Of a stretch of DNA of 64,000 bases, positions 1-64,000 are shown piece after piece; within the stretch, counting starts at the first letter, position 1, and the number at the start of each line of letters is the position of its first letter. Below the pieces are notes generated by a model. The model did not search any database. It was not told where the DNA came from and saw only the letters and a list, made by a program, of their open reading frames with translations. Made by a program: the position numbers and the translations under genes. This DNA comes from an uncultured Candidatus Poseidoniales archaeon (lineage in GTDB: Archaea > Thermoplasmatota > Poseidoniia > Poseidoniales > Thalassarchaeaceae), in contig CACELO010000002.1 of assembly GCA_902560445.1 (NCBI GenBank), forward strand, positions 66,468 through 130,467, read 5' to 3'.

Positions 1-956
1 CCAGTTTGGATGAGGCAATTTCCATTTCTGAAGAGTTGGTATCCGAAAATCAAGAATTTGACTGGGTTGCTGGGGGAACTGACTTGCTTCCAAATTACAA
101 ATGGCACCTCAACGTCAAACCTAACGTGATTTCTCTTGCAAAGATAAGTGAATTAACAGAACTCAATGAGACTCATATTGGAGCCATGGTCAGGCTTCAT
201 GACCTAGTTCAATCAAGCGCTACACACCCAGTTCTTGCCAAAGCGGCTGATACGATTGCCAGTGTTATGGTCAGACGTTCTGGAACGGTGGGGGGTAATA
301 TTTGCCTTGATACTCGATGTTATTGGTTCAATCAAACCGAACAATGGAGAGAATCCATCGATTGGTGTCACAAATGTGATTGTGGAACAGAAGCAGATTG
401 TAGAGTGATTCCAAATCAAAATACACTCTGTGTGGCTACCTATCAAGCAGATCTCGCCCCAGTTCTAATGTGTCTCGGAGCAGTAATACACCTCGCTGGA
501 TCAAACGGTATCCGCTCGATGCCGCTTAGCGAATTTTTCCAACTTGATGGAATGACTCGTAATGTACTCCAACCCGGAGAATTAGTCACACACCTCACAC
601 TTCCAGAAGATGTTTCTGAATGGCATGGAGATTACCAGAAATTACGGCAACGTGAATCTTGGGATTTCCCAGAGGCTGGAGTCGCCGCTGTTTGGAAGAA
701 AAATGGAACCACAAAACCAACCGAACTCAAGGTGGCAACAACTGGACTGGAATCTATTCCAATGCTTCATACAAAAGAGGTTGACTCCTGCCTAAATGGT
801 TGGTCCGGTGCAGAATCAATTAACGAGTTAGCCGAATCTATTAGAAAATCTGTGAAGCCCGTTCAAAACACATGGTTCTCACCTTCCTACAGAAGAAAAA
901 TGGTGAAGGTGTTAACACGGCGAGCTTGCGCCGGATTGGTGGAGGGAGACTCTTGA
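1..956 (+). CDS. FAD-binding medium subunit of a molybdopterin-dependent (xanthine/CO dehydrogenase family) oxidoreductase, CoxM/HcrB-like; 5' end cut by the window edge
   Basis: ORF track 6..956 is open to the window edge. It has the 'VAGGTDLLPN' and 'GTVGGNIC' motifs typical of PCMH-type FAD-binding subunits. A Cys-rich insertion follows GGNIC (see findings). Confidence 0.7.
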   Translation, partial: SLDEAISISEELVSENQEFDWVAGGTDLLPNYKWHLNVKPNVISLAKISELTELNETHIGAMVRLHDLVQSSATHPVLAKAADTIASVMVRRSGTVGGNICLDTRCYWFNQTEQWRESIDWCHKCDCGTEADCRVIPNQNTLCVATYQADLAPVLMCLGAVIHLAGSNGIRSMPLSEFFQLDGMTRNVLQPGELVTHLTLPEDVSEWHGDYQKLRQRESWDFPEAGVAAVWKKNGTTKPTELKVATTGLESIPMLHTKEVDSCLNGWSGAESINELAESIRKSVKPVQNTWFSPSYRRKMVKVLTRRACAGLVEGDS

Positions 957-1894
957 GGCGAGAGATTTTACCGATTTTCCTCATCACAGCAATGATAATT
1001 GCAATAATCCCAAACTCCATGGCTCAACCGGAACCATCTCTAGGAAATTGGGAATTGGGAATAGAATATCCAGATGAAGATGAAAGCAACCCATTCATAG
1101 TCTCTGAAGCAGGCATGGCTTCGATTACGATGTTTGTCGATAACCAAGGTCTTCTTTCGGTAAAAGTCGCTTTTGAGTATGATTTCCCATTTGAAGCGGA
1201 AGTTATGGGTGCACCTGAAGACGCAACCATAGAGCCAGGAAATAACGACTCATTCACGATTATGATTCGTGGTATCGATGTCTACCAAATAGATGCTGGA
1301 AAGAAGGAAAGCTTCTCAATTACAGCGAATTTAGAAGAGAGGAATGGAATGCCAGTATTTATTCCTGAAAGTCAAGAAAAGATTGGAGACATTGAAATCC
1401 CAGAAATTTTCATGCTAAATGTTGAGATTGCTGACCCGGTTGGGCCGATGAACTCGGGAACTGATACAATACTCAAAGTCACTGTAACAAACGATGGGAA
1501 TTCTAGAGACAAAGTTCGCGAGTTAGAAGTTACTGACGATTGTCCATTGATGACCACTGACTCCGGGCTTGATGCATTACTAACAAGAAACATAGAGAAA
1601 GGAGGAAGTACTACCGCAGACCTCAAAGTAACAGCATCGGACAGTCATCCACAAAGAAATTGTCGCGTTGAGGTGACGGTTGCATCCGATGGTGCAGATG
1701 GAAGCCAGCTCTCAACTGACTTTACACGAATAACCGTTGAACGACCACCAACAAATACCCAAGACCCCGATGATTCTGATGACCCAGAAGACCCTGTAGA
1801 AGTGGTCACATCAAATCTCCCAGCACCCGGAATAATGGTCATACTTAGTTCGTTAATTGGCGCCTTATTTTTGAACCCTGAAAGAAGACAATAA
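953..1894 (+). CDS. secreted, very acidic protein with a C-terminal PGF-CTERM-like membrane tail
   Basis: ORF track 872..1894. I place the start at TTG 953: GGAGGG lies about 8 nt upstream and TTGA overlaps the upstream stop. This gives the signal peptide MRREILPIFLITAMIIAIIPNSMA/QPE. The C-terminus is LPAPGIMVILSSLIGALFLNPERRQ. Confidence 0.6.
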   Translation: MRREILPIFLITAMIIAIIPNSMAQPEPSLGNWELGIEYPDEDESNPFIVSEAGMASITMFVDNQGLLSVKVAFEYDFPFEAEVMGAPEDATIEPGNNDSFTIMIRGIDVYQIDAGKKESFSITANLEERNGMPVFIPESQEKIGDIEIPEIFMLNVEIADPVGPMNSGTDTILKVTVTNDGNSRDKVRELEVTDDCPLMTTDSGLDALLTRNIEKGGSTTADLKVTASDSHPQRNCRVEVTVASDGADGSQLSTDFTRITVERPPTNTQDPDDSDDPEDPVEVVTSNLPAPGIMVILSSLIGALFLNPERRQ

Positions 1895-1899
1895 TCGGG

Positions 1900-1906
1900 T
1901 TTTTTT
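1900..1906 (+). terminator. oligo-T tract (T7) directly after the stop codon; candidate archaeal terminator
   Basis: The sequence 'gggtttttttatt' lies 6 nt after the stop at 1892-1894. Archaeal RNAP terminates at T-tracts. Confidence 0.3.
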
Positions 1907-2085
1907 ATTCTAATTATAATTCCTAAATCAATACACTGAGATAGTGCAATATGCACATCGGACCGTGGGTAATTCCCCCAATTGTGGTGCCCTGTAATCA
2001 ACAACATATATCTGTGAAATGAGGCTCGCGTGGAAGCGTAGGTGTCCCTAGCCTAGGCTAAATCTTTGAATGGAATGGAATTTAC

Positions 2086-3687
2086 ATGGCTGAAGATAAA
2101 TCAGAAGAGGAAAATTTCACCAGAATGGTGGTTGGCTCTTTAGCCATCACAATGGTACTTCTTTTGATCCTCCCCATGATTTTCGTTGCAGGAAAAGCAA
2201 CCTACTATTCTGCCTACACAGAAGGTGAAGGAGGAGAGATTAGTTCTCTCGCCCAAGTCACTGACATGAGAGAAACAATGGCTACTGATGAAGGCTATTT
2301 TATTGCAAACACAATGTCTACTCCAATGTTAGTAAATGATTGGAAAGATCCTCATCGAACGGCATTGATGATAATTGGACCAGAGAAGCCAATTGCTGAA
2401 ACTGAAGCTGATGCGATTTACGACTTTGTAACCAACAGAGGAGGTAAAGTAATCGTCGCCGCTGATGGAACAAATGCAAATCGATTGGCTGAGAAATTTG
2501 GTGTGACTTTCTTTGATTCTCCTCTAAATGATGAGAATCAGTTTTGGATGGAATATGAAGATGGGCAACCAACCGACGGATCCTGGTTAAACGTGTGGGG
2601 GCTTGCAGCTGTTTCAGAAGATGTCAACGATATGCCAAGTTCTTACCTACGGCAAGGATGCGTTGATACAGACGTCTTACAAGAAAATCGACTAAATTGT
2701 AGACTTCCGGTCATGTTCCGTTCCCCCACTGGAATGAAATTCGAGCCTCTACCAGAAGATGATCCAAGTCAAGCATCAGAGAATCAAAGGCAAGTGAAAA
2801 TACTCTCTACTGCTTCTCCATCTGCATTTATTGATGTACAGGGGAACGGTCTTGCAGACGACCAGAGAAATCCAGCACCTGGCGATCTAGCCCTAATCGT
2901 CAGAATCGACTATCCTGAAATTACTACCTTCGACAAGGTTAGCGCTGGTTCTGGAGGATTGGTGGGGGGAAATACCAGAGAACTGCAGGTTACAGGCAGC
3001 ATTGTATTTGTGTCCGATGAGGAGGCTTTCTCAAACCGATTGTGGAGTCTCGATGTGGCGATAGAAAACGACATGAGTTCTTCCTGCGAACAGCAAGCTA
3101 ACAACTGCTGGTTAAACACAGTTAGAGAAACATATTGGCAAGGTAACGAAGAATACTTTTCGCTTCTTATTGATGACATGATGGAACATGATAATAAGAA
3201 GATGGCTAAATCTATTCGTGACGATAAAAGTCAATTTCAGGTTGTCTTTGACGAAAGCCGACACGTTACCGGAATCATATCTGCTCCATTCGTAGAAACC
3301 ATGGGGACCGTTGTACTCCTGACTTCCAATACATTCCTCAAGTGGCTGGTGGTTCTGAATGTTGGATTACTATTGCTTGTTGCGATGATGGTAGTTCCTG
3401 AAAAAGAAAACTGGCGCCATATTTTCGATCTTACGCGATTCAAAGAAAGACCGAATAAATTGGATCCTACATCTTATCGAGAAAGGGTGCAAAAAGCACT
3501 GTTCACGAAAGTTAGAGTTCATTACGACCTAACTAGAGACCAGATGGCGATTAAACCGCCAGCTGAGGTTCAGACGATGATAGGAGATCCGAGACTCGTC
3601 GAACTGGCATATAGCCAAAGCAGAAAATATACTCCCCAAGAATTACGCCAACTAATGGTGGCCATAAGACGATGGGGTAAAAACTGA
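2086..3687 (+). CDS. DUF4350-like membrane protein (N-terminal TM, acidic extracytoplasmic domain, C-terminal TM plus basic tail)
   Basis: 533-aa ORF. The segment 'ALMIIGPEKPIAETEADAIYDFVTNRGGKVIVAADG' resembles the DUF4350 core. It sits immediately upstream of MoxR/DUF58, as in known MoxR clusters. Confidence 0.55.
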   Translation: MAEDKSEEENFTRMVVGSLAITMVLLLILPMIFVAGKATYYSAYTEGEGGEISSLAQVTDMRETMATDEGYFIANTMSTPMLVNDWKDPHRTALMIIGPEKPIAETEADAIYDFVTNRGGKVIVAADGTNANRLAEKFGVTFFDSPLNDENQFWMEYEDGQPTDGSWLNVWGLAAVSEDVNDMPSSYLRQGCVDTDVLQENRLNCRLPVMFRSPTGMKFEPLPEDDPSQASENQRQVKILSTASPSAFIDVQGNGLADDQRNPAPGDLALIVRIDYPEITTFDKVSAGSGGLVGGNTRELQVTGSIVFVSDEEAFSNRLWSLDVAIENDMSSSCEQQANNCWLNTVRETYWQGNEEYFSLLIDDMMEHDNKKMAKSIRDDKSQFQVVFDESRHVTGIISAPFVETMGTVVLLTSNTFLKWLVVLNVGLLLLVAMMVVPEKENWRHIFDLTRFKERPNKLDPTSYRERVQKALFTKVRVHYDLTRDQMAIKPPAEVQTMIGDPRLVELAYSQSRKYTPQELRQLMVAIRRWGKN

Positions 3688-3713
3688 AACAAACAGAAAG
3701 TGGAGAGAGAAAA

Positions 3714-4721
3714 ATGACTGAAGAAAAAGCTGCAACAAAAAAGAAGCCTAAGGGCGGCTCAAAAAAGATGAGTGACAAACTCGAAGCCGTCGGTGCAATC
3801 GGACAAGCGATTAGCACCGAGGTGCAGAAAGTAATCATCGGAAAGAGCCATGTTATCGACAATGTGTTGGTTAACATCCTGTCCAATGGTAACCTCTTAT
3901 TCGAGGATTACCCTGGACTTGCAAAGACCCTGATGACGAATACGTTCGCCGATGCACTCGGCTGTGATTTCAAGCGTGTACAATTTACACCTGATCTTCT
4001 ACCAGCCGACATCACAGGAACGAACATCTACGATGCAAAGAAAGGAGAGTTCTCTTTCAAGCCAGGACCGATTTTCTGCAATCTACTACTGTCTGACGAA
4101 ATTAACCGTGCGCCTCCAAAGACGCAAGCGGCACTTCTAGAAGCGATGCAAGAAAAGCAAGTTACTATCGGAACCGTAACTCACAAACTTCCAGCTCCAT
4201 TCCTGACAATGGCAACACAAAATCCAGTGGAACAGGAAGGAACTTACCCTTTACCAGAGGCTCAACTTGACCGATTTATGTTCAAGATGAGTGTTGGATA
4301 TCCAGATCGTGCAGATGAGGATGAAATTCTCGCACGACGTATTGCTCGAAAGAAGGACGATGTAGAAGTAGAGACAATTACCGATCCTGCTCGTGTGGTC
4401 GCTATGCAGACCGCGATTGAGGATGTCTTTGTCGACCCTGCAGTTCGAATGTATATGGTTGAGATTGTTTCTCGAACCCGTGAAGACCCAAGAGTTCTCG
4501 TCGGGTCATCACCACGTGGTTCACAGGCTCTTCTAAAGACAAGTCGGTCCGCTGCTGCTATGCGTGGACGTGACTTTGTTACACCTGATGATGTTAAGTC
4601 AGTTGCAACCCTAGCGGTAGCTCACCGATTAATCCTCAAACCTGAGCACCAGATTAAGGGTCTCGAGACTGATGAAGTAATCTCGGATATCCTACGTCAG
4701 GTACCAGTGCCAACAGTTTGA
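3714..4721 (+). CDS. moxR: MoxR-family AAA+ ATPase
   Basis: Walker A-like 'FEDYPGLAKT', Walker B/sensor 'LLLSDEINRAPPKTQAALLEAMQE', 'ATQNPVEQEGTYPLPEAQLDRF'. GGAGAG lies upstream of the ATG. Confidence 0.9.
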   Translation: MTEEKAATKKKPKGGSKKMSDKLEAVGAIGQAISTEVQKVIIGKSHVIDNVLVNILSNGNLLFEDYPGLAKTLMTNTFADALGCDFKRVQFTPDLLPADITGTNIYDAKKGEFSFKPGPIFCNLLLSDEINRAPPKTQAALLEAMQEKQVTIGTVTHKLPAPFLTMATQNPVEQEGTYPLPEAQLDRFMFKMSVGYPDRADEDEILARRIARKKDDVEVETITDPARVVAMQTAIEDVFVDPAVRMYMVEIVSRTREDPRVLVGSSPRGSQALLKTSRSAAAMRGRDFVTPDDVKSVATLAVAHRLILKPEHQIKGLETDEVISDILRQVPVPTV

Positions 4722-4760
4722 GGGCATTGATCAGATTTAGCAAAAGGAGGTATTAGCCCG

Positions 4761-6077
4761 ATGGCATGGAGCAGAAAATCAGCCATGTTTGCCGCCCTTG
4801 CGGTAGCCATGTATCTGCTCGGATTGGTGTTGAGAAATCAGCAACTGGTCACAGTCGCCGTTGTTCTACTATCTTTCCTTACCTATGCTGCATTCCGAAC
4901 AACCCATGCCGACGTTGCTTCTAGTGGACGTCGCTTGGAAGATGCAGACGCTGATTCAGGAGTTGCACTACAATCAATTGTTGCAATGCGAAAACTATCC
5001 TCTGCGAGAGTTTTCGAGGACGGTGAAATTGATGTTACCCTTAGGATTCAGAACCGATCATCTCTCCCCAAGGTTCTAGAGGTCCGAGACAGAGTCCCTG
5101 AAGTTATGCGAATAAAGAAAGGAGCAAATTATGTTCTGATGGAATTGGGTGGAAGGAAAGAAACTGAAATATCCTATACTATTGAGACTCCTCTAAGAGG
5201 ATTCTATACAATTGGTCCCGTTTGTGTCAGAGTACAAGATGCCTTCGGATTATTCCACAATGAAAGGGAAATTCAACTCTACGACGATTTCCTTGTATTC
5301 CCCAAGATGGAAGATATCAAGGATGCGTTGATCAAGAGTAGAGTTCCAAAAATCTTCACAGGTGCCGTGAATATTCGTAACCCTGGTGAAGGCACGAATT
5401 TCTACAACCTGCGCGAGTACATCCCAGGAGATCCAATGAAGAAGGTAAACTGGAAGGCTTGGGCTAGGTCTGGAAAGATGATGGTAAACGAGTTTGAACG
5501 TGACGCGGTTAGCGACATAATTCTAATCATCGATAGTCGATCTGTATCTGAAACTGGTCCAGTAAGTCGGAATTCCTTGGTTTATAGTACAAGAGCAGCT
5601 GCAAGTCTTGCACAGTATTTCTTGTCTCGGAGAGACTCAGTTGGTTTGGTGACTTATGGTGACGAAATCGTGTCAATTGACCGAGATACTGGGAAGAAAC
5701 AATTGTACGTTATTTTGACAAAGTTAGCCGGCGCCATGGCAAAGGGTAACACACCTCTGAAAGTGGTGACAAATCGTATTCTCCCTCACATCAATCGTGG
5801 AAGTCCAATTATTATTCTAAGTCCATTAGAAGATGACCCAACTGTGATTGACGCAGTAAGAGACCTTAGAGCTAGGAACTTCGACGTAACCATACTATCT
5901 CCATCTAGCCTCGAATTCGAGTTCGATGCCAGAAGACTTGATCGTACTGGGTATGAAGTTCTCAAGACTGAGCGAGATATCCTAATCAGTGAATTGCGTG
6001 GATTAGGAGCTAATGTTATGGATTGGGAACCAGACATGATGCTCGTAACTGCATTAGCCGGAGCAAGAGGATTCTAG
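4761..6077 (+). CDS. DUF58 (vWA-like) protein, the usual MoxR partner
   Basis: Hallmark 'NFYNLREYIPGDPMKKVNWKAWARSGKMMVNEFE'. Two N-terminal TM segments. AAGGAGG SD before the ATG. Confidence 0.85.
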   Translation: MAWSRKSAMFAALAVAMYLLGLVLRNQQLVTVAVVLLSFLTYAAFRTTHADVASSGRRLEDADADSGVALQSIVAMRKLSSARVFEDGEIDVTLRIQNRSSLPKVLEVRDRVPEVMRIKKGANYVLMELGGRKETEISYTIETPLRGFYTIGPVCVRVQDAFGLFHNEREIQLYDDFLVFPKMEDIKDALIKSRVPKIFTGAVNIRNPGEGTNFYNLREYIPGDPMKKVNWKAWARSGKMMVNEFERDAVSDIILIIDSRSVSETGPVSRNSLVYSTRAAASLAQYFLSRRDSVGLVTYGDEIVSIDRDTGKKQLYVILTKLAGAMAKGNTPLKVVTNRILPHINRGSPIIILSPLEDDPTVIDAVRDLRARNFDVTILSPSSLEFEFDARRLDRTGYEVLKTERDILISELRGLGANVMDWEPDMMLVTALAGARGF

Positions 6078-7027
6078 GAGGTGAAATCATCGCGGACGAA
6101 GTCAAAACAGAGGGATCTTCAGATACCTCCCACCTTTATGATGGAAAGACCGTTAGGTCATCCGCGCCAAGCAGAAAAAAGGCTGCAGGTCGACTAAAGT
6201 CGAGCACTGATATCCCTAAAGATGCAATTCCAGAAGTACATGTGCCATCTTGGATTGAGTCTTTCTTCGGAGGACCAATTGTATCTTCGATGAAGTTCCT
6301 CCCAGCTAATCGAACTGTGACTAATTTACAGGTGAGCTCAGCGGGATGTCTAGTACTTCTAACAGCGCTTACCCTACTATTCACTCCGGTATCTGGAACC
6401 GCTTGGTTTGCTATAGCAAATTTAATTGGAATTCCATTAGTTGGAGGGGTTATTCACATCCTCATCATGATTATTGGTGCTATTGGAGGAGCATATGGTA
6501 TCTTCCAGCGTGACCAGAGGGCTTTGTTAGTCTCTTACGTTGCAATGCTACTTGTAACCCTGAGATTCGCAGGAAGCAAAGTAGAATTCGGATTTAACCT
6601 ACTACCTGAGCAAGAGATTCTACAGAAGGTGCTGCTAATTGCCTACGCAGTTTTCCTAGTCATGTACTTCGAATTAACCAACGGAATTATTCGATTTTCA
6701 ATGTTGGATACTTCAATTAGAACTGGAGAAGTCTACGTTATGGGAGAAGGTAAAATCATCAGGCAATATTACCGAGCGATTGGAATTACTCCAGTTGTTG
6801 CAGGAATAGTAGCCTTGCTAACCCTTCTCATCAACCTAATTATTCCTGCGATGGTCGATATATTCGATAGCGTTCAGGCAAATAGATTGAGAGAGTCGGT
6901 GGAATTAACTTCGGTGTACGGTGTAGCGCTCGGAACAGCCATGGTGTTCACGGTTATCGCAGCCGCATTTGCAGTAAACCTACCTCTACGACTACAACAA
7001 ATACAAGAAGGCCGAGCAAACAAGTAG
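6023..7027 (+). CDS. polytopic membrane protein of unknown function, last gene of the MoxR cluster; start uncertain
   Basis: 334-aa ORF with at least 6 hydrophobic segments. The ORF-track start (TTG 6023) overlaps DUF58 by 55 nt. In-frame alternatives are GTG 6242 or a downstream ATG. No canonical start follows the GGAGGTG at 6078-6084. Confidence 0.5.
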   Translation: MGTRHDARNCISRSKRILGGEIIADEVKTEGSSDTSHLYDGKTVRSSAPSRKKAAGRLKSSTDIPKDAIPEVHVPSWIESFFGGPIVSSMKFLPANRTVTNLQVSSAGCLVLLTALTLLFTPVSGTAWFAIANLIGIPLVGGVIHILIMIIGAIGGAYGIFQRDQRALLVSYVAMLLVTLRFAGSKVEFGFNLLPEQEILQKVLLIAYAVFLVMYFELTNGIIRFSMLDTSIRTGEVYVMGEGKIIRQYYRAIGITPVVAGIVALLTLLINLIIPAMVDIFDSVQANRLRESVELTSVYGVALGTAMVFTVIAAAFAVNLPLRLQQIQEGRANK

Positions 7028-7036
7028 GCCCCTAAT

Positions 7037-8140
7037 CTACTCTGGATTTAGGAATCCACCAATCATCCCCAGGTCTGCTACAACCAATCTAGCGATAGCT
7101 CTGACAACTGGAACCGCCCGAGGTCCCAATACAGGGTCATGCCTTCCACCGACTCGTAGTGGGCGTTTTTCTCCACTAGGGAGGTGTAGAGTCGATTGTT
7201 CACGGGATATACTACTTGGTGGTTTGAAGTGGATGACGACTCGAATTGGAGCACCGGTTGACCTACCACCGAGTGCACCATCTGCTTGAGCTGATTCTGA
7301 ACCTTCTAACTCGGGTTTATCCCCATCAAAATGCCATGTATCATTATGCTCGGAGCCTCTCATCTTTGATGCTTTAACCCCTCTAGAGAATTCAACAGCA
7401 CGAGCACCAGGAATCGCCATCATACCTCGCGCTAGAGCCGGTTCTAGGCCATCAAACCAAGGCTCACCTACGCCTATTGGTAATCCTTCGATTATACACT
7501 CAACACTCGATCCGACCGAGTCTTGTTCCATCCTAACTTCTTCGATAAAGTTCGAGAATAATTCAGCTGCCTCTGAATCCAGGCAATTCAACCGGGCCAT
7601 TGTCGAACCTTCGGGAGGTTCTCTTTCTCTATCTAGTTGGAACAATGGTTTAGCATGTAAATCACCAACACTATGTAAATGAGTATCAACTCTCCAGCCA
7701 GCCTGATTCAATAACCCCCTTAATTGGCTTGCTGCAGTTACTAATCCGTAGGTCAATCTAGCTGATTGAGAGCCCCCTCCTCTCAAGTCTGCTGCGCCAT
7801 CTGTACGAACCATTTCTGGAAGGTCGGCATGTCCCGGACGTGGTTGATCAGGGAGGAAACTGTAATCCTTGGATTTAGCATCAGAATTCCAAGTAAGTAA
7901 TACAATTGGCCAACCTGTTGCCTTACCTTCATGAACTCCTGAAAGAATCTCACAATCGTCCGATTCAGTACGCCTACTGAGGCCTTTTCTCCCAGGCTTT
8001 CTCTTTGCAATGTCCTCGTTTAATGCCTGTAAATCGATTTCTGTTCCTGCAGGAATACCTTCGACCAATGCGCCTACGCATCTACCGTGACTTTCTCCGA
8101 AGAGAGTCACACGAACCGAATCTCCTAATCTCATTCCCAT
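7037..8140 (-). CDS. aroC: chorismate synthase
   Basis: The N-terminal 'RVTLFGESHGRCVGALVEGIPAG' and overall length match AroC. It overlaps the aroK stop by 10 nt. Confidence 0.9.
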   Translation of the reverse strand: MGMRLGDSVRVTLFGESHGRCVGALVEGIPAGTEIDLQALNEDIAKRKPGRKGLSRRTESDDCEILSGVHEGKATGWPIVLLTWNSDAKSKDYSFLPDQPRPGHADLPEMVRTDGAADLRGGGSQSARLTYGLVTAASQLRGLLNQAGWRVDTHLHSVGDLHAKPLFQLDREREPPEGSTMARLNCLDSEAAELFSNFIEEVRMEQDSVGSSVECIIEGLPIGVGEPWFDGLEPALARGMMAIPGARAVEFSRGVKASKMRGSEHNDTWHFDGDKPELEGSESAQADGALGGRSTGAPIRVVIHFKPPSSISREQSTLHLPSGEKRPLRVGGRHDPVLGPRAVPVVRAIARLVVADLGMIGGFLNPE

Positions 8141-8994
8141 TCATCTCTCTCCCAATGAAGGTCAACACCATGATGAGTTCGTGTGTGGATGAATTCAAAC
8201 CCTTTAGATTTGATATGTTCCTTCACCAACTCTGCCTGCTCTGCCTCACAAAGAACTGCGATTGCTGGTCCAGAACCCGAGATCGCAGCAGGGCAACCAA
8301 ATAGAATCTCGATATCTTCACAAATTTGTAATGCCTCCTGATCATTCAAGGCCTCAGCGACCGCTTGTCCATTCATCCTAAAGGCATTGATTGGAGAGCC
8401 ATTCGTTAATTGCAAAACAATTTGTTCAAACCTTGTACGAATGTTCTCAAATGATTGTATTTCGACTACTCCCTTTCGCATATCTCTTAGTACAATTATT
8501 ACTTCCTTTTCAGGAAATTCAATTTGTTGTAATAATCCAGTTCCACTTGCATTTGAGTCAACTATCCAGGTAGCAGGAAAGTTAGCAACTGCGATGTCGT
8601 CTTTACCCCCTGAGATACTACAACCAGCCTTTATTTGAATTGCTGAAATAAGATTAAATGTCACATTGTCGCTAAGAATTACAGAATTACCCGTAGATAA
8701 TGCATTAACCGCAGCCATCAATAATGCTGAACTAGATTTCAGTCCCATACCGTTTGGTATATCCGACTTAACAAGCCATCCAATTTGTCCTGAGGGAAGT
8801 GGTAAATCTCGTTCTTTCCAAGCCTCTAGGAGTAGTTGAAGTAATCTGTGTTCATCTCCCTCAGGGATTAATCTACCTTCCACTAAGCCAACATGCGTCC
8901 AAAGATCAATCGGCGTTGAACTACCATTTCCACATCCAAGAGCATGTAGGAGACTGATTCCACCATGAGCTCGACCAGAACCGTAGACTTTCAT
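8131..8994 (-). CDS. aroK: archaeal-type (GHMP-family) shikimate kinase
   Basis: GHMP motif 'PNGMGLKSSSALLMAAVNAL'. It lies within the shikimate operon and has a 4-nt ATGA overlap with the upstream gene. Confidence 0.8.
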   Translation of the reverse strand: MKVYGSGRAHGGISLLHALGCGNGSSTPIDLWTHVGLVEGRLIPEGDEHRLLQLLLEAWKERDLPLPSGQIGWLVKSDIPNGMGLKSSSALLMAAVNALSTGNSVILSDNVTFNLISAIQIKAGCSISGGKDDIAVANFPATWIVDSNASGTGLLQQIEFPEKEVIIVLRDMRKGVVEIQSFENIRTRFEQIVLQLTNGSPINAFRMNGQAVAEALNDQEALQICEDIEILFGCPAAISGSGPAIAVLCEAEQAELVKEHIKSKGFEFIHTRTHHGVDLHWERDEWE

Positions 8995-9926
8995 CTTTCA
9001 TTCATCTCCCCTGCGAGTTCTCGGCCAATGTGTCGCATACCCGAGGAAAGTCGTACAGCAATTTTGTCTCCATCCTGTATTGAGGTGACGCTGATGTTTC
9101 CTTCTTCATTGATGAATCGAACAGTTTCGGCCTGTTGTACTAACACTTGTGCCGATTGATTATCACAATCAAATCTGATTAAAAGAAACGGCCTTCTTTC
9201 GATTTTCAAGCGGCCGATAGTAGCGCTACGGGTTTCTCCTGAGAAGTTTGCGATTGCTACCTGATCTCCTGAGGTCAATTCGCTGAGATATTTAGTTGAG
9301 CCGTTAGCCATCAAGCAGTAGGCGTGAACTGCCCCCGCATTAATACGAAATGGCCTAGAAGGAACAAATTCGGAGGGAATGGTTTCTCCATGAATCAAAA
9401 CTAATGCATTTGCAGAAGACCCGATTAGCATACCTTCTCCATCGGTTAGCCTCTCTGTCAAATCAATACAGATTCGTTCCCCCACACCTCCCGATTCTAT
9501 GTTAGTAACATTCCCTAAAACAAATGATTCAGTTACATTTCCACTTTCAGGTTGAACTGAATTCCTTTGTCCAGATATCTCCTCTGCGGCATTCCACAAT
9601 TCTTCATCAGCATGAAGCAATAATGCATCCACTCCATGTTGCAGTGCGAATGCAGCTCCGCTAAGATCTACGGTTTGTGAAATTGCAGCTGCAATTCTAG
9701 TTCCACTTCCTGCAGCTGCGGCTACAATGTTCTCCAAAGGAATCATTGTCCAATCCGAACATCGAACCAAAATCCAATCAATCATACCAACAAGTGAGAC
9801 TGCCTCGTCTTGGCCATAGAAATCATCCAAGTGAACTTCGGCCACATCGTAGTCTGAAGATTTCCAAACCCTATCTGCCCTAAGAGAAAAATCCGAGGAT
9901 TCTTCACTTTCAAGCCACAACTGCAA
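8991..9926 (-). CDS. aroB: 3-dehydroquinate synthase II (archaeal type)
   Basis: 311-aa ORF between the ADH synthase and shikimate kinase genes. The 'DWTMIPLENIVAA' and 'IGRLKIERRPFLLI' regions resemble DHQS-II. Confidence 0.75.
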   Translation of the reverse strand: MQLWLESEESSDFSLRADRVWKSSDYDVAEVHLDDFYGQDEAVSLVGMIDWILVRCSDWTMIPLENIVAAAAGSGTRIAAAISQTVDLSGAAFALQHGVDALLLHADEELWNAAEEISGQRNSVQPESGNVTESFVLGNVTNIESGGVGERICIDLTERLTDGEGMLIGSSANALVLIHGETIPSEFVPSRPFRINAGAVHAYCLMANGSTKYLSELTSGDQVAIANFSGETRSATIGRLKIERRPFLLIRFDCDNQSAQVLVQQAETVRFINEEGNISVTSIQDGDKIAVRLSSGMRHIGRELAGEMNER

Positions 9927-9930
9927 GTAA

Positions 9931-10749
9931 TCACCCTAAATATTCTGTAGCCTCGACAGCAGTCTTTCCTTCGTGAATTACCGCTTTTAGAGCCTGAATA
10001 TGAGAGGCTGGATTATTTGCTCCAAATACCTGTCTTCCCATACATACTCCGGCGCCACCCACCGAAATTGACTGCTCGACAATATCAAGTAATTCTGTGA
10101 ATGAAGTTCCACGTGGACCGCCAGCAATTAGAATTGGAATAGGCACTGCCGCACATACTTCAGCAAAAGATTCTACATCACCTGTCCATGGAACTTTGAC
10201 AACATCACAACCTAGTTCCCAAGCAACTCTTGCGGCGTGAGCAATCCCTCCAGTATTGTCATCATCAGAGACAATTAGATTTGGCCCTCGAGGGTATACC
10301 ATACCTAGTACAGGCATTCCGAGGGAAATTGCTTCACCGGTTAAGGCCCCCATTTCAACAATCATTTCCGGTTCGTATTCATCACCGAGATTAATCTGAG
10401 CCGAACATCCCGTTGCTCCTCGAAATAGACATTCTTCTGCGGACGCTACTCGCACTTTGTCTCCTGCACGTTCACCAGCATGTTGGGTAGAAACAGAGAC
10501 GTGACAAACAAAGCGATTCCATCCGGTCCTCTCAAAGTGATGACTCAAGGAGCCTTTCTGGAGAATAATTGCATCGGCTCCCGCTTCGATACATGAATCG
10601 ACGACTTCGTCCATCCTTTCAAGACCCTTTTCTGGATAACCAGATATGCCATGATCCATAGGAATCCAAACACCCTTCCCATCTGGAAGTAAGCGAGCCA
10701 ACCTCTCGAATAGGGTCTCGGCCATGGAATTCCGTCTACACTCCCTCAC
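9931..10749 (-). CDS. 2-amino-3,7-dideoxy-D-threo-hept-6-ulosonate (ADH) synthase, DhnA-type class I aldolase
   Basis: 'GVWIPMDHGISGYP', 'AIILQKG', 'VKVPWTGD' class I aldolase pattern. Adjacency to DHQS-II argues for ADHS rather than FBP aldolase. An alternative start is ATG 10725. Confidence 0.75.
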   Translation of the reverse strand: MRECRRNSMAETLFERLARLLPDGKGVWIPMDHGISGYPEKGLERMDEVVDSCIEAGADAIILQKGSLSHHFERTGWNRFVCHVSVSTQHAGERAGDKVRVASAEECLFRGATGCSAQINLGDEYEPEMIVEMGALTGEAISLGMPVLGMVYPRGPNLIVSDDDNTGGIAHAARVAWELGCDVVKVPWTGDVESFAEVCAAVPIPILIAGGPRGTSFTELLDIVEQSISVGGAGVCMGRQVFGANNPASHIQALKAVIHEGKTAVEATEYLG

Positions 10750-10798
10750 TTGAAAGGATGCGTTTGGTATTATTGGAATAGTTACTAGATATTCTTAA

Positions 10799-12091
10799 TC
10801 ACTCCAAACTATCTATACCCATCATAAGCAGAGTTAACACTACAATTAACCCCAATGCAAATGTATGGAATATTAGATTAAAGATAATATGCACAGATTT
10901 GTCATCAGTATAATTGTATGGAAACAATTCCATCACCTTCTCACGGCCTCCTTTAATTCCAAAAAGAGGCCTTAGTAATGAAGCACGCTTGACCAACTCA
11001 AAACAAGCTAATACTCCAAAAATCAAAACCGGGGTTCCTATTATCATCGCGGGTAGAAATCCTATGCCAATAATTGCTAAAATCACTATCAAAATAATAG
11101 TAAGGTGCATGTGTAGGATATAGGTTGCATAAACTGATTCATTTAGATAAGAGACAAATTTACCGGGTTTGTTTAGTACTTTAGAGGCCCAAGTGAAAAT
11201 AAGTAGGCACCAGAACCAGGCATGAAAAGATTGTAGAATTGAAGCAATTATTACCTTCAACGAGAATGGAGAATAACCTTCGTTTACCCATCCACCTTCC
11301 ATAACATAAGGTACATCGATTAAGATAATGAAAAAGAACCAGAATATGGCTAACAAGGGTGTGATAATTGTGATAGGGATACGTATTTTTTCCAATGATT
11401 GGAAGTAGTCATTTTTCGCAGATATGAGAAGAAAACCAATTAAAAAATAAATCATATACCTAGGAAATTCCCACCACATACCAACCTCTCCAAATTCCCA
11501 TGGTTTCAATAAAATTCCATTTATTGAAAGTATGACAGGAGGTAAAATAAGAATTCCGAGGCCAGATTTCATTCGAAGAATTCGGCGCATAAAACGCATT
11601 ATTGAACCATTGGGATTAGTCTTTACATGATAGAAAATGGGAGTAAGTACAATTGAGTAAATCAGTAAGTTGTAAACAAACCAAAGGTGACCATACGGCA
11701 TATTTTCTGAAGCTGGAAAAATAGAGAACAAAAGTACGGTTTTTTCTGTAAAATCACGTATTCCGAAAAAAAGAATGTACACAGTGAAAAGAAGAGGCAA
11801 TCCGAGCCTAGTAAGTCTCTCCTTGATGTATTGTTTCCAAGTTCTTTTTCTTAGTGCAAAAGCGGTTCCCATACCTGAAATCACAAACAGAGCCGCTAAC
11901 CTCCACTGATGCATTACAGAAACTACGAAGAAATATGGTAGGCCAAAAATCCCCTCTGGTTGTTCAAAATAGAATACTGCAAAATGAAACCAAATCAGCA
12001 ATCCAAACAAAATTACTCTTAGCCAATCTATGTCATATCGGCGGATGGATTTGTTAGATTCAAGAATCACAACATTGGGAGACCCTTGCAT
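10799..12091 (-). CDS. membrane acyltransferase (acyltransferase-3/OpgC-like family)
   Basis: 430 aa, about 10 TM segments. The N-terminal 'RRYDIDWLRVILFGLLIWFHF' is typical of the family. Confidence 0.65.
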   Translation of the reverse strand: MQGSPNVVILESNKSIRRYDIDWLRVILFGLLIWFHFAVFYFEQPEGIFGLPYFFVVSVMHQWRLAALFVISGMGTAFALRKRTWKQYIKERLTRLGLPLLFTVYILFFGIRDFTEKTVLLFSIFPASENMPYGHLWFVYNLLIYSIVLTPIFYHVKTNPNGSIMRFMRRILRMKSGLGILILPPVILSINGILLKPWEFGEVGMWWEFPRYMIYFLIGFLLISAKNDYFQSLEKIRIPITIITPLLAIFWFFFIILIDVPYVMEGGWVNEGYSPFSLKVIIASILQSFHAWFWCLLIFTWASKVLNKPGKFVSYLNESVYATYILHMHLTIILIVILAIIGIGFLPAMIIGTPVLIFGVLACFELVKRASLLRPLFGIKGGREKVMELFPYNYTDDKSVHIIFNLIFHTFALGLIVVLTLLMMGIDSLE

Positions 12092-12110
12092 GCTAAATGC
12101 CTCATATTCA

Positions 12111-12890
12111 CTACAAACTGAAGTCTATTATTACTGGTGCATGATCCGAGCATTCCAAGCCCGCTAGTCGATTGACCTCTGCGTATTCAAAATTTGACAA
12201 AGCGGCATCATTAGCCAACACATAATCGATACGCCAGCCTCTGTCTAAAATCCTAGCTTGGCCTCTGTTAGACCACCAAGTATAGGGGCCTTTTCTTTCT
12301 CCAAAATAAATACGATGTAAGTCATGCCATCCACTAGCAAGAAAGCGACTGAACCACTCTCTTTCGTGATCTAGGAATCCAGAGGTTAGACGATTTCCGC
12401 TAGGGTTCCAAATATCATCTTCTGTGTGTGCTATATTCAAATCTCCAACCAAAACAACTGGATCTGAGGAATTCAGATATTGATTTGCCCAGATTAGCAA
12501 ATCTTCTAACCATTGATCTTTGTAAGTTTGCCTTGCTGAGCCTGAACCTCCATTTGGAAGGTAAATATTGATGCAAGTAAGAGAACCACACTTTGTAGTT
12601 AGCACCCTACCTTCTAAATCCTCAGGATCTAGTTCAGTTTCTATCCCTCTGGAAATTTCCTCAATACCGATTCTCGAAAAAGATGCCACTCCCGAATAAC
12701 CCTTTTTCTCCGCAGGATGCCAAACGACTTCATGACCCGAGGGTAATTCCCAGTCTTTAGGTAATTGTTCAGGCAACGCCCTTACTTCTTGTAAAAGCCA
12801 GACATCGGCATCGATTTTATCCATCCAAGTATCCATGCCTTTTCGGATAGCGGCCCGTATTCCATTAACGTTCCAAGTCACTACTCGCAT
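12111..12890 (-). CDS. xth: exodeoxyribonuclease III (AP endonuclease)
   Basis: 'MRVVTWNVNGIRA', 'LLQE', 'GDLNIAHTEDD', 'SDHAPV'. I use ATG 12890 rather than the ORF-track 12935; this removes the overlap with the upstream permease gene. Confidence 0.85.
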   Translation of the reverse strand: MRVVTWNVNGIRAAIRKGMDTWMDKIDADVWLLQEVRALPEQLPKDWELPSGHEVVWHPAEKKGYSGVASFSRIGIEEISRGIETELDPEDLEGRVLTTKCGSLTCINIYLPNGGSGSARQTYKDQWLEDLLIWANQYLNSSDPVVLVGDLNIAHTEDDIWNPSGNRLTSGFLDHEREWFSRFLASGWHDLHRIYFGERKGPYTWWSNRGQARILDRGWRIDYVLANDAALSNFEYAEVNRLAGLECSDHAPVIIDFSL

Positions 12891-12903
12891 CAAATCACCG
12901 ATA

Positions 12904-15351
12904 TCAATTTGAAAATTCTTTGACCTTTTCCACAAGGTTCATCCTATGTACTCTCCACATACCAACAGGAGTCAACGCAAGTGAAATGAGTAATACAATT
13001 CCAACTAAATATGAAGAAATCAAAGGATCAGCATTGACCTTGAAATAAAATGACCATTGAACTAAACTGCTAATCATCCACTGAGTTCCAAGAATTGAGA
13101 AAATAGCACCCAAAAATCCACCAATTAAACCAATAGCAAAGTGTTCTCCAAGCATCATTGTTCCAATTTTTCTGATTGGTGCACCTAGAACCCTTAGTGT
13201 TGCTAATTCCAAATCTCGTTCTGCTAGATTGATAATTAGAGTGTTGAACAATACAACAATGGCAATTACAACTCCTAAAACCTGAATCGCGATAAAAAAT
13301 GCTTGTTGCTGTTCCATAAGTGATTCCATTGCATCAATGGTTTCTTGTTTATCGATAACTCCAATTGATATATCCCCTAACTCATTAGCTCTATCGAATT
13401 CCTCTGGATAAGTCAAGAATACTGATGTCGCCGCTAGGTCTAGCTCAGAGGACAAATCTACTCGATTAAAGTAAACCGTTCTAGCGATTTCACCCTCTGT
13501 TATTCCAGTTATTTTGAACTCGACTAGTTGTGAGCCAAATCTGATTGCATGTACCTCTCCCACACTCCATCCAAGGAAATGTTGTATTCCTTCGTCAACC
13601 AATGCCTCAGGAGGTTGATTGCCTTGATTCGGTAATTCCCCTTCAATCAAACTTAATGTTTGCATAGCTTGATTTCCTGAAGTTGAAAATACATCTAGAC
13701 CCATGGCAGTTAATTGTCGAGAATCACCATCAGGATTTGCAGGTAGGGCAAGCAATAGTTCGTAATCAATCGAGTTTTCTTCTGCCCAATCAACAATTTC
13801 TACTTCCATTCCAGGAAATACAATTGCCTGCTGATCCCAGTTGGAACTTTCATCAGCATTACCGATGAAAACATCTTCCATGGAATTCATCATGAATAAC
13901 ATTGAACCTAGAATTAGCATCGATAAACCGACTGCAAAAAAGGTGAAAGCCAACCGAATTGGTTTGCGAGTACTTGACCTGATAGTAAGACCAATTGTGG
14001 TTGGGAGCTTAGAAGTAAATTGTTGAATTGCTTTGGATGATAGTTTAACTTCAGTCTGACCCCTGAGGACTTTCAATGGATCTAAATTGGCGGCTTGCCA
14101 AGCTGGCCTTACTCCTGAGAACATAACAAGCAGCATAGTGATTGTCGAAATTTCAAGAACTTGTGTAAATGAAAAACTTTCACCTATAACTGGGATACCC
14201 ATGATATTCTCATAAACTAATTCCATAGCAGGGGATCCTAAGAAAATCCCAAAAATAATTCCAAAAATTGTCCCAAAGAAACCTATTCCTATTGGCGCTA
14301 AAACATAAGAGGGCATTATTGCAGATCGAGGGATACCTAGAGTTCTGAGTATAGCGATTTCTCTTGCTTGAGATTGAATTAACCTTTGTAGACTCAAGAA
14401 TATTGTAATTCCAGCAACAAGTATCAACATTGCCGTGATTACAGGATATGTCACCATGGCACCCTCTGCATCAGCCCTCAGCAATTCTACTGATTCTACG
14501 CCTGAACGGTCGTATATTATTGCCGATTGGTCGATTTGAGATACTGTAATTTTCATAGAGTCAATTATTACTGCAAGGTCTTCACCCTCTTCCTCATCTG
14601 TCGATTGTAAATCATATTCTGGAGTTCCATATACGTCTATCAACAGCATATTTGCTGTTCCTGCAGAAACATTTGCCAATGCCTCTAGTCCAGATGAGGT
14701 TAGGTATCCTGTTGCAAAGGTCCCAGATTCAGCAGGAACTATAGAACCTGGTACTGCAAAATAGAGGTGCATTGGATGGTATCCGAATCCTACTATTGTG
14801 AAATTCAATGTTCCTTGACCTGCACCAATTGTAACAGTATCACCCAATTCGATACCTAATCCCTCAACTACATGGGCATCGAGTACTATTTCATCATGGG
14901 ACTCAGCTAGACGACCCTCGCAACATGAATCATCAGGCATCCAAACTCTATCGACATAGCCCTCATCAATACCGTGCCAAACACCTGGCACCAGCCTTTC
15001 AGAACCATCATCTTCGCTAGCAATCAAGAGTCCTTCGAGAATGAAACGGGGTTCACATTCTACCAAAGGCAATTCAGTATTTGTCCATTGAAATGAAATT
15101 TCTTCACATAGATTTTCAGATTCTTCTAAATCCCAAACATCCCTTGGATTTTCAACCCATATATCGGCTAAATTTACCCCATTTTCGGAATCTTCATAGA
15201 TTTCGGAATACATGTTTGTTGTCATGTGCGCGTAATGGCCGAATGCAATACCCGACATCACTCCAACCATTATGATAAGCACTACCGCAACCAGACGTAA
15301 TTTGCTACGCCATAGACTTCGAAAAAGCCTCTTTGTCAACAGTACTTTCAT
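12904..15351 (-). CDS. ABC transporter permease with two FtsX-type domains (MacB/YbbP-like)
   Basis: 815 aa. An N-terminal TM is followed by a large extracytoplasmic domain and a 3-TM FtsX block, and this pattern is repeated. 'REIAILRTLGIPRS' and 'LELATLRVLGAPIRK' are FtsX signature loops. Confidence 0.8.
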   Translation of the reverse strand: MKVLLTKRLFRSLWRSKLRLVAVVLIIMVGVMSGIAFGHYAHMTTNMYSEIYEDSENGVNLADIWVENPRDVWDLEESENLCEEISFQWTNTELPLVECEPRFILEGLLIASEDDGSERLVPGVWHGIDEGYVDRVWMPDDSCCEGRLAESHDEIVLDAHVVEGLGIELGDTVTIGAGQGTLNFTIVGFGYHPMHLYFAVPGSIVPAESGTFATGYLTSSGLEALANVSAGTANMLLIDVYGTPEYDLQSTDEEEGEDLAVIIDSMKITVSQIDQSAIIYDRSGVESVELLRADAEGAMVTYPVITAMLILVAGITIFLSLQRLIQSQAREIAILRTLGIPRSAIMPSYVLAPIGIGFFGTIFGIIFGIFLGSPAMELVYENIMGIPVIGESFSFTQVLEISTITMLLVMFSGVRPAWQAANLDPLKVLRGQTEVKLSSKAIQQFTSKLPTTIGLTIRSSTRKPIRLAFTFFAVGLSMLILGSMLFMMNSMEDVFIGNADESSNWDQQAIVFPGMEVEIVDWAEENSIDYELLLALPANPDGDSRQLTAMGLDVFSTSGNQAMQTLSLIEGELPNQGNQPPEALVDEGIQHFLGWSVGEVHAIRFGSQLVEFKITGITEGEIARTVYFNRVDLSSELDLAATSVFLTYPEEFDRANELGDISIGVIDKQETIDAMESLMEQQQAFFIAIQVLGVVIAIVVLFNTLIINLAERDLELATLRVLGAPIRKIGTMMLGEHFAIGLIGGFLGAIFSILGTQWMISSLVQWSFYFKVNADPLISSYLVGIVLLISLALTPVGMWRVHRMNLVEKVKEFSN

Positions 15352-15360
15352 GATATCACC

Positions 15361-16212
15361 TCAAACAACTTCGTCGGAAATAATTACTCCACTGTCGAGC
15401 CTGATTATTCTTGTTGCATATTTAGAAAGCGATTCATCATGAGTGACAAAAACAGTGGTGATATTCTCTGCTTCACAGGCTTTGACAAGCACTTCCATTA
15501 CCATCGATGAAGTCTTTGTGTCAAGATTACCAGTTAATTCGTCACCCAGTAATAATTTCGGCCTCTTTGCTAAACTTCTAGCAATAGCGACACGTTGTTG
15601 CTGCCCTCCACTAATCTCTGTAGGGAAACGATCTACCTCCTCTTCTAAACCAACAAGGGCTAGTAATTCTCTCGCACGCTTCTCATCTCTCCCTCCAGCC
15701 AATTCTTGAATTAACAGAATGTTCTCGAGTACGGTTAGGTCTTGTAATAGGTTAAAAAATTGGAATACGTATCCAATATTTTCTCTCCGGAAAGATGTAG
15801 CTTCTTCACTAGCCCTAGCTAGAGGCCTAGAGTAAGTGAAATAATGCAATGGATAGAGAAGTAAACGCAGAGGAATGTTGTTCAAATTGCGGAACATTTC
15901 TGCAATTCTGCTGAATCTACCGAAGCCTTTGAGAGGAGGAATAGGATTCCACCATCTTGGTATAATTTCTGGATATCTAGGTACATCTTCGCCTGCAAAT
16001 CTGTAGGTTCCAGCGGTCGGATTATCTAATGCAGCTATACAATTTAGTAAGGTTGTTTTTCCAGAACCTGAGGGCCCCAGAAGTATAATTCGTTCACCTT
16101 CATTGACTCGTAAATCAACGCCATCAAGCGCCTTTACGGTGCCTGAAACCATCTCATAATACCTTTTCATCCCTTCAATTTTTACTAGATTATTTGTCAT
16201 ATTCCTCACCAC
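15361..16212 (-). CDS. ABC transporter ATP-binding protein (MacB/LolD type) with an unusual insertion
   Basis: Walker A 'GPSGSGKTT', Q-loop 'GYVFQFFNLL', signature 'ISGGQQQRVAIARS', Walker B 'LLLGDELTGNLD'. About 95 aa separate Walker A from the Q-loop instead of about 40. Confidence 0.9.
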   Translation of the reverse strand: MVRNMTNNLVKIEGMKRYYEMVSGTVKALDGVDLRVNEGERIILLGPSGSGKTTLLNCIAALDNPTAGTYRFAGEDVPRYPEIIPRWWNPIPPLKGFGRFSRIAEMFRNLNNIPLRLLLYPLHYFTYSRPLARASEEATSFRRENIGYVFQFFNLLQDLTVLENILLIQELAGGRDEKRARELLALVGLEEEVDRFPTEISGGQQQRVAIARSLAKRPKLLLGDELTGNLDTKTSSMVMEVLVKACEAENITTVFVTHDESLSKYATRIIRLDSGVIISDEVV

Positions 16213-16235
16213 GTTTAATCTGTTATTTGGGTACC

Positions 16236-18359
16236 TTAAATTACTTCAGATGAGCCAGCGAAGAATTCCATAGACTCACGGAACAATTCTTCTCTACGCT
16301 TCTTTTTGTTGCGACGCAGATGCATCAATGTAAATCCAATTGCAAGTAAAATCACAAATGGAATGAATGCTTCTGCATGATATCTTTCCATGAATTCTAT
16401 GATCCCCTTGGCGGTATATGCCCAAGTTAGGGATGCTGCAGTACCTCCCATCAAACAAGCCGCCAATACCCTTTGGAAGCGCATTCTAGCAACAAGTCCT
16501 AACATAGCACCAACTAGAACTCCGCTTGCCATGAAGGGTATCCAAACGAAGACAATAAGGAACCAGAATCCATACTTCTCAATTCTATCCTGATTCTTAT
16601 TTGCAATATATTCTACATTAGATAGAATATCTCCCATGAATGGATTTTGTAGTAACGTTCCAGTTATTCCGCCCTGTCGTGCAACAAGTGCCTCACCAAT
16701 CAATTCTTCTTTACCATCATTTGGCACTACGGCTGCGGAAATAAGACCTCCAATTACTCCATCGGATAGTGAGCCCTTGCGTGCTATTCCATAGGCACCC
16801 AATGTTGCATCTTCTACTCTACCTGCCATCGCTCTATCCGAAAGTGTAGCCTTCTCATTTCGAGCGCTTACAATCAGCACCTTACCGTCAAGATACTTCA
16901 GTAAATCATTGCTTAAGTGAGCATGTAAATCCTCTTGCATATCCTGATATGTAGGCTTGAATAGGAAATAGGTAAACCGTGTAACTGGTTTGTAAATCAC
17001 TCTAACAAATACTGCGTCTTCATCAGACAGCACAGCAGTTCCATAATCTACCAAATCATGTTTCTTGAACCAGCGATTTAGGCTGTTGTTTGCGGCCACC
17101 TCTAACCAGCCATATGCACTCATATTGACGAAGAAATCAGAATAATCTTCCATTAAAACAGGTATTTCTCCTAAGGCCAATGAACGTCTATTTCCTTCGT
17201 GAGATTCATGAGTTCCTTCATCTAAACAGATAATTTTCATCTGAAGTGGCTTCATTTCTCCAAAGACCGCGAACTCCTCGAGCAGGCCCTTGGTTAACAC
17301 AGCGCGGATGTCAGATGGTTGTTCAATTGTAGTAGAGCGAGTAGTGTAGGGTACGATGAGATCTATCGAAATTGTTCTTAATTGCATCTTTAATTTATCA
17401 AAATCGATGTCAATATGCAACTTTTCTGTAGACCGCCGTAAAGTTCGACTAATCATTCTACTAAGTTGCTCGTCATTCAATATATCATTTGTATCACGAT
17501 GATACATCTTATGCATCAGAGGATATTGTACACAGAGGAAAAATAGCGACATTCCAAGAGATACCATTGCCATCCACCATGCCGGGATACCGGCACTTCC
17601 ACCCGTTAGCATAGCAGCCTCACGGCCACCTACCCATTCGGCGCCCATCATAATCCAGCCCCAATTACCCAACCCTTGAATCGTCCAACAGGAACGAGGG
17701 TCTTCATCGATAATTTCTACATGAGCGAAATTTTCTATTTTGAATGATTTGCTTTCTAAGTTAACTCCAGAAGAGTCCACCAATAACTGCAATTCTTCCT
17801 GACTCATATCTTCTAAACTGGATTCAGTAATAACTTGCCAAATTGATGCAGATGCATTGTAATGGCCATTTTCTAAATTATCTGGATCGTATTCCAGTTC
17901 TTGGTCGCCAAAACCGCCTTGCAGTAAAGTAATAGATTCAGCCTCCGAAATCACAATTACAATACCGATTACTGTTTCAATTTCAGAATCAACATTGTGA
18001 GATATTACCTTGATTACGTGTCCATCAACATCGTAGAAGACATTAAACCAAACTTCACCCCTCTTGTCAACACATTCATCGCCTGGGTCTAGAGGCGTAG
18101 CTGAAAGGGTCTTGTCAATTACAATTGAGTCAGATGCAACCCAACCTGATGACATGATGAATACCCCACCAAAGAATACAGCCCCGATAATTAAGCCAGT
18201 AAGTAGAGTATAGTCTTCAAAGGCTCCACGAAAGAATCTCTTGTCACCTTCACGCCGAGCACGAATCAGGTCTAACTCTTTGTCGAGACTGTCCTTGTCA
18301 GTCTCCTCGGGCGGCCCCGCCTCAGTCACGGTTTGAAAAGACAAGGGGCGGGTCATCAA
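16236..18359 (-). CDS. 707-aa multi-domain membrane protein of unknown function; the C-terminal 3-TM module resembles the COG2426 'small multidrug export'-like family
   Basis: Long ORF with one TM at about aa 52-72, an acidic outside domain, a TM at about 255-285, a roughly 300-aa soluble domain, and the C-terminal 'KYGFWFLIVFVWIPFMASGVLVGAMLGLVARM...'. Confidence 0.6.
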   Translation of the reverse strand: MMTRPLSFQTVTEAGPPEETDKDSLDKELDLIRARREGDKRFFRGAFEDYTLLTGLIIGAVFFGGVFIMSSGWVASDSIVIDKTLSATPLDPGDECVDKRGEVWFNVFYDVDGHVIKVISHNVDSEIETVIGIVIVISEAESITLLQGGFGDQELEYDPDNLENGHYNASASIWQVITESSLEDMSQEELQLLVDSSGVNLESKSFKIENFAHVEIIDEDPRSCWTIQGLGNWGWIMMGAEWVGGREAAMLTGGSAGIPAWWMAMVSLGMSLFFLCVQYPLMHKMYHRDTNDILNDEQLSRMISRTLRRSTEKLHIDIDFDKLKMQLRTISIDLIVPYTTRSTTIEQPSDIRAVLTKGLLEEFAVFGEMKPLQMKIICLDEGTHESHEGNRRSLALGEIPVLMEDYSDFFVNMSAYGWLEVAANNSLNRWFKKHDLVDYGTAVLSDEDAVFVRVIYKPVTRFTYFLFKPTYQDMQEDLHAHLSNDLLKYLDGKVLIVSARNEKATLSDRAMAGRVEDATLGAYGIARKGSLSDGVIGGLISAAVVPNDGKEELIGEALVARQGGITGTLLQNPFMGDILSNVEYIANKNQDRIEKYGFWFLIVFVWIPFMASGVLVGAMLGLVARMRFQRVLAACLMGGTAASLTWAYTAKGIIEFMERYHAEAFIPFVILLAIGFTLMHLRRNKKKRREELFRESMEFFAGSSEVI

Positions 18360-18418
18360 CCCGCCGGTCTTGCAATCTGAGTTCCTACGGAACTCATCAT
18401 AAGTGAGTAATTGTATAT

Positions 18419-20566
18419 TCAGTCTCTCCGACTAGCCATCGCTGCACCTAGAAGAGCCAGAGCACCAAGTATTGGACCAAATCCTGGCAATACAGGCGGA
18501 GTAGCTGATGATTCTGACGAATACAGGGAAGCCCAGGTATCGTAAAACTCCATCTTGTCAATCTCCTCACCATCATAGTCGCTCCATTCAACAGACACCT
18601 CATCTCCTGGCGAGACCAGTCCGTCCCCATCGTGATCAGTGTAAGTAATCGTAACACCTTCCGCTTCTCCACCGGTTAGTGGGATGCTGAATTCGTTTGT
18701 GCAAGTACTTAGATCCGGCTGAACCATTTGGTCTTGATCCTCGTCATAAAACTCCTCACAGTCGCTGAGGAAGTGAACTTCGAAGTCGGTGATCGGAGCG
18801 TTGAGTGTCTGATTCTCCGCGACAAATCCGGTAGCGTCATTTCGCTCCATACCATCACCATCATCATCACTGTCGTCGTCATCATGGTCATGGTGCCTGT
18901 CAGCATCATCGTGAGTATGATCGGCCCCATCATCATGGTCATGATGATAGTCTCCATCTCCATGGTGGTGGTGACCTGCATCTTCTTCTGTTTCATGATG
19001 GTCGCCATCATCACTGTCGTCGTCATCACTGTCGTCGTCATCAGATAACATGTCCACAATGCCATCGATGAAGCACTGCATCTCGTCGATGTCGATTAGG
19101 TCGCTTCCATCGTAGTCGCAATCTTCGAACAGGATTGAGACCTCGTCGTAATCCAGTTCGGGGTTTGTTGCATTGGAATCCCAGGAATCCTGGAACTCTT
19201 GGAAACTCATGTATCCATCGTCATTTGCATCTACAGATTCCATAGCCTCTTCTGGAGTAGTGGAGCCATCGCCATCATCCTCTGAACCTGACCACTCGTC
19301 TCCGTCCGCAGAGTGCTCGAATTCCTCGCTCTGTCCGAAGTCGTCAGTGCAGTGCCAGTCTGAGTCATGGTATTCACAGTAATACCACCAATTTTCCCAG
19401 TCCTCATCATCCTGAGATATCTTGCACCACCAACGAGAATCCTCTCCTGCATCAGTAGCATCAGAGTAACCCTCCCATTCGCAGTAGCCGTCATGATAAC
19501 TGTCCCAACTGATATGATTGCCATCATCATGGTGGCCGTCGTCATCGTACTCATCGGAACCGTCCTCGCAATTTTCATAGCCGTCATTCACCCAATCCCA
19601 AGGAATCCAAGTATTCCCACCATCGCATGGGAACATCTCTTCTGAGTCGTCATCACCGTGGTCATCGTGGTCGTTGACATCGTTGAATATCTCAGAATCA
19701 AACCAAACTGGAATCGAGGTTCTTGGAAGTGTGTCATCCACCTCGATGACTATTGCATCTCCCCACATCACCTCATACGTTAGTGATGAGGTCGCAGAGC
19801 CGTTGTCGCTTTCTATGCTCATGGACATAAGGTCTTGATTCTGATCTATGTGAATGGTCATAGTAATCTCTGCTCCACCCTCCGTATACTCCATTGTCAT
19901 TGTCTGGGTTTCCATATCATCACTCATAGTGATTGTAATGACTGCGTCTTCTGGTAAGTCACCATCATCATCATCATCATCCCCATCATCATCACCTCCA
20001 TCATTGAAGAGTCCGGCCTGTTCTGCGATTACCTCCAAAACATTGGGGGTTGCATCTCGAGTTTGATAGGAGCCGGTTGTTGCCTCTCCTTGAACCATCA
20101 TTCCGCCCACCAACAGGTGGACATTGACAACCTCGCCGACCTGCACATGAGTATATTCCATTTGCAATAACCCTGCAATTGAAATTGAGTTGTGAACATA
20201 GACTGAGTCATTGTCAAGATCCGCCATTACAATGTCCTCTATCTCGACATCCATCTGCATCCCCAAATCTTGGTTCCACTCGCTCGATGAAATCGACTGA
20301 GAGTATCCTGCCTTCGGACTCTCTTCTAGCATATCTTCGATACTTCCCATATCAGTCATGGCCTCGATGAAAGTCTCCGTGGTGGCTATGTAAATACAGT
20401 CTCCAACTAACTCGGCCGTGGCGTTTTCTTCGTAATTGGCTGCATTCTCGTCCATACATCCTAAGACATCGTCAACAAGTTCTTCCAAATCTTCACCAGA
20501 AAGGCAACCTGCCATTGGAGTAGCTATCAAAATTAGGCTAGCGAGTAAGGCATACGCGCGATTCAT
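18419..20566 (-). CDS. extremely acidic, His/Asp-rich surface protein with an N-terminal lipobox and a C-terminal PGF-CTERM
   Basis: Signal/lipobox 'LILIATPMAGCLSG'. EF-hand loop 'DANDDGYMSFQE'. His/Asp tract. C-terminus 'LPGFGPILGALALLGAAMASRRD'. Confidence 0.8.
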   Translation of the reverse strand: MNRAYALLASLILIATPMAGCLSGEDLEELVDDVLGCMDENAANYEENATAELVGDCIYIATTETFIEAMTDMGSIEDMLEESPKAGYSQSISSSEWNQDLGMQMDVEIEDIVMADLDNDSVYVHNSISIAGLLQMEYTHVQVGEVVNVHLLVGGMMVQGEATTGSYQTRDATPNVLEVIAEQAGLFNDGGDDDGDDDDDDGDLPEDAVITITMSDDMETQTMTMEYTEGGAEITMTIHIDQNQDLMSMSIESDNGSATSSLTYEVMWGDAIVIEVDDTLPRTSIPVWFDSEIFNDVNDHDDHGDDDSEEMFPCDGGNTWIPWDWVNDGYENCEDGSDEYDDDGHHDDGNHISWDSYHDGYCEWEGYSDATDAGEDSRWWCKISQDDEDWENWWYYCEYHDSDWHCTDDFGQSEEFEHSADGDEWSGSEDDGDGSTTPEEAMESVDANDDGYMSFQEFQDSWDSNATNPELDYDEVSILFEDCDYDGSDLIDIDEMQCFIDGIVDMLSDDDDSDDDDSDDGDHHETEEDAGHHHHGDGDYHHDHDDGADHTHDDADRHHDHDDDDSDDDGDGMERNDATGFVAENQTLNAPITDFEVHFLSDCEEFYDEDQDQMVQPDLSTCTNEFSIPLTGGEAEGVTITYTDHDGDGLVSPGDEVSVEWSDYDGEEIDKMEFYDTWASLYSSESSATPPVLPGFGPILGALALLGAAMASRRD
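18851..19045 (-). repeat. GAT/GAC/CAT-rich low-complexity coding tract (Asp/His run)
   Basis: Encodes 'SDDDDSDDDDSDDGDHHETEEDAGHHHHGDGDYHHDHDDGADHTHDDADRHHDHDDDDSDDDGDG'. It generates spurious ORFs in other frames and on the other strand. Confidence 0.8.
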
Positions 20567-20624
20567 TGAACGATTGCAGGAAAACCCCCCTTATCAACAC
20601 AATGTCGGCGTATTAGATGAAAAA

Positions 20625-20709
20625 TGGTGCAGGGGACAGGATTTGAACCTGCGAAGCACTACGCACTGGGACCTAAACCCAGCCCCTTTGACCGCTCGGG
20701 AACCCCTGC
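20625..20709 (-). tRNA. tRNA-Leu (anticodon UAG), class II with a long variable arm, CCA encoded
   Basis: The reverse complement reads GCAGGGG-TT-CCCG...GGG-CTGGG-TTTAGGT-CCCAG-(TGCGTAGTGCTTCGCA)-GGTTCAAATCC-..CCCCTGC-A-CCA. The acceptor, anticodon and T arms all pair. Confidence 0.85.
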
Positions 20710-20807
20710 TTAACATCCGGCCGTAAACTCAAGGTCAAGAATCCAACGGTAGCCAGTTCTTACCCCAAAGAGGTGATAACGGGAGCATTGGGCGATGCGA
20801 TTCAGGG

Positions 20808-21824
20808 GTGCACATGTCACGCATAGGTGTTCTTGGACTGGGCAATTGGGGTACTGCACTAGCAAAGGTCTGGTGTGAAGACGGGCACAATGTGATGGGT
20901 TGGACAATCGAAGCAGAAGTATACGAGTCCTTGATGACCAGCAATATCAACGAAAAGTACCTACCAGGACACGAGATTCAGAGTCTAGACTCCACCATGG
21001 AATTGTCCGATGTTACAGATACTTGCGAGATTCTTGTCTTAGCACTACCCAGTGGTGTAATTCTCTCAGTTGTTAATGAACTGATTCCTTTACTTCGCCC
21101 TTCTCATGTTTTGATTGATCTGGCGAAAGGATTAGCTCCAACATCGGAGAGTGAATCTGGTATGATTTCTCGTGAGATTGAAGACCGACTTTCCGCTGCA
21201 GGTAAATCCAATCCTGTGGTTGTACTAACTGGCCCTACAATCGCTCCCGAAGTAGCTCGAGGAGTAATGACGACTGCCCTAGTTGCCTGCCATGATAGAT
21301 CGGTTGCCGATAGAATCGCAGAGCGACTTTCGACTGAATCACTGGTTCTTACCGCAACGAATGATGTTGAAGGTGCAGAATTATGGGGCGCTTACAAGAA
21401 CACGGTTGCCCTTGCTTGTGGTTTAGTCGATGGTCTAAGAGACGGAATAGGCGGTGACAATCTCAAAGCAGCCCTGGTTCTCGCAGGATTCTCAGAAGGG
21501 ATTACTCTGCTAGACGCAATGGGTGCAAATTCCGGAACAGCATTTGGACCCGCTGGAATCGGAGACTTGTACGTGACTGCAACTAGTCCACGCTCAAGAA
21601 ACCGAACGCTAGGAGAAAAACTTGGTTCTGGAAAATCTCTCGAACAGGCTCTCGCAGAGATGCATATGGTGGCTGAAGGAGTTAGAGCGACTAGGATGTT
21701 CCTTAACCGAGCAGAGAGATTAGAAATTGAGGTACCTTTCCTTTCAGCCTTGGGTAACCTCCTTGATGGAGAGGAAGAAGTTTCAACTGCTGTTCGACGA
21801 ATGGTCGAAGCTTATGGTGTATAA
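20808..21824 (+). CDS. gpsA: NAD(P)H-dependent sn-glycerol-3-phosphate dehydrogenase
   Basis: 'IGVLGLGNWGTALA' Rossmann N-terminus, 'LTGPTIAPEVA', 'AYKNTVALACG', 'MVAEGVRAT', all GpsA-like. The likely start is ATG 20808 or 20814. Confidence 0.85.
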   Translation: MHMSRIGVLGLGNWGTALAKVWCEDGHNVMGWTIEAEVYESLMTSNINEKYLPGHEIQSLDSTMELSDVTDTCEILVLALPSGVILSVVNELIPLLRPSHVLIDLAKGLAPTSESESGMISREIEDRLSAAGKSNPVVVLTGPTIAPEVARGVMTTALVACHDRSVADRIAERLSTESLVLTATNDVEGAELWGAYKNTVALACGLVDGLRDGIGGDNLKAALVLAGFSEGITLLDAMGANSGTAFGPAGIGDLYVTATSPRSRNRTLGEKLGSGKSLEQALAEMHMVAEGVRATRMFLNRAERLEIEVPFLSALGNLLDGEEEVSTAVRRMVEAYGV

Positions 21825-21833
21825 TTTCCAAGT

Positions 21834-22721
21834 TCAATTTCGAGTCCAAGATGGAATGAATACATCTCTCCAATTCGGAGTTGCAAGATATTCTTCCTCG
21901 GTAAAGAATGACCTTGCATAAATCGAAATAAAGTCGATAATTAGAACAACAATGTAGATAATAATCAGGTATGCAAATACCTTGTCATATTGTAAAAATC
22001 TAAGATACAGATCGATGTAATATCCAATTCCTCCTGCACCGACAATGCCGATTACAGTACCAGAACGGAAATTATATTCAAACATGAATATCGAGTGAGA
22101 AATTAGATCATTTGCGGCTTCAGGAATAACTACGTTAACTGCTACTTCCCAACGACTCAAGCCTATTGCATTCGCCGCATCCAAAGGAGTTTTTGTCAGA
22201 CCCTCAATTGATTCATACTGTAATTTTCCAAGATATCCCACTGTGTAAATTGTCATTGCCAGAACGCCAGCTAATGGACCTAAGCCGACTAGAATAACCA
22301 AGAAAATAGCCCAAATCAATGCTGGAAGACTCCTACATGCTGAGATAAGAAAGCGGGTAGGGTAAGATATCCATCGCGGGCTTAAATTTCTTGAAGCCAT
22401 GATTGACAAAGGTAATGTTACAACCATACCAAATACAGTTGCAACAAACGCAATCTTTAGCGTCTCAATAACTCCCTTCCAAGCGGTTGAGCAAGTGAAA
22501 TCGAAAATTGGTTGGGCAGTACAAACAGGATATGTTTGAGGCTCTAGAACGCTCATATCTGGTGGCCAAAGAGACTGAAAGAAGAATCTGACAAGATTAT
22601 CTGGGCCACCTGCTAATCTACCCCAGTCGCCAACCATTCCGTTTAGAATTACAATTGCAAGCAAAAGGAGAATCCATAGCACCAGAGCCATCTTTTCGCC
22701 ATCTACTGCTATCTTCTTCAT
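21834..22721 (-). CDS. ABC importer permease, PhnE family
   Basis: 295 aa, 6 TM. It has the binding-protein-dependent transport motif region 'IEGLTKTPLDAANAIGLSRWEVAVNVVIPEA' and a 4-nt overlap with the ATPase gene. Confidence 0.8.
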   Translation of the reverse strand: MKKIAVDGEKMALVLWILLLLAIVILNGMVGDWGRLAGGPDNLVRFFFQSLWPPDMSVLEPQTYPVCTAQPIFDFTCSTAWKGVIETLKIAFVATVFGMVVTLPLSIMASRNLSPRWISYPTRFLISACRSLPALIWAIFLVILVGLGPLAGVLAMTIYTVGYLGKLQYESIEGLTKTPLDAANAIGLSRWEVAVNVVIPEAANDLISHSIFMFEYNFRSGTVIGIVGAGGIGYYIDLYLRFLQYDKVFAYLIIIYIVVLIIDFISIYARSFFTEEEYLATPNWRDVFIPSWTRN

Positions 22722-23428
22722 GAATTCAACACCACAGCTTTTGGTTTGGTAATGAATGGATTCACTCTTCCATCATCAATAACTAGGAGGCGATTTGCCA
22801 TTGACTTGGCTCTAGAAATATCATGCTCGACAACGATTAATGCTGAATTATTATCTTTCACGTAGCTTGTCACGCTTTCCAAAACCATAGCCAATGTTTC
22901 TTCGTCTAATTCACTCAAAAATTCATCTGCTAGAATTAATCTTGGTCGCTGAGCCAATGTTCTGGCCGTTGCGACTCTTCTCTGTTGGCCACCGGACAAC
23001 CTCCTAATTGGTTCTCTTGACTTTTCCTTAAGCCCCATTTGTTGAATTGCATTGGTAACTCGTTCCTTTCTTTCCTTCCTATCATTAGTTCCAGCTCGAG
23101 CACCCAACATTACATTGTGCCTAACACTTGCATGACGAACTAAACCCAATTTTTGTGGAATATACCCTAGTGCGCCACGGAGAGGTTTCGACGGAATTTC
23201 TGCACCACACACTGTGATCGAACCGGAAATTGGACGTATTAGTCCCGCAATTGTACCAAGTAAAGTTGACTTCCCGATACCAGAAGGGCCCGCTATGGCC
23301 ACTATTTCACCAGGGAATATTTCGAGATTGGGAATACTGACTAAGGGTGATTCAGTTTCATATCCGATTACTATATCTTCGAGGGAGACAATCGGATTTT
23401 CTGAACCCATACCCTCGGACAACTCCAA
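22718..23428 (-). CDS. ABC importer ATP-binding protein, PhnC family
   Basis: Walker A 'GPSGIGKST', signature 'LSGGQQRRVATART', Walker B 'ILADEFLSELD'. Confidence 0.85.
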   Translation of the reverse strand: MELSEGMGSENPIVSLEDIVIGYETESPLVSIPNLEIFPGEIVAIAGPSGIGKSTLLGTIAGLIRPISGSITVCGAEIPSKPLRGALGYIPQKLGLVRHASVRHNVMLGARAGTNDRKERKERVTNAIQQMGLKEKSREPIRRLSGGQQRRVATARTLAQRPRLILADEFLSELDEETLAMVLESVTSYVKDNNSALIVVEHDISRAKSMANRLLVIDDGRVNPFITKPKAVVLNS

Positions 23429-23441
23429 AGCCCCCTTGTAA

Positions 23442-23457
23442 TTTAGGCGGCCCTAAA
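23442..23457. promoter_or_regulatory. 16-bp palindrome TTTAGGCGGCCCTAAA (copy 1 of 4); candidate operator
   Basis: An inverted repeat 14 nt 5' of the phnC-like ATG. ATATAT (23461-23466) lies just upstream on the transcribed strand. Confidence 0.55.
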
Positions 23458-23514
23458 CCAATATATGGTATTGATGGGTTTAGTGATAACAAAATATCTT
23501 ACGAATCAGATAAC

Positions 23515-25611
23515 TTATATCGATTCTTGCAAGAATGAATAGGCTCCGGGTACAACACTTACCACCTCAGATAGCAAGCCAAGATGTTCTTGTGAATTTG
23601 TTCTAACAATCCCTGTACCATCGAGTATATTGTTTAGAATTTCATCACCACAGATTTCCCTATTATTATCTGAATTTACCTTGTGTGTAGAAATATCGTA
23701 ACAACCAGTATATGTTCCAAATCCGGGTCTAGAATAATTCTCTAGATACATCTGATAATTCAAAGTAACTAAGGCGTTGAGAATAGCGGCTCTACTTCTA
23801 GAATCAAGAGTCGAAGGGTTGTACATTACAGATTCACTTGGAGACACACCGACTTGACCCAAAGATAGGTACTGGTCAATTTCCATGCACCAATCTTGAT
23901 TTTCTTGTTCTTCTTGATTACAATTTTCTTCTAGTGCATCTTCTCCGACGAATGCTATTTCACTTACATTTTCGGATAGGCAGCTAATCGCACCTACCTC
24001 TCCCGCAGGGGTGCTTGAAGATGAAAGAAGAGATGATTGATTTCCAAAATAGCCGCGTATTGTTTCGATAATCTCGACATTTTCTTGATTAGGCGAATAA
24101 TACTCATTTTCAATTAGATAATGAATAGGAAGAATTGTGTGAATTGGAGATTGAGAACCGGTGAAGCAAGACACTCTTCCCTGCATCATTGCAAATGGAT
24201 CGGTGCTAGATTCATTGTCTGAACTTGCGGTAGCCAATTCTCCTAAATTTGAGACTAAGGCCATAGAATACCGCTGAGTCAATTGATCTTTGTTTTGTAT
24301 GGCTCCTAGAACTGATAGATTATGTAATTTCCATCCAATTAACGAAGAAGATGAAGGAAGAAATCCAATATGAGCCTCGCCTGTTTCAATTGATTCAATC
24401 ATTTCTGATTGAGAATTAACATAGTGAATTGAAACATTAATTCCTAATTCTATGGATAAAAATTCGGCTAAATGAATCGGGTCACTATTGGTTTCTAATT
24501 TTGATTCATCTAGTTCAAATGCAACAATTAATTCTTCTATTGTTATTGTTATTGATTGACTTCCATTGTCGGTATAATAAGCTGAAATCCCAGGGATATT
24601 CGAAACCAGAGGCGTGTATATACCAAGATGAGATTCAGAATCTGTAGAAACTACACCCTTTGTCCCTAGTGTGTTGTAGAGAATTTCGCTGTAATCCTCG
24701 TTTGAACTAAAGTCAATTAGAAAATCCGTAAGTTCACTGATTACTAAATCATCATCAAAATTAGAATGAGTCATGAAAACATCACTGGGGGTCTTAGCGA
24801 ATGGTTCGAGAGAAACATATCTCGAGGCATCCAAACACCATTCTTCGACATTATTTCCATTTTCTGTGGTGCAGTATTGAGAGGCCGTGTTATCCTTCGC
24901 AAATGCAACCTCACCGGAACCATCTGAAAGACATCTTAGAGCCCCTGAAAATCCATAGTACTGTGTGCCAGGTTCCGGAATTGATGAGTTTTCGTTAAAG
25001 AATTGAAAAATTGTATTTCTTAGAGATTCGATATCATTTGGATCGCCAATTACATTTGCATACCCCAATCCAAGGAAGAATCCCATTGGAACCATCATTC
25101 CTGTTGAGTGTAACCAACCCGTATGGCAGGAAGTTTTGCCTTGCATCAGTGAGAATGGATTTGTTAGCGGATCATCGTCAAAATATGCTTCTGCGATATC
25201 GCTATCGTCGAGAACCCAAGCGAGAGAATTGTAGTATGTCCTGCCGTCTGATTTTTGGTCCGCTGCAAAAGCCTGCAAACCGTATTGATTCCACCCAATC
25301 CAAGCAGCACCGCTATCCATTAGAGCGATGTCGGCATTTCCAAACCTTAGTGCCTCGAGTATCGCTGCTTCTGAATCAACGGCATATATTGTAAAATCAA
25401 ATCTACTGTTTTGGGTAAGAATTTCTGCCAGCATCTCAGGATTAGTTTCTGACTCAAGCATACCTTCGGACACTTCGAATGCCAGAACAATGGGAGTTCT
25501 TGTTTGATTATTTGATTCTTCAGAATCACTCAAGCAACCAGAGAGAGTGCTAGAAAGCAGGATAATGGTATAACAAATGACCAGTATTTTGTAATGTCTT
25601 TTTGTCGGCAT
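23515..25611 (-). CDS. bilobal transferrin-like/PhnD-superfamily substrate-binding lipoprotein (two tandem PBP-type lobes)
   Basis: Lipobox 'STLSGCLSD'. Lobe 1 (about aa 40-345) and lobe 2 (about aa 350-698) are paralogous to each other and to the 28476..29546 protein. Lobe 1 carries 'TSCHTGWLHSTGMMVPMG' and 'YYGFSGALRCLSDGSGEVAFAKD'. Confidence 0.8.
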   Translation of the reverse strand: MPTKRHYKILVICYTIILLSSTLSGCLSDSEESNNQTRTPIVLAFEVSEGMLESETNPEMLAEILTQNSRFDFTIYAVDSEAAILEALRFGNADIALMDSGAAWIGWNQYGLQAFAADQKSDGRTYYNSLAWVLDDSDIAEAYFDDDPLTNPFSLMQGKTSCHTGWLHSTGMMVPMGFFLGLGYANVIGDPNDIESLRNTIFQFFNENSSIPEPGTQYYGFSGALRCLSDGSGEVAFAKDNTASQYCTTENGNNVEEWCLDASRYVSLEPFAKTPSDVFMTHSNFDDDLVISELTDFLIDFSSNEDYSEILYNTLGTKGVVSTDSESHLGIYTPLVSNIPGISAYYTDNGSQSITITIEELIVAFELDESKLETNSDPIHLAEFLSIELGINVSIHYVNSQSEMIESIETGEAHIGFLPSSSSLIGWKLHNLSVLGAIQNKDQLTQRYSMALVSNLGELATASSDNESSTDPFAMMQGRVSCFTGSQSPIHTILPIHYLIENEYYSPNQENVEIIETIRGYFGNQSSLLSSSSTPAGEVGAISCLSENVSEIAFVGEDALEENCNQEEQENQDWCMEIDQYLSLGQVGVSPSESVMYNPSTLDSRSRAAILNALVTLNYQMYLENYSRPGFGTYTGCYDISTHKVNSDNNREICGDEILNNILDGTGIVRTNSQEHLGLLSEVVSVVPGAYSFLQESI

Positions 25612-25908
25612 TGATCAAAACCTCTGTCTACCCGACTCTTGCTCAGGATGCTGATTTTTCAATGTTAGTCCTGAAGGAAATAACATAATTTTCAGTTTAA
25701 TCCTGGTGTTGACAGGGGAACCTGTGATGTGTACAGATGCTCCTATGTGACGCTGTTAGAGTCCCCCGTGCCAACGGGTATTGCCAATGCTATTGGCTAA
25801 GGTTGTTGACAGGGGGCCTATTGCGTTCGAATACGAAATTCGAATGTAGGTGTCAGGCGCTGATACGCCCCCTGCCAACTGTTTTGTCTTATCGACTGGT
25901 TACGTACT

Positions 25909-27144
25909 TCATTGGAGAGTTCCAATGTCTTCGGCTGTGATGCCAAATGCATCCCAGACTGGCTGTAGATAGGAGCGGATATCCGCTTCGTAATCTGCTG
26001 TTGCATCTCCATCATTCTTCAGATCGAAGATTTCGAGAATCTTGTCATTGTAGTAATTAGCATACCACCCAAATGCCTCGCACTCCTCCTCTGACATACC
26101 CTCATGCTGAGCGTGTGTCACTGAATTATAGCATCCTGTGAATTCCTCTCCACTCGGATCGTTTGGAGAAGTGTAGTTCTCCAGATACATGTATGCCTCG
26201 CAGGATGCCTGTGAGCTATCCGATGAGACCGTGTGAGATACCATGTTGTAGCAGATCGAAGTGTACTCAGCGACATATGCCTCGATTACCCTGTAGAAGG
26301 CGTGACCCTCTGCCTGGTGCTTGTCGTAGTCTGCAGTATCTCCAGCAGCTAGGTCGTCCGTCATCTTTGATGCGTACCTCACAGAAGCCTGTGAGTAGAC
26401 GATTACAATATTCTTCAGAACCTCGTCGCGTGCGTCGACTACTCCTTGCATATCTTCATTCTGAAGTGCAGTCAAGCCAGCGTTCATTGCGGCTAGAGTA
26501 GCGATGTTTGTAGCATCACCAGTCCCAAAGTTGCCCCCTCTCTTGGCAGCGGTTGCATATGGCCCACATCCATCGTAATCATGGTTGGAATCGTCAGGAC
26601 CATGGTAGAAAGCCCATCCTTCGTCCCAAGCGTGTTGAGCGTCATCGGCCCCCCAGTTTCCTGCTTCCGCCTTGATGATTGCAGCGTTGAGTTCATGGAT
26701 TGCATAAGCAGTCATCACACCATTCTGGATTCCCTTTTCGACTGCTTGATCTCTGACTGTGTCAGATTCTCCCTCGAAAGGACCTGTGCCATCAATAGCC
26801 GCAGATACGAAGTCATTCCATGAGCCGTCTGCATCATAGTATGCGTCGTAGGCGTGGTTCTTGCCGGAAGCATCTGCGAAGCCCATGAGGGTCCTGTAGG
26901 AACCGTCGGACTTCTCCGCGTGCTTTCCATCATCATAGATATCCTTCACACCGTCCCAATCGTATGCACCAGAGAGGTCCTTAATATCGCAGACATCACC
27001 CATTAACATTCGGTGATTATCAACGTTGGAAGCATACGTGTATCCTCCATCTGCGTCATCAAGATCTACATCATCTCCTGCACAACCGGCAATCGCACTG
27101 CCGATTAATACTAAAGTCATCATTAAAGTCATTGTTCTATTCAT
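25909..27144 (-). CDS. acidic lipoprotein of unknown function (mostly helical, Cys-pair modules near the C-terminus)
   Basis: Signal/lipobox 'LIGSAIAGCAGDD'. 411 aa. Two operator-like palindromes lie directly 5' of the gene. Confidence 0.7.
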   Translation of the reverse strand: MNRTMTLMMTLVLIGSAIAGCAGDDVDLDDADGGYTYASNVDNHRMLMGDVCDIKDLSGAYDWDGVKDIYDDGKHAEKSDGSYRTLMGFADASGKNHAYDAYYDADGSWNDFVSAAIDGTGPFEGESDTVRDQAVEKGIQNGVMTAYAIHELNAAIIKAEAGNWGADDAQHAWDEGWAFYHGPDDSNHDYDGCGPYATAAKRGGNFGTGDATNIATLAAMNAGLTALQNEDMQGVVDARDEVLKNIVIVYSQASVRYASKMTDDLAAGDTADYDKHQAEGHAFYRVIEAYVAEYTSICYNMVSHTVSSDSSQASCEAYMYLENYTSPNDPSGEEFTGCYNSVTHAQHEGMSEEECEAFGWYANYYNDKILEIFDLKNDGDATADYEADIRSYLQPVWDAFGITAEDIGTLQ

Positions 27145-27146
27145 AG

Positions 27147-27162
27147 TTTAGGTCTCCCTAAA
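27147..27162. promoter_or_regulatory. 16-bp palindrome TTTAGGTCTCCCTAAA (copy 2 of 4); candidate operator
   Basis: Begins 2 nt 5' of the ATG (27144) of the 411-aa lipoprotein gene. Confidence 0.55.
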
Positions 27163-27190
27163 CCGGCCGGATAGCGAATCGTATATGAAA

Positions 27191-27206
27191 TTTAGGGCGC
27201 CCTAAA
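27191..27206. promoter_or_regulatory. 16-bp perfect palindrome TTTAGGGCGCCCTAAA (copy 3 of 4); candidate operator
   Basis: Lies in the divergent intergenic region 27145-27299 and abuts the A/T-rich 'GTATATGAAA' (27181-27190). Confidence 0.55.
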
Positions 27207-27299
27207 CTCTTGAATCGTGCGTGGAAAATTGTCATATAACTGATGAGCAGTCAATTGAATTGGAGACGAGGTTTTTTTACTCATTTCTATTCGTAAATA

Positions 27300-27905
27300 T
27301 TGGTTTTAGTTACAAGGAGAGGATTAGTCTTGAGGAATTTGGGGCATAGATTGGGGGCTTCTGGTACCAAAATGGAAAATACCATTGACGGGCTTATGAA
27401 TTCATTAGAACAGGTAAATAATAGAAAATTTAAGTATTGGGAATTTGATATTAGAGAATCTTTGGATGGAATAATTTTTGTCTTTCATGATGATCAAATA
27501 CTTGTAGATGGAGAATTAATCGAAACCGCCAAATTGAATTTCTCTGAAATAATGAAAGCGGGTGAGGATTTGGGGGTAAAGATACCTACATTTTCAGAAG
27601 TTGTTGAAATATTGGGTGACCGGAAAGAAGATGTCATGGTTGAAGTGAAAGAATTGAGAACTGATGCCGCTAGAAGAACCGTAATCACTGCGATTTCTAG
27701 TAAACCAAATTGGAAACTGATGGCTACTCCAACTAGATTCTTGGAATCTTTTCCTAGTGAATCCAGGGAGTATTGGGAGCGATTTACTCGAGATTTGGAC
27801 GTAGAATTCGTTAGAGTTGGCCGCCATAAATTGGACCTTTTCAGCGCTTCTAAATCCTATTTTAGGTGGAAATTTGCTCGATTTAAATGGTTTTTCGGGA
27901 TTTAA
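27300..27905 (+). CDS. glycerophosphodiester phosphodiesterase (GDPD)-like protein
   Basis: 'LGHRLGASGTKMENTIDG...YWEFDIRESLDGIIFVFHDD' matches the GDPD N-terminal HR..EN...E.D...DG..V..HD pattern. It is short (201 aa). Confidence 0.6.
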   Translation: MVLVTRRGLVLRNLGHRLGASGTKMENTIDGLMNSLEQVNNRKFKYWEFDIRESLDGIIFVFHDDQILVDGELIETAKLNFSEIMKAGEDLGVKIPTFSEVVEILGDRKEDVMVEVKELRTDAARRTVITAISSKPNWKLMATPTRFLESFPSESREYWERFTRDLDVEFVRVGRHKLDLFSASKSYFRWKFARFKWFFGI

Positions 27906-27968
27906 TAATGATGACTATTTTGAATTAATTTTTCCTACAATTGATTATGAACCCCATTACTCACCCTA

Positions 27969-28403
27969 ATGTTGAAGAAAATGGTCAGTACTGATGAGTT
28001 AATTGTGGCGCTAAATAATGCTCTCGCTTGGGAATTAAGGGCTATTGCAATGTATGCTCACTATTCCGCATACGTTTCAGGGATTCATAGATTACAACTT
28101 TCGGTATTCTTCAATAATGAAGTAACAGAATCAATTGCGCATGCTTCAACCGTAAGATCCGCTATAGTGAAATTACACGGTAAGGCCACTACGGAGAGGG
28201 CAGAAGACCCTATTTTACACTCAATGGACTTCCGAGATATGTTGGAAGAGGCACACAAAACTGAGTTGAAAGCTAGCGAGACATATGGAGAAATTTTACC
28301 AATGGTTGAGCAAATTGGGGATAGCGAACTTTTTGATGCCCTGGAAGTTATTTACTTTGATGAACTGAGATCTGTAGAAGAATTGAGAATGATGCTTGGT
28401 TGA
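27969..28403 (+). CDS. ferritin-like four-helix-bundle protein (bacterioferritin/Dps-like superfamily)
   Basis: 144 aa. 'ALNNALAWELRAIAMYAHYS', 'EVTESIAHASTVRSAIVKLHG', 'LEEAHKTELKA' and 'FDELRSVEE' resemble the E / E..H / E / E..H di-iron pattern. The spacing of the first E..H is one residue off. Confidence 0.55.
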   Translation: MLKKMVSTDELIVALNNALAWELRAIAMYAHYSAYVSGIHRLQLSVFFNNEVTESIAHASTVRSAIVKLHGKATTERAEDPILHSMDFRDMLEEAHKTELKASETYGEILPMVEQIGDSELFDALEVIYFDELRSVEELRMMLG

Positions 28404-28429
28404 GATTTAAACATACTATTTACCGTTAG

Positions 28430-28445
28430 TTTAGGGTGCCCTAAA
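28430..28445. promoter_or_regulatory. 16-bp palindrome TTTAGGGTGCCCTAAA (copy 4 of 4); candidate operator
   Basis: 31 nt 5' of the ATG at 28476. TTTAAA (28406-28411) lies upstream. Confidence 0.55.
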
Positions 28446-28475
28446 CATTATCAAACAAACCGATTTCGGAGATGT

Positions 28476-29546
28476 ATGGAAAAAACTAGTTGGGCTGGTT
28501 GGGCCAAAGCTAACAAAGCACTTTTGCTCGCTGGATTAGTGCTATCTGCGACCGTATTGTATCTCATTTTCGACATTAATTACGAACAATGTGATGATCA
28601 AGATAACTGTATTACAATCGCTTTTGAGGTACAAGATGACTATTTGTATTTTGGAAAAGAGAACCCTCAGCACTTGGCAGACAAAATGAGTGCTCTGACT
28701 GGTATGGATGTTGAAATAATGCCTGTATCGAATTCCGGCGCGATAATCGAGGCTATCAATAATGGCAATGCGGATATTGGATTTGTAGATGGAGCGGCCG
28801 CTTGGCTTGCATGGGAAGTTTACGATTTGGACGTGCTAGCGGCAGAGTGGAAATTTGATCAAAGGACGTACTATAATGCGGCAGCCTGGGTGAAAAAGGA
28901 CTCTGAAATTGCAGACGCGTATCTAGATGATGATCCAGATACAGACCCATTTGCTTTAATGAATGGAAAAACGTCTTGCCATACAGGATGGCTGAAAAGT
29001 GCTGGGATGTTGATTCCAATGGGTTACTTGATTGGAAATGGGTATGCCGAGGTGCGTGGAGATCCTGAAGAAATTACTTCACTACGAGATACAGTGACGC
29101 ATTTCTTCAACGAAGATTCAAGCATACCTGACGGAGGTACTCAATATTCCGGATATAAGGGGGCATTGAAGTGTATGATGACTGATCGCGGAGACGTTGC
29201 TTTAGTCAAGGATACAGCATATATGCTCTACTGTGACGAAAATGAGGACGGAATTGCAGATGGTCCTGATTGGTGTTTGGATAGAGATGAGCTCGTTATG
29301 CTCGAGTCATTTGGTCGAGCACCGAGTCACCCCGCTTTGTATAATCCCTCAGCTATGAATAACGAAACGGTCGAACTAATTCAAAATGCATTGGTGGATA
29401 TGAATAATGATGAAGAAGGTACAAAGATACTCTCCGATGTCTTAAACACTGAAGGAATGGTTGTTACGAATGCTACTGCTCACCTAGGCACATATGGTGC
29501 GGCTGTAGAGAACGTCCCTGGAATACAAGCATTTTTTGAGGATTGA
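28476..29546 (+). CDS. monolobal transferrin-like substrate-binding protein (PhnD superfamily) with N-terminal membrane anchor/signal
   Basis: Motifs 'NADIGFVDGAAAW', 'RTYYNAAAWVKKDS', 'GKTSCHTGWLKSAGMLIPMG', 'YSGYKGALKCMMTDRGDVALVKD' and 'APSHPAL' align with transferrin N-lobe ligand and anion-site motifs (recalled from the human serotransferrin sequence). Confidence 0.8.
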   Translation: MEKTSWAGWAKANKALLLAGLVLSATVLYLIFDINYEQCDDQDNCITIAFEVQDDYLYFGKENPQHLADKMSALTGMDVEIMPVSNSGAIIEAINNGNADIGFVDGAAAWLAWEVYDLDVLAAEWKFDQRTYYNAAAWVKKDSEIADAYLDDDPDTDPFALMNGKTSCHTGWLKSAGMLIPMGYLIGNGYAEVRGDPEEITSLRDTVTHFFNEDSSIPDGGTQYSGYKGALKCMMTDRGDVALVKDTAYMLYCDENEDGIADGPDWCLDRDELVMLESFGRAPSHPALYNPSAMNNETVELIQNALVDMNNDEEGTKILSDVLNTEGMVVTNATAHLGTYGAAVENVPGIQAFFED

Positions 29547-29592
29547 TCACACAATCCCAACTAGCGTACTGCCACAACGTTGAGGTTTCATA

Positions 29593-30798
29593 ATGAGAGT
29601 GACCATCACTATCCTAATTTTATTGATAATATCTCTATTTTCTGGATGTTTTTCAGACGATGGAGATGATTTTGATTGGACTGATCCCCAAACAACAGAG
29701 TGCAATTTAGGCAATAACCTAACTTGTACTAATTTGTTTCCGGGAGCTGGTACTCCTCATCACTCAGAAGTAAATCCTCAAACTAATGAATTATGGATAA
29801 TTTATCTCAGTGGAATGGTAAAAATTTGGCAAGATGATGAACTAATACAAGCTGGTGACTTAAGTGAAATTGTAAATAGATGCCATACAGAACAAGGATT
29901 GCTTGGATTTGCATTCGATGCCAACTATAATTCTTCCAAACAACTATTGTTATCATATGTGGAAAAAGGCAGCTGCGAAGGGGCGAATAATGCAGACCTC
30001 GTTCTTGCTTCAGTTGTTGTTACTGATGATGATATGATAAATTTGGACTCGTTAATCGTCTTGAAAACCGTAGAACAACCATACAGGAATCATAACGGGG
30101 GGCATTTACATGGTTTGGGTAATGGAGAATACCTCTGGGGAATTGGAGACGGAGGTGGAGCTAACGACCCAGAAAAGAATGGGCAGAATTCTGAAAATTT
30201 ATTGGGCACTATTGTTTACTTCCAATACTCAAATGGCGATGTTAATCCGATAATGGATTCAGAAAATGGAAACCCCTACATCTTGCACTATGGTTTGCGA
30301 AATCCATGGAAATTCGACGTGGGCCCTAATGAGGAACTATGGATTGCTGATGTCGGACAAAATTGTTGGGAAGAAATTAATTTGGTAAATTTGGTAAACA
30401 AATCAAACCTTGGGTGGTCAGAAAAAGAAGGATTCAGTGATTTTTCCGAAGGTGGAAGTTGTGAAGGAGGAGTTCTATCTGAAAATAATGAATTTACAGA
30501 CCCTGTCTTTGTCTATGGTCACAATAACGGAAATTGTTCCATAACCGGTGGCTTTTGGACTGAGAATACAATAATCTCAGACCAAGGTGGTTATCTGTTT
30601 GGAGACTTTTGTTCTGGTTCGCTATGGATTCTTTCCAATGGTGTAAATCACACATGGAAAGAGACCTATCTTGGTAACGTGGGGGGACTAATTGTAGGGT
30701 TTGGAGAAGGGGCTAATGGTGAGCTTCTGGTCTTTTTCTGGACTGGAGAAATCATACAAATCACTCAATCCGCTGCCGCCGATAGCAATATCGTGTGA
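29593..30798 (+). CDS. beta-propeller lipoprotein, PQQ-dependent glucose/sorbosone dehydrogenase-like
   Basis: Lipobox 'ISLFSGCFSDD'. 'EQGLLGFAFD', 'YRNHNGGHL', 'GDGGGANDP', 'YGLRNPWKFD' and 'ADVGQNCWEEIN' match the GSDH-family pattern. Confidence 0.7.
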   Translation: MRVTITILILLIISLFSGCFSDDGDDFDWTDPQTTECNLGNNLTCTNLFPGAGTPHHSEVNPQTNELWIIYLSGMVKIWQDDELIQAGDLSEIVNRCHTEQGLLGFAFDANYNSSKQLLLSYVEKGSCEGANNADLVLASVVVTDDDMINLDSLIVLKTVEQPYRNHNGGHLHGLGNGEYLWGIGDGGGANDPEKNGQNSENLLGTIVYFQYSNGDVNPIMDSENGNPYILHYGLRNPWKFDVGPNEELWIADVGQNCWEEINLVNLVNKSNLGWSEKEGFSDFSEGGSCEGGVLSENNEFTDPVFVYGHNNGNCSITGGFWTENTIISDQGGYLFGDFCSGSLWILSNGVNHTWKETYLGNVGGLIVGFGEGANGELLVFFWTGEIIQITQSAAADSNIV

Positions 30799-30817
30799 TA
30801 CCTGCTCCAGTATTGTG

Positions 30818-32815
30818 ATGAGACGCCAAGGCGCGCTTAGAATCGTGGTCATGATTACGATTATTGGAATGATGATTTCTTCGTTACAAATCGGCTACCA
30901 ACAAGGTGGTCTTGATGAATCTCAAGACAGAAGAGAACAGCTCGGCCCTGATGAGCCTACACTGGAGGAGCGATGTAGCGTCCTTACTTTCGAGGATATG
31001 TTTGAGTATACTAAAGCAGTATTCAATTTCACTATTGCCAATGATTGGAGTTCTGCCGAAATTGAAGCAGTTGCTTGGGTAAATGGGACTTTGGCAGATG
31101 ATGTAAGACAGAGTTTAGATGAATATATTGCACAAATCTACCCAAGTGGCGATGATGGCTGGATTTCTACCGATGAAAGGGAGGGAGTCAGAGCTATTGC
31201 TTCGGAGTGTGTTCAATACACGTTTACTAGAATGGGTATGCGTGATGGAAGTCCTCACAGAGGAGGTGACGGTACCGATTGGAAAAACACATCTTGGAAC
31301 GAAGACGAGGTCCTAGTAGAAGAATGGAATCTAGTCCCTCCTCGACATTCGGAATCGAGAGAATGTTCAGGGATTGGTAGTGGTAGCGATTGCTACGAGG
31401 TTCCGGTATATCCGGATAGTGAACGAGATTGCGACACCGAGGTAGATTCATCGAGCAGTCAAGATGAATGTAGAATGAAGTTATGGCTAAATGCTACCAT
31501 GATAATCTCCGAGATAAATGATCCAAGTGACTTCACAATAGCCTATAATGCCTCAAACATGAGTGGGGCTGAATATCATATCAAATTCCCCGTAACCGAA
31601 GGACTCCGACTAGATATGTGGGAGGAATGTGAAGGACGAGACGTGCAAGTGGATATGGGTGATTTTGCTGGTGTGGCTCCTCTGAGAGGTAGTTGTATTG
31701 GTGACGGTTCTAGCAGCTATGAACTTAATGAAAACGAAGATGGAAGTCTAACTTACTCCTTCTATCCCAACATGCCTCAGTGGCCTGTAGGAGAGGACCT
31801 GTTTGCCGACTTTACAACTGCACCAATCCCAGTGGACGACCCTCCTGTCTGGACTGATAGCGCACCGACAGATGGAGCCTGGTTCCCTCGTGCGAGTGGG
31901 GGGGCACAGATTATCGCGGACTGGAATGAAGTTCAAAATTGGTTCAATGATGAGGCTGGAGTATCGAACCTTGAGATGAATTGTAGAGGTGATGCAGGAT
32001 TAGTAATTACCTACTCACAACGAGAGTTGTCGATGGATGTACCAAGAGGTCAGGCAGGAGAGGTCACCTGTGAAGCAATCGACAGTTCTGGCCAATCCTC
32101 AGGAAATAGAACTTGGAATGTAGGAGTTCCATTCCAAATTTCAACTACAGATACTGAACTATCAGACCCACATCCGATTACTCTCTCTCCAACCGCTGGC
32201 TGGCCTGATCTATCTGTAGAACTCGGATTTTCCTCAAGCTTCGAAGAGGCAGGAACATATTACGGCCCATATTCAATCCAAGGCTCGGAAATAACTCAAG
32301 ATATTGCTGTGGTGGGACTTGTCCCCGGTCCAGTATATGTCGCTGTAATAGTAACCGGAGAAGGAGTTTATAGTTTGCAAGCGACTTATGATTTGGGGAT
32401 TCAAAAGGCCAGCAGTCCTCCAATAATGACAGTCACCACCGAAGGGTGGGATGGTAATTCATGGTCAATGAGTGGTCAATTCTCCGACCCCGATGGTGAA
32501 ACGATTAGTTTCAGCCTGATGATTGATGGGGCCTCAGTTGGAAGTATTACGGTCAGTGGCAATATGTGGTCTACACCTGCGATTGATTTCTCAGTATGGA
32601 CAGAAGGTTCACATATTGTTGAGGTTCAAGCCTGTGATGAGTCTGGCCTATGTTCAAGTCAGCAACGTAGCGTTGACAATACTCATTTGTTCGTTGATCC
32701 TGAACCTGAACCTGAACCACCGAAGGATAACTCTTCGGTTCTTCCCTCAATGGGATTGGCCGGTCTGATTCTTGCGGCATCTGCCGCACTCATATACTCG
32801 GGCCGACGCGACTGA
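30818..32815 (+). CDS. secreted acidic surface protein with Ig-like C-terminal domain and PGF-CTERM-like tail
   Basis: ORF track 30701..32815. I start at ATG 30818 (MRRQGALRIVVMITIIGMMISSLQ signal/anchor), which removes the overlap with the upstream gene. The C-terminus is 'LPSMGLAGLILAASAALIYSGRRD'. Confidence 0.7.
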   Translation: MRRQGALRIVVMITIIGMMISSLQIGYQQGGLDESQDRREQLGPDEPTLEERCSVLTFEDMFEYTKAVFNFTIANDWSSAEIEAVAWVNGTLADDVRQSLDEYIAQIYPSGDDGWISTDEREGVRAIASECVQYTFTRMGMRDGSPHRGGDGTDWKNTSWNEDEVLVEEWNLVPPRHSESRECSGIGSGSDCYEVPVYPDSERDCDTEVDSSSSQDECRMKLWLNATMIISEINDPSDFTIAYNASNMSGAEYHIKFPVTEGLRLDMWEECEGRDVQVDMGDFAGVAPLRGSCIGDGSSSYELNENEDGSLTYSFYPNMPQWPVGEDLFADFTTAPIPVDDPPVWTDSAPTDGAWFPRASGGAQIIADWNEVQNWFNDEAGVSNLEMNCRGDAGLVITYSQRELSMDVPRGQAGEVTCEAIDSSGQSSGNRTWNVGVPFQISTTDTELSDPHPITLSPTAGWPDLSVELGFSSSFEEAGTYYGPYSIQGSEITQDIAVVGLVPGPVYVAVIVTGEGVYSLQATYDLGIQKASSPPIMTVTTEGWDGNSWSMSGQFSDPDGETISFSLMIDGASVGSITVSGNMWSTPAIDFSVWTEGSHIVEVQACDESGLCSSQQRSVDNTHLFVDPEPEPEPPKDNSSVLPSMGLAGLILAASAALIYSGRRD

Positions 32816-32819
32816 GTTC

Positions 32820-33569
32820 GTGAGCTTCTCAGGCACCGTGGACAGAGAGTCGCATGAAGGGGGCCTCCTCGTTTCCTTTGAGGGACGTGCGCCGAGACTT
32901 GGGGCTACTTTACGAATAATCGGTGGAAAGCCGATTGGTAAGGTTAATTCAGTAATTGGAGCGATTGATGGGGCGTTTGTTCACATTCATCCAATTACAG
33001 ATCAAATAGAAGTCACAAGCACAATCGGCTCTCCGGTTGAAATCGCTCCAAGAGAGAAAAAAGAGTATCGTGGTCGTGGAAGAGATAGTTACTCGAAAAG
33101 AAATTCTCGCCGTGATAGGCGACATGGTGGGAATAATGACAGAAAAGGCGGAGATTGGACTTGTCCAAAGTGTAACAATTCTAATTTTGCCTTTCGAAAG
33201 AAGTGTAATCGCTGTGAAGCAGATAGGCCTCGAGATGGAGGAAGGAAATTCGAAAGAAAATTTGAACGAGGTGGTAACAATAAGCAAAAAGGAGGTGATT
33301 GGACTTGCCCTAAGTGCAACAACTCTAACTTCGCCTTCAGAGATAAATGCAATCGCTGTGATGCTAGTCGACCTAGCTCAGGTGGCAAGGCCCCCTCGAG
33401 AAGTAGATCCAACCAAAACCGAGGTCCTAGGCCTCAACGAGGCCCATCTGGACGAGGGCGAGGGCGAGCCCCGGGGAGCGCAAGTAAACCACGAAGATCT
33501 GGATTCAGAGGAACTGGCCGAGGTGGTCCTAGAGGTAATCGACCAGGAAGAGGTAGCGGTAGGCGCTGA
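32820..33569 (+). CDS. gar1: H/ACA RNP protein Gar1 fused to two RanBP2-type zinc fingers and an Arg/Gly-rich (RGG) tail
   Basis: The Gar1-like core 'GLLVSFEGRAPRLGATLRIIGGKPIGKVNSVIGAIDGAFVHIHP' has the same pattern as archaeal Gar1. Two copies of 'W-T-C-P-K-C-N-N-S-N-F-A-F-R-x-K-C-N-R-C' fit W-x-C-x2-C-x3-N-x6-C-x2-C exactly. The start is placed at GTG 32820, just after the upstream stop. Confidence 0.7.
   Translation: MSFSGTVDRESHEGGLLVSFEGRAPRLGATLRIIGGKPIGKVNSVIGAIDGAFVHIHPITDQIEVTSTIGSPVEIAPREKKEYRGRGRDSYSKRNSRRDRRHGGNNDRKGGDWTCPKCNNSNFAFRKKCNRCEADRPRDGGRKFERKFERGGNNKQKGGDWTCPKCNNSNFAFRDKCNRCDASRPSSGGKAPSRSRSNQNRGPRPQRGPSGRGRGRAPGSASKPRRSGFRGTGRGGPRGNRPGRGSGRR
33156..33359 (+). repeat. 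tandem duplication encoding the two RanBP2-type zinc fingers
   Basis: 33156-33215 and 33300-33359 encode near-identical 20-aa Cys4 units with flanking GGxxK(G)GDW context. Confidence 0.8.
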
Positions 33570-33616
33570 GTTTGGGTCACCCCAGCATTCATTTTGTCTA
33601 ATCCCGAGCAAGACCT

Positions 33617-34645
33617 ATGGCGAACAAGGCGGATATGCTCTGGGAAGATGTTCTCGATCTTGAAGAGGCTGGTGAGAGGCTGGAAGCCCTCGATCTATGT
33701 CGCCAAATCACCCGCATGGAGCCAGACCATGCCGCCGCTTGGAAAATGACCGCAAGGATGACTCTTCCAGCAGCAAGGAGAGGTGTGCAAGATATGCCTA
33801 CTCTACGACAAGCGGCTAGTGCTTATTCCGCATTACAAAATGTCGTGAGATTGGAACCAGAGGATACAGAATCATGGGCATTGGGAGGAATTCTTCTCGT
33901 TGACCACCTGGGTATGCTAGAAGAAGCACTTGAGTGGTGGCAGCAAAGAAGGCAAGTCAACCCCGAAGATGTGATGCCACTAATCGAACAAATTGCCATT
34001 CTTGTACGGCTTGGGATGTATTCTGAAGCTAGCGAGTTGTTGGAAATCATGTTCGACTCGGAAATGGAACAACCAGACCGTAAGCAACTAATCAATATGG
34101 ATCGAGTTAGACAGATGGTTGACAAGGCGGCCAAAATGGAGAAAGAGGAAATATTCAGACCACAAAATCCCAAACATCCTCGATGGGAGATAATCGGTCG
34201 AATGAAAACTCGTAAACCGCTCTCTGAAACCTTCTTCCTGTTCACTTTTGTTGCTCCAATTGTATTCATTATTGGCAGTATAGCTATGAGTGCACTTGGA
34301 GGTAGTCAATATGGCTTCATTTTAGTATTTTTGATTATTCTAGCGCTATTTATGGTGGTAAGTCGAGCCGGTGCTGGATTATTACAAAAACTCAATCGGC
34401 ACGCACTTGACTTAGAAAGAGCGATTGATATTGAAGCTACTTCAGGAAAGGTGTGTGTACCTGCCGAAATTCGCGGTAGTAAACTCTACAATTATATGAT
34501 TGGAAAACGAACTGAAGCCTTCCAAGACCGCCATAGTAAAATTATTGATTCAGACGAAATTATTGATAAAAAGTGGAAACCAGAAATACTCGGTTTTTCA
34601 AACATGGAAAGTAGGTGGGGAGAGGCTGAGGAATCCGAGGATTAA
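33617..34645 (+). CDS. TPR-like N-terminal domain protein with two central TM segments; unknown function
   Basis: 342-aa ORF with a helical-repeat N-terminus and the hydrophobic stretch 'FFLFTFVAPIVFIIGSIAMSALGGSQYGFILVFLIILALFMVV'. Confidence 0.55.
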   Translation: MANKADMLWEDVLDLEEAGERLEALDLCRQITRMEPDHAAAWKMTARMTLPAARRGVQDMPTLRQAASAYSALQNVVRLEPEDTESWALGGILLVDHLGMLEEALEWWQQRRQVNPEDVMPLIEQIAILVRLGMYSEASELLEIMFDSEMEQPDRKQLINMDRVRQMVDKAAKMEKEEIFRPQNPKHPRWEIIGRMKTRKPLSETFFLFTFVAPIVFIIGSIAMSALGGSQYGFILVFLIILALFMVVSRAGAGLLQKLNRHALDLERAIDIEATSGKVCVPAEIRGSKLYNYMIGKRTEAFQDRHSKIIDSDEIIDKKWKPEILGFSNMESRWGEAEESED

Positions 34646-34659
34646 CTCAGAATTATTTC

Positions 34660-35925
34660 TCATGTCCCTGCAGAATAATCTTCTAGATAGGCTAATTGCT
34701 CATCGGTCAAACTATCGATACTAATTCCTTCTGATGTGAGTTTTAGCCTTGCCAATTCACTATCTTGTTCGGCACTAATATCGTAGACGATATTGTCGTA
34801 TCCTTCACCCTCAGTCGCTAACCGACAAAGCGCTAGGAATTGATTGGCGAATGACATATCCATTACTTCGCTTGGATGGCCTTCTGCTGCGGCTAGATTC
34901 ACCAGTCTTCCACGAGCAAGCAAATGTATAGTACGGCCATCTTTGAGTTGGAAAGCTTCGTTATTCTCTCTGATAGTGTAAATTTTCTTGGCTCTATCTT
35001 CAAGATGTGAGAGATTGATTTCACAATCGTAATGCCCTGTATTACAAACGATTACTCCTTCTTTCATAATGTCGAAGTGACGTCCTGTGATTACATCCTT
35101 CATTCCAGTTGCTGTGCAGAATATTTCGCCAATCTTTGCAGCATCATCCATCTGCATCACACGGTATCCATCCATGACTGCTTTCAGAGCAGCGATTGGA
35201 TCGACTTCCGTGACGATTACATTGGCACCCATACCACGTGCACGATTGGCTAATCCCTTGCCACAATGTCCGTATCCAGCAACTACAAAGGTTTTCCCTG
35301 CTAGCAATACACTAGTCGCTTGGATGATTCCGTCAAGGGTTGATTGGCCTGTCCCATGTACATTGTCGAAGTCCCACTTGGTAGATGCGTCATTGACTGC
35401 AATTACTGGATAGAGGAGTTCTCCTGCCTCACCCATCGCTCTGAGTCTGTGAACTCCCGTGGTTGTTTCTTCGGTACCTCCGATTACGTCTTCTGCTAGC
35501 TCTGGAAATTTGCTATGGACACGATAAATTAGGTCTGCGCCATCGTCTAAAGTAAGTGTTGGATTTATTTCCAGAGTACGATCTATTGATTGGTAGAACT
35601 CGTCGGTGTTTTGACCATACCAAGCATGTATATCATAACCTTCAGATGCAAGCCAAGCCGCTACATCGTCTTGAGTAGATAGCGGATTACAACCGGACCA
35701 AGAGACCTTGCCGCCAGCGGCCTCAATGGTCTCAATTAGAACAGCGGTTTCTTTAGTAACATGTAAGCAACCAGCAATTCTTTGACCGGCTAAAGGCAGT
35801 TCTTTCTCAGCCTTTTCGCGCAATGCTGCTAGAGCCGGCATTCTGCTTCGGGCCCAGTTTACCTTTAGGCCACCTGCCTTTGATAGAGAGAGATCTGCCA
35901 CAGTGTATGTGTCACCCGTGTCCAT
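34660..35925 (-). CDS. ahcY: adenosylhomocysteinase
   Basis: 'DDGADL', 'GTEETTTGV', 'AVNDASTKWDFDNVHGTGQS', 'GYGHCGKG', 'CNTGHYDCEI': full-length AhcY pattern. Confidence 0.95.
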   Translation of the reverse strand: MDTGDTYTVADLSLSKAGGLKVNWARSRMPALAALREKAEKELPLAGQRIAGCLHVTKETAVLIETIEAAGGKVSWSGCNPLSTQDDVAAWLASEGYDIHAWYGQNTDEFYQSIDRTLEINPTLTLDDGADLIYRVHSKFPELAEDVIGGTEETTTGVHRLRAMGEAGELLYPVIAVNDASTKWDFDNVHGTGQSTLDGIIQATSVLLAGKTFVVAGYGHCGKGLANRARGMGANVIVTEVDPIAALKAVMDGYRVMQMDDAAKIGEIFCTATGMKDVITGRHFDIMKEGVIVCNTGHYDCEINLSHLEDRAKKIYTIRENNEAFQLKDGRTIHLLARGRLVNLAAAEGHPSEVMDMSFANQFLALCRLATEGEGYDNIVYDISAEQDSELARLKLTSEGISIDSLTDEQLAYLEDYSAGT

Positions 35926-35990
35926 GGCCTACGGCGGCCACCAACAGGCCTTCAAGGTGCGTTTTGAGCATCCCCCTTTCGAGGGTTTAC

Positions 35991-38900
35991 TCAATTGCCG
36001 TCCCCTTGGCCTTGCTGGGCGTAATATGCTGCGTAATATTGCTCGGCATATTGCCTCGCGGTAGCTTCGTCATAGCCTTGTCCGACCATCTGTTGTACGT
36101 ATGCTTCGACGGGGTCCATTTGCTCCACACCACCAAACTGTTCAACAGTGTCTTGGCCATCATCCGATTTACCTCTCGATCTAACAACGACTAGAGTTAC
36201 ACCAACAATTGCTAGAACCAAAATAACTCCGATAGCAGCGAACATGATGACGTCGGTGCTACCACTTTCTGACTCACAACCATCGCTTGATGGATTCAGA
36301 GCACAAGGGTCGCTTGGTCGAGGAAGTAAGTCAATTGTAAACTGGTCATCCAAGGTGTACCTGCTTCCATCTCCCTCAACAATTCTCCAGTATATTGTGA
36401 CCTGTTTCCCAGTAGTCTCCAAGTAAAGGTCTGCAATGTTGAGAGTGATTGTGAAGGAGTCACCATCTCCAAGTGGGGCTGGACCTGTAGAATTGTATTT
36501 TCCTAGTGCCTTCTGAGTAGCCTTTGGAGAGGGTGTCAAATCCAAATGGGCAGAATCTAAAGCCACCTCAATTATGACACCGTTTTCGGCACCTGATTCC
36601 ACAATACCATTGATTGTGACCAAATCTTGGCTCTGAGAATCAGTAGAACGTGGTGAAGTAATATCCACAACTGGCGGTTCGTCTCCGAAGTCCTCTCCAA
36701 CTACAATGAAGTAGATTCGTGCCTTTTCTGATTGCTTTCCAGCACGATCGTATACAATCAATTCTAGCCTAATCTGGTTCTCAAGCGTTCCATCGCTAGT
36801 CATGTTACGGAATACATAATTCCACGTGTCACCACCTGCTGCGTTAGGTACCTGGAAGGTATGGCCTTCTAGAGTTGGACTCGAGGAATCTACAGGATAA
36901 TCAAAGAATACACGATATTCAAACATCTCAATTCCTCTCTCACCCTCAGGTGCGTCGTCGTCAGAGCTTGCTGAAGAATCGAAGGAAAGACTGATATCAC
37001 CACTGTCGGTCAATCTAACTCGATATATTGGCCAATCTATGCCCCCAACGGTTTTGCTCCCTTCAAGACTTACGTACTCATCTGTAACGCTGTCCTCAAT
37101 CATTTGTAGATCTGCATTAGGTCGGAATTCATCCGCTAATGTATCATCTGTTACTAGATTGATGTAAGTGATTCTTGTGTGACCCTCATCATCATGTAAA
37201 TACAGAGTCAGATGCCATTCTGCACCGATTCTACATCCAGTTGTGGAACTCGAATCGCCAACGCAGAAGCTACCAAGAGCTGGTATGCTCGCACTGTTTT
37301 GACGAATGTGGCTAGTTTCACCGAAATCGATAATTTCTCCTTCCCACCCTGTAACCGACTCATTCATGTCTATAGATTGTAATGTCCAATCGGCAATAAT
37401 ACCGTCAGCCAAGGATGAATCCGACGTCAAGAAAGAGAAATCCAGTTCAGAGTTCGACTTGATGTACATGGTTGAGTAGGCGCCTGTTACCGTGTCAATC
37501 GAAGGGGCTTCTCCATTCACAGTCAAGTCAAATCCATCACCTGCAATTCCGAAGTTACTTGGGTATGGAGTTACTTGATAGCCAAGCATATTGGATAACA
37601 GTGGCATAGATGTTCCATTAAATGGTTGAGAGAAGCTTGGATTCTCAACGTCAAGGGTAGTAACAATCATTCCACCTGCTCCGCGATTACATATCGAAAG
37701 TAACGACTGTGAGTCAAACGATTCACTTCGCATTAGAGTATGGAAGGTTCCGGTTGGATCACTAATTCGACCACCACATACTTGTGGAATTTGGTCGAAT
37801 TGTACCTGTGCTGTATCGAGACCTGCTAATGCGACGTAGGACCCACCGTGAACGCCGGCAAAGGCTGCAGTATCGACGTTATTCATCAGTGGGTGGTATG
37901 CATCGACAATAACTAGGTCATCATTTGTGACTGTGTTATTCCATTGGTTTCGCATAGCGATATCCATTCCGAAAGGTAGCCTATTTGGCTGATATTCGTT
38001 ACGATATGGCCCAAGGTGAATCTGAACAGTTCCACCGTTAACCATGTATGCCTCAAGGACTTCTGTAACCGAGAGACCGTCTGATTCCCTAGTAGATGCT
38101 AGTGTCTCGTAATATTGTCCATACTCGACATTGTAATCGGTCTGCCATGGTAGCAAGATCTTGTCATAATGGGACATCCAGTTCTCAGTTGCGTATCGAT
38201 CCCAATCATTTACTGACAACTGAGTATATGTCATTCCCATCGACTCTAGGTCTTGCTTAACTCTCTGCAAACGATTCTGATCTGTAGGGTTGGATAGAAT
38301 TGCGACATCGACAGTTTCAAAGAATTCTATTTCAAAGAATCGATCGTTTCCTGATGGTTCTCCGTCTTCAGTCAATATAGCATAGAAGCTGATGTTGTAT
38401 TGATGACCATCATACCAGCCGTTGTAAGGTGCGGTCCAATTAGCGAAGTCTCGAGCATGAGCTTCAAGATCAAACGGCCCATTATCTGCCGGCTGTTCGT
38501 AAACAGTTTGGCCTGTTGTCATGTCTACAATCTTCATATTCACTTCATACTCGCCTGCGATTACACCATTCAGAAGAGGAACAGTGAATGAGTGCTGAGA
38601 GACTGAATCATATGTGTAGACGCACTTGTATGTGATATCAGAGACACAATCAAGTACATTTGGTTGCATCAAAGTTATGTCTGCGCTTGCGATACTGAAG
38701 ATAATTTGGGTGTGATTATTTGCGGTGGTAATCTCGGTTTTATTATACCATGATGTATCTTCAATTGTACTATTGAATAGAGTTGTTGCATCAATTCGGT
38801 AAATTCCCGATTTGAAGTCGTGCGTTGCCACCGTAACGTCTTCGCGCTCCGATGCATCAAGTCCATTGATGTCGTTGATGTAAGTTCCATCATCCTCGAA

Positions 38901-41900
38901 AGTGAATTCATCGATACGAATATTATCGACTGCAAATCCGGCAAGACCAGCATTTCCATTGACCCCATCATCATTTGATTGGAATCTCCATGTTAAAGTG
39001 ACTTCCGAGCCAGAAAGATCTGTGCACTCCGTCCTCCACTCGAAGGTATCGTTAGAGGTCTGGTTTAGCAGAGTTATGTGAGTCATATCAATGATTACTG
39101 ATTTAACTAGACTCTCGGAATCAAACCAAACTACAGACTCGTATCGGTCGGAATGGTCTCCCATGTATTCGACCTCATCATATCGACCATTGTTGTCGAA
39201 ATCTTCACAGGCACCTAGACCACTACCATCTTGGAAAGGTCTCAGTCCATTTTCGTTAAGATCAGTCCAGCTTCCCCAAACGGTTCCACTGAAGATTTCT
39301 CCACCCTTAGACCACTCAATTTCTAGGCCAGCAGCATCACGTATTGCCAGAATGTTCCCTTGCTGATCTGAGAGGAAATCACCTTCCGCAAAGTAGTCAA
39401 ATGTCAGGTAAGTGAAGTCGGTTCCACCGGAAGCAACCGGGAAAGGATCTAGGGTTAAAGTCTCATCCCAGTTGTCACCATAACCTGTATCTGGGTCTCC
39501 TAACCAATATGCAAAGGAATTGAACACGCCTCTGCTTTGTGGTAGCATTGGATGGTCACCATTGGTGTCATCTAATCGACTTCCATTCATATTTCCATCA
39601 TCTTCCCAAATTGGTTCGAATCCTGAGAAATCCTCTATTGCGATTAGATCAGGCAGAGCGTTCTTGACTTTAGTTTCCAATTGGAAGTCTGTTAGTGTGT
39701 TTCCAAAGTTTTGAACTCGAATTTCTATGTCGCGATCGCCAGATGCATATCTCAATCCATTCTCAAGACTAATCCATGGCTCCTCTGCAACACCTGGGTC
39801 GAATAGGTTCTTGACAGTAATCTGGAATTTGACTTCGTCATTTGTTGCATCAGCATTATCGAATCCACTAGGATTGGTTAATTCTGTCTTGATATAATAT
39901 GTTCGATTATCGACGAAATCAGCATTAAGAGTGACCTCCTCGGTAGCACCAGCTGCAAAATCTGTGAATGACAGAGTTTGACTTACGACTTCTTCGGTAC
40001 CGAATATAATGTCGGTTTTGCGAATAGAGATGTTGTCAAAGGCATACCCATCTAATCCAGTGTCCTGAGAGGAACCGTCTGGGCCAACACTTCCCATCAA
40101 TCCGCTGCGGAAGCGGAAGCGGATATCAACAACCTCCCCGGCGTAGGGCGTAAGATCGATTGCATCATCACCGGAAAAACTCGTCCAAGTGGTAACCGTA
40201 TTAGTGTTGAAGTTTCCATTGTAGGTGTTGTATTCGGGATCTTGGCCGAATCCATAGAGACGCAGATATCTTTCATTATCCCAGCCACCAGTAAAGAATA
40301 CCTGTTCCCATCCATTTCCATCGCTCCAAACCTCAATACCACAGGAGTCCTCATACAACCATCGCTCTACTACGGCGTATTGCTCAGCGAGATACAACTC
40401 ATAGAATGCGGCGCTGCAGAAAAGATCCAAATCCAGATATGCTGCATCTGCACCTGTTAAGTCAACATTCTCGATTATGAACGCCTCGTCCATGTTGTTG
40501 TAGTAACCTGAATCGTTATCCTGGTTATTGTGATCCATTCCGGCCCACATATATGTAGTTGGGTTTCTGTCAGCTTCCCACCAGTCATCGGTGGCTGAAC
40601 CATTAGAATCTGTAGAGGCATTCCATTCCTCGTGCCATGAGGATGAACCTTCGCTATATTCTCCTGTGTAAGATTTTAGGGTAATTGCACAAGCAGGACA
40701 ATTGGTATTATCGATATTACCCTCAAAGTCGTTGGAATAAACAAGAGTATCAATTCCGTCAAGAACTTCCTTGACTTCTAAATCGACATCTATTGAGCCA
40801 GAAATAGGGTTAAGACCTGTGTTTTTTACTGTTAAGTTAACAAAACGATTGCCCTCACCAATCATGGCTGCTCCAGTCGCCGGATCGTAGGCCGCCGGTG
40901 CAATACTTACCTCGGTAATTCCAACATCCTCATTATCGAGACTGAGGACTGAAAGGAAATCACCTGCTCCAGCCCAACCTTGAGTATCAAGCCACATAGC
41001 GCTGTTTGCGAATCTGTATGATCTGTCTCGCTGTCCGATGGCTATCTCGTATGCACTATTTTCTCCGCCAGCTAACTGACCCGGGACTGCCATAGTTGGT
41101 CGCCGACCAACGTCAAAGGAAAGCGATGAAAGATATCCATTTCCGTTTGGATTACCAAGAATGATTTCTACAGTATTGATTTCCCTCAGATTATCCACAA
41201 GCAAGTATGTCTGGTTCTGCGCAGTGGAGTCCTGCAAGCGAGTTAGAGTAACCTCCGTTGGAACAAAGAAATCCATGTGTCCATCTCGATTTACATCAGC
41301 AATGGTAAGCGAGGCACCTAGGTAATCGCCTAGGGGCACGTAATTTTGAGTATTCCATGTCGAACCAGATCGAGTTGCATAGGATATATATCCTGTAATT
41401 CCATCAACAGCGGCGATTAAGTCAACCTCACCGTCATCATTGGTATCGGAAATATCGATTCCGTACAAAGGATAGTTATGTTCTGCGTCAAGCTTGAAAT
41501 TGTGTACACCATTTGCTGTTGCATCCAATGGGTTTGGATAAGCTCCTAGAGTGCAGTCGTATTCAAGCACAGTCATATTGTCATAGTGACCATTCGAGTA
41601 TCCAACACCAGTGTTGTACGGAGGTGAACGCAGCAACCAAATATCCAGATCTTCACAATCTCCAACACCGCCACCAGGAAGGCCACCACCGCCAAGGACA
41701 TCTTCTCCCCAATGTCCTAGCATTAGGTTCGTGTGTAATCCATTAGTTAGTGGCACTGGAATGGTTTGTTGAGCCGTTAATTGAGTTGGGTCAGGACCCT
41801 TGTATATGTTGATGTAATTATTTGTGAAAGTAGGGTCAACCACACTCATCACAATATCTGCATCTCCGTCGCCATCAATATCCTCTACATCCATATCCTG

Positions 41901-42476
41901 AAGATACGGGTTGCTAACTGTGATTGCCTCAGAAGGATTCCAATTATTGATTCTCTCGCTACAATCTCCCCAAAGTACAGTTAGATTTCCGGGGACCATG
42001 GGCCCTCCTACGAATCGGATGTTTTGTTGGTAGTATACAACATCGTTAACGCCGTCGCCGTCTACATCGGCGACATAGACTCTGGTTCCGTCGGCTGTAT
42101 CCCTGAATCCAGCGCGGAAAGAATCGTTGTTTGATATGAATACGTCCTGCCTGTCTCCAAATCCTCCATTACCGTCATTGTAAAGTGCAGTGATGAAGTG
42201 ACCCATTGAACTGGCCGATACTATATCGTTATCGTCATCGCAGTCAATATCTCCTATAGAAATGAAAGAGGGATCTCTTTGTACTGCATAGTCGGTAATG
42301 TGGGACGCTGATACAGATGGAACCAATGATAACATTGGCGAACTTAACATCAGCATAACCAAGAAAATCGCTATTCGACCTCCTTTGGATTCGTTTCGGG
42401 TGTTCTTAGACAGGGACATCATGACTTCGCCGAATTTCATTTCATTATTATGCCTAATGGGGAGTTGTTTTTCCAA
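35991..42476 (-). CDS. giant (about 2150 aa) acidic surface protein: signal peptide, FG-GAP/VCBS-type beta-propeller repeats, multiple beta-sandwich domains, C-terminal TM anchor and short Q/Y-rich cytoplasmic tail
   Basis: A single uninterrupted ORF. The repeats 'DIDCDDDNDIV', 'DVDGDGVNDVV', 'DIDGDGDADIV', 'DTNDDGEVDLIA' and 'DVNRDGHMDFF' are FG-GAP Ca-binding-like loops. The TM is 'IMFAAIGVILVLAIVGVTLVVV'. The likely start is ATG 42422/42419, before the signal peptide. Confidence 0.85.
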   Translation of the reverse strand: MEKQLPIRHNNEMKFGEVMMSLSKNTRNESKGGRIAIFLVMLMLSSPMLSLVPSVSASHITDYAVQRDPSFISIGDIDCDDDNDIVSASSMGHFITALYNDGNGGFGDRQDVFISNNDSFRAGFRDTADGTRVYVADVDGDGVNDVVYYQQNIRFVGGPMVPGNLTVLWGDCSERINNWNPSEAITVSNPYLQDMDVEDIDGDGDADIVMSVVDPTFTNNYINIYKGPDPTQLTAQQTIPVPLTNGLHTNLMLGHWGEDVLGGGGLPGGGVGDCEDLDIWLLRSPPYNTGVGYSNGHYDNMTVLEYDCTLGAYPNPLDATANGVHNFKLDAEHNYPLYGIDISDTNDDGEVDLIAAVDGITGYISYATRSGSTWNTQNYVPLGDYLGASLTIADVNRDGHMDFFVPTEVTLTRLQDSTAQNQTYLLVDNLREINTVEIILGNPNGNGYLSSLSFDVGRRPTMAVPGQLAGGENSAYEIAIGQRDRSYRFANSAMWLDTQGWAGAGDFLSVLSLDNEDVGITEVSIAPAAYDPATGAAMIGEGNRFVNLTVKNTGLNPISGSIDVDLEVKEVLDGIDTLVYSNDFEGNIDNTNCPACAITLKSYTGEYSEGSSSWHEEWNASTDSNGSATDDWWEADRNPTTYMWAGMDHNNQDNDSGYYNNMDEAFIIENVDLTGADAAYLDLDLFCSAAFYELYLAEQYAVVERWLYEDSCGIEVWSDGNGWEQVFFTGGWDNERYLRLYGFGQDPEYNTYNGNFNTNTVTTWTSFSGDDAIDLTPYAGEVVDIRFRFRSGLMGSVGPDGSSQDTGLDGYAFDNISIRKTDIIFGTEEVVSQTLSFTDFAAGATEEVTLNADFVDNRTYYIKTELTNPSGFDNADATNDEVKFQITVKNLFDPGVAEEPWISLENGLRYASGDRDIEIRVQNFGNTLTDFQLETKVKNALPDLIAIEDFSGFEPIWEDDGNMNGSRLDDTNGDHPMLPQSRGVFNSFAYWLGDPDTGYGDNWDETLTLDPFPVASGGTDFTYLTFDYFAEGDFLSDQQGNILAIRDAAGLEIEWSKGGEIFSGTVWGSWTDLNENGLRPFQDGSGLGACEDFDNNGRYDEVEYMGDHSDRYESVVWFDSESLVKSVIIDMTHITLLNQTSNDTFEWRTECTDLSGSEVTLTWRFQSNDDGVNGNAGLAGFAVDNIRIDEFTFEDDGTYINDINGLDASEREDVTVATHDFKSGIYRIDATTLFNSTIEDTSWYNKTEITTANNHTQIIFSIASADITLMQPNVLDCVSDITYKCVYTYDSVSQHSFTVPLLNGVIAGEYEVNMKIVDMTTGQTVYEQPADNGPFDLEAHARDFANWTAPYNGWYDGHQYNISFYAILTEDGEPSGNDRFFEIEFFETVDVAILSNPTDQNRLQRVKQDLESMGMTYTQLSVNDWDRYATENWMSHYDKILLPWQTDYNVEYGQYYETLASTRESDGLSVTEVLEAYMVNGGTVQIHLGPYRNEYQPNRLPFGMDIAMRNQWNNTVTNDDLVIVDAYHPLMNNVDTAAFAGVHGGSYVALAGLDTAQVQFDQIPQVCGGRISDPTGTFHTLMRSESFDSQSLLSICNRGAGGMIVTTLDVENPSFSQPFNGTSMPLLSNMLGYQVTPYPSNFGIAGDGFDLTVNGEAPSIDTVTGAYSTMYIKSNSELDFSFLTSDSSLADGIIADWTLQSIDMNESVTGWEGEIIDFGETSHIRQNSASIPALGSFCVGDSSSTTGCRIGAEWHLTLYLHDDEGHTRITYINLVTDDTLADEFRPNADLQMIEDSVTDEYVSLEGSKTVGGIDWPIYRVRLTDSGDISLSFDSSASSDDDAPEGERGIEMFEYRVFFDYPVDSSSPTLEGHTFQVPNAAGGDTWNYVFRNMTSDGTLENQIRLELIVYDRAGKQSEKARIYFIVVGEDFGDEPPVVDITSPRSTDSQSQDLVTINGIVESGAENGVIIEVALDSAHLDLTPSPKATQKALGKYNSTGPAPLGDGDSFTITLNIADLYLETTGKQVTIYWRIVEGDGSRYTLDDQFTIDLLPRPSDPCALNPSSDGCESESGSTDVIMFAAIGVILVLAIVGVTLVVVRSRGKSDDGQDTVEQFGGVEQMDPVEAYVQQMVGQGYDEATARQYAEQYYAAYYAQQGQGDGN

Positions 42477-42509
42477 CCCCTATGGGGTTGATGGGTTTAA
42501 TCAGTGCAA

Positions 42510-43136
42510 TTAGTTCGCTTCGAGCCAACTAGGATTTGGAGCGTATTGAGTCTCGGAACCACCGTGTATACGCTCCAATTTACCCAGGAGCCAGAGCCTA
42601 TCTAGGAACATCTGTAACTCTAATCCTGAACGGTTAATTCGCTCCCCCAATAAACTCTCTATTGAGCCTACTGAAAGAGAGGTATGACCGTGTTCACGAA
42701 CCACTAAAGTCATGACTAACTGAATCCAAGATTCTGCCATTGGGTCGCCAGACATGTTGTCGGATAGAGGCTCGGGGTCTTCTTCCAATTCTTCCAAAAA
42801 TAAGCTAATTTCTGCGAGGTTCGGTTCGCTTCTCTGAGGGACGCCTAACTCTGCGACTCCGGCATCTATGTCAAGGTCTCCGACAACTCTGACAATGGAT
42901 GGTAATCGACTTGGATCGGGTGGAGGCCCTGGTAATTCTCTAGCCTCTTTAGCAAGTTTAGAGCCATCGGAGGTTCCTGAAGTCGAGGAAATAACCGATT
43001 GTGTGTATCCGATATCACCTTCGAGACCTATTCTTTCACGGTATAGGTTAACCCAAGACGGCGGGCCTTGGATTACAACTTCTACTTCATGCTCATTAGA
43101 GCGGAAGGAGAAGCGGATGTTTTCCTCGTCAGACAT
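42510..43136 (-). CDS. acidic cytoplasmic protein of unknown function, downstream of acnA
   Basis: ORF track 42510..43235. I use ATG 43136 (MSDEENIRF...), which avoids the overlap with the acnA 3' end. Confidence 0.5.
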   Translation of the reverse strand: MSDEENIRFSFRSNEHEVEVVIQGPPSWVNLYRERIGLEGDIGYTQSVISSTSGTSDGSKLAKEARELPGPPPDPSRLPSIVRVVGDLDIDAGVAELGVPQRSEPNLAEISLFLEELEEDPEPLSDNMSGDPMAESWIQLVMTLVVREHGHTSLSVGSIESLLGERINRSGLELQMFLDRLWLLGKLERIHGGSETQYAPNPSWLEAN

Positions 43137-43167
43137 ATAATCACCGGTTAAGTTATCAGATTTCAAT

Positions 43168-45852
43168 TCAAGTATCTGCCAAATTGCGCAAAACGGCCTG
43201 AAGGATTCCGCCATTTCGGTAATAGTCGACCTCAACAGGCGTATCTAGTCTCACGACTGCATCGAATTCGATAACCTCTCCACTTTCCTTCGTCGCTTTG
43301 ACAGTTATGGAGGATAGCGGAATTAGGTCAGCTGTAGCAGGAATATCAAAAGTCTCAGTTCCATCAAGGCCGATAGAATCTGCGTTATCTCCCTCTGGGA
43401 AGGTCAATGGAAGCACACCCATACCAACTAGATTGGAACGATGAATTCGCTCAAAGGAGGTCGCAATTACTGCCTTCACCCCAAGGAGATAGGTGCCTTT
43501 GGCAGCCCAGTCTCTGCTACTACCTGTGCCATACTGAGTACCCGCTAAGACTACCAGAGGCGTTCCTTCAGCTTGGTATCTCATGCTTGCATCGAATACC
43601 GAGACTACTTCATCGGTTGGGAAATGAGTAGTGAATCCACCTTCGGTCCCGTAAGCTATATCATTACGAATTCGAACATTAGCAAAAGTTCCTCTCATCA
43701 TCACTTCATGGTTACCTCGGCGGCTCCCAAAGGAATTGAAATCTCGAGGTTCTACACCCTTTGAAATGAGGTATTGACCAGCTGGCCCATGGTGAGGGAA
43801 AGCGCCGGCGGGACTAATGTGATCTGTGGTTACAGAATCTCCTAACTTGAGCAGAACTTTAGCTCCGTGAATAGGTTCTATTGGAGCAGGTTCAGGGAGA
43901 ATTCCTTCAAAGAAAGACGGGAGACGAACATAAGTTGATTCATTTGCCCAAGGATATAGAGCGGATTCAGAACTACTAATTGCGTCCCATCGAGGTTCCT
44001 TTAGAACATCTGAGTAGCGTCTTCGGAACATTTCAGGACCAATTGAATTAGCTATAGTTTGCTTTATCTCGTCATCACTCGGCCATATGTCGGATAGCAT
44101 AACTGGACCATTTGGGCCGTTACCAACCGGGTCTGTCTCAAAATCGACATCTAGTGTTCCAGCGATTGCATAAGCAACTACCAGAGGGGGGCTTGCGAGA
44201 TAATTTGCTTTGACCTTCTGGTGTATTCTTCCCTCGAAATTTCGATTTCCTGAAAGTACACTTCCAACAATCAAATCCGCCTCATCAATTGCTGCTTCAA
44301 TATCAGCGTCCAGGGGTCCAGAATTTCCAATACAGGTTGTGCAACCATATCCTACGACACTGAAACCAAGTGAATCTAGATCCTCAGTAAGTCCAGCCGC
44401 ATCAAAATACTCAGTGACTACTCGAGAACCAGGCGCTAGGCTCGGTTTTACACTTGGTGCAATTGTTAAGCCCGCTTGTCTGGCTTTTCTTGCCAGTAAA
44501 CCAGCAGCAATCATTACACTTGGATTACTGGTGTTGGTGCAACTCGTAATAGCGGCGATTACGATATCACCGTGTTTCAGGTCAACCCCTCTAGAGCCAA
44601 TTTTAGCAGAGGAATCATTCTTACTTTCATGAATGCCATGTCCGCTATGTCCAATAGGTGCATTTAGACTTGTTTTCCAATGGTTTTTCATATCTGAAAG
44701 ATCGACCCTATCCTGAGGCCTTTTGGGACCAGCCAATGCGGGTTCTACGGTCGATAAATCGAGCGATAGGTTGCTTGTAAAGGACGGTGTAGGAGTTTCG
44801 GATGTATGGAACATTCCTTGAGCTGAGAGATAGCGTTTAACATCCTCAATATGAGACTCTTCTCTGCCAGAAAGTCGCATGTAATCTAACGTGGTTTCAT
44901 CGACTGGAAAGAATCCACATGTTGCTCCATATTCAGGAGCCATGTTGGCAATTGTTGCCCTATCGGGAAGACTTAGATTTGCGAGCCCAGAACCATGGAA
45001 TTCTACAAACTTACCAACCACACCATGTGCCCTCAGCATCTCTACTATTCTTAGTGTCATATCGGTGGCTGTGACTCCAGGTCTGAGAGAGCCTGTTAAC
45101 TCAAAACCACAAACTTCGGGAAGAAGCATGTAAATTGGCTGACCTAGCATTACCGCCTCAGCCTCAATTCCACCGACTCCCCAACCTAAAACTCCGAGCC
45201 CGTTGATCATGGTTGTGTGACTATCAGTACCAACTAGAGTATCGGGTAACCAAACGCCATTTTCACCTCTAGCTACGCTAGCAATCCACTCCAGGTTTAC
45301 CTGATGAACAATCCCCCTTCCGGGAGGTACTGCACGAAAATTATCCAAACTTTCCTGACCCCATTTAAGGAATTCATAGCGCTCCATATTTCGTTGGTAT
45401 TCAATCTCCAAATTTCTCTCTCTTGCATCTAAGAATAATCCGGATACATCAACCTGAACAGAATGATCGATTACCAAATCGACTGGGACTTGTGGATTTA
45501 CTTTCTCAGGATCTCCACCCAACTCTACCATTGCGTCCCTTAGGGCAGCAATATCAACAACAGCAGGCACTCCTGTGAAGTCCTGTAAAATTACACGACT
45601 TGGTGAGAATGGAATTTCTTCAGGAGTCATTGTAGGCGACCAAGATGCGATGCGTTCAACATCTTCACGAGTAATGAGGAAACCATCGCACTTTCGCAAC
45701 GCGGCTTCCAACAATAATCGAATTGTAAAGGGAAGAGAATCAAGGTCACAGAGACCTAATTCTTGCAGATGATAAAGTGAGTGAAAGTCGGCTTCAGTAC
45801 CGTCAGATTTGGCAAATGATCTCACAGAATCAAAGCCTACTGAATCCATCAT
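43168..45852 (-). CDS. acnA: aconitate hydratase A (AcnA/IRP type)
   Basis: 894 aa. '[13 protein letters not shown]', '[13 protein letters not shown]', '[10 protein letters not shown]' and '[10 protein letters not shown]' are the Fe-S ligand Cys motifs. Confidence 0.95.
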
Positions 45853-45944
45853 CCCAATACCTCTTGATTTATTGGGTTAGGGAACCCTCCATCAATGTGA
45901 CTATTGGAAGCATATTCCATATGATAGCCAAGGTTATGGTAATA

Positions 45945-47000
45945 TTAATTTCTGTAGGCCTGAATTAATCGAACATCCTCAACCGGTTTATCGTTGCTAC
46001 CAGTTGATACTTCGCTAATCGCATCAACGTGGTTCATTCCCGAAGTCACCATTCCGAATACCGTGTGAACACCGTCAAGGTGACTTGGTGTACTATCAGA
46101 AGGGACAATGTAAAACTGGCTACCAGCTGTATTGGGGGCAGAAGTCTTTGCCATGGCAATTACGCTTGGTTCGTGCAAGAGACCATTGTCAGCCTCATCG
46201 GGTACAGTCCAATCATTTCTTGGACAATTTTCAGATGTGTAAATTTCTCCATCGCTTCCAGATATCTCTCCATTGCAGTACCCATACCAAATTCCAGCAT
46301 AACCCCCTGCGCCATTCATGTCATCAATGTCCCCGCCTTGTATCATAAAACCATCAATTATTCGATGGAAAATTGTTGAGTCGTACATTCCATTGTCGAC
46401 TAGATACAGGAAGTTCTCTACGTGCTTTGGTGCTTCTGAGGAATACAATTGAATGACGATTTCCCCCTCTAAGCGAGAATTAGGATTATCCGGGTCAATG
46501 TATGAGACTTGTAGGGTAACTTCGGTACTGTCCAATGGCTGTTCGAGCGATTCTCCTGCAAATTTGAAGGCAACTAAGAACACCATTATTCCTACAAATA
46601 CGGCAGCAAGTCCTGCTGGTGTAGGATTGCCGTCATCGAATAGCTGCAAACCTTTGCCCAATGAAATCGATTGCTCGTCCATCATCGATGCTAATTTATT
46701 CTGAGCTCGACGGATATCTTTGTTTGATGGTTCTAGTTTCAACGCGCGTTGGTAGCTATTGTGTGCATCTTGCCAATGCATTTTGCGATTGCCCATGTCA
46801 ATATCGCCTTTGGCAATCTTTGCCTCAGCTGCCAAGGATATTACCTGAACCTTCTGAGAGTTATTTTCTGTTGCAGCCCATGCTTCGGTTCTAAGTAGTT
46901 CTAGAGCATTATCTACATCTCCAGAATCAATCATTGATATGGCGCGGGACAGGGCGTCCTTCAGAGCGCTCGGTCCTGCAGGCATAGGTCCGCCGACCAC
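45945..47000 (-). CDS. membrane-anchored cyclophilin-type peptidyl-prolyl isomerase with N-terminal TPR-like region
   Basis: The C-terminal domain has 'FHRIIDGFMIQGGD' and 'GSQFYIV'. The central TM is 'AGLAAVFVGIMVFLVAF'. Confidence 0.85.
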   Translation of the reverse strand: MVGGPMPAGPSALKDALSRAISMIDSGDVDNALELLRTEAWAATENNSQKVQVISLAAEAKIAKGDIDMGNRKMHWQDAHNSYQRALKLEPSNKDIRRAQNKLASMMDEQSISLGKGLQLFDDGNPTPAGLAAVFVGIMVFLVAFKFAGESLEQPLDSTEVTLQVSYIDPDNPNSRLEGEIVIQLYSSEAPKHVENFLYLVDNGMYDSTIFHRIIDGFMIQGGDIDDMNGAGGYAGIWYGYCNGEISGSDGEIYTSENCPRNDWTVPDEADNGLLHEPSVIAMAKTSAPNTAGSQFYIVPSDSTPSHLDGVHTVFGMVTSGMNHVDAISEVSTGSNDKPVEDVRLIQAYRN

Positions 47001-47179
47001 CCACCCCTTGAAAACCGCAACGGATGGGAAATCAAACCTTAGAGCGTGATATTGACTGTATCATGACTTTGGGGTTGAGGAATTACGGAACGGGAACGGC
47101 TAAGACCGTAATTAACACGGCCCACGTTGCGCAAGCATACCGTATGTGCCCGCAGACCCCCCCCTGGAGACCTCAAACG

Positions 47180-48982
47180 ATGGCAGATATCGTCAACGAT
47201 TTCACAGTCAATATCGCAACTGCAAATGGAACAGGGTCGCAGTCTGCGAACCTGATTTTGCTTCATTCGATGTTCGAGATGGGAGTGCCTGTAAGTGGGA
47301 AGAATCTCTTCCCAAGTAACATATCTGGGCTACCAACTTGGTTTATAATCCGGGCTAGTGATGAAGGTTATCAAGCTCCGGGAGACGTCACCCACATTCA
47401 GGTAGTAATGAACAAGGATACTTGGCTGGCTGATGTGGAGAAGGCTGAGCCCGGGACTATTATCATCCACAATATGGATGTAAAACTACCAGTTGAAAGA
47501 GATGATTGCATAGTGCTCGGAATGCCAATGACAAAGATGGCTCGCTCAATTAATCCAAAACTTGCGAGAATGATTGCAAACATGTACTATGTCGGAGGAC
47601 TTGCTGAAACTCTCGGTATTGAAGAATCAGCAATCGCTTCTGCTGTGGCTCAGCAATTCAAGGGTAAGGAAAAGGCAATTCAATTGAATCTCCAGGCGAT
47701 TTCCGAGGGCAGGGATTTTGCTAGAGAAAACTGGAATTGTGATATCGGCTATTCTGTTGCTGCGCGAGACAAAGACCCAAACACATTCCTAATCGAAGGT
47801 AACGAAGCGGCAGCTTTGGGATGTATTTTCGGTGGAATCAACATGTTATCTTGGTATCCTATTACTCCTTCTTCATCACTTGCTGAATCAATTATATCTT
47901 GGTTGCCAAAATTGCGCGAAGCAGAAGATGGTGGAGCTACCTGTGCAGTTATTCAAGCCGAAGATGAATTAGCGGCTGTTGGAATGGTGGTTGGAGCTGG
48001 TTGGGCTGGTGGAAGAGGAATGACATGTACCAGCGGCCCTGGTATTTCCTTGATGTCTGAATTCATAGGATTGGCTTACTTTGCTGAGGTTCCTGGCGTG
48101 ATTTGGGATGTTAACCGAGTCGGGCCTTCAACCGGGCTGCCAACCAGAACTCAGCAAGGTGACCTTACTATGCTATACGAAGCCAGTCATGGAGATACTC
48201 AACATATTGTGTTGATTCCAGGAACTGTCGATGAATGCTTCGAATTTGGCTGGCGGTGTTTTGACGTAGCAGAAAAATTCCAGACTCTTGTCTTCGGATT
48301 CTCAGACTTAGATTTGGGAATGAACCGTTGGGTTACAGCAGGATTCGAATACCCTAATCAGAAATTGGACAGAGGTAAGGTAATCAGGACTCAAGAACAA
48401 CTTGATGCTATCGAGAATTTTGGCCGATATAGAGATGTAGACGGAGATGGAATTCCATACCGAACTCTCCCTGGTAGTGGATTAGAGCCGATTCTTTACA
48501 GAGGAACTGGTCACGATGAAGATGGAGTATATTCGGAAGACCCTGAAGTATACGCTGCAACAGTGGCACGCTTGAAGCGTAAAATCGAGGGCGCAAGGGA
48601 CAAACTTCCTGCTCCAGTTATGCGCGAGGAAAACGATAAGCAAGTGGGAATAATCTACTACGGGTCAGTCGAGAATACGATTACAGAAATCGACGATATT
48701 CTAGAATCAACTACCGGCATGAAGGTCAGTACTTGTAGAGTTAGAGCGCTACCATACCATTCAGAGGTAGAGCGCTTCATAGCAGAACATGACCAAGTGG
48801 TAGTCTTAGAAATCAACAGAGATGGACAGCTATTCGGAATTCTTCGGAAAGAATTACCTGTTGAACACCTGAGCAAATTGCATTCGGTCGCCTTTAGTGA
48901 TGGAATTCCTCCGCGAGCCCGGGTATATGCTGAGATGATATTGAAAACCTTGTCTGGCGATACAAAAGAGGTGATTGTATGA
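47180..48982 (+). CDS. korA: 2-oxoacid:ferredoxin oxidoreductase alpha subunit (fused gamma-alpha type)
   Basis: Starting at ATG 47180 gives 'MADIVNDFTVNIATANGTGSQSAN' (gamma-like), then 'GNEAAALG', 'WYPITPSS', 'AEDELAA'. The upstream 52 codons in the ORF track lack any recognisable motif. Confidence 0.85.
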   Translation: MADIVNDFTVNIATANGTGSQSANLILLHSMFEMGVPVSGKNLFPSNISGLPTWFIIRASDEGYQAPGDVTHIQVVMNKDTWLADVEKAEPGTIIIHNMDVKLPVERDDCIVLGMPMTKMARSINPKLARMIANMYYVGGLAETLGIEESAIASAVAQQFKGKEKAIQLNLQAISEGRDFARENWNCDIGYSVAARDKDPNTFLIEGNEAAALGCIFGGINMLSWYPITPSSSLAESIISWLPKLREAEDGGATCAVIQAEDELAAVGMVVGAGWAGGRGMTCTSGPGISLMSEFIGLAYFAEVPGVIWDVNRVGPSTGLPTRTQQGDLTMLYEASHGDTQHIVLIPGTVDECFEFGWRCFDVAEKFQTLVFGFSDLDLGMNRWVTAGFEYPNQKLDRGKVIRTQEQLDAIENFGRYRDVDGDGIPYRTLPGSGLEPILYRGTGHDEDGVYSEDPEVYAATVARLKRKIEGARDKLPAPVMREENDKQVGIIYYGSVENTITEIDDILESTTGMKVSTCRVRALPYHSEVERFIAEHDQVVVLEINRDGQLFGILRKELPVEHLSKLHSVAFSDGIPPRARVYAEMILKTLSGDTKEVIV

Positions 48983-50016
48983 GTATGAGGCCGATTCAAC
49001 TCAATGTTATCGACCTACCAAAGGCAGACTATACTGGAGGGCCTTCCTCTCTATGTCCTGGTTGTGGACACGATCAAATTTCCAACGTAATCATCCAAGC
49101 CGCTTGGGAAAATGGTATTGCACCAGAAAAAATTGCCAAGATGTCGGGTATCGGGTGTTCTTCCAAGACTCCTGCTTACTTCCTAGGCAAGTCTCACGGA
49201 TTCAACACAGTACACGGTAGAATGCCCTCGGTTACAACCGGTGCAAACATGGTCAACAAGGACCTCGCCTTCCTCGGTGTATCTGGTGACGGTGATACCG
49301 CTTCAATTGGAATTGGACAATTTATCCATGCGATTAGACGTAATCTAAACATGGTCTACATTATCGAAAATAACGGAGTTTATGGACTGACAAAGGGTCA
49401 GTACTCTGCAACAGTAGAAAAAGGTTCGAAAAAAAAGAAGGGGGCAACCAACGAAAATCCTCCAATCGATCTTTGTAAGATGGCAATTAACCTTGGATGT
49501 GGCTTCGTAGCAAGGTCATTTTCGGGTTCAAAAAAGCAGTTAACTGCACTATTACGGGCCGCCTTATCGCACAAGGGAATGGCGGTAATCGATGTGATTT
49601 CACCTTGTGTTACTTTCGCAAATAATGATGAATCATACCGTTCTTACAATTACGTTAAGGGGAATGAAGAGGAACTTCATACCGTTGATTACATCCCACA
49701 CTTTACTCCGATCGAAGAGGTAGAAGTTCCGGAAGGCCAATTCGAGGATATCAGCCTATTTGATGGTTCAACCCTGAGATTAGAAACACTTGGGGAAGAT
49801 CACGACCCAGGTAATCCGGTGGCTGCATTGGCAGCGATTCATGAGGCTGAAGAAAATGACAAGCACGTAACGGGACTTCTCTATTATGATTCAGAGATGA
49901 AGACTGCTGACGAGGCACTGGGCCTAACTGACACTCCTTTAGTAGATTTATCTGAGGATGAATTAAGGCCAAGTAAGGCAGCTCTGAAAGAACTCAACCA
50001 ATCTTTCCGGGCTTGA
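48979..50016 (+). CDS. korB: 2-oxoacid:ferredoxin oxidoreductase beta subunit (TPP-binding)
   Basis: 'CPGCGH' and the 'GDGDTASIGIGQFIHAIRRNLNMVYIIENNGVYGLTKGQ' TPP motif. It has a 4-nt overlap with korA. Confidence 0.9.
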   Translation: MSMRPIQLNVIDLPKADYTGGPSSLCPGCGHDQISNVIIQAAWENGIAPEKIAKMSGIGCSSKTPAYFLGKSHGFNTVHGRMPSVTTGANMVNKDLAFLGVSGDGDTASIGIGQFIHAIRRNLNMVYIIENNGVYGLTKGQYSATVEKGSKKKKGATNENPPIDLCKMAINLGCGFVARSFSGSKKQLTALLRAALSHKGMAVIDVISPCVTFANNDESYRSYNYVKGNEEELHTVDYIPHFTPIEEVEVPEGQFEDISLFDGSTLRLETLGEDHDPGNPVAALAAIHEAEENDKHVTGLLYYDSEMKTADEALGLTDTPLVDLSEDELRPSKAALKELNQSFRA

Positions 50017-50050
50017 GTAATTGAGTCAATAATCTATCGAGCGGTTTTGT

Positions 50051-50060
50051 TGAAATATAC
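50051..50060 (+). promoter_or_regulatory. TATA-like box (TGAAATATAC) about 26 nt upstream of tRNA-Gln
   Basis: The position relative to the mature 5' end (50082) fits the archaeal TATA at about -26. Confidence 0.3.
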
Positions 50061-50081
50061 GACCCGACTCGGCGAGTCGCT

Positions 50082-50157
50082 AGTCCCTTAGTGTAGCGGT
50101 CCATCATATGGCACTCTGGATGCCATGACCCTGGTTCAAATCCGGGAGGGACTACCA
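50082..50157 (+). tRNA. tRNA-Gln (anticodon CUG), CCA encoded
   Basis: AGTCCCT-TA-GTGT..-TGGCA-CTCTGGA-TGCCA-TGAC-CCTGG-TTCAAAT-CCGGG-AGGGACT-A-CCA. The A1-U72 pair is the known archaeal tRNA-Gln feature. Confidence 0.85.
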
Positions 50158-50163
50158 AACAAA

Positions 50164-50343
50164 TCACAGTGCACGGTTGAGTAATCTAGAAGCGAATGAA
50201 ATCATTAGGATAATCATAAACCAAGCCACGGCATATCTAGCCCAAGGAGTCTCCTTCTTTGGTTCAGGAAAAGGGTCAATTCCAGCTTCTATAGCTTCTG
50301 CGAACAAAGCTAATTCTTCCTCAATAGTCTCGGGGTCTCTCAT
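50164..50343 (-). CDS. possible 59-aa tail-anchored small membrane protein (below the ORF-track cut-off)
   Basis: My own translation: MRDPETIEEELALFAEAIEAGIDPFPEPKKETPWARYAVAWFMIILMISFASRLLNRAL*. The ATG lies 10 nt after the AKR stop, on the same strand. Confidence 0.35.
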   Translation of the reverse strand: MRDPETIEEELALFAEAIEAGIDPFPEPKKETPWARYAVAWFMIILMISFASRLLNRAL

Positions 50344-50352
50344 TTCTATTCC

Positions 50353-51216
50353 TCAAGGTTCAGCAGTTGGGTTCCAACCAGAAACATAGGCTTCTTCTAA
50401 TTGATTAAACGCAGATTCTGTGCCATTAATATCTACTTTCAAACTTGCAAGATTCTCGTATATTCTACCGGGATTACTAGATTTAGGGATGGTAATTGCA
50501 CCAGTATCGTAAACCCATTTAATTGCGGCTTGGGCTGGTGTACATCCTAGTGATTTTGCTATCTTTGTGAGATTACCACATTCCACTTTGTGACCTCTTG
50601 CCAACGGTGAGTAAGCCATTACATTGGCCCCGATGGCTTCTGTTGCTGCACGGAGCGCAGGTCGCTGATTCCAAGGATGCAATTCCACCTGATTGACGGC
50701 AGGTAAAATGGTGGCATAGGCTCGCATATCATCTAGATGATGAGCGCCATAATTACTCACTCCAATCGTTCTAGTCCATCCACGAGCGAGGCATTCTTCC
50801 ATTCCTCTCCAAACCTCTGCTCTAGCGTCGATATCTTCAGGTGGAGCATGAACGAGATATAGGTCAATAGAATCCAAGCCAAGCATATCTAGACTGATTC
50901 GACAGTGCTCTAAAGCTGCTTCATAACTCGTCGCATGTGGTCTTCGTAGTTTAGTTACGACAAATATCTCCTCTCTTGCAACCCCGCTCTCTCGAATAGC
51001 CGCTCCCGTCTCGGTTTCGTTTGCGTAAGATCTTGCAGTATCGATTAGTCGATATCCATGGTTGATTGCATGCTTAACAGCGCTACGGCATTCACCCCCT
51101 TCGGACATTTGCCAAACTCCTAGACCAAACCTAGGCATTTGCACTTCATGCTCGCGATGGCCTGTGGCTGTATTGGTATGTCCAATGGTAATGTAGTCAA
51201 AGTCGCCAGCGCTCAT
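50353..51216 (-). CDS. aldo/keto reductase
   Basis: 'MPRFGLGVWQM', 'GYRLIDTARSYANE', 'LYLVHAP', 'GVSNYG', 'NQVELHP': AKR pattern. Confidence 0.85.
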   Translation of the reverse strand: MSAGDFDYITIGHTNTATGHREHEVQMPRFGLGVWQMSEGGECRSAVKHAINHGYRLIDTARSYANETETGAAIRESGVAREEIFVVTKLRRPHATSYEAALEHCRISLDMLGLDSIDLYLVHAPPEDIDARAEVWRGMEECLARGWTRTIGVSNYGAHHLDDMRAYATILPAVNQVELHPWNQRPALRAATEAIGANVMAYSPLARGHKVECGNLTKIAKSLGCTPAQAAIKWVYDTGAITIPKSSNPGRIYENLASLKVDINGTESAFNQLEEAYVSGWNPTAEP

Positions 51217-51302
51217 GTTCTTTCCTGAGAGATGCTTGACTTGAGTTTGCCGAGAGGCTACGCTCAGGGCTGGATTGAAGCGGTAAACCCCCTCGTTGAG
51301 TC

Positions 51303-52814
51303 ATGGGTGAGTTGCCAGAGGGGGTTGAATTACCCTCGGTCGAGGTCGCAAAACCACGACCTTCGGCTGCAGCAGTAATCAGTAGGAATGCAGGAGAAAA
51401 CATGGAGATATTACTCTGTCATAGAGTATCTGAAGTCCCTAGTTTCCCCGATTTTTGGGCATTTCCCGGCGGTGGGATTAGTAGGGTTGATCGAAAGGTA
51501 GCGGAATCCAACCCCTCTTGGTTTTCTGAAAGAGAAGATCGTGAGTGGTTAATCGCACTATTGAGAGAAATGTTGGAAGAAGTAGGGGTTGTACCCGATG
51601 GTAATGGGGATTTTGTGAATGTTGAAATTGAAATTATCGATCGAGTCAATGAAAATAAATCAGAATGGTCGAAACTAGTTTTTGAAAATAAATTATCAAT
51701 CGATAATTTCAACCCTGCACAAATTACACAAAGAACTACTCCACCGGTTGCACCAATTCGCCATAGGAATCGATTCTATCATGTCGATACTGGAAATAAT
51801 CTAATTAAACCAAAATTACCTACAGGTCGTTCTGAATTTGATGAATTTCAATGGTGGAAGCCAGCCGAACTACTTCATGCCTGGCTTTCTCACAAAGTAA
51901 AGCTACCACCCCCTCAAGTCACACTTATTCGTGACATAGTTGAGTTAGGATTCTCTGAATTAGCCAAAAACCCTCCAAGCGGGTATCATAGAATCGAATA
52001 TGCAAATGGTGTGGAACTAGTACCAATACCGACTGACACACTTCCTCCAGCAACCCATACAGATTGCTATGTTTTAGGTCATCCTGGCGGAAGTAGAATC
52101 ATTGTCGACCCAGCTGCTAGGTCGATTGAGGCCTTGGAAATACTAAGCAAAAAGGTGGCTGAAATAGAGAAATCTGGAAGTAAAATAATTGCTACTGTAT
52201 TTACTCACAAACATCCCGACCACATAGGAGATTTATTAGAGATTTCCAAGATTTACCAAGCACCAATTTTTGCTAGTGAAGAAACTCTTTCCGTTTTACC
52301 AAAATGCGAAACCGATAGGACTGTTAGCGAGGGAGATATTATCGAGATTGATGATGAAACTTGGAGCGTTATCGAAACACATGGTCATTGTCCTGGACAC
52401 ATTTGCTTGGTTGGGGAAGCAGGTATTGTAAGTGGAGATAACGCTGTACTATTCGGCACAATTCTAGTTCCATCCTCAGATGGAGACATGAATGAGTATC
52501 TTGCAGGATTAGAACGCCTGAGAGACTTGGATCCACCTCTTCTATTCCCAGGTCATGGACCCATGGTTGCAAATCCGAAGAGATTATTGACACGTTATTT
52601 GAATCATCGTAAAGAACGTCATTTGAGAGTATTAAATGCTGTCAAATCAAGCGACGGAAGCCTTGATTCGATTACCAGTGAAGCATACGCAGATACTCCA
52701 GATGCTCATCCAAATCTTGCCATGGATCAAACCTATTCACACTTACTTGCACTTGAGGAAAGTGGAAACATTCGTCAAGAAGATGGAATATGGAATTTTG
52801 TTAAGGTGAAATGA
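51303..52814 (+). CDS. Nudix hydrolase domain fused to an MBL-fold (LACTB2-like) metallo-hydrolase
   Basis: Nudix box 'FPGGGISRV...LREMLEEVGV' with an insertion. MBL motifs are 'THKHPDHIGD', 'THGHCPGH' and 'PGHGP'. A C-terminal winged-helix-like 'HLLALEESGNI' follows. Confidence 0.75.
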   Translation: MGELPEGVELPSVEVAKPRPSAAAVISRNAGENMEILLCHRVSEVPSFPDFWAFPGGGISRVDRKVAESNPSWFSEREDREWLIALLREMLEEVGVVPDGNGDFVNVEIEIIDRVNENKSEWSKLVFENKLSIDNFNPAQITQRTTPPVAPIRHRNRFYHVDTGNNLIKPKLPTGRSEFDEFQWWKPAELLHAWLSHKVKLPPPQVTLIRDIVELGFSELAKNPPSGYHRIEYANGVELVPIPTDTLPPATHTDCYVLGHPGGSRIIVDPAARSIEALEILSKKVAEIEKSGSKIIATVFTHKHPDHIGDLLEISKIYQAPIFASEETLSVLPKCETDRTVSEGDIIEIDDETWSVIETHGHCPGHICLVGEAGIVSGDNAVLFGTILVPSSDGDMNEYLAGLERLRDLDPPLLFPGHGPMVANPKRLLTRYLNHRKERHLRVLNAVKSSDGSLDSITSEAYADTPDAHPNLAMDQTYSHLLALEESGNIRQEDGIWNFVKVK

Positions 52815-52815
52815 A

Positions 52816-53670
52816 ATGCAGTCGGAATTGTGGCAGGAAATTCCAGAATTTGACGGAGCAGATGTTGAACAGAAATGGATTGAGGGAAATACGGGATACA
52901 ATCTAAGAGTCCTACATTGGACCCCAAAAAATGAAGATTATAAACAAGCTAGAACACTTGTAATGATTCCTGGCTGGAACTCGGTTCCGGAGGGATGGTT
53001 TCCTATTCTTTCGGAGTGGGTGAAGCAGAGACCTGTAGTTTACATTGAAACTCGGGAAAAAGGAAGTTGTCGAATTGACATGAAAATTTCCAAAGAGTCG
53101 TTCCAAATCCAAAATATCGCATCCGATTTACCAATCATTTTGGCAAGGATAGGGCTTGAACCATCAGACTGTGACGCCATGGGTTCATCATTGGGCGCTA
53201 CACTATTACTCGAAGGACTTAGGGGTGAAACATTGGTTTTTCGAAGTATTGTTGTATTATCTCCAAACCTAGCATTCACTCCCCCTATTTGGGCTAGACC
53301 TCTAATTCCCGCACCATTATTTCTGTACGATGCTTTGGTTAAATTTGTAATTTGGTATCTGGATAAGCGTTTGAAAGAAGAGGGCCAAAGAATCCGTTAT
53401 AGAAGAACTCTATTAGCAGCGCCAATCGATAGACTAAGGCTTTGCTCGTTAGTCTTTAGAAAATACAAGATGAACCTTGATTTCTCCAATACTAACGCCC
53501 CGGTAGGGATTCTCAGAGCATCTTCTGACACTCTACATGACCACTCGGATGCCGGTAAACTTAGCAATCAAATCCCAAATTCCAGATTAATTGAAATCGA
53601 AAGTAATCAATTTGCACATGAGGCGCCCGCTATATCTGTAATCGAAGATTTCATGGAAACCGCTGCCTGA
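52816..53670 (+). CDS. alpha/beta-fold hydrolase
   Basis: 'LVMIPGWNS' and the nucleophile elbow 'AMGSSLGA' (G-x-S-x-G). Confidence 0.6.
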   Translation: MQSELWQEIPEFDGADVEQKWIEGNTGYNLRVLHWTPKNEDYKQARTLVMIPGWNSVPEGWFPILSEWVKQRPVVYIETREKGSCRIDMKISKESFQIQNIASDLPIILARIGLEPSDCDAMGSSLGATLLLEGLRGETLVFRSIVVLSPNLAFTPPIWARPLIPAPLFLYDALVKFVIWYLDKRLKEEGQRIRYRRTLLAAPIDRLRLCSLVFRKYKMNLDFSNTNAPVGILRASSDTLHDHSDAGKLSNQIPNSRLIEIESNQFAHEAPAISVIEDFMETAA

Positions 53671-53673
53671 TTT

Positions 53674-54732
53674 TCAAGCCATTGAAGAGAATGGGTCGTC
53701 CCCACTCCATGAGTCTACTGAACCGTCGTCGTATCGCCCCAATTTATCATATAGATTCTCAATAATTGCATATGGCCAATCTGGGTTTGTTGGGCCGTAT
53801 CTCTCTGCCATACGGTTCCCCTCACCACCATGAAAATGCATTGGAACCTCGAGACGGCGCAGCATACCATCAGGCACACCACCCATAGCAAACAGGTGCT
53901 CAGTTCCATTTCGCCCTAGAACACGATCTGGCACCGAGTCTTCATCTGCTGGTAAGTCACAGGCATCTACAATAGAATCAACAAGAGCGTTAAATGCAGC
54001 ATCTGTCCCACCTTCGTGTGTAATTGATTCAATTGCAGGAATTATGTTCATTGGGTCCAATTCTCCTGTCAAAATCTGTAACCAAGTATGGTGTGCTAAA
54101 CAATTGAACTTCCAAGGATCTGAGACCACAAATCGCCAAGCCGCATATGGCCCTCTGGAACTATCTCCGGGTTCGGGAAGTAAACCATATTCGATGAAGG
54201 CATCCTTCAATCCACCAAGTCTAGTTGGATCCATTGCAATATGTGCGTTAGCGAGAGTTTCTTCTGTCAATAACCACCATTCCGGTCCCTCTCTATGAGT
54301 AGAAATAGTATCATGTAATTGATCATAAACACCAAAATTAGTCGGTAATGAGCCGGTTTGAGCATGAGTTCGCATCACATGAGAACTCAGACCTGAATCG
54401 AAGCGGTGATGGAAGTATTCATGGTCAAATCCGAAAATAAATGCTAAGTCCAAGGCCAACATTTCAGCCTCTTCAATCCCATTCTCATTCATTCGGTTTG
54501 CCATTATTGCCGCCTGCTCGGCTAGTGCATCTGCATTGCAATGTATACCCCAATCAATATCCACTTCTACATCGATAGTATTCCGAAGTAGCATTGGCCG
54601 ATACCAAAAGGCTCTGAGACCTATGTCGACTTCTCCCATGGTTTCTGGACCATACACGTATGGCACCCCATCGCCCATGCGAAGCCCCCCCATACCAGTC
54701 ATTGTCAATGGGCCTAAGCCGTCAGATATCAA
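53674..54732 (-). CDS. hypothetical protein with an HExxH motif (possible zinc metallohydrolase)
   Basis: 352-aa ORF. 'FGFDHEYFHHRFD' contains H-E-Y-F-H. No other family recognised. Confidence 0.45.
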   Translation of the reverse strand: MISDGLGPLTMTGMGGLRMGDGVPYVYGPETMGEVDIGLRAFWYRPMLLRNTIDVEVDIDWGIHCNADALAEQAAIMANRMNENGIEEAEMLALDLAFIFGFDHEYFHHRFDSGLSSHVMRTHAQTGSLPTNFGVYDQLHDTISTHREGPEWWLLTEETLANAHIAMDPTRLGGLKDAFIEYGLLPEPGDSSRGPYAAWRFVVSDPWKFNCLAHHTWLQILTGELDPMNIIPAIESITHEGGTDAAFNALVDSIVDACDLPADEDSVPDRVLGRNGTEHLFAMGGVPDGMLRRLEVPMHFHGGEGNRMAERYGPTNPDWPYAIIENLYDKLGRYDDGSVDSWSGDDPFSSMA

Positions 54733-54776
54733 GCGATTGTCTGATGAAGGGCACGCTTGCCCTCATAATGATAGTC

Positions 54777-56918
54777 ATGCGTGCGCAGTCGTCTTCATTC
54801 GATGTCGCCCGCATGGTCAGGGAACTACGGGGAATGATTGGAACCCGCGCACGCAAAGCCTACCAGCCACATTACGAACAAGTTGTTTTGAGGTTAAATC
54901 CGAAGGGAAAACCTTCAGTTGATTTGGTCATTGTGCGCGGAAAAAGGTTGTATATGTCCAGAAGAGATAGGCCGATGCCAAACAATCCGTCTCCTTTTGC
55001 TATGATTTTGAGAAAACATCTAGGCAATTCACGCTTGGTTGAGGTAGAGCAAATAGGCTTCGACAGAGTAGTGGTTTTGACCTTCGAACACGGAGGAGGC
55101 CAATACAAACTAGTCATTGAATTATTTAGGGATGGAAACGTGTTGCTCCTAGATGATAATGACGTGATTATTCAGCCATTAACACACGCAAAATATGCAA
55201 GTCGTGCTCTAAAGAGAGGTGAACCGTACACACCTCCTCCAGAAACTTTGGACCCTAGAAAACTTGACAAGAGTGGCTTGAATAATTTATTGGATAATTC
55301 CGATCATTCTCTGATTCGGACGCTTGCGGCGCGTGCAAACCTTGGTCGAATCTACGGAAATGCGATTTGTAGTGCCGCAGAAATCGATTCAGATGATCCT
55401 GCTGATTCTCTTGAGGAATCTCAGAGAAAGGCTCTCAGTGAATCGATGAATAAATTACTTAATGAGTTATCAGAAGACCAAGGTGCATATATTTGGTTTG
55501 AAGAAAAAGAAGGATTAAAATCTTGGAATTCCGCAGAAGATAATCCTCAAGCCAGAGATTCTGCCAGTGGATTGATTAGCGAATTTTCGCCAATAAATCT
55601 TCCATTCATGGATTCAAAACTTAGAGCGAAAGTCGCAGATCTATCAGAAGCATATGATGTGATATTTGGAGCACATGATGCAATCGCTTACATCCGTCGA
55701 GAAGAAGAAAAACTAGCCGCGGCGGGTGAAGATGATGCGCAACAGAAAGCAAAGCTCGACCGAAGGGCTACTCAGCAACGCTCAGCAATCGAGCGGTTTG
55801 AATCTCAAGCCACTTTGACTCAGGAATTAGCAAAATCGATTCAGGATAATTGGACTCATGTAGACGATTTACTCGGTCAAGTAAATTTATTGATTACAAA
55901 TGAAGGATGGCAAACTCTAGATTCAAAGATTACAGATGTTGCGTGGATAGATAGAATTGATCCTGTAAAACGTACCATTTTGGCTAGGTTACCGGACGAG
56001 GATAACGAACCTGGAGCAAGTGTAACTCTATCTGTAGAAAATTCTGTCCACCAAAATGCTCAGACTTATTTCGAACAGGCTAGAACTCTGAAGGATAAAG
56101 CGAAAGGAGCTAGATTGGCCTTGGAAAAAACGGAAAATAAAGTCGCCAAGGATGCTGCCAAAAGAGAGAAAGAAGCGGCGGCTGGAAGAGTAAGAATAGG
56201 AAAGCGCAGCAAGAGATTCTGGTTCGAAAAACATCGCTGGGGTATTTTGTCGGATGGTAGAATGATTGTTGGCGGCCGTGACGCAAAGGGCAATGATACA
56301 GTGGTTAGGAAATATCTGCGTTCTACCGACCTCTATGTGCATGCCGATTTACATGGGGCCCCATCTTGCTCCCTCAGATTACACGACGGGTTAGAAACTG
56401 AACCTAACCCTATAGGATTCAGACCGGAAGGTGTTGTATCATTACAAATTTCACAGGACCTCGCTGGTTCAATAGAAGATGCCCAGAATCTACCTACTGA
56501 TATCATCAAAGAAGCTGCGCAATTGGCAATCTGTTGGTCTCGTGCATGGGGTAGTGGTAGCGCCGCAGCAACCGCATTCCATGCTCGCCCTGCGCAAGTT
56601 TCCAAACAAACTGAGAGTGGGGAATCGCTAGGTCGTGGTGCATTTGTTGTCAGAGGACAAAGAACTTGGTACAGAGATGTAGATATGGAAATAGCGATTG
56701 GTTTTGCAACCGTCAACAACATCCCAATCCCAATTTCTGGAACCGTAGAGGGTGTGTCTAAATTATGTCAAAGATGGGCTATTATTAGACCAGGATTAGA
56801 AAAGAAAGAAACCGTAGCCAATCGAATTGCAAAAGCTACTGGCCTAGCACAAGACGACGTTTTAGCAACCTTGCCTTCTGGTACTTGTGAAATGACTGAT
56901 AACGGGTTACTTGGGTAA
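54777..56918 (+). CDS. NFACT-family protein (archaeal Rqc2/RqcH/FbpA homologue, ribosome quality control)
   Basis: N-terminal 'FDVARMVRELRGMIGTRARKAYQP..VVLRL'. The DUF814/NFACT-R motif is 'RFWFEKHRWGILSDGRMIVGGRDAKGNDTVVRKYL...DLYVHADLHGAPSCSL'. The start is moved to ATG 54777. Confidence 0.8.
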   Translation: MRAQSSSFDVARMVRELRGMIGTRARKAYQPHYEQVVLRLNPKGKPSVDLVIVRGKRLYMSRRDRPMPNNPSPFAMILRKHLGNSRLVEVEQIGFDRVVVLTFEHGGGQYKLVIELFRDGNVLLLDDNDVIIQPLTHAKYASRALKRGEPYTPPPETLDPRKLDKSGLNNLLDNSDHSLIRTLAARANLGRIYGNAICSAAEIDSDDPADSLEESQRKALSESMNKLLNELSEDQGAYIWFEEKEGLKSWNSAEDNPQARDSASGLISEFSPINLPFMDSKLRAKVADLSEAYDVIFGAHDAIAYIRREEEKLAAAGEDDAQQKAKLDRRATQQRSAIERFESQATLTQELAKSIQDNWTHVDDLLGQVNLLITNEGWQTLDSKITDVAWIDRIDPVKRTILARLPDEDNEPGASVTLSVENSVHQNAQTYFEQARTLKDKAKGARLALEKTENKVAKDAAKREKEAAAGRVRIGKRSKRFWFEKHRWGILSDGRMIVGGRDAKGNDTVVRKYLRSTDLYVHADLHGAPSCSLRLHDGLETEPNPIGFRPEGVVSLQISQDLAGSIEDAQNLPTDIIKEAAQLAICWSRAWGSGSAAATAFHARPAQVSKQTESGESLGRGAFVVRGQRTWYRDVDMEIAIGFATVNNIPIPISGTVEGVSKLCQRWAIIRPGLEKKETVANRIAKATGLAQDDVLATLPSGTCEMTDNGLLG

Positions 56919-56919
56919 T

Positions 56920-57525
56920 TCAGGAAGCGCGTTTTTCATCCCATTCCGGCTTTGTGATTGCATATAATTTGGCATCGACATAGTGATCGTATAGCCACTC
57001 TCTATCTTTGGTGACTCCCTCTAATCTCATACCTATTCTGTCCGCAATCTCACAGCTCGGGATATTGTCTACAGCCGCTTCAAGAACAAATCTGTGTAGA
57101 CTTAGATCGTAGAAGCAATGTTCCATTAATCGAATACAAGATTTCGTTACATATCCTTTTCCAGTTTGGTCCTCAGAGAGCCAATATCCAACGCCTGTCG
57201 CCCTATTTCCCCAATCTATCCAATTTAGGCTAATCGTTCCTATGATACGGTTATTGAGTAGGATTGTGTAGAATGCTCCTTCTCGTTTTTCATATTCCTC
57301 AAGGCTATTAGAAATAAATACGGTTTCATCATCAATGCTATTCGTTGCATCAAGCCAAGGTAGCCATTGCCTGAGGTAATCTCTGTTAGAATCGACAACG
57401 GAGAATAATTCCGCTGCGTCGGCATTACCGACGAGATGTAAATCAAGACCTTCTTGGACATGAAGTTGACTTGCAGGTCGAAATAAGTCCGACTTTTCTT
57501 GTGGACCGCCGCATCTACCTGTCAT
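56920..57525 (-). CDS. GNAT-family N-acetyltransferase (RimJ/RimL-like)
   Basis: 'LRQWLPW', 'IGTISLNWIDWGNRATGVGYWL..QTGKGYVT', 'NIPSCEIADRIGMRLEG'. Confidence 0.8.
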   Translation of the reverse strand: MTGRCGGPQEKSDLFRPASQLHVQEGLDLHLVGNADAAELFSVVDSNRDYLRQWLPWLDATNSIDDETVFISNSLEEYEKREGAFYTILLNNRIIGTISLNWIDWGNRATGVGYWLSEDQTGKGYVTKSCIRLMEHCFYDLSLHRFVLEAAVDNIPSCEIADRIGMRLEGVTKDREWLYDHYVDAKLYAITKPEWDEKRAS

Positions 57526-57595
57526 AGATTGTCGACTAAATTCTACAATTTATACGGTTCCTATTCCGAACTGTGGCTAGGGTAACGATTCAAGC

Positions 57596-58699
57596 GTGAA
57601 GCGTCATCCGGACAGCATGGGCGGCTCAGGCAGCGAGGGCAATTGGACATACGGTGACTATCTACAATTGCCCGCTTTGTTAGAACTTCAAGGAGAAGAT
57701 AGAGGAGTAAGTCCGGATGAAATGCATTTCATAATCGTTCACCAAACCTTTGAACTTTGGTTCAAACAGGTGATACGTGAATTAACCGAAGTTCGAGATA
57801 TTCTCACACAAAATCATGTTCCTGAGGACGATATTCCAAGGGCAGTTGACCACCTCGGACGTACAACCGAAATTTTTCGATTAATGGCGAATCAGTGGAC
57901 TGTATTGGAAACCTTGACTCCTCAAGGATTCTTAGCATTTAGAGACGGGCTTGGAACTGCGTCTGGATTTGAATCCTACCAAATGCGCGAATTCGAAATT
58001 TTACTTGGTTTGGCCAATGAAGATAGATTGTATGGAATGGACCCTATCAGTACATTTCGTAAGTTAGCAAAGAATTCCGAAAGAGATGCTGCTATTCTCA
58101 CTCGCTTGGAAGATGTCGCTTCCAAACCATCCCTAAGTGAATCGTTGCTACAATGGGTGTCTAGGACTCCAATCATGGGTTCATTAGCAGGAAATGATGG
58201 CGACGAGCATACCGTTACAGAGTATATTGACGATCATCTGAGTTCACATGAAAACATAGGAAAGCAGGCCGCTGAGCGGATGTCGGGGTATGGTGCTTCT
58301 ACGTCCGAAAAAGTGGCAGAGCGCTTTGCCGCGTCTCATCAAGGAGCCATTGATTTCCTCAAGCCAGATGGAAAAATTAGCCGCGCTCGTGCTGGATTAT
58401 TATTCATTGAATCATACAGAGAATTGCCATTATTAACTTGGCCAAGAACTCTAATCGATGCAATTGTAGAACTTGAAGAGTCCATGGTCAAATGGCGACA
58501 TTCACACGCAAGAATGGTAGAGAGAATAATGGGTAGAAGAATTGGAACTGGTGGAACTAGTGGTGTCGATTATCTCGATGCAACCTCTCAATATCGTATC
58601 TTCAAGGATCTCTGGGCTGTTCGAACCATACTTGTAAAACCTGATTTCAGACCCAAATTGAAGAATACAGAATTTTACGGTTATTCATCCGAAAACTGA
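57596..58699 (+). CDS. kynA: tryptophan 2,3-dioxygenase
   Basis: 'YGDYLQLPALLELQ....DEMHFIIVHQTFELWFKQVIREL' and 'WRHSHARMVERIMGRRIGTGGTSGVDYL' match the TDO family. Confidence 0.85.
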   Translation: MKRHPDSMGGSGSEGNWTYGDYLQLPALLELQGEDRGVSPDEMHFIIVHQTFELWFKQVIRELTEVRDILTQNHVPEDDIPRAVDHLGRTTEIFRLMANQWTVLETLTPQGFLAFRDGLGTASGFESYQMREFEILLGLANEDRLYGMDPISTFRKLAKNSERDAAILTRLEDVASKPSLSESLLQWVSRTPIMGSLAGNDGDEHTVTEYIDDHLSSHENIGKQAAERMSGYGASTSEKVAERFAASHQGAIDFLKPDGKISRARAGLLFIESYRELPLLTWPRTLIDAIVELEESMVKWRHSHARMVERIMGRRIGTGGTSGVDYLDATSQYRIFKDLWAVRTILVKPDFRPKLKNTEFYGYSSEN

Positions 58700-58758
58700 G
58701 GGATAGCGGCGGTGCATCCATCGCACCTTTCAAGGGGAGTAACTCGCTCGCCTCGCCT

Positions 58759-59916
58759 GTGTCGACTCCGGTCATATGCGCATATGCGAGAACTCCCTTC
58801 GGCCGCTTTCGTGGAGCATTAGCCCATTACACCGCGGTAGAATTGGGTACATTGGCTGTAGAGGGAGTATTGGAACGCACTGGAATAGACCCTCATAGCG
58901 GAATTATCGATCAAGTCTACATGGGACAGGTGCTTCAAGCAGGGGCAGGACAAGCACCTGCTCGCCAAGTAGCGATAGCTGCTGGACTTCCGTACTCAAC
59001 CCCATGTACAACCATCAACAAAGTCTGCGGTTCAAGTCTCAAGGCCGTAATGGTTGCTGCAACAGAAATTATGGCTGGAAAATCCAATGTTGTAATTGCT
59101 GGTGGGATGGAGTCCATGAGTCAAGCACCACACTTTATACGCGGGGCAAAGCGTGGTGATGAAATTTCATTTGCAGAATTGACCGGAATTTTGAATCACG
59201 ATGGTCTAAAGGATGCCTATGATGGATCAATGATGGGAATTACCGGCGAGACAATTGCAAAGGAAGCGGATATTTCTCGTTCAGAATCTGACAGATATGC
59301 ACTCCGTTCGCACACACTTTCTGACTCAGCCTGGGAAAATGGATGGCTTGCAGAAGAGGTTGTTTCTATCGACGAGTTGGAGCGAGATGAAGGAATTAGA
59401 ATTGACACATCCATCGAAGGTCTTGCTGGACTTAGAACTGTATTCAGGGATGATGGACAAGTTACCGCAGGTAACGCAAGTCAGGTGTCTGATGGAGGTT
59501 CAGCCGTTCTAATCGCTTCTGAGGAAATCGCCAATGAAAATGGATGGCCAATACTTGCTAGAATCATTGATTACATCACATCTGGTGTAGAGCCAAATAG
59601 AGTTATGTCTGCGCCTATTCCAGCTATTCAAATGCTCTTAGTTCGGAACCAATTGGAAATTTCTGATATCGATATTTTAGAGCATAATGAGGCTTTTGCA
59701 GCGGCTTCTTGTGCCATTCAGAATGCATTTGAGTTCCCAGATGAGGGATTCAACCCACACGGAGGAGCGGTGGCGATTGGGCATCCACTTGGGGCAACTG
59801 GAACACGTTGCCTGATGACTCTCGTAAATGCCCTGAATCGAAATAATGGTGGTACTGGAATTGTAACAATTTGCCTCGGTGGTGGTAACGCTGTTGGGAT
59901 GCTCATTGAAGCCTGA
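58759..59916 (+). CDS. acetyl-CoA C-acetyltransferase (thiolase II)
   Basis: 'INKVCGSSLKAV' (active-site Cys), 'NEAFAA', 'GGAVAIGHPLGATG', 'CLGGGNAV'. Confidence 0.9.
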   Translation: MSTPVICAYARTPFGRFRGALAHYTAVELGTLAVEGVLERTGIDPHSGIIDQVYMGQVLQAGAGQAPARQVAIAAGLPYSTPCTTINKVCGSSLKAVMVAATEIMAGKSNVVIAGGMESMSQAPHFIRGAKRGDEISFAELTGILNHDGLKDAYDGSMMGITGETIAKEADISRSESDRYALRSHTLSDSAWENGWLAEEVVSIDELERDEGIRIDTSIEGLAGLRTVFRDDGQVTAGNASQVSDGGSAVLIASEEIANENGWPILARIIDYITSGVEPNRVMSAPIPAIQMLLVRNQLEISDIDILEHNEAFAAASCAIQNAFEFPDEGFNPHGGAVAIGHPLGATGTRCLMTLVNALNRNNGGTGIVTICLGGGNAVGMLIEA

Positions 59917-59995
59917 AGTATACTAGAAATCCGCCCCCATAGGGGGCGAAGGCTAGCCGGTGGGCTAATAGGGAGGTCTCGGGTCGGCGGCCTCA

Positions 59996-60256
59996 ATGGT
60001 TACTCCACTACGGCACCACACTCGCTTCGAGAAGGCTCGAATCATAGGTGCAAGAGCATTACAAATTAGTATGGGTGCACCGCTATATGTATCCGAAGAT
60101 GAACTCCGTGAAAATTTCATGGAAGAACTAGTCCAGCTTTTTGGAACAGAAGACGCTCAAGCAAGATTCGTACTTGACCCTCTTAAAATTGCAACGCTAG
60201 AGTACGAATCTCACCGTATTCCAATCGATGTGGACCCTCATATTGAGGAAGAGTGA
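59996..60256 (+). CDS. rpoK: DNA-directed RNA polymerase subunit K (Rpo6)
   Basis: '[21 protein letters not shown]' is the conserved Rpo6/RpoK core. Confidence 0.85.
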
Positions 60257-61356
60257 GGGCTCTTCCGCTTTTCGCCATTCAGAGGTGGCAAGCAATGCTT
60301 CAGAAAGTCGATACTAAGAGACTAACCGCTGGTTTAATCCTACTTACCTTTCTAGTGATTGCTGTTGGCGGATTGATCAGAGTTTCAGATGCTGGAGAAT
60401 CCTGCCCGGATTGGCCGACTTGTTTCGGCACATGGGGATTCGATATTAGCCCCGAGGAGCAAGAAAGATGGTGGGAAGAAAACCCCGATGAAATAGACTC
60501 CCGCGGTGAACATCATAGATACACAACTTTTGAAATTTTTACGGAATGGTTTCACAGACTATTGGCAGGAGCAATTCTTGGCCCTCTGGTAATTCTAAAC
60601 TGGCTAACCATACGTCGTAATGAAGATACGTCAAAACGCTCGACTTTCGCTTCTAACTTGGCATTGGGACTAATCATTTGGCAAGGGGCACTCGGTTGGT
60701 TAACCGTCAAAATTGACAATATTCATTGGAGTGTAGCAATGCATCTATCAAGCGCTCTTGCATTCATATTATGTCTCATATGGTTATGGATTTGCATTAA
60801 TCGAGATGAAGGAATTCAACCATCTTGGTTAGAATTTGACCCAATCCTCGCTTCTAAGTGGAAGAATAGAATTGCATGGTTAGGGCTTAGCACCTTTACC
60901 ACAGTTTTTGCTGGAGTGTTTGTCGCTACAACACCCGGTGCAGATCAGATATGTGGCGTTTCAGGCGATGTAAATTCATGGCCTCTTTGTAACGGAGATT
61001 ACCTTCCAGAAATAGTTGATTTAGAAAATCAATCCCAAATTATTCATCGATGGCTGGTTGCATTTGTTGGAGGCATGCTACTAATTGCTTCTTGGTATGT
61101 TAGAAATGAACAGTTACAGCACCAGCATGGAATAATCCTCAGAAATTGGATTTGGGCAGCAACTGCACTATATTGTTTGAATATTGCAATCGGAGCTCTG
61201 TACATCCTTTCTTGGTCGCCAGATAATGAAACATTCCGTGAAATACTTTCTCTGATTCATCTATTGGTAGGTAGCACATCATTCCTCACTCTTGCAACCT
61301 CTTGGCTGGCTATCTCTGCCTTCGCCCTACATGAGCCTGAACCTGAGGCCCTATGA
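60253..61356 (+). CDS. ctaA: heme A synthase (CtaA/COX15 family)
   Basis: '[21 protein letters not shown]' and multiple TM segments with conserved His (HRLLAG, MHLSSA, IHRWL, IHLLVG). The start is GTG 60253 (GTGA overlap with rpoK) or ATG 60295. Confidence 0.8.
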
Positions 61357-61394
61357 TGAGTCGAATTGAAGGGCATACACCCTAAGGACGCGCT

Positions 61395-62480
61395 ATGGGA
61401 GATACCGGGAGTACGGCTAAGGCTTGGCTGACTCTAACCAAGCCAGGGGTGGTTGTTCTTCTGCAGATTACGGCACTATGTGCGGTATTATCTCACGATT
61501 TGCTTGAAGCATCGGGATTCTCTGATATGGATTGGAATGAATCCATTCGTACCATGGCGATTGTTTTCGTTGGAGGCTATCTCACAGCAGGAGGTGCTAA
61601 TGCAATCAATATGTGGTACGATAGAGATATTGACCCAATTATGCAACGAACTTCAAAAAGACCGATACCAACTGGTACTGTGAGTGCAAATGGAGCACTG
61701 ATTTTTGGAATCCTCATTTCGCTAGCGGGAGTTATTTGGTTCCTTGAATTTGCTAACCAAGTAGCTGCCTTTTGGGCTGCATTTAGTATCCTATTCTATG
61801 TATTCATTTACACAATCTGGCTTAAGCGAACCTCAGTTCAAAACATTGTCATCGGAGGTTTAGCTGGTGCAACTCCACCAGTAATCGGTTGGGCTACTTC
61901 AGTAGGCGACTTAAGTATCAATCTAGATTCAGTAGAAGATTTTGTAATTTCAATTTTTGATTTGGGGAGCTTAATGCCTTGGTACCTCCTCTTGCTAATT
62001 TTCCTATGGACTCCACCTCATTTCTGGGCATTGGCACTATATCGTTCGGAGGAATACAACTCGGTTGGAATCCCAATGATGCCTGGAGTTAAAGGTGCAA
62101 GAAGAACTCTGATAGAGATGAAGGTATATTCTATTTTCTTGATTATTTTAGCAGTATTTGCACCCATAGCAATGGGCGGAATGAATAGGTATGATACAAT
62201 ATACCATGTATTTGGATGGACTACAATTATTGTCACTTTATGGTATGCCAGAACAGTATTCATCATTGACCCAAATGAGCCTCATACTGCTTCTGGACGA
62301 ATCCCTACCGCGGCTCGCTCTTTTTTTGTTTCAATGATATATCTCGCCCTGATGTTTGCAATTGTGGTTACTGCAAGTGCTGGTTTACAAGGGTCAATTC
62401 TGGGAGCAGTATTTGCGGCTACAATTATTGTTAGGGATGAATGGAATTCAAAAGCGCCTTCTTCGGAGATTTCAGCCTGA
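61395..62480 (+). CDS. ctaB: protoheme IX farnesyltransferase (heme O synthase, UbiA family) with C-terminal extension
   Basis: 'LTKPGVV', 'GGANAINMWYDRDIDPIMQRTSKRPIP', 'WTPPHFWALAL'. Confidence 0.85.
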   Translation: MGDTGSTAKAWLTLTKPGVVVLLQITALCAVLSHDLLEASGFSDMDWNESIRTMAIVFVGGYLTAGGANAINMWYDRDIDPIMQRTSKRPIPTGTVSANGALIFGILISLAGVIWFLEFANQVAAFWAAFSILFYVFIYTIWLKRTSVQNIVIGGLAGATPPVIGWATSVGDLSINLDSVEDFVISIFDLGSLMPWYLLLLIFLWTPPHFWALALYRSEEYNSVGIPMMPGVKGARRTLIEMKVYSIFLIILAVFAPIAMGGMNRYDTIYHVFGWTTIIVTLWYARTVFIIDPNEPHTASGRIPTAARSFFVSMIYLALMFAIVVTASAGLQGSILGAVFAATIIVRDEWNSKAPSSEISA

Positions 62481-62554
62481 ATTCAGGAAATCCTCAAACG
62501 CCTGCCCGTCTGTTCGACGACCGTGGTACGCGTCAAGTGGCCGGAGGGTCGAGA

Positions 62555-63814
62555 ATGAATGAGCGAGAACTCATCTATGATTGGAACATCATAGACTACG
62601 AAATACAACGCGATTCTGCTAACCACCCACATGGTGTTTGGTTCGATGATGAAACCCTGAGAGATGGGCTACAAAGCCCGAGTGCGCGTAATCCAACCAT
62701 AGAGCAGAAAATCGAATTAATTGATTATATGGAAAGGCTAGGAATTCAGAAAGTGGATCTTGGCCTTCCCGGAGCCGGCCCATTTCATGTTAGTCACATA
62801 GATGCAATGCTTACCCACATGGGCGAGAATGGTTACGATTTGAGACCGGGGTGTGCTGTTCGGACCGTTGTTGGAGATATCGAACCGCTAGTAGATTTGC
62901 AAGCCAAGCACGAGAGACAGATTCAAGCAAGTGCATTCCTAGGAACAAGCCCCATTAGACAATTTGCAGAAGGTTGGACCATGGAACGAATCCTAAGTAC
63001 GGCCGAGAAAGCAGTTACCTTTGCGGTTGACAACGATATCCCTGTGATGTTCGTTACTGAGGATACCACTCGCTCAAAGCCCGAAGAAATCAAGGCTGTT
63101 TATACTAGAGCAATAGAATTGGGCGCCGACAGAATTTGTATTTGCGACACCTGTGGTCATGTGACTCCTAACGGAGTGCGCAAATTACTTTCTTTTATTC
63201 AAGACGAAGTTATTCCTGACGCAGCAGTGAAACGTAGAGATATCGAAGTCAATTGGCATGGTCACCAAGACAGAGGTTTGGGTGTTGCAAACAACCTCGC
63301 GGCTGTTGAAGTTGGGGCGGATGTAATTCACGGAACTGCATTGGGTGTAGGAGAAAGAGCAGGGAATGCTCCACTGGATCAAACCCTAGTCAATCTCTCA
63401 CTGATGGGAGTTATCGAAAATGACCTAACTGCCCTAAATGAATACATGAGAAAGGCTCATGAGTATGTCGAAGTAGCTCTCCCTCGGAATTACCCTGTCT
63501 TTGGAGAAGATGCCTTTGAAACTGGCACTGGAGTACATGCTAGCGCGGTAATCAAGGCTATGAAAAAGGGAGATCATTGGTTAGCAGACCGTGTATACTC
63601 AGGAGTACCTGCTCAGGATTATGGCCTTCAGCAAGTTATTCGAATTGGACATATGAGTGGGCGTTCAAACATTATCTGGTGGTTGAAAGAAAATGGTTAT
63701 CAAGCAGATGACGATTTAGTCGCTCATATGTTTGAGGTAGCAAAAAATCAGCGCCGGTTGATGGATGATGAAGAAGTTCATCATGCTATATCAGAATACA
63801 ATCAAAACAACTGA
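62555..63814 (+). CDS. 2-isopropylmalate/homocitrate/citramalate synthase-family enzyme (DRE-TIM metallolyase)
   Basis: 'DDETLRDGLQS' and 'HGHQDRGLGVANNLAAVEVGADVIHGTALGVGERAGNAPL'. The start is moved to ATG 62555 (GGAGGG upstream). Substrate not assignable by eye. Confidence 0.75.
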   Translation: MNERELIYDWNIIDYEIQRDSANHPHGVWFDDETLRDGLQSPSARNPTIEQKIELIDYMERLGIQKVDLGLPGAGPFHVSHIDAMLTHMGENGYDLRPGCAVRTVVGDIEPLVDLQAKHERQIQASAFLGTSPIRQFAEGWTMERILSTAEKAVTFAVDNDIPVMFVTEDTTRSKPEEIKAVYTRAIELGADRICICDTCGHVTPNGVRKLLSFIQDEVIPDAAVKRRDIEVNWHGHQDRGLGVANNLAAVEVGADVIHGTALGVGERAGNAPLDQTLVNLSLMGVIENDLTALNEYMRKAHEYVEVALPRNYPVFGEDAFETGTGVHASAVIKAMKKGDHWLADRVYSGVPAQDYGLQQVIRIGHMSGRSNIIWWLKENGYQADDDLVAHMFEVAKNQRRLMDDEEVHHAISEYNQNN

Positions 63815-63849
63815 TTAATTAGTGATTTGAGGCGATGCGTTGACCACCC

Positions 63850-64000
63850 ATGCATCGGCAACGGCTAAAACCCCTACAACGTCGAATCCGACCCATGCGT
63901 ACGATAGCGATGCTCTTTGTTCTGATGCTTGTATCACCTGTCGGGGCAACTACTGGTGAAGGGCAAAATAACAATATTGACTTTGAAGTGAGTGGAGAGA
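63850..64000 (+). CDS. 5' part of a secreted protein (runs off the window)
   Basis: My own translation: MHRQRLKPLQRRIRPMRTIAMLFVLMLVSPVGATTGEGQNNNIDFEVSGE..., a basic n-region plus a hydrophobic core. The reading frame is open to the window end. Confidence 0.35.
   Translation, partial: MHRQRLKPLQRRIRPMRTIAMLFVLMLVSPVGATTGEGQNNNIDFEVSGE

What the first reader, a model, noticed from the sequence alone, without database searches (positions are those of the whole stretch)
21834..30798. Candidate iron-acquisition island: PhnCE-type ABC importer, three transferrin-like lobes, ferritin-like protein, unknown lipoproteins
Seen in sequence, this 9-kb block contains:
- a PhnE-like permease and PhnC-like ATPase (21834-23428);
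- the bilobal binding protein (23515-25611);
- a 411-aa acidic lipoprotein (25909-27144);
- a GDPD-like protein (27300-27905);
- a ferritin-like 144-aa protein (27969-28403);
- the monolobal transferrin-like protein (28476-29546);
- a GSDH-like beta-propeller lipoprotein (29593-30798).

Four promoter regions share one palindrome (separate finding). No C-P lyase or phosphonatase genes are present, which a genuine phosphonate locus would often have.

Inference: this is a co-regulated uptake/storage module for ferric iron rather than phosphonate. As far as I know such a system is not described for archaea.
Basis: inference. Interest (0 to 1): 0.75.

Follow-up and report, generated by a model that had tools for sequence, protein, structure and literature searches.

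The report
Transferrin-type iron uptake locus, marine archaea
In one of the ocean's most abundant planktonic archaea, a gene cluster annotated as a phosphonate transporter looks instead like an iron-repressed ferric-iron uptake system whose binding protein carries the complete iron-binding residue set of animal transferrin.

Summary
In detail: all eight ORFs lie at the stated coordinates. The window is about 98% identical to a Ca. Thalassarchaeum (Marine Group IIb) MAG.

The iron-not-phosphonate reading is supported and made stronger.
1. The 356-aa monolobal protein's closest solved relatives are transferrins (family profile vs lactoferrin 1.5e-38). It has Asp105, Tyr133, Tyr227, His285 plus Thr170 and Lys174 at transferrin's iron and anion positions; all six are invariant or nearly so in 84 homologs.
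2. The "unknown" 411-aa lipoprotein is an FEA1-related lipoprotein.
3. The palindrome TTTAGG-N4-CCTAAA occurs 4 times, only in this locus (0.15 expected). It matches the ChIP-seq motif of the iron repressor TroR of Haloferax volcanii. In related loci it also precedes DtxR-family repressor, FTR1 iron permease, flavodoxin, ferrochelatase and ZIP-fusion genes.
4. Binding protein, ATPase and permease form one operon in relatives.

Corrections:
- The bilobal protein's lobes are degenerate (DYTHFD and PRTSEE).
- The ferritin-like gene is confined to this species group and lacks one di-iron ligand.
- The locus is a syntenic core region, not an island, and probably extends to 32815.

No biochemistry or expression data exist. 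I rate it a new variant of a known kind.

The parts
21834..22721 (-). ABC importer permease, PhnE type
   Evidence: TIGR01097 PhnE 233.7 bits (cutoff 216.7); Pfam BPD_transp_1. Found next to Tf-like genes in 30 of 44 long loci.
22718..23428 (-). ABC importer ATPase (PhnC-like, below the PhnC cutoff)
   Evidence: ABC_tran 1.5e-31; TIGR02315 132.5 bits, below the 266.1 cutoff. Found in 32 of 44 loci. The start may be the TTG at 23428 or the ATG at 23410.
23442..23457 (.). Operator O1 (TTTAGGCGGCCCTAAA) between a TATA-like CCATATATTGG and the ATPase gene start
   Evidence: The same position is conserved in 23 distinct ATPase promoters.
23515..25611 (-). Bilobal transferrin/PhnD-like lipoprotein with degenerate ligand sets (N-lobe DYTHFD, C-lobe PRTSEE); lipobox LSGC
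   Evidence: About 30 of 119 bilobal relatives are of this divergent type, and each one seen in a long locus is accompanied by a canonical paralog.
25708..25879 (-). Two tandem hairpin elements of about 70 nt (GTTGGCAGGGGG...CCCCCTGTCAAC) in the Fea1-to-bilobal spacer; role unknown
   Evidence: RNA fold z = -5.7. Conserved at the same position in 7 other loci. No Rfam match.
25909..27144 (-). FEA1-related lipoprotein (lipobox IAGC)
   Evidence: NF038033 358 bits (cutoff 250); Pfam Fea1 3e-19. NCBI names an identical protein 'FEA1-related lipoprotein'.
27147..27162 (.). Operator O2 (TTTAGGTCTCCCTAAA), ending 3 bp from the Fea1 start codon
27191..27206 (.). Operator O3 (TTTAGGGCGCCCTAAA), 44 bp from O2, next to a TATA-like element of the Fea1 promoter; it is also in the divergent GDPD-like promoter region
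   Evidence: The two-operator arrangement about 44 bp apart is conserved in Fea1 promoters.
27300..27905 (+). Short GDPD-like protein, predicted cytoplasmic; role in the system unknown
   Evidence: Pfam GDPD 4e-7; catalytic motifs HR..ENT..ExD..HD..ExK retained. Adjacent to Tf-like genes in 25 of 44 loci.
27969..28403 (+). Ferritin-like four-helix-bundle protein, restricted to this species group
   Evidence: Pfam Ferritin 1e-15. Nearest structure is 2qqy at 4e-14, with one ExxH His aligned to Ser. Present in only 2 of 44 loci, both close relatives of the window.
28430..28445 (.). Operator O4 (TTTAGGGTGCCCTAAA) abutting a TATA-like AACATTAT, 30 nt before the ATG of the monolobal gene
   Evidence: Conserved in 65 distinct Tf-gene promoters.
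28476..29546 (+). Monolobal transferrin-like substrate-binding protein with an N-terminal membrane anchor and the full ligand set D105, Y133, T170, K174, Y227, H285
29593..30798 (+). GSDH-like beta-propeller lipoprotein (lipobox FSGC), probably co-transcribed with the Tf-like gene
   Evidence: Pfam GSDH 3e-22. Weak PDB similarity to YliI, 1e-6. Follows Tf-like genes in 33 of 44 loci.
30815..32815 (+). Secreted, C-terminally anchored protein of about 666 aa and unknown function; probable regulon member (the ORF listed starts at 30701)
   Evidence: Only a weak Big_9 hit. Homologs are in 22 of 44 loci, and 12 operator sites in other genomes lie just upstream of them.

Best explanation
This is the high-affinity ferric-iron acquisition locus of a Marine Group IIb archaeon, repressed by a DtxR/TroR-type regulator when iron is sufficient.

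Shown by sequence analysis:
- The membrane-anchored monolobal protein belongs to the PhnD/transferrin superfamily and has transferrin's four iron ligands and the anion-site Thr. Lys replaces the anion-site Arg.
- In relatives its gene forms one operon with the PhnC/PhnE-type ATPase and permease.
- Four copies of the TroR-type operator TTTAGG-N4-CCTAAA overlap the core promoters of the ATPase, Fea1 and Tf-like genes.

Inferred:
- When iron is low the repressor leaves the operators.
- The surface-anchored transferrin-like protein captures inorganic Fe(III) together with a synergistic anion and hands it to the ABC importer.
- The degenerate bilobal paralog, the GSDH-like lipoprotein, the roughly 666-aa surface protein and the GDPD-like enzyme are conserved accessories of unknown role.
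- The ferritin-like gene is a recent addition specific to this species group.
For: Transferrin character of the binding protein:
- The best solved relatives by sequence are ovotransferrin and lactoferrin (3e-20 for the single sequence, 1.5e-38 for the family profile), and no PhnD appears among the 60 best listed.
- D105, Y133, Y227 and H285 align with the Asp, Tyr, Tyr and His iron ligands, and T170 and K174 with the anion-site Thr and Arg.
- D, T, K, the second Y and H are invariant in 84 of 84 monolobal homologs, and the first Y in 83 of 84, down to about 52% identity.
- 85 of 119 bilobal relatives, and one trilobal relative, keep the set in every lobe.
- 43 of 45 long loci have at least one canonical lobe.
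- The binding proteins fail the PhnD equivalog (30-41 bits against a cutoff of 261).

Transport coupling:
- Tf-like gene, ATPase and permease are contiguous and co-directional in L005 and in many DtxR loci.

Iron context:
- FEA1-related lipoprotein.
- The operator is identical in form to the ChIP-seq motif TTTAGGC-NNN-CCTAAAANAN of TroR, which represses iron-uptake genes in iron-replete Haloferax (PMC10783522).
- There are 165 core sites in 1.18 Mb of related loci, where about 1 is expected from base composition. They flank Tf-like, ATPase, Fea1 and big704 genes, and also ferrochelatase, flavodoxin and an M28-ZIP fusion.
- 62 of 72 DtxR-family genes carry the operator at their own start. 26 of them are divergent from an FTR1 iron permease gene, and about 30 lie next to Tf-like/ABC genes.
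- The regulator keeps the DtxR/IdeR primary-site residues Met, Cys, Glu and His in 79 of 80 loci.

Promoter geometry:
- The operators overlap TATA-like elements or the start region, as expected for a repressor.
Against: - There is no biochemical, genetic or expression evidence for any of these proteins.
- The permease passes NCBIfam's PhnE equivalog cutoff, and Pfam Phosphonate-bd scores slightly higher than Transferrin on the binding proteins.
- At the fold level the model matches AioX, ArrX and PtxB as well as it matches transferrins.
- The anion-site Arg is Lys, so the synergistic anion may not be carbonate.
- The binding protein next to the ABC genes in this window is the degenerate bilobal one, not the canonical monolobal one.
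- A conserved GDPD-like gene and a neighbouring gpsA are more reminiscent of organophosphate metabolism.
- No DtxR/TroR gene lies within the 64-kb window, and the adjacent regulators came from MGIII-like or unassigned contigs.
- Leaderless transcription and the TATA assignments are inferred from sequence only.
Confidence: 0.75

Rival explanations
1. It is what the annotation says: a phosphonate, phosphite or organophosphate ABC importer (PhnCDE-like) used for phosphorus scavenging, with the GDPD-like enzyme processing imported phosphodiesters.
For: PhnE equivalog passed at 233.7 against 216.7 bits; Pfam Phosphonate-bd 82-86 bits on the binding proteins. A GDPD-like gene is conserved next to the binding-protein gene in 25 of 44 loci, and gpsA is adjacent in 19 of 44. 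Tully 2019 lists phosphonate transport as a core MGII trait. Foldseek ranks AioX, ArrX and PtxB alongside transferrins.
Against: The binding proteins score 30-41 bits against the PhnD cutoff of 261. Their closest solved relatives by sequence are transferrins, and transferrin's metal ligands are conserved throughout the family. The operator is the TroR iron-box and is shared with DtxR, FTR1, flavodoxin and ferrochelatase genes. No phosphonate catabolic genes were found in the window. An FEA1-related lipoprotein is in the cluster.
Confidence: 0.08
2. It is a metal-uptake system under a DtxR-family regulator, but for a metal other than iron: manganese, zinc or another hard trivalent cation.
For: DtxR-family regulators include Mn sensors such as MntR, which is among the PDB hits. 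One regulon member is a ZIP-family fusion. Transferrins are deposited with other bound metals, including Al, Ti and Yb (entries listed).
Against: The regulator has the Met/Cys/Glu/His primary site of Fe-sensing DtxR/IdeR, where the aligned MntR sequence has no Cys (the link to metal selectivity is from my own knowledge). The regulon content is iron-specific: FTR1 iron permease, flavodoxin, ferrochelatase and FEA1. The identical motif is iron-responsive in Haloferax. A ligand set with two tyrosinates plus Asp and His is the classical Fe(III) site (established knowledge of transferrins).
Confidence: 0.07
3. The transferrin-like proteins are not transport substrate-binding proteins. They act instead as surface iron sensors or sequestering proteins, as AioX-type binding proteins signal to kinases, and the ABC transporter carries something else.
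For: The structurally similar AioX and ArrX are deposited as ligand-binding proteins and not as transporter components; that they act as sensors is my own knowledge. In this window the canonical monolobal gene is about 5 kb from the ABC genes, on the other strand. In L001 the GDPD, Tf and GSDH genes occur without ABC genes within 10 kb.
Against: Tf-like, ATPase and permease genes are contiguous and co-directional in L005, L091 and many other loci. ABC genes accompany Tf-like genes in 30-32 of 44 loci. The ATPase promoter carries the same operator. No histidine kinase was seen next to these genes in the gene tables returned.
Confidence: 0.05

Closest known systems
Eukaryotic transferrins (serum transferrin, lactoferrin, ovotransferrin; Pfam PF00405)
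   Same: The closest solved relatives by sequence. Same Asp/Tyr/Tyr/His iron-ligand positions, the same anion-site Thr, the shared SCHTG...SAG motif and two aligned conserved cysteines. Mono-, bi- and trilobal forms exist in these archaea.
   Different: Membrane-anchored or lipoprotein forms, mostly monolobal. Genetically coupled to an ABC importer and not to receptor-mediated endocytosis. Lys replaces the carbonate-binding Arg. Only about 21-24% identity and TM about 0.55-0.6 to transferrin lobes. Iron binding is untested.
PhnD/PtxB/AioX family phosphonate, phosphite and oxyanion binding proteins with PhnCE ABC transporters (Pfam PF12974; TIGR03431/TIGR01097/TIGR02315)
   Same: Same fold. Pfam Phosphonate-bd is matched above its cutoff. 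The permease passes the PhnE model, and the operon layout is binding protein, ATPase, permease.
   Different: The binding proteins fail the PhnD equivalog by a wide margin. They carry transferrin's metal ligands. The system is under an iron-box operator. No phosphonate catabolic genes are linked in the window.
Bacterial ferric-binding-protein ABC systems (FbpABC, FutABC/IdiA, the 'bacterial transferrins')
   Same: The proposed mechanism is the same: a binding protein captures unchelated Fe(III) with a synergistic anion and delivers it to an ABC importer (FutABC is described in PMC7676907).
   Different: A different branch of binding proteins and a different transporter family. No Pfam or NCBIfam hit to Fbp/Fut-type families appeared among the hits listed. 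Here the transporter is PhnCE-type, and the ligand set is transferrin's Asp/Tyr/Tyr/His.
Algal FEA1 and ISIP2a (phytotransferrin)
   Same: The 411-aa lipoprotein matches Pfam Fea1 and NCBIfam FEA1_rel_lipo. It is iron-regulated by inference, like the low-iron-induced FEA1 and ISIP2a (PMC7676907). An FTR1 permease also belongs to the archaeal regulon; in Chlamydomonas FEA1 is expressed coordinately with FTR1 (title of reference B3 in PMC7676907).
   Different: A prokaryotic lipoprotein encoded beside an ABC importer. No solved relative was found. Iron binding is untested.
TroR/DtxR-family iron regulon of Haloferax volcanii (operator TTTAGGC-NNN-CCTAAAANAN)
   Same: Same 16-bp palindrome, tandem copies, placement at promoters of iron-uptake genes, and an archaeal DtxR-family regulator. 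DtxR-family genes carrying the operator occur in related Poseidoniia contigs.
   Different: [quoted passage not shown] Here the targets are transferrin-like, FEA1-like and PhnCE-like genes, with the operators 3-50 nt from start codons. The regulator gene of this genome was not located.

Membership tests
Transferrin (Pfam PF00405) | Score above the Pfam gathering threshold | tested here: met
   Monolobal protein 64.9 bits and bilobal protein 73.9 bits, against a cutoff of 20.3.
Transferrin (Pfam PF00405) | Iron ligands Asp, Tyr, Tyr, His at the lobe cleft - monolobal protein | tested here: met
   D105, Y133, Y227 and H285 align with ovotransferrin D60, Y92, Y191 and lactoferrin Y192, H253. D, the second Y and H are invariant in 84 of 84 homologs, and the first Y in 83 of 84.
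Transferrin (Pfam PF00405) | Iron ligands Asp, Tyr, Tyr, His - the two lobes of the bilobal protein | tested here: not met
   In the N-lobe (D-Y-T-H-F-D) the second Tyr is Phe and the His is Asp. In the C-lobe (P-R-T-S-E-E) all four ligands are replaced.
Transferrin (Pfam PF00405) | Synergistic-anion site Thr plus Arg at the helix N-terminus | tested here: inconclusive
   Thr170 is conserved. The Arg position is an invariant Lys174 within the motif SCHTGWLKSAG. A basic residue is retained, but anion specificity cannot be read from sequence.
Transferrin (Pfam PF00405) | Reversible Fe(III) binding | not testable with these tools
   Needs purified protein.
PhnD phosphonate-binding protein (TIGR03431 equivalog) | Score above the curated cutoff | tested here: not met
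   30.0 bits (monolobal) and 40.9 bits (bilobal) against a cutoff of 261.1. The broader TIGR01098 subfamily also fails, at 46.6 and 67.7 bits against 112.
PhnCDE phosphonate ABC transporter | PhnE permease and PhnC ATPase equivalogs | tested here: inconclusive
   PhnE is met (233.7 against 216.7 bits). PhnC is not met (132.5 against 266.1 bits).
PhnCDE phosphonate ABC transporter | Linkage to phosphonate catabolism (C-P lyase, phosphonatase) | tested here: not met
   None among the window ORFs scanned, and none in the gene tables of related loci. Whole genomes were not scanned.
FEA1-related lipoprotein (NCBIfam NF038033) | Score above the curated cutoff, plus a lipobox | tested here: met
   358.2 bits against a cutoff of 250. 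N-terminal ...AIAGC lipobox read from the translation.
TroR/DtxR-type iron regulon | Operator matching the experimentally defined motif | tested here: met
   The four window sites fit TTTAGG-N4-CCTAAA. TroR ChIP-seq motif: TTTAGGC-NNN-CCTAAAANAN (PMC10783522).
TroR/DtxR-type iron regulon | A DtxR-family regulator gene associated with the operator | tested here: inconclusive
   Met in related contigs: L085, and 62 of 72 metagenomic DtxR loci, carry operators at the dtxR start. Not found within this 64-kb window or within 8-10 kb of MGII Tf-like genes. The rest of this genome could not be searched.
TroR/DtxR-type iron regulon | Iron-dependent binding and repression | not testable with these tools
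   Needs EMSA or ChIP, or expression data.
Ferritin / bacterioferritin (Pfam PF00210) | Complete di-iron ferroxidase ligand set (Glu, ExxH, Glu, ExxH) | tested here: not met
   The Pfam domain is matched (58.3 bits against 24.5). In the alignment to 2qqy the second ExxH His is Ser, and the first motif is spaced ExxxH.
Glycerophosphodiester phosphodiesterase (GDPD) | Full-length match and curated cutoff | tested here: inconclusive
   Pfam 30.8 bits against 23.6, but only profile positions 3-110 of 244. The NCBIfam equivalog scores 24.6 against 264. The N-terminal catalytic motifs are present.
PQQ-dependent glucose/sorbosone dehydrogenase (GSDH) | Curated family cutoff | tested here: inconclusive
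   Pfam GSDH 79.6 bits against 25 is met. TIGR03606 24.9 bits against 434.6 is not met. PDB similarity is weak.

The most novel reading that the evidence does not exclude
Marine Group II and III archaea carry true transferrins, in mono-, bi- and trilobal forms with complete iron and anion ligand sets, that still work as substrate-binding proteins of PhnCE-type ABC importers. That would make them a living intermediate in the proposed PhnD-to-transferrin transition, either related to the source of eukaryotic transferrins or exchanged with it. It would also mean that the 'phosphonate transport' counted as a core trait of the ocean's most abundant planktonic archaea is in fact high-affinity uptake of unchelated Fe(III).
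Probability: 0.35. Interest if true: 0.85.

Novelty: new variant of a known kind. Interest (0 to 1): 0.7.

Why it matters
Marine Group II archaea are among the most abundant microbes in surface seawater, where iron is often scarce, and they have no cultured representative. I found nothing in the searchable literature on how they acquire iron. The only statement about this transporter class calls it phosphonate transport (Tully 2019).

If the reading here is right, three things follow:
1. A widely repeated metabolic trait of MGII is mis-assigned, which affects models of marine phosphorus and iron cycling.
2. Unchelated Fe(III) uptake by a transferrin-type protein is not confined to eukaryotes. 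It exists in archaea coupled to an ABC importer.
3. The published idea that transferrin and phytotransferrin arose from phosphonate-binding periplasmic proteins gains a concrete, abundant prokaryotic intermediate. In it the transferrin-like protein and an FEA1-like protein are encoded side by side under one iron-responsive operator.

The operator also gives a ready marker for defining the iron regulon of uncultured Poseidoniia, and for reading their iron status from metatranscriptomes.

Tried and rejected
- **Regulator in the window.** I looked for a metalloregulator with Pfam scans of the small and medium ORFs and with tblastn of the L085 DtxR against the window and 89 loci. None was found apart from L085 itself.
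- **'Island' hypothesis.** G+C of the locus (0.41-0.44) is no different from the flanks, and the flanks are syntenic in L007 and L008. Rejected.
- **Fea1 structure.** The protein has no PDB sequence relatives. The large homolog search returned only sequences at least 98% identical, so no useful alignment for structure prediction could be built and I did not attempt it.
- **AFDB50 fold search.** The library was unavailable.
- **McQuaid et al. 2018.** The paper is not held, so I could not check if archaeal sequences were in its phylogeny.
- **Literature searches.** Ten searches, including combinations of transferrin, phytotransferrin, PhnD, MGII, Poseidoniales and DtxR, found no description of this system. 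Two apparent hits matched the word 'transferring'. Two major MGII papers do not mention iron or phosphonate at all.
- **Leaderless transcripts.** The Red Sea dRNA-seq paper has no statement on leaderless transcripts or TATA boxes in MGII, so promoter assignments remain inference.
- **Fea1-to-bilobal spacer.** Rfam found nothing there. The hairpin element has too little variation to separate an RNA structure from a DNA palindrome.
- **Bacterial origin of some homologs.** A few loci are labelled Rhodobacteraceae, Pedosphaera, Yoonia or Deltaproteobacteria. I judged these to be mis-binned MGII contigs, because the proteins are 54-66% identical to the archaeal ones and two of these loci (L036, L075) carry the archaeal operator. 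I did not verify this further.

Full report
**Observation.** Pfam and NCBIfam give the following.
- 21834-22721(-) is a PhnE-type permease (TIGR01097, 233.7 bits against a cutoff of 216.7).
- 22718-23428(-) is an ABC ATPase whose best NCBIfam match is PhnC, but below its cutoff (132.5 against 266.1 bits).
- 23515-25611(-) is a 698-aa lipoprotein with two lobes, each matching both Phosphonate-bd and Transferrin.
- 25909-27144(-) is not unknown. It is an FEA1-related lipoprotein (NF038033, 358 bits against 250; Pfam Fea1, described as 'low iron-inducible periplasmic protein', 3e-19).
- 27300-27905(+) is a weak, partial GDPD match.
- 27969-28403(+) has a Ferritin-like domain.
- 28476-29546(+) is a 356-aa protein matching Phosphonate-bd and Transferrin.
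- 29593-30798(+) matches GSDH.

The palindrome TTTAGG-N4-CCTAAA has four exact copies in the 64-kb window, all in this locus, against 0.15 expected. The rest of the window encodes housekeeping functions: shikimate pathway, aconitase, pyruvate:ferredoxin oxidoreductase, thiolase and others. It has no C-P lyase, phosphonatase or metalloregulator genes.

**Organism.** The monolobal gene is 98% identical to that of a MAG named Candidatus Thalassarchaeum sp. (MGIIb-O1). A scan of one genome per GTDB species found 392 stretches encoding relatives. The 80 best are almost all Poseidoniales (MGIIa Poseidoniaceae and MGIIb Thalassarchaeaceae) or MGIII. The locus has the same G+C as its surroundings. It sits in a conserved neighbourhood (gpsA on one side, adenosylhomocysteinase and a giant surface protein on the other) that recurs in relatives about 54% identical. 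It is a core chromosomal locus, not an acquired island.

**Are the binding proteins transferrin-like or PhnD-like?** By sequence, the closest solved structures to the monolobal protein are ovotransferrin and lactoferrin (3e-20). A profile of 29 family members reaches lactoferrin at 1.5e-38, and no PhnD-type protein is among the 60 best listed. The alignments place:
- D105 on ovotransferrin Asp60;
- Y133 on Tyr92;
- T170 on Thr117;
- K174 on Arg121;
- Y227 on Tyr191 (lactoferrin Tyr192);
- H285 on lactoferrin His253.

These are the four iron ligands and the two side chains of the synergistic-anion site. That assignment is established knowledge of transferrins. The motif SCHTGWLKSAG mirrors transferrin's SCHTGLGRSAG, and the cysteines in SCHTG and GALKC are conserved in both families.

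Across 84 monolobal homologs down to about 52% identity, D, T, K, the second Y and H are invariant, and the first Y is present in 83 of 84. An AlphaFold model (pLDDT 85.6) matches transferrin lobes (21-24% identity) and AioX, ArrX and PtxB (13-17% identity) about equally well, at E about 1e-14 and TM about 0.55. The protein is therefore an intermediate in the PhnD/transferrin superfamily that carries transferrin's metal site. It fails NCBIfam's PhnD equivalog by a wide margin (30 bits against 261).

**The bilobal protein is different.** Its N-lobe reads D-Y-T-H-F-D at the six positions and its C-lobe P-R-T-S-E-E. Of the 119 bilobal sequences scored (118 retrieved relatives plus the window protein):
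- 85 have the canonical set in both lobes;
- one 1156-aa protein has three canonical lobes;
- about 30, including the window's, are of this divergent type.

In 45 long loci, 43 have at least one canonical lobe. Every divergent bilobal gene is accompanied by a canonical mono- or bilobal paralog. So 'three transferrin-like lobes' is right at the level of fold, but only one of them has the full iron site. What the divergent paralog binds is unknown.

**Gene linkage.**
- L005 and many other contigs have Tf-like gene, ATPase and permease as a contiguous co-directional unit.
- L003 and L004 have Fea1, ATPase, permease, GDPD, Tf and GSDH in a row.
- L008 reproduces the window's arrangement at about 54% identity.
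- Among 44 loci of at least 15 kb, the Tf-like gene is accompanied by GSDH in 33, ATPase in 32, permease in 30, GDPD in 25, the homolog of the 704-aa ORF in 22, gpsA in 19 and Fea1 in 18. The ferritin-like gene appears in only 2, both close relatives of the window.
- The trilobal protein lies next to a Peripla_BP_2/FecCD/ABC system.

**The operator.** The palindrome is present in every related locus examined, upstream of the Tf-like genes, Fea1 and the ATPase gene. Across 89 loci (1.18 Mb) the 14-bp core occurs 165 times, where base composition predicts about one. Nearly all sites flank Tf-like, ATPase, Fea1, bilobal or big704-homolog genes. Other neighbours are:
- a DtxR-family repressor (Fe_dep_repress, Fe_dep_repr_C and FeoA domains), divergent from a Tf-like gene with three operators between them (L085);
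- ferrochelatase (three loci);
- flavodoxin;
- a peptidase-M28/ZIP transporter fusion;
- a DUF454 protein.

Eighty metagenomic contigs encoding relatives of that regulator were fetched.
- In 62 of the 72 with upstream sequence, operators sit at the regulator's own start.
- 26 have an FTR1-family iron permease divergent across the operators.
- About 30 have Tf-like/ABC genes alongside, often as permease, ATPase, Tf-like, then operators, then dtxR.
- The regulator keeps the residues aligned with Met10, Cys102, Glu105 and His106 of DtxR/IdeR in 79 of 80 cases. The aligned MntR sequence lacks the Cys. That this distinguishes Fe from Mn sensors is my own knowledge.

Most directly, ChIP-seq in Haloferax volcanii defined the motif of the DtxR-family regulator TroR as TTTAGGC-NNN-CCTAAAANAN. 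It is often found in tandem, and TroR was shown to repress iron-uptake genes under iron-replete conditions (PMC10783522). That is the same 16-bp palindrome. The corynebacterial DtxR box TTAGGTTAG(G/C)CTAACCTAA shares the outer TTAGG/CCTAA pentamers but not the spacing (PMC1382209).

**Promoter geometry (inference from sequence).**
- At Tf-like genes, the operator's 3' half abuts a TATA-like AnATTAT element, and the ATG follows about 25 nt later. This suggests leaderless transcripts with the operator in the BRE/TATA position.
- Fea1 has two operators about 44 bp apart, one next to a TATA-like element and one ending 3 bp from the ATG.
- At the ATPase gene, the operator lies between CCATATATTGG and the start.
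- All of these are repressor positions.
- The bilobal gene has no operator of its own. It lies downstream of Fea1 across a 298-bp spacer.

**Mechanism proposed.** When iron is sufficient, a TroR/DtxR-type repressor loaded with Fe(II) occupies O1-O4 and blocks initiation. When iron is scarce, the genes are expressed. The membrane-anchored monolobal protein then binds unchelated Fe(III) with a synergistic anion and delivers it to the PhnE/PhnC-type importer, and the FEA1-related lipoprotein helps concentrate iron at the surface.
- *Shown:* homology, conservation of the ligand positions, operon linkage, operator identity and the gene content of the regulon.
- *Inferred:* iron binding, the transport substrate, the direction of regulation in this organism, and the roles of Fea1, the divergent bilobal protein, GSDH, the GDPD-like enzyme and the roughly 666-aa surface protein.

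The ferritin-like protein's nearest structure is an uncharacterised four-helix bundle (2qqy, 4e-14). One di-iron His is replaced by Ser.

**Rivals.**
- *Genuine phosphonate or organophosphate importer.* This is favoured by the PhnE match, the Phosphonate-bd domain, and the conserved GDPD-like and gpsA neighbours. It does not explain the transferrin ligand set, Fea1 or the iron-box regulon.
- *Another metal.* This is possible in principle for a DtxR-family system, but the regulator's Fe-type site and the FTR1, flavodoxin and ferrochelatase regulon members argue for iron.
- *A sensor role for the binding proteins.* This is contradicted by their operon linkage to ABC genes.

**Comparison with what is known.** Functionally the system resembles bacterial FbpABC/FutABC ferric-iron importers, but it is built from the PhnD/transferrin branch with a PhnCE-type transporter. 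[quoted passage not shown] This archaeal locus puts a transferrin-type binding protein, its PhnCE-type transporter and an FEA1-type protein under one iron operator.

Database curators have noticed the homologies. NCBI's names are 'PhnD/SsuA/transferrin family substrate-binding protein' and 'FEA1-related lipoprotein', and one JGI entry reads 'melanoma-associated antigen p97'. No paper in the searchable library connects MGII with transferrin or describes its iron uptake. Tully 2019 counts 'the transport of phosphonates' among core MGII traits.

**Verdict.** The regulatory part matches a known archaeal system. The transport part is a new variant of a known kind and awaits biochemical proof.

Noticed in passing
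window 25612-25908 (elements at 25708-25775 and 25805-25879, sense on the - strand): The 298-bp spacer between the Fea1 and bilobal genes holds two tandem hairpin elements of about 70 nt, with invariant termini GTTGGCAGGGGG...CCCCCTGTCAAC (RNA fold z = -5.7). The same element sits at the same position in L010, L011, L074 and L078 (two copies) and in L019, L020 and L056 (one copy), with different internal hairpins. There is no Rfam match and it does not occur elsewhere in the window. It could be an mRNA processing or stability element, an attenuator, or a DNA site.
   Followed up: partly
window 25909-27144 (Fea1 residues ~315-355) and 23515-25611 (bilobal residues ~615-654): The C-terminus of the FEA1-related lipoprotein and an insertion in the bilobal protein's C-lobe share a small cysteine-containing module, MYLENY(T/S)xP...(F/Y)TGCY(N/D)xxTH (BLASTP E = 2e-4). 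It may be a shared docking or binding module.
   Followed up: partly
L009:2018-5488 (and protein P0126): A 1156-aa trilobal transferrin-like protein with the canonical ligand set in all three lobes. It is preceded by two operators and followed by a CarboxypepD_reg protein and a Peripla_BP_2/FecCD/ABC transporter.
   Followed up: partly
L049:5568-7889, also L065 and L068: A protein of about 770 aa that fuses a peptidase-M28 domain to a ZIP metal transporter, with the iron operator directly upstream. I did not look into this fusion further.
   Followed up: no
window 18419-20566 (-): A 715-aa extremely acidic secreted protein with long Asp, His and Glu tracts, faint EF-hand and LDL-receptor-A hits and a PGF-CTERM-like tail. 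It lies beside the iron locus, and EF-hand-like proteins occupy the same position in L007 and L008. It may be a cation-binding surface protein. No operator lies upstream.
   Followed up: no
window 20628-20709 (-): A tRNA gene between the acidic protein gene and gpsA (Rfam tRNA, 51.5 bits).
   Followed up: no
window 32772-33569 (+): A 265-aa Arg/Gly-rich protein with two RanBP2-type zinc fingers (Pfam Zn_ribbon_RanBP 2.7e-19), a domain better known from eukaryotes.
   Followed up: no
L036, L060, L075, L077: Four loci encoding canonical Tf-like proteins come from MAGs or SAGs labelled Rhodobacteraceae, Pedosphaera, Yoonia and Deltaproteobacteria. L036 and L075 carry the archaeal operator, so these are probably mis-binned Poseidoniales contigs in public genomes.
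   Followed up: partly
proteins P0239-P0358: The 120 best database matches to the Fea1-like protein are all distinct sequences 98-100% identical to it. This points to a very abundant population with fine-scale microdiversity at this surface protein.
   Followed up: no

Follow-up and report, generated by a model that had tools for sequence, protein, structure and literature searches.

Genes and palindromes of the locus

The locus is part of a 64-kb window, the whole stretch of DNA that was analysed, which comes from Ca. Thalassarchaeum (Marine Group II, Poseidoniales). It contains genes for a Fea1-like lipoprotein, two transferrin-family binding proteins, an ABC ATPase, a permease and a ferritin/Dps protein. 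By their Pfam matches to Fea1, Transferrin and Ferritin, the putatively regulated genes are iron-related. From the permease onwards the genes are:

21834-22721, minus strand: ABC permease, PhnE-like (Pfam BPD_transp_1, 6e-16; public gene calls); putative target of O1
22718-23428, minus strand: ABC ATPase, PhnC-like (Pfam ABC_tran, 1.5e-31; public gene calls); putative target of O1
23515-25611, minus strand: bilobal transferrin/PhnD-family binding protein, 698 aa (Pfam Phosphonate-bd, 3.6e-24; Transferrin, 1.7e-20)
25909-27144, minus strand: Fea1-family lipoprotein (low-iron-inducible, phytotransferrin-like), 411 aa (Pfam Fea1, 3.2e-19); putative target of O2 and O3
27300 or 27330 to 27905, plus strand: GDPD-like gene (Pfam GDPD, 4e-07, weak)
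27969-28403, plus strand: ferritin-like/Dps gene (Pfam Ferritin, 1.1e-15)
28476-29546, plus strand: monolobal transferrin homologue (Pfam), probably under O4
29593-30798, plus strand: GSDH-like gene (Pfam)
30701-32815, plus strand: large secreted Ig-domain protein (Pfam)
32772-33569, plus strand: RanBP-type Zn-ribbon protein (Pfam)

The 411-aa lipoprotein is named 'FEA1-related lipoprotein [Candidatus Thalassarchaeum sp.]' by NCBI. In the bilobal protein the Phosphonate-bd and Transferrin models match two stretches each, and the best solved relatives of the monolobal protein are ovotransferrin and lactoferrin (E 3e-20). The GDPD-like and Dps genes probably form one transcript that starts just downstream of O3, and the four plus-strand genes from the monolobal homologue to the Zn-ribbon protein (28476-33569) are a probable operon under O4. 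No operator precedes the bilobal binding-protein gene itself, which probably shares the Fea1 transcript or has a separate promoter.

Four exact copies of the palindrome TTTAGG-N4-CCTAAA were found in the window, all of them intergenic (4/4) and exactly where the first-pass annotation had placed them:

23442-23457, no strand: candidate operator O1, TTTAGGCGGCCCTAAA, exact palindrome match
27147-27162, no strand: candidate operator O2 (proximal 'site B', Fea1 promoter), TTTAGGTCTCCCTAAA, exact match
27191-27206, no strand: candidate operator O3 (distal 'site A', Fea1 promoter), TTTAGGGCGCCCTAAA, exact match
28430-28445, no strand: candidate operator O4 (monolobal binding-protein promoter), TTTAGGGTGCCCTAAA, exact match

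An exact search of the window returned these four only and there was no copy with one mismatch. The single two-mismatch copy, at 62482 within a coding region, is at chance level, and so are the three-mismatch copies. In 100 dinucleotide-preserving shuffles of the window the mean number of matches was 0.00 and none (0/100) reached four. O2 is 2 nt from the Fea1-like ATG (27144), O4 is 30 nt from the ATG of the monolobal binding protein (28476) and O3 is 93 nt from the GDPD-like TTG (27300). For O1 the distance is 13 nt to the mechanical ORF start of the ABC ATPase (TTG 23428) and 31 nt to ATG 23410, which is the start in the public gene calls and likely the true one.

Promoter geometry and conservation in Poseidoniales

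Each palindrome adjoins a TATA-like element or covers a predicted transcription start, and TATA-like elements conserved in orthologous promoters abut each class of site:

23461-23466, minus strand: TATA-like ATATAT of the ATPase promoter
27181-27190, no strand: TATA-like GTATATGAAA (TTTCATATAC on the minus strand), between O2 and O3
28446-28455, plus strand: TATA-like CATTATCAAA, directly 3' of O4

By its position O1 belongs to an internal promoter that would serve the ABC ATPase and permease genes; on one side of it is the TATA-like element and on the other the predicted start of a minus-strand transcript. The ATATAT is conserved among 31 distinct ATPase promoter sequences, as is the block beside it (23467-23477, ggtattgatgg), and the site follows the consensus cCatAtAt.gG after 3 nt. 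O2 and O3 are 44 bp apart, on both sides of a single TATA-like element that is probably common to both divergent transcripts. O2 covers the predicted transcription start of Fea1, and O3 overlaps the putative BRE position of the Fea1 promoter and doubles as the TATA-proximal candidate operator of the divergent GDPD-like/Dps transcript. The Fea1, Big9 and GDPD promoter classes all keep an A/T element directly next to site A. In the monolobal transferrin-like promoter a conserved TATA-like element directly follows O4, with a consensus of site, TtTtat, about 30 nt and ATG; since the element is about 27 nt before ATG 28476, the geometry suggests a leaderless or near-leaderless mRNA. Of the TATA-like elements proposed earlier, ATATAT and GTATATGAAA are thus kept in orthologous promoters, and the third, TTTAAA at 28406-28411, is probably wrong because it is not conserved and the conserved A/T element of the fourth site is that at 28446-28455.

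The comparison set consisted of 73 Poseidoniales loci (1.09 Mb in total), with 154-157 exact palindromes, about 144 of them intergenic, against an analytic chance expectation of about 0.07; shuffles gave none. Anchored on protein homology, an exact site was found within -150 to +30 of the Fea1 start in all related species (68/68), with Fea1 orthologues reaching down to 41% protein identity, and all 27 loci in which Fea1 is just 41-64% identical carry it. The proximal site B is present in 49 of the 68 Fea1 promoters. Exact sites also precede every monolobal transferrin-like orthologue (26/26), and sites with at most one mismatch precede 38 of 47 ABC ATPase orthologues, while 32 of 45 large secreted-protein orthologues have a site of their own, divergent from Fea1. 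The motif is thereby kept upstream of orthologous genes, as the first-pass annotation had asked of a true operator, and it is a property of the whole order Poseidoniales rather than of this locus or genome alone. No site was found upstream of neighbouring housekeeping genes (G3P dehydrogenase 0/25, AdoHcy hydrolase 0/23, TPR 0/30), ABC permease orthologues (0/45) or bilobal binding-protein orthologues (0/30), nor an own site upstream of GSDH (0/29) or Zn-ribbon (0/37) orthologues.

One-mismatch variants numbered 24, as compared to 157 exact copies, and intergenic two-mismatch variants only 2. The half-sites are nearly invariant, the 4-nt spacer is variable and the flanks hold 0-0.4 bits, which is the variation pattern of a protein-binding site. 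The association of site and gene survives rearrangement; in the rearranged loci L023, L034 and L061 divergent binding-protein and ATPase genes share one site. The palindromes are real and strongly conserved, and they appear to mark the iron-uptake regulon of Marine Group II, a group of abundant archaea not yet in culture. A ZIP metal-transporter fusion and ferrochelatase are further neighbours of sites in some genomes. Only a few genomes have genes for small unannotated proteins of 75-90 aa divergent from Fea1.

Likeness to DtxR-family operators

TroR of Haloferax volcanii is a DtxR-family regulator with the ChIP-seq motif TTTAGGC-NNN-CCTAAA (Martinez-Pastor et al., NAR 2023, PMC10783522), and tandem copies of this motif (TTTAGGC-NNN-CCTAAAANAN) about 30 bp apart gave iron-dependent repression in reporter assays, either copy alone being sufficient at the siderophore promoter (PMC10783522). 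All 12 specified positions of the window palindrome, and its spacing, are equal to the TroR motif. When the H. volcanii plasmid pHV3 was searched with the window pattern, we obtained four exact matches (0.11 expected), upstream of the siderophore operon and an iron ABC binding-protein gene, which are TroR target promoters; the latter reads site, TTTTAA, site, 4 nt, ATG, an arrangement identical to that of the Poseidoniales Fea1 promoters. The two systems share the half-sites and spacing, tandem copies 34-44 bp apart that flank the TATA, the proximal one within a few nt of the start codon, and iron-uptake genes as targets. They differ in host, haloarchaea versus uncultured mesophilic marine Thermoplasmatota of another phylum-level lineage, and in target, since TroR controls siderophore synthesis whereas the Poseidoniales genes encode Fea1-like and transferrin-like proteins. 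The Poseidoniales half-sites are also far less degenerate than those of TroR (157 exact vs. 24 with one mismatch). TroR activates dpsA in Haloferax (PMC10783522), whereas the Dps gene here is behind an operator in an apparently repressing position, which would be the opposite logic.

A similar correspondence was found with actinobacterial IdeR. On the basis of IdeR-DNA structures their authors propose TTAGGNNNNCCTAA as the consensus for a single dimer, which recognises a pair of CCTAA repeats; sites for one dimer work in vitro (PMC8464063). This consensus fits all four window sites and the 154-157 sites of the related loci, as the 10-base core of the palindrome (inverted CCTAA pentamers with 4 bp between them) is identical to it. 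The earlier remark that the spacing differs from that of the DtxR/IdeR iron box is therefore wrong: the IdeR dimer reads CCTAA repeats separated exactly as in the palindrome, and the TroR motif is spaced identically. Compared with the actinobacterial IdeR/DtxR iron box (TTAGGTTAGSCTAACCTAA), the common features are a monomer that reads a CCTAA pentamer and a dimer that reads TTAGG-N4-CCTAA. The classical box has two overlapping dimer sites bound on opposite DNA faces, unlike the pairs of single-dimer boxes 34-44 bp apart in Poseidoniales, and IdeR/DtxR promoters are sigma-70 promoters whereas transcription here is archaeal (TBP/TFB). We also considered the full two-dimer 19-bp box (four CCTAA-like pentamers) and rejected it, since the spacer (positions 7-10) and the 3' flank are without TTAG/CCTAA constraint, which argues for one dimer per box. 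Taken together, the palindrome is of a kind already known, equal in its letters to published DtxR-family operators.

An archaeal DtxR homologue, MDR1 of Archaeoglobus fulgidus, reportedly blocks recruitment of RNA polymerase (Bell et al. 1999). It is a metal-dependent repressor with operators downstream of the TATA, over the start of transcription, and controls its own ABC-transporter operon, whereas the Poseidoniales regulator would be unlinked to the locus. Fur boxes are likewise iron-responsive operators at iron-uptake promoters, but the palindrome has no sequence resemblance to the 19-bp Fur consensus (GATAATGATAATCATTATC).

Candidate regulator and alternative readings

Most likely the four palindromes are operators of one homodimeric winged-helix DtxR-family metal sensor, TroR-like, that blocks the core promoter when iron is sufficient. 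The first-pass annotation had read them as operators of a dimeric metal-related factor that occludes the archaeal core promoter, and both the comparative evidence and the match to experimentally determined operators support this. In Poseidoniales the sensor would take the place that TroR has in haloarchaea and IdeR in actinobacteria, with its gene in another part of the genome. Pfam scans of the ORFs that a greedy call without overlaps gave at 80 aa or more, and of 29593-30798, found no regulator gene in the 64-kb window, as had been noted before; no DtxR-family or other regulator was found in the 73 loci (1.09 Mb), and tblastn with DtxR, Fur and MntR queries gave nothing below E=0.7.

One monomer would occupy each CCTAA(A) half-site, the half-site centres being 10 bp (one helical turn) apart. 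At sufficient iron the Fe2+-loaded dimer would bind the operators and, since these abut a TATA-like element (on its BRE or downstream side) or cover the predicted start, binding would exclude TFB/TBP or RNA polymerase. Expression would thereby cease for the Fea1-like lipoprotein, both transferrin-family binding proteins, the ATPase and permease of the ABC system and, in the present genome, the Dps/ferritin gene as well; at low iron the apo-protein would come off the DNA and expression would resume. The two operators of the Fea1 promoter flank one TATA-like element, which probably serves both divergent transcripts. To judge only by gene content the effector would be iron, and not Mn or Zn, and repression is the inferred direction of control.

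Real operators could also be read by a regulator of another family (Fur, ArsR/SmtB, TrmB, Lrp or an unknown archaeal wHTH) that converged on the palindrome. The failure to find a DtxR gene in the window or the 73 loci fits this, as do the small proteins divergent from Fea1, but these are in few genomes only, while the whole order has the motif, and the agreement with TroR in 12 positions and spacing, and with IdeR in the 10-base core, makes such a reader unlikely. Somewhat less likely again is that the same regulator is mainly an activator, or bidirectional, and recruits TFB/TBP from sites just 5' of the TATA. O4, and site A relative to Fea1, are indeed directly upstream of a TATA-like element and Haloferax dpsA sets a precedent; however, the sites end 0-2 nt from the TATA and thus overlap the TFB contact region with no room for a BRE, and the ATPase, large-protein and Fea1 site B operators are between TATA and start, the classic repressing position. 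Repression by either tandem site alone in Haloferax also speaks against activation.

An action in RNA, as an IRE-like 5'-UTR hairpin bound by e.g. apo-aconitase, appears very improbable. Transcripts may include part of site B and of O4, a 6-bp stem is possible and the window has an aconitase gene (43168-45852), but invariant stems with a variable loop are the opposite of what RNA structure gives, and compensatory changes were 0 among the 24 one-mismatch and 2 intergenic two-mismatch variants. Moreover, site A is upstream of the TATA for Fea1, and an Rfam search was without match. The CCTAAA half beside the TATA does resemble an A-rich BRE, yet a generic promoter element or dispersed repeat without a specific regulatory role is scarcely credible with just four sites per 64 kb and about 45 genes, and with no housekeeping neighbour preceded by a site in 73 genomes. 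The flanks are not conserved, which argues against a mobile repeat. A generic repeat or coding-region motif had been named as the refuting outcome; the window copies are all intergenic and the neighbour promoters lack the motif, which favours the operator reading.

A wider reading, slightly less likely than not, is that the box delimits an iron-starvation regulon not recognised before in the most abundant planktonic archaea. The regulon core would then be true transferrin homologues (one-lobed and two-lobed) and the Fea1/phytotransferrin-like lipoprotein, all feeding a PhnCDE-type ABC importer, and the 'phosphonate transport' counted among the core traits of Marine Group II would in reality be carbonate-type uptake of ferric iron, controlled by a TroR-like repressor. 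A single regulated locus would hold prokaryotic relatives of both the transferrins and the phytotransferrins of eukaryotes.

The proximal site of Poseidoniaceae-like genomes has a conserved TTTCGG half. IdeR no longer binds in vitro when the equivalent T-to-G exchange is introduced into all four repeats (PMC8464063), so recognition may differ in detail.

Four palindromes in an iron-related locus

An exact search of the 64-kb window recovered TTTAGGNNNNCCTAAA four times, at 23442, 27147, 27191 and 28430, which confirms the four intergenic copies (O1 to O4) described in the first-pass annotation. All are intergenic, 2-93 nt from mechanically called ORF starts, and 0 of 100 dinucleotide-preserving shuffles of the window contained any match to the palindrome. 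A mismatch search of the window showed no one-mismatch copy, and the single two-mismatch copy lies within a coding region and is not above chance. Three-mismatch copies, e.g. at 45876, were set aside as chance because their count matches the shuffle expectation. The copy at 45876-45891 (GTTAGGGAACCCTCCA) lies 24 nt 5' of the aconitase start and matches the pattern well in one half-site, with three mismatches overall; statistically it is at chance level, and it could conceivably be a weak one-sided site since aconitase is an Fe-S enzyme.

The window is archaeal, as it encodes an archaeal type II 3-dehydroquinate synthase and the RNA polymerase subunit Rpb6/K, and the Fea1 gene is 100% identical to that of contig JAKUOA010000001.1 from a Candidatus Thalassarchaeum MAG (Marine Group IIb, order Poseidoniales). 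The palindromes belong to a compact locus with these genes:

21834-23428, minus strand: ABC permease and ATPase, PhnE/PhnC-like
23515-25611, minus strand: two-lobed binding protein, 698 aa (Pfam Transferrin and Phosphonate-bd)
25909-27144, minus strand: Fea1-family ("low iron-inducible") lipoprotein, 411 aa
28476-29546, plus strand: one-lobed binding protein, 356 aa (Pfam Transferrin and Phosphonate-bd)
32772-33569, plus strand: RanBP-type zinc-ribbon protein with two RanBP2-type repeats (Pfam, 2.7e-19)
same compact locus: GDPD-like gene (weak) and ferritin-like/Dps gene
same compact locus: GSDH-like gene and large Ig-domain protein

The Pfam and transferrin-relative matches make the gene content of the locus iron-related. 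Among solved structures, ovotransferrin and lactoferrin are closest in sequence to the one-lobed protein (E 3e-20) and have in common with it the blocks GKTSCHTG, YSGY.GA..C, a DG motif and Y..A.A.VKK, and both binding proteins appear to be genuine transferrin homologues. Where transferrin has its His ligand, the one-lobed protein apparently has Asp (VKD vs. VKH). The Fea1 family comprises algal low-iron-inducible proteins and phytotransferrins; no solved relative of the lipoprotein was found by sequence. Exact-protein look-up of the edge ORFs of the window gave no match on record.

Conservation of the site across Poseidoniales

The Fea1-family lipoprotein is kept across Poseidoniales, and a single scan for the Fea1-like protein in species-representative genomes gave 73 loci (1.09 Mb, 41-100% identity), nearly all titled as Poseidoniales or unclassified Euryarchaeota/Methanobacteriota MAGs. 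These loci contain 154-157 exact palindromes, as compared to an analytic expectation of ~0.07 and none in shuffles. A crude ORF call places about 144 of the exact copies between genes and the remainder within over-extended 5' ends of ORFs; one-mismatch copies number only 24, nearly all at orthologous promoter positions.

The decisive result comes from the test anchored on protein homology alone, in which an exact site was sought from -150 to +30 of the Fea1 start in those loci whose Fea1 gene is intact at its 5' region. Such a site was present in 68/68 loci, including all 27 in the 41-64% identity class, and 49 of the 68 have two sites at the Fea1 promoter. The possibility that the motif is not conserved upstream of orthologues, raised at the outset, was thereby decided in favour of function.

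When upstream sites with at most one mismatch were counted per gene family, they were found at Fea1 (66/69), the one-lobed binding protein (26/26), the ATPase (38/47) and the large protein (32/45). None was seen at the flanking housekeeping genes (G3P dehydrogenase 0/25, AdoHcy hydrolase 0/23, TPR 0/30) or at genes inside the operons (permease 0/45, GSDH 0/29, zinc ribbon 0/37, two-lobed protein 0/30). The reading as a dispersed repeat or generic promoter element, for which the first-pass annotation expected a similar frequency in coding regions or throughout the genome, fits less well, and the counts from the window and the related loci settle this point too for a functional site. The association holds in rearranged loci as well: a binding-protein gene that lies beside the ATPase gene and diverges from it has a single site in common with it. 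Some Poseidoniales genomes carry the iron box 5' of a 773-aa fusion of M28 peptidase and ZIP metal transporter, and others have it between Fea1 and a divergently oriented ferrochelatase gene; these cases (L035 3668-6034, L015 8793-9911 and L027 8793-9818) enlarge the putative regulon. The same archaeal locus with iron boxes also occurs under two bacterial MAG names, 'Rhodobacteraceae bacterium' (PARX01000028.1, Fea1 identity 79%) and 'Dehalococcoidia bacterium' (DEAP01000005.1, 73%), probably as archaeal contigs misplaced by binning contamination.

Promoter geometry and likeness to TroR and IdeR operators

Alignment of the sites showed nearly invariant half-sites, four variable central bases and flanks of little information, the hallmark of a palindrome bound by protein; its half-site centres are 10 bp apart. 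At every promoter class a conserved A/T-rich TATA-like element touches the site. In ATPase promoters this is cCatAtAt.gG (window 23461-23466), which precedes the site by 3 nt. Just 5' of this element, ggtattgatgg at 23467-23477 (CCATCAATACC on the gene strand) is conserved in many species and may be a BRE/extended promoter element or a second binding site. Fea1 promoters read, in order, site A (O3 in the window), TATA-like element, 17-19 nt, site B (O2) and start codon. Sites A and B are 34 bp apart in Poseidoniaceae-like loci and 43-45 bp apart in Thalassarchaeaceae, the value for the window being 44 bp. In promoters of the one-lobed binding protein the site is directly followed by TtTtat and the ATG lies ~30 nt past the site, which suggests a leaderless mRNA. 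The TTTAAA at 28406-28411, previously taken as the TATA-like element of the fourth site, is not conserved in orthologous promoters and is probably not that element.

In archaea the TATA centre usually lies ~26 nt from the transcription start, and on that assumption we predicted the placement of each site:

23442-23457 (O1): between the TATA element and the predicted start
27147-27162 (O2): over the predicted Fea1 start
27191-27206 (O3): at the BRE position for Fea1 and in the TATA-to-start interval of the divergent GDPD/Dps transcript
28430-28445 (O4): over the BRE position

The motif is identical to published operators. TroR, a DtxR-family regulator, has in Haloferax volcanii the ChIP-seq motif TTTAGGC-NNN-CCTAAAANAN, with tandem copies ~30 bp apart, and at a siderophore promoter either copy is enough for iron-dependent repression, which is lost in a troR mutant (PMC10783522). 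Structures of the actinobacterial IdeR show one CCTAA repeat per monomer, with repeats 1 and 3 read by a single dimer; sites for one dimer are bound in vitro, and a redefined consensus, TTAGGNNNNCCTAA, was proposed (PMC8464063). The palindrome thus has precisely the spacing read by a single DtxR-family dimer; the earlier view that its spacing differs from the DtxR/IdeR box was wrong. The classical 19-bp two-dimer box is absent here, as spacer and flank lack a second pentamer pair. In one clade a conserved TTTCGG half-site has the counterpart of a base change that, once made in all four repeats, IdeR no longer tolerates.

In 49 kb of the H. volcanii plasmid pHV3, the search pattern used for the window found three exact sites and one with one mismatch vs. 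0.11 expected, upstream of the siderophore operon and of an iron ABC binding-protein gene. The latter promoter (GTTAGGCTCGCCTAAA, 20 nt including TTTTAA, TTTAGGGAGGCCTAAA, 4 nt, ATG) has the same layout of two sites around a TATA as the Fea1 promoters here. Unlike in Haloferax, Dps here lies behind a repressing-type operator. A one-dimer TTAGG-N4-CCTAA code of DtxR-family sensors thus appears to extend from Actinobacteria and haloarchaea to Thermoplasmatota.

Candidate regulator and significance for Marine Group II

The motif, its conservation, its restriction to certain promoters, its geometry relative to TATA-like elements and its identity with published operators are shown directly; the family of the regulator, iron as its effector and the sign of regulation are inferred. 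The best-supported reading takes the palindromes to be the operators at which a TroR-like iron sensor of the DtxR family acts. Loaded with metal, the sensor would occlude TFB/TBP or RNA polymerase at the four promoters, so that the iron-uptake genes would be repressed when iron is sufficient. An activator role fits less well, even if it is conceivable for sites that immediately precede a TATA element. So does aconitase reading an RNA hairpin: an RNA stem signature is absent, since no compensatory change was found in any variant site. That a different regulator family reads the sites is likewise a poorer fit than a DtxR-family sensor.

Pfam scans of the ORFs found no transcription-factor gene in the window, and tblastn of the window and all loci with DtxR, Fur and MntR queries (C. 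diphtheriae, E. coli and B. subtilis, respectively) gave nothing below E=0.7. DtxR matches on haloarchaeal plasmids were rejected as archaeal query, being long SirR/MntR-like proteins beside copper or manganese genes, with which a database search would recover just their own near relatives. Neighbouring unknown ORFs were discarded as regulators, as Pfam identified ferrochelatase, DUF3592, the ZIP-M28 fusion and DUF454; two small neighbour proteins had no family match, and no neighbour ORF was conserved across the order. The small proteins (75-90 aa, two families, no Pfam family) are divergent from Fea1 and 70-190 nt from the box in a few genomes; they might be small DNA-binding proteins and are not conserved across the order:

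L034 9545-9805
L036 204-476
L061 9617-9862
L040 9528-9758
L041 5854-6081

Viral contigs scanned for TTTAGGGNNCCCTAAA gave 72 matches, at or below a rough chance estimate for the collection size, and none of the matching contigs encodes iron-locus proteins or DtxR.

Marine Group II archaea, none of which has been cultured, rank among the most abundant surface-ocean microbes. Neither the operator class nor the mechanism is new; the value of the finding lies in the lineage and regulon. Among the papers searched, none connects Marine Group II with DtxR, Fea1 or transferrin, or deals with iron sensing or acquisition in the group; a bioRxiv wording that seemed to put DtxR in Marine Group II was discounted, as the NAR version reads 'formerly Crenarchaea' instead. 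An operator so sharply defined and found throughout the order allows iron-responsive genes to be listed from sequence in any genome or metagenome, and the Fea1-like and transferrin-like genes are candidate iron-stress marker transcripts for ocean metatranscriptomes.

The most interesting thread is the ABC system: its usual annotation is phosphonate transport, and there is now reason to re-read it as an iron importer. In a genomic survey 'transport of phosphonates' is among the core traits of Marine Group II (PMC6336850), and the PhnC/PhnE-like pair may be what such surveys recorded. If that trait is the PhnCDE-type system seen here, its transferrin-family binding proteins and iron-box control would point to iron uptake instead. 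The presence of one- and two-lobed forms within one archaeal locus may also bear on the origin of transferrin.

The RanBP2-type zinc ribbon, a domain known mostly from eukaryotes, is kept downstream of the large Ig-domain protein throughout the related loci. An Rfam scan gave two tRNAs and nothing else, and a sigma-70 promoter/terminator scan was uninformative, the host being an archaeon. Between the Fea1-like and two-lobed genes lies a spacer of 297 nt (25612-25908) that has no iron box and holds two copies of CCCCTGTCAACA and further G/C-rich repeats; it might be a site of processing, act as a second promoter or encode a small RNA.

What the first reader, a model, noticed from the sequence alone, without database searches (positions are those of the whole stretch)
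23515..25611. Bilobal (tandem-duplicated) transferrin-like lipoprotein with an intact-looking N-lobe and a degenerate C-lobe
Seen in sequence:
- The 698-aa lipoprotein consists of two paralogous lobes, about aa 40-345 (nt 24577-25494) and about aa 350-698 (nt 23518-24564).
- Each lobe ends in the same 'G(V/I)V.T(D/N)S..HLG....V..(I/V)PG..(A/S)(Y/F)' motif that also ends the monolobal paralogue.
- Lobe 1 keeps Asp ('ALMDSGAAW'), Tyr ('RTYYNSLAWV'), 'TSCHTGWLHSTG' and Tyr ('QYYGFSGALRC'), but has Asp instead of His ('TPSDVFM').
- Lobe 2 has lost most of these ('GFLPSSS', 'VSCFTGSQS', 'GEVGAISC', 'SPSESVM').

Inference: this is an independent lobe duplication mirroring the N/C-lobe architecture of animal transferrins. 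The C-lobe may have been repurposed, for example for docking to the permease or binding another ligand.
Basis: partly seen in the sequence, partly recalled or inferred. Interest (0 to 1): 0.7.

Follow-up and report, generated by a model that had tools for sequence, protein, structure and literature searches.

The report
Archaeal two-lobed transferrin-like iron-binding lipoprotein
An abundant marine archaeon (Marine Group II) has a membrane-anchored, two-lobed relative of animal transferrin next to an ABC importer, which probably means the "phosphonate transporter" annotated in these archaea takes up iron, and in this lineage the second lobe has lost its metal site.

Summary
ORF 23515-25611(-) encodes a 698-aa lipoprotein of two homologous lobes (27% identity, E=9e-38). 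It hits Pfam Transferrin and Phosphonate-bd, and its best solved-structure matches are all animal transferrins.

Lobe 1 keeps Asp, Tyr and Tyr but has Asp in place of the His ligand. Lobe 2 has lost all four ligands. The nearby 356-aa one-lobed paralogue keeps the full set.

The gene is not a mis-assembly: 318 species genomes, by the titles of the 80 kept Poseidoniales apart from two probably mis-binned MAGs, encode a relative. In the 80 loci kept it is ~700 aa and, where the contig extends, is followed by an ATPase and a PhnE-type permease.

The duplication arose within the archaeal lineage (92% bootstrap), separately from the animal one. Most orthologues have two intact sites. The degenerate C-lobe arose once (98%) in a Thalassarchaeaceae subclade. 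It coincides with a FEA1-like (phytotransferrin-family) gene inserted between a conserved operator and the gene, and it remains under purifying selection.

The same palindromic operator precedes FTR1 iron permeases in related contigs. The best reading is an iron-regulated ferric-iron ABC uptake system. The role of the C-lobe is unproven.

The parts
23515..25611 (-). Two-lobed transferrin-like substrate-binding lipoprotein, 698 aa
   Evidence: ORF. Pfam PF12974 3.6e-24 and PF00405 1.7e-20. Best PDB sequence hits are lactoferrins at 4e-21. AF2 model has pLDDT 81 and the Foldseek PDB top 50 are all transferrins.
25534..25611 (-). Signal peptide with lipobox LSGC (aa 1-26)
   Evidence: Sequence. 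G25 and C26 are invariant in alignment A1. The AF2 model has helix 4-23 followed by a disordered linker at 24-35.
24577..25494 (-). Lobe 1 (aa 40-345). Site residues are D99, Y127, T164, H168, Y218, D277, which is a likely metal-binding but altered site.
   Evidence: omega is 0.05-0.075. 98 of 139 canonical-conserved columns are kept.
23518..24564 (-). Lobe 2 (aa 350-698). All four metal ligands are lost (P419, R447, P535, E593), but the fold and the disulfide cysteines are retained.
   Evidence: omega is 0.06-0.20. Of 161 canonical-conserved columns, 59 are kept and 36 lost, the lost ones including the ligand neighbourhoods.
23650..23754 (-). Cys-loop module of about 35 aa inserted in lobe 2 (aa 620-654, YQMYLENYS...TGCYDISTHKVNSDNNREIC)
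   Evidence: Pairwise hit to the C-terminus of the FEA1-like protein. G630, T635, C637, Y638, H643 and C654 are invariant in 61 homologues. AF2 predicts beta strands here. The regex finds it only in this protein family and in FEA1-like proteins.
22718..23428 (-). ABC ATPase, PhnC-like
   Evidence: PF00005 1.5e-31. Best NCBIfam hit is TIGR02315 but it is below cut-off. It directly follows the binding-protein gene in nearly all of the 80 loci whose contig extends that far.
21834..22721 (-). ABC permease of the PhnE family
   Evidence: TIGR01097 scores 233.7 bits against a cut-off of 216.7. Position conserved in the related loci.
25909..27144 (-). FEA1-related lipoprotein (phytotransferrin/ISIP2a family) with two copies of the Cys-loop module. 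It is the first gene behind the double operator.
   Evidence: NF038033 scores 358 bits against a cut-off of 250, and Pfam Fea1 gives 3.2e-19. Modules.
27191..27206 (.). Operator palindrome TTTAGGGCGCCCTAAA (distal box upstream of the FEA1-like gene)
   Evidence: 4 hits in the window against 0.19 expected. Its position is conserved in the related loci.
27147..27162 (.). Operator palindrome (proximal box, ending 2 nt before the FEA1-like ATG)
23442..23457 (.). Operator palindrome between the binding-protein gene and the ATPase gene, just downstream of a TATA-like ATATAT
28430..28445 (.). Operator palindrome upstream of the one-lobed paralogue
28476..29546 (+). One-lobed transferrin-like paralogue, 356 aa, with an N-terminal membrane anchor and the full D-Y-T-K-Y-H site
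27969..28403 (+). Ferritin-like (Dps-type) protein, 144 aa
   Evidence: PF00210 1.1e-15.
29593..32815 (+). GSDH-like beta-propeller lipoprotein, followed by a ~700-aa surface protein with no Pfam domain that is the most constant neighbour of the operator. Both lie downstream of the one-lobed paralogue.
   Evidence: PF07995 3.3e-22. No Pfam hit for the 704-aa ORF. Its homologues sit divergently at the operator in most loci and next to FTR1 in others.

Best explanation
The gene encodes the substrate-binding lipoprotein of a ferric-iron ABC importer in a Marine Group II archaeon (Ca. Thalassarchaeum, MGIIb-O1).

**The binding protein.** Each lobe is a PhnD-type periplasmic-binding-protein domain that carries, or once carried, the transferrin iron site: Asp, Tyr, Tyr, His, plus a Thr and a Lys (Arg in animals) that would hold a carbonate. 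The protein hangs from the membrane by an N-terminal lipid. It would capture dissolved Fe(III) and pass it to the PhnE-type permease and ATPase encoded directly downstream.

**Origin of the two lobes.** They arose by a tandem duplication inside the archaeal lineage, not from the animal duplication. In most Poseidoniales both lobes are intact.

**This lineage.** A FEA1-like (phytotransferrin-family) lipoprotein gene was inserted between the operator and the binding-protein gene. Three states co-occur:
- The distal C-lobe lost its metal site but stayed under selection.
- The N-lobe swapped His for Asp.
- An intact one-lobed paralogue is kept nearby.

**Inferred mechanism.** The FEA1-like protein, the one-lobed protein, or both now do the primary capture. 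Lobe 1 remains the lobe that loads the permease. The C-lobe, with its invariant Cys-loop module that is also repeated in the FEA1-like protein, serves as a structural or docking domain.

**Shown here:** homology, ligand pattern, gene order, operator, phylogeny and selection. **Inferred:** iron as the substrate, the hand-off between proteins, and the C-lobe role.
For: **Family and fold**
- Pfam Transferrin scores 73.9 bits against a cut-off of 20.3.
- The best PDB sequence hits are lactoferrins, 4e-21.
- The Foldseek top 50 are all transferrins, 6e-27.

**Ligands**
- The D-Y-T-K-Y-H set is intact in both lobes of 84 of 117 orthologue clusters and in the paralogue.

**Not PhnD**
- The PhnD equivalog model scores 40.9 bits against a cut-off of 261.
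- No phosphonate catabolism genes were found in the flanking ORFs scanned between window positions 7 and 51 kb (the 2,161-aa ORF 35991-42476 was not scanned).

**Iron context**
- A FEA1-related lipoprotein lies upstream (358 bits against a cut-off of 250) and a ferritin-like gene lies nearby.

**Gene order**
- The order binding protein, ATPase, PhnE permease is conserved in nearly all of the 80 loci whose contig extends far enough.

**Operator**
- The palindrome TTTAGGGNNCCCTAAA occurs 4 times in the window against 0.19 expected, all in this island.
- In the 80 loci, 174 of 180 hits lie at the starts of these genes.
- The same box lies directly upstream of FTR1-family iron permease genes (PF03239, 2.6e-40) in related contigs.

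**Phylogeny**
- The archaeal lobes form one clade (92%), and the degenerate C-lobes form one clade (98%).

**FEA1 link**
- Among loci with at least 1.8 kb of upstream sequence, the counts are: degenerate C-lobe with FEA1 upstream 24, degenerate without 3, intact with 0, intact without 39.

**Selection**
- omega is 0.05-0.075 for lobe 1 and 0.06-0.20 for lobe 2.

**Shared module**
- The Cys-loop module is found only in this protein family and in FEA1-like proteins.
Against: - There is no experimental metal-binding or transport data for any member.
- The permease passes the curated PhnE equivalog cut-off, and the ATPase is most like PhnC. The transporter is therefore of the phosphonate type, and a cation passing through it is unproven.
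- Lobe 1 of this protein lacks the His ligand and the basic anion-binding residue (D277, H168), so its chemistry may differ from transferrin.
- The regulator that binds the operator is unknown. A tblastn probe found no DtxR or Fur homologue in the window.
- The iron link of the operator rests on its association with FTR1 and FEA1 genes.
- The link between FEA1 and the degenerate lobe is probably one evolutionary event, so the Fisher p-value overstates independence.
- The relative orientation of the lobes is uncertain (pTM 0.56).
- The tree is a simple NJ tree.
Confidence: 0.62

Rival explanations
1. It is what the annotation says: a PhnD-type binding protein of a phosphonate, phosphite or phosphate ABC importer. 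Its resemblance to transferrin would then only reflect shared ancestry of the two families.
For: - Pfam Phosphonate-bd scores 85.9 bits, slightly above the Transferrin score.
- The permease is above the PhnE equivalog cut-off and the ATPase is most like PhnC.
- JGI and NCBI name the cluster members phosphate/phosphonate binding proteins.
- Tully 2019 lists phosphonate transport as a core Marine Group II trait (PMC6336850).
Against: - PhnD equivalog TIGR03431 scores 40.9 bits against a cut-off of 261. Subfamily TIGR01098 scores 67.7 against 112.
- No PhnD appears among the best 60 of the 88 PDB sequence hits, nor among the Foldseek top 50; the remaining 28 sequence hits were not listed.
- The four transferrin metal ligands are conserved across orthologues.
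- FEA1-like and ferritin-like genes are in the same island, and its operator is shared with FTR1 iron permeases.
- No phosphonate catabolism genes lie nearby.
Confidence: 0.13
2. The C-lobe has not become a passive docking domain. It has acquired a new small-molecule ligand, such as a siderophore, an organic iron complex, another metal or an anion. The protein would then import two different substrates.
For: - The lobe keeps its fold, its cysteines and Thr484, and it is under purifying selection.
- From general knowledge, tandem binding domains with different specificities are known in GlnPQ-type importers.
Against: - The six former site positions differ widely among degenerate C-lobes. Examples are PRTSPE, GSTPYT, NSSDYD, NHTDYK and AHTDYE. 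This argues against a single new defined pocket.
- The columns lost cluster around the old site, and no new invariant set appears there.
Confidence: 0.12
3. The degenerate C-lobe is a redundant relic on its way to loss. It persists only because deleting it would destabilise the protein.
For: - Non-synonymous change in lobe 2 is about 2 to 3 times faster than in lobe 1.
- 36 of 161 formerly conserved columns are lost.
- One-lobed versions of the operon exist in L097 and L188, so one lobe is enough for function.
Against: - omega stays between 0.06 and 0.20 across both shallow and deep comparisons.
- The lobe is retained at full length in all 33 degenerate-type species loci.
- The inserted module and the C-terminal segment remain invariant.
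Confidence: 0.08

Closest known systems
Animal transferrins (serum transferrin, lactoferrin, ovotransferrin, melanotransferrin; Pfam PF00405)
   Same: - Two homologous type-II binding-protein lobes of about 330 aa each.
- They are the best sequence and fold matches.
- The Asp/Tyr/Tyr/His plus Thr site pattern is present in the archaeal family.
- Single-lobe degeneration also occurs in animals. From general knowledge, melanotransferrin and the inhibitor of carbonic anhydrase are examples.
   Different: - The duplication is independent.
- The protein is lipid-anchored rather than secreted.
- It is encoded next to an ABC importer instead of working through receptor endocytosis.
- The anion-binding Arg is Lys in the archaeal family and His here.
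- His249 is Asp here.
- The C-lobe carries an extra Cys-loop module.
PhnD phosphonate-binding proteins with the PhnCE ABC transporter
   Same: - Same Pfam family (PF12974).
- Same operon layout, with a PhnE-family permease and a PhnC-like ATPase.
   Different: - Far below the PhnD equivalog cut-off.
- Carries the transferrin metal ligands.
- Two lobes rather than one.
- Sits in an iron-related neighbourhood with no phosphonate catabolism genes.
Bacterial ferric binding proteins FbpA/HitA/FutA/IdiA with their ABC importers ("bacterial transferrins")
   Same: The proposed job is the same: a binding protein that captures Fe(III), often through Tyr ligands and a synergistic anion, for an ABC importer.
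   Different: - It is a different binding-protein family. No hit to those Pfam families was seen.
- It is lipid-anchored and has two lobes.
- Its permease is of the PhnE type.
FEA1 / ISIP2a phytotransferrin of algae (McQuaid et al. 2018, as summarised in PMC7676907)
   Same: - A member of this family (NF038033, Pfam Fea1) is encoded directly upstream and behind the same operator.
- It is an iron-starvation surface protein that binds Fe(III).
   Different: - In algae it acts through endocytosis.
- Here it is a lipoprotein in an operon with a true transferrin-fold protein and an ABC importer.
- It carries 2 to 6 copies of the Cys-loop module.
Multi-lobed transferrins of unicellular eukaryotes, such as the ichthyosporeans Chromosphaera perkinsii and Amoebidium parasiticum. 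The triplicated Dunaliella transferrin is cited from general knowledge.
   Same: - Repeated lobe duplication in the same family.
- These proteins fall on the archaeal side of the split from animal transferrins.
- A three-lobed archaeal member also exists (P0006).
   Different: They are eukaryotic secreted proteins with signal peptides and no ABC operon.
Tandem substrate-binding domains of GlnPQ-type ABC importers (general knowledge)
   Same: Two binding domains in one polypeptide serve one translocator.
   Different: In GlnPQ the domains are fused to the permease. Here they form a separate lipoprotein.

Membership tests
Transferrin family (PF00405) | Match to the family profile above its curated threshold | tested here: met
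   73.9 bits against a cut-off of 20.3, E=1.7e-20.
Transferrin family (PF00405) | Transferrin lobe fold, with the closest solved structures being transferrins | tested here: met
   The AF2 model has pLDDT 81.3. The Foldseek PDB top 50 are all transferrins, best 6e-27, and the alignments span both lobes.
Transferrin family (PF00405) | Four iron ligands Asp, Tyr, Tyr, His in a lobe | tested here: not met
   In this protein lobe 1 has D, Y, Y, D and lobe 2 has P, R, P, E. The feature is met in the 356-aa paralogue and in both lobes of 84 of 117 orthologue clusters.
Transferrin family (PF00405) | Synergistic-anion site with Thr and Arg at the helix N-terminus | tested here: inconclusive
   Thr is kept in both lobes. 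Arg is His in lobe 1, Ser in lobe 2, and Lys in canonical archaeal lobes.
Transferrin family (PF00405) | N and C lobes descend from the duplication shared by animal transferrins | tested here: not met
   Archaeal lobes form one clade (92%), separated from the animal lobes by a 98% split.
Transferrin family (PF00405) | Reversible Fe(III) binding together with carbonate | not testable with these tools
   Requires purified protein.
PhnD phosphonate-binding protein | Score above the PhnD equivalog or subfamily cut-off | tested here: not met
   TIGR03431 scores 40.9 against 261.1. TIGR01098 scores 67.7 against 112.05.
PhnD phosphonate-binding protein | Encoded with PhnC and PhnE | tested here: met
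   The permease scores 233.7 on TIGR01097 against a cut-off of 216.7. The ATPase is most like PhnC but below cut-off. The order is conserved in nearly all of the 80 loci whose contig extends far enough.
PhnD phosphonate-binding protein | Linked phosphonate catabolism genes (C-P lyase, phosphonatase and similar) | tested here: not met
   None among the ORFs scanned between window positions 7 and 51 kb. The rest of the genome was not seen.
PhnD phosphonate-binding protein | Binds phosphonate, phosphite or phosphate | not testable with these tools
   Requires a binding assay.
FbpA/FutA-type ferric binding proteins | Membership of those binding-protein families | tested here: not met
   Only PF12974 and PF00405 were hit.
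Iron-regulated uptake operon | Shared operator with recognised iron genes | tested here: met
   The palindrome lies at the FEA1-like, ATPase and paralogue promoters. It lies at the same genes in 80 loci, and directly upstream of FTR1-family permease genes in L099, L119 and L154. The regulator and its metal dependence were not tested.
FEA1-related lipoprotein (NF038033), applied to the neighbouring gene | Score above the curated cut-off | tested here: met
   358.2 bits against a cut-off of 250.

The most novel reading that the evidence does not exclude
Poseidoniales carry true prokaryotic transferrins: Fe(III)-carbonate binding proteins that still feed a PhnCE-type ABC importer. Three things would follow.
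- The "phosphonate transport" counted as a core Marine Group II trait would really be their main iron uptake route.
- These proteins, or close prokaryotic relatives, would be the stock from which eukaryotic transferrins arose. Ichthyosporean multi-lobed forms branch between the archaeal and animal groups.
- In the FEA1-linked clade, the metal-free C-lobe would be a receptor for a phytotransferrin-like partner, forming a two-protein surface iron relay.
Probability: 0.25. Interest if true: 0.85.

Novelty: new variant of a known kind. Interest (0 to 1): 0.72.

Why it matters
**Iron uptake in Marine Group II.** These are among the most abundant archaea in the surface ocean. The comparative-genomics papers I could read do not discuss how they obtain iron. 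One of them lists phosphonate transport as a core trait. If this operon imports iron, that trait is mis-assigned, and a new, widespread route of iron uptake enters ocean models.

**Transferrin biology.** The family offers three things:
- a natural, independent repeat of the two-lobe design;
- a prokaryotic form that joins the transferrin site to an ABC importer;
- a clade in which one lobe lost its metal site at the same time as a phytotransferrin-family partner arrived.

This last point makes the long-standing question of why transferrins have two lobes open to comparative and experimental test.

Tried and rejected
- **Rfam** on window 21-31 kb at E up to 1 gave nothing.
- **Foldseek afdb50** was not available.
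- **Searching the big protein database with the Cys-loop module** returned only fragments of the same gene.
- **Literature.** Ten searches found no paper describing an archaeal transferrin-like protein or Marine Group II iron uptake. The McQuaid 2018 paper itself is not held.
- **Mis-assembly** was considered and rejected because the gene is found in hundreds of genomes.
- **Chimeric assembly of L003** was considered unlikely because both flanks match sister genomes at 92-94%.
- **The two hairpins between the FEA1-like gene and the binding-protein gene** are stable (z=-5.15). They show no covariation, because the four available sequences hardly differ, so nothing can be concluded.
Full report
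**Observation.** The ORF at 23515-25611 on the minus strand encodes 698 aa. Its two halves are homologous: BLASTP of aa 1-349 against 350-698 gives 27% identity and E=9e-38. Lobe 1 is 44% identical to the 356-aa paralogue at 28476-29546 (E=7e-100), and lobe 2 is 30% identical to it (E=3e-53). The shared C-terminal motif is present in all three domains. The N-terminus has a basic stretch, a hydrophobic helix and LSGC, and Gly25-Cys26 are invariant in 61 homologues.

**Family and fold.**
- Pfam gives Phosphonate-bd (3.6e-24) and Transferrin (1.7e-20).
- NCBIfam's PhnD equivalog scores 40.9 bits against a cut-off of 261.
- A sequence search of the PDB returns 88 hits; the best 60 listed are all transferrin-family proteins, and the best are lactoferrins at 4e-21. 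HMMER places D99, T164, H168 and Y218 on the lactoferrin Asp, Thr, Arg and Tyr.
- An AlphaFold2 model built on 61 homologues has mean pLDDT 81.3. Its Foldseek top 50 in the PDB are all transferrins, aligned over both lobes. The low TM-scores (~0.33) reflect a different or uncertain orientation of the lobes (pTM 0.56).

**Ligands.** Positions follow human transferrin numbering (D63, Y95, T120, R124, Y188, H249):

| Domain | D63 | Y95 | T120 | R124 | Y188 | H249 |
|---|---|---|---|---|---|---|
| Lobe 1 | D | Y | T | H | Y | D |
| Lobe 2 | P | R | T | S | P | E |
| Paralogue | D | Y | T | K | Y | H |

**Source and spread.** The window is 100% identical to a contig of Candidatus Thalassarchaeum sp. 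ALOHA_A2.0_21, labelled MGIIb-O1 (L001). 318 GTDB species genomes encode a relative. The titles of the 80 kept name Poseidoniales or unclassified archaea, apart from one labelled MGIII and two (L025, L078) labelled as Rhodobacteraceae and Rhodobiaceae bacteria, which look mis-binned. In the 80 loci kept, the gene is about 700 aa wherever it is complete, and where the contig extends far enough it is followed by an ABC ATPase and a PhnE-family permease in nearly every case. A glycerol-3-phosphate dehydrogenase gene usually lies beyond, on the other strand. A mis-assembled fusion is excluded.

**The degenerate state is derived.**
- Of 117 two-lobed clusters, 84 have D-Y-T-K-Y-H in both lobes.
- Of the 80 species loci, 47 are intact in both lobes and 33 have a degenerate C-lobe.
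- In an NJ tree of 160 lobes (Kimura distances, 200 bootstraps), animal lobes are split from everything else at 98%.
- All Marine Group II N-lobes, C-lobes and one-lobed paralogues form one clade at 92%.
- The one-lobed paralogues branch beside the two-lobed proteins rather than inside either lobe group.
- The degenerate C-lobes form one clade at 98%.

The duplication is thus independent of the animal one, and the loss of the C-lobe site happened once. By their record titles, the degenerate forms that carry a family name are Thalassarchaeaceae (MGIIb); many titles give no family.

**Link to a FEA1-like gene.** The gene upstream on the same strand (25909-27144) is a FEA1-related lipoprotein: NF038033 scores 358 bits against a cut-off of 250, and Pfam Fea1 gives 3.2e-19. 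This is the family of the algal phytotransferrin ISIP2a, as summarised in PMC7676907. Counts among loci with at least 1.8 kb of upstream sequence:

| | FEA1 upstream | No FEA1 upstream |
|---|---|---|
| Degenerate C-lobe | 24 | 3 |
| Intact C-lobe | 0 | 39 |

The Fisher p-value is 5e-15. Because the degenerate lobes are one clade, this is close to a single evolutionary event. It is not 66 independent trials.

In the same clade the N-lobe His is often replaced: D in 14 loci, N in 8, Q in 1, and retained in 9. The Lys varies as well (K, E, D, H, N). An intact one-lobed paralogue was found within 10 kb only in genomes with a degenerate C-lobe.

**The C-lobe is still constrained.**
- Nei-Gojobori omega is 0.05-0.075 for lobe 1 and 0.06-0.20 for lobe 2.
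- Of 161 columns conserved in intact C-lobes, 59 are kept and 36 lost in degenerate ones. The losses fall on the ligands and their neighbours. The cysteines, tryptophans and C-terminal segment are kept.
- Lobe 1 loses only 5 of 139 columns.
- The former ligand positions differ from subclade to subclade. This fits loss of binding better than a new defined pocket.

**A shared module.** Lobe 2 has a ~35-aa insertion (aa 620-654) that is absent from lobe 1 and from the paralogue. Its Gly, Thr, Cys, Tyr, His and Cys are invariant in all 61 aligned homologues, including those with two intact lobes. The FEA1-like protein has two copies of the same module, and its relatives have two to six. A regex for the module hits only these two protein families in 1.19 Mb of related loci and in the window. 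Its role is unknown. A common docking or anchoring role is a guess.

**Operator.**
- The palindrome TTTAGGGNNCCCTAAA (two mismatches allowed) occurs four times in the 64-kb window against 0.19 expected. Two copies flank a TATA-like element upstream of the FEA1-like gene, one lies upstream of the ATPase gene, and one upstream of the paralogue.
- In the 80 loci, 174 of 180 hits lie at the starts of these genes (one more at a GDPD gene sharing the divergent promoter).
- In genomes with two intact lobes, the double box sits directly upstream of the binding-protein gene.
- In FEA1-linked genomes, it sits upstream of the FEA1-like gene. That gene was therefore inserted between the operator and the binding-protein gene.
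- An exact-match scan of metagenome contigs returned 120 loci, of which at least 21 carry genes of this island.
- In three contigs that carry a glycerol-3-phosphate dehydrogenase gene 76-79% identical to the window's, the box lies between an FTR1-family iron permease gene (PF03239, 2.6e-40) and a homologue of the window's 704-aa ORF.

This ties the operator to iron genes independently of the transferrin-like protein.

**Against the phosphonate reading.** No phosphonate catabolism gene was found among the ORFs scanned between window positions 7 and 51 kb; the 2,161-aa ORF 35991-42476 and the two ends of the window were not scanned. The neighbours are shikimate-pathway genes, an FtsX-type ABC system, aconitase and others. 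The permease does pass the PhnE cut-off, and this remains the main point in favour of the annotation.

**Literature.**
- Tully 2019 lists phosphonate transport as a core Marine Group II trait (PMC6336850).
- Neither Rinke 2019 nor Orellana 2019 contains the words iron or transferrin; Damashek 2021 lacks iron, and transferrin was not searched for there.
- No paper in the held library describes an archaeal transferrin-like protein.
- NCBI names the proteins "PhnD/SsuA/transferrin family substrate-binding protein". The family resemblance is therefore already recorded in the annotation, but the function is not.

**Conclusion.** The most likely function is Fe(III) capture for an iron-regulated ABC importer. 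The degenerate C-lobe is a clade-specific, selected state that co-occurs with a FEA1-like partner, and its exact role is open.

Noticed in passing
window 23442-23457, 27147-27162, 27191-27206, 28430-28445; also L001-L080: A conserved 16-bp palindrome, TTTAGGGNNCCCTAAA, marks the promoters of the FEA1-like gene, the ABC ATPase gene and the one-lobed paralogue. In genomes without the FEA1-like gene it marks the promoter of the two-lobed gene itself. 174 of 180 hits in 1.19 Mb of related loci lie at these gene starts. The regulator is unknown.
   Followed up: yes
L099:5617-6531, L119:2170-3081, L154:2232-3128: In related contigs the same palindrome lies directly upstream of an FTR1-family iron permease gene. 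This gene sits next to the glycerol-3-phosphate dehydrogenase gene, at the position that the transferrin-like ABC operon occupies elsewhere.
   Followed up: partly
window 30701-32815 (+): A ~700-aa surface protein with no Pfam domain and a C-terminal hydrophobic anchor ending in RRD. Its homologues sit divergently at the operator in most Poseidoniales loci and next to FTR1 in others, which makes it the most constant neighbour of the operator. Its function is unknown.
   Followed up: partly
window 23650-23754 (-), and 26080-26253 (-): A ~35-aa Cys-loop module (Y.Y.ENY...TGCY[ND]..[ST]H, then 9-10 residues, then C). It occurs once in the C-lobe and 1-6 times in FEA1-like proteins. It was found in no other ORF of the window or of the 80 loci.
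   Followed up: partly
window 25700-25880 (-): Two tandem GC-rich hairpins lie between the FEA1-like gene and the two-lobed gene (-74 kcal/mol, z=-5.15). Their four arms could pair in two alternative ways. There is no Rfam match. They are present in L001-L004 but show no covariation, because the sequences are nearly identical.
   Followed up: partly
L003:7549-9654: In one sister genome, the cassette of GSDH-like gene, one-lobed paralogue, GDPD-like gene and FEA1-like gene is replaced by a canonical two-lobed gene with its own double operator. That gene is 87% identical in nucleotides to the gene in L031. Both flanks match L001 and L002 at 92-94%.
   Followed up: partly
P0006; L097:2474-3451; L188:1169-2215: Lobe number varies in the family. 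A 1156-aa member has three intact lobes, with three module copies in the last lobe. One-lobed lipoproteins are also found in the same operon layout, with the ATPase, the permease and the operator.
   Followed up: partly
P0124, P0141: The nearest non-archaeal relatives include multi-lobed proteins of the ichthyosporeans Chromosphaera perkinsii (1894 aa, five lobes) and Amoebidium parasiticum. In the NJ tree they fall on the archaeal side of the 98% split from animal transferrins. This bears on where eukaryotic transferrins came from.
   Followed up: no
L077 and P0121; L074: In some proteins (L077, titled Poseidoniaceae; the rep P0121; and L074), the N-lobe and C-lobe of the same protein group together (93% and 56% bootstrap). 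This suggests gene conversion between the lobes, or a second duplication.
   Followed up: no
window 18419-20566 (-): A 715-aa, very acidic surface protein with long Asp/His-rich runs (for example HHHHGDGDYHHDHDD) and a PGF-type C-terminal anchor. It is a conserved neighbour in L001-L012. It may bind metal.
   Followed up: no
window 27300-27905 (+) and 29593-30798 (+): A short GDPD-like gene and a GSDH-like beta-propeller lipoprotein gene travel with the one-lobed paralogue. They stay together through rearrangements: upstream of the FEA1-like gene here, and downstream of the permease in L025, L029, L030 and L034.
   Followed up: no
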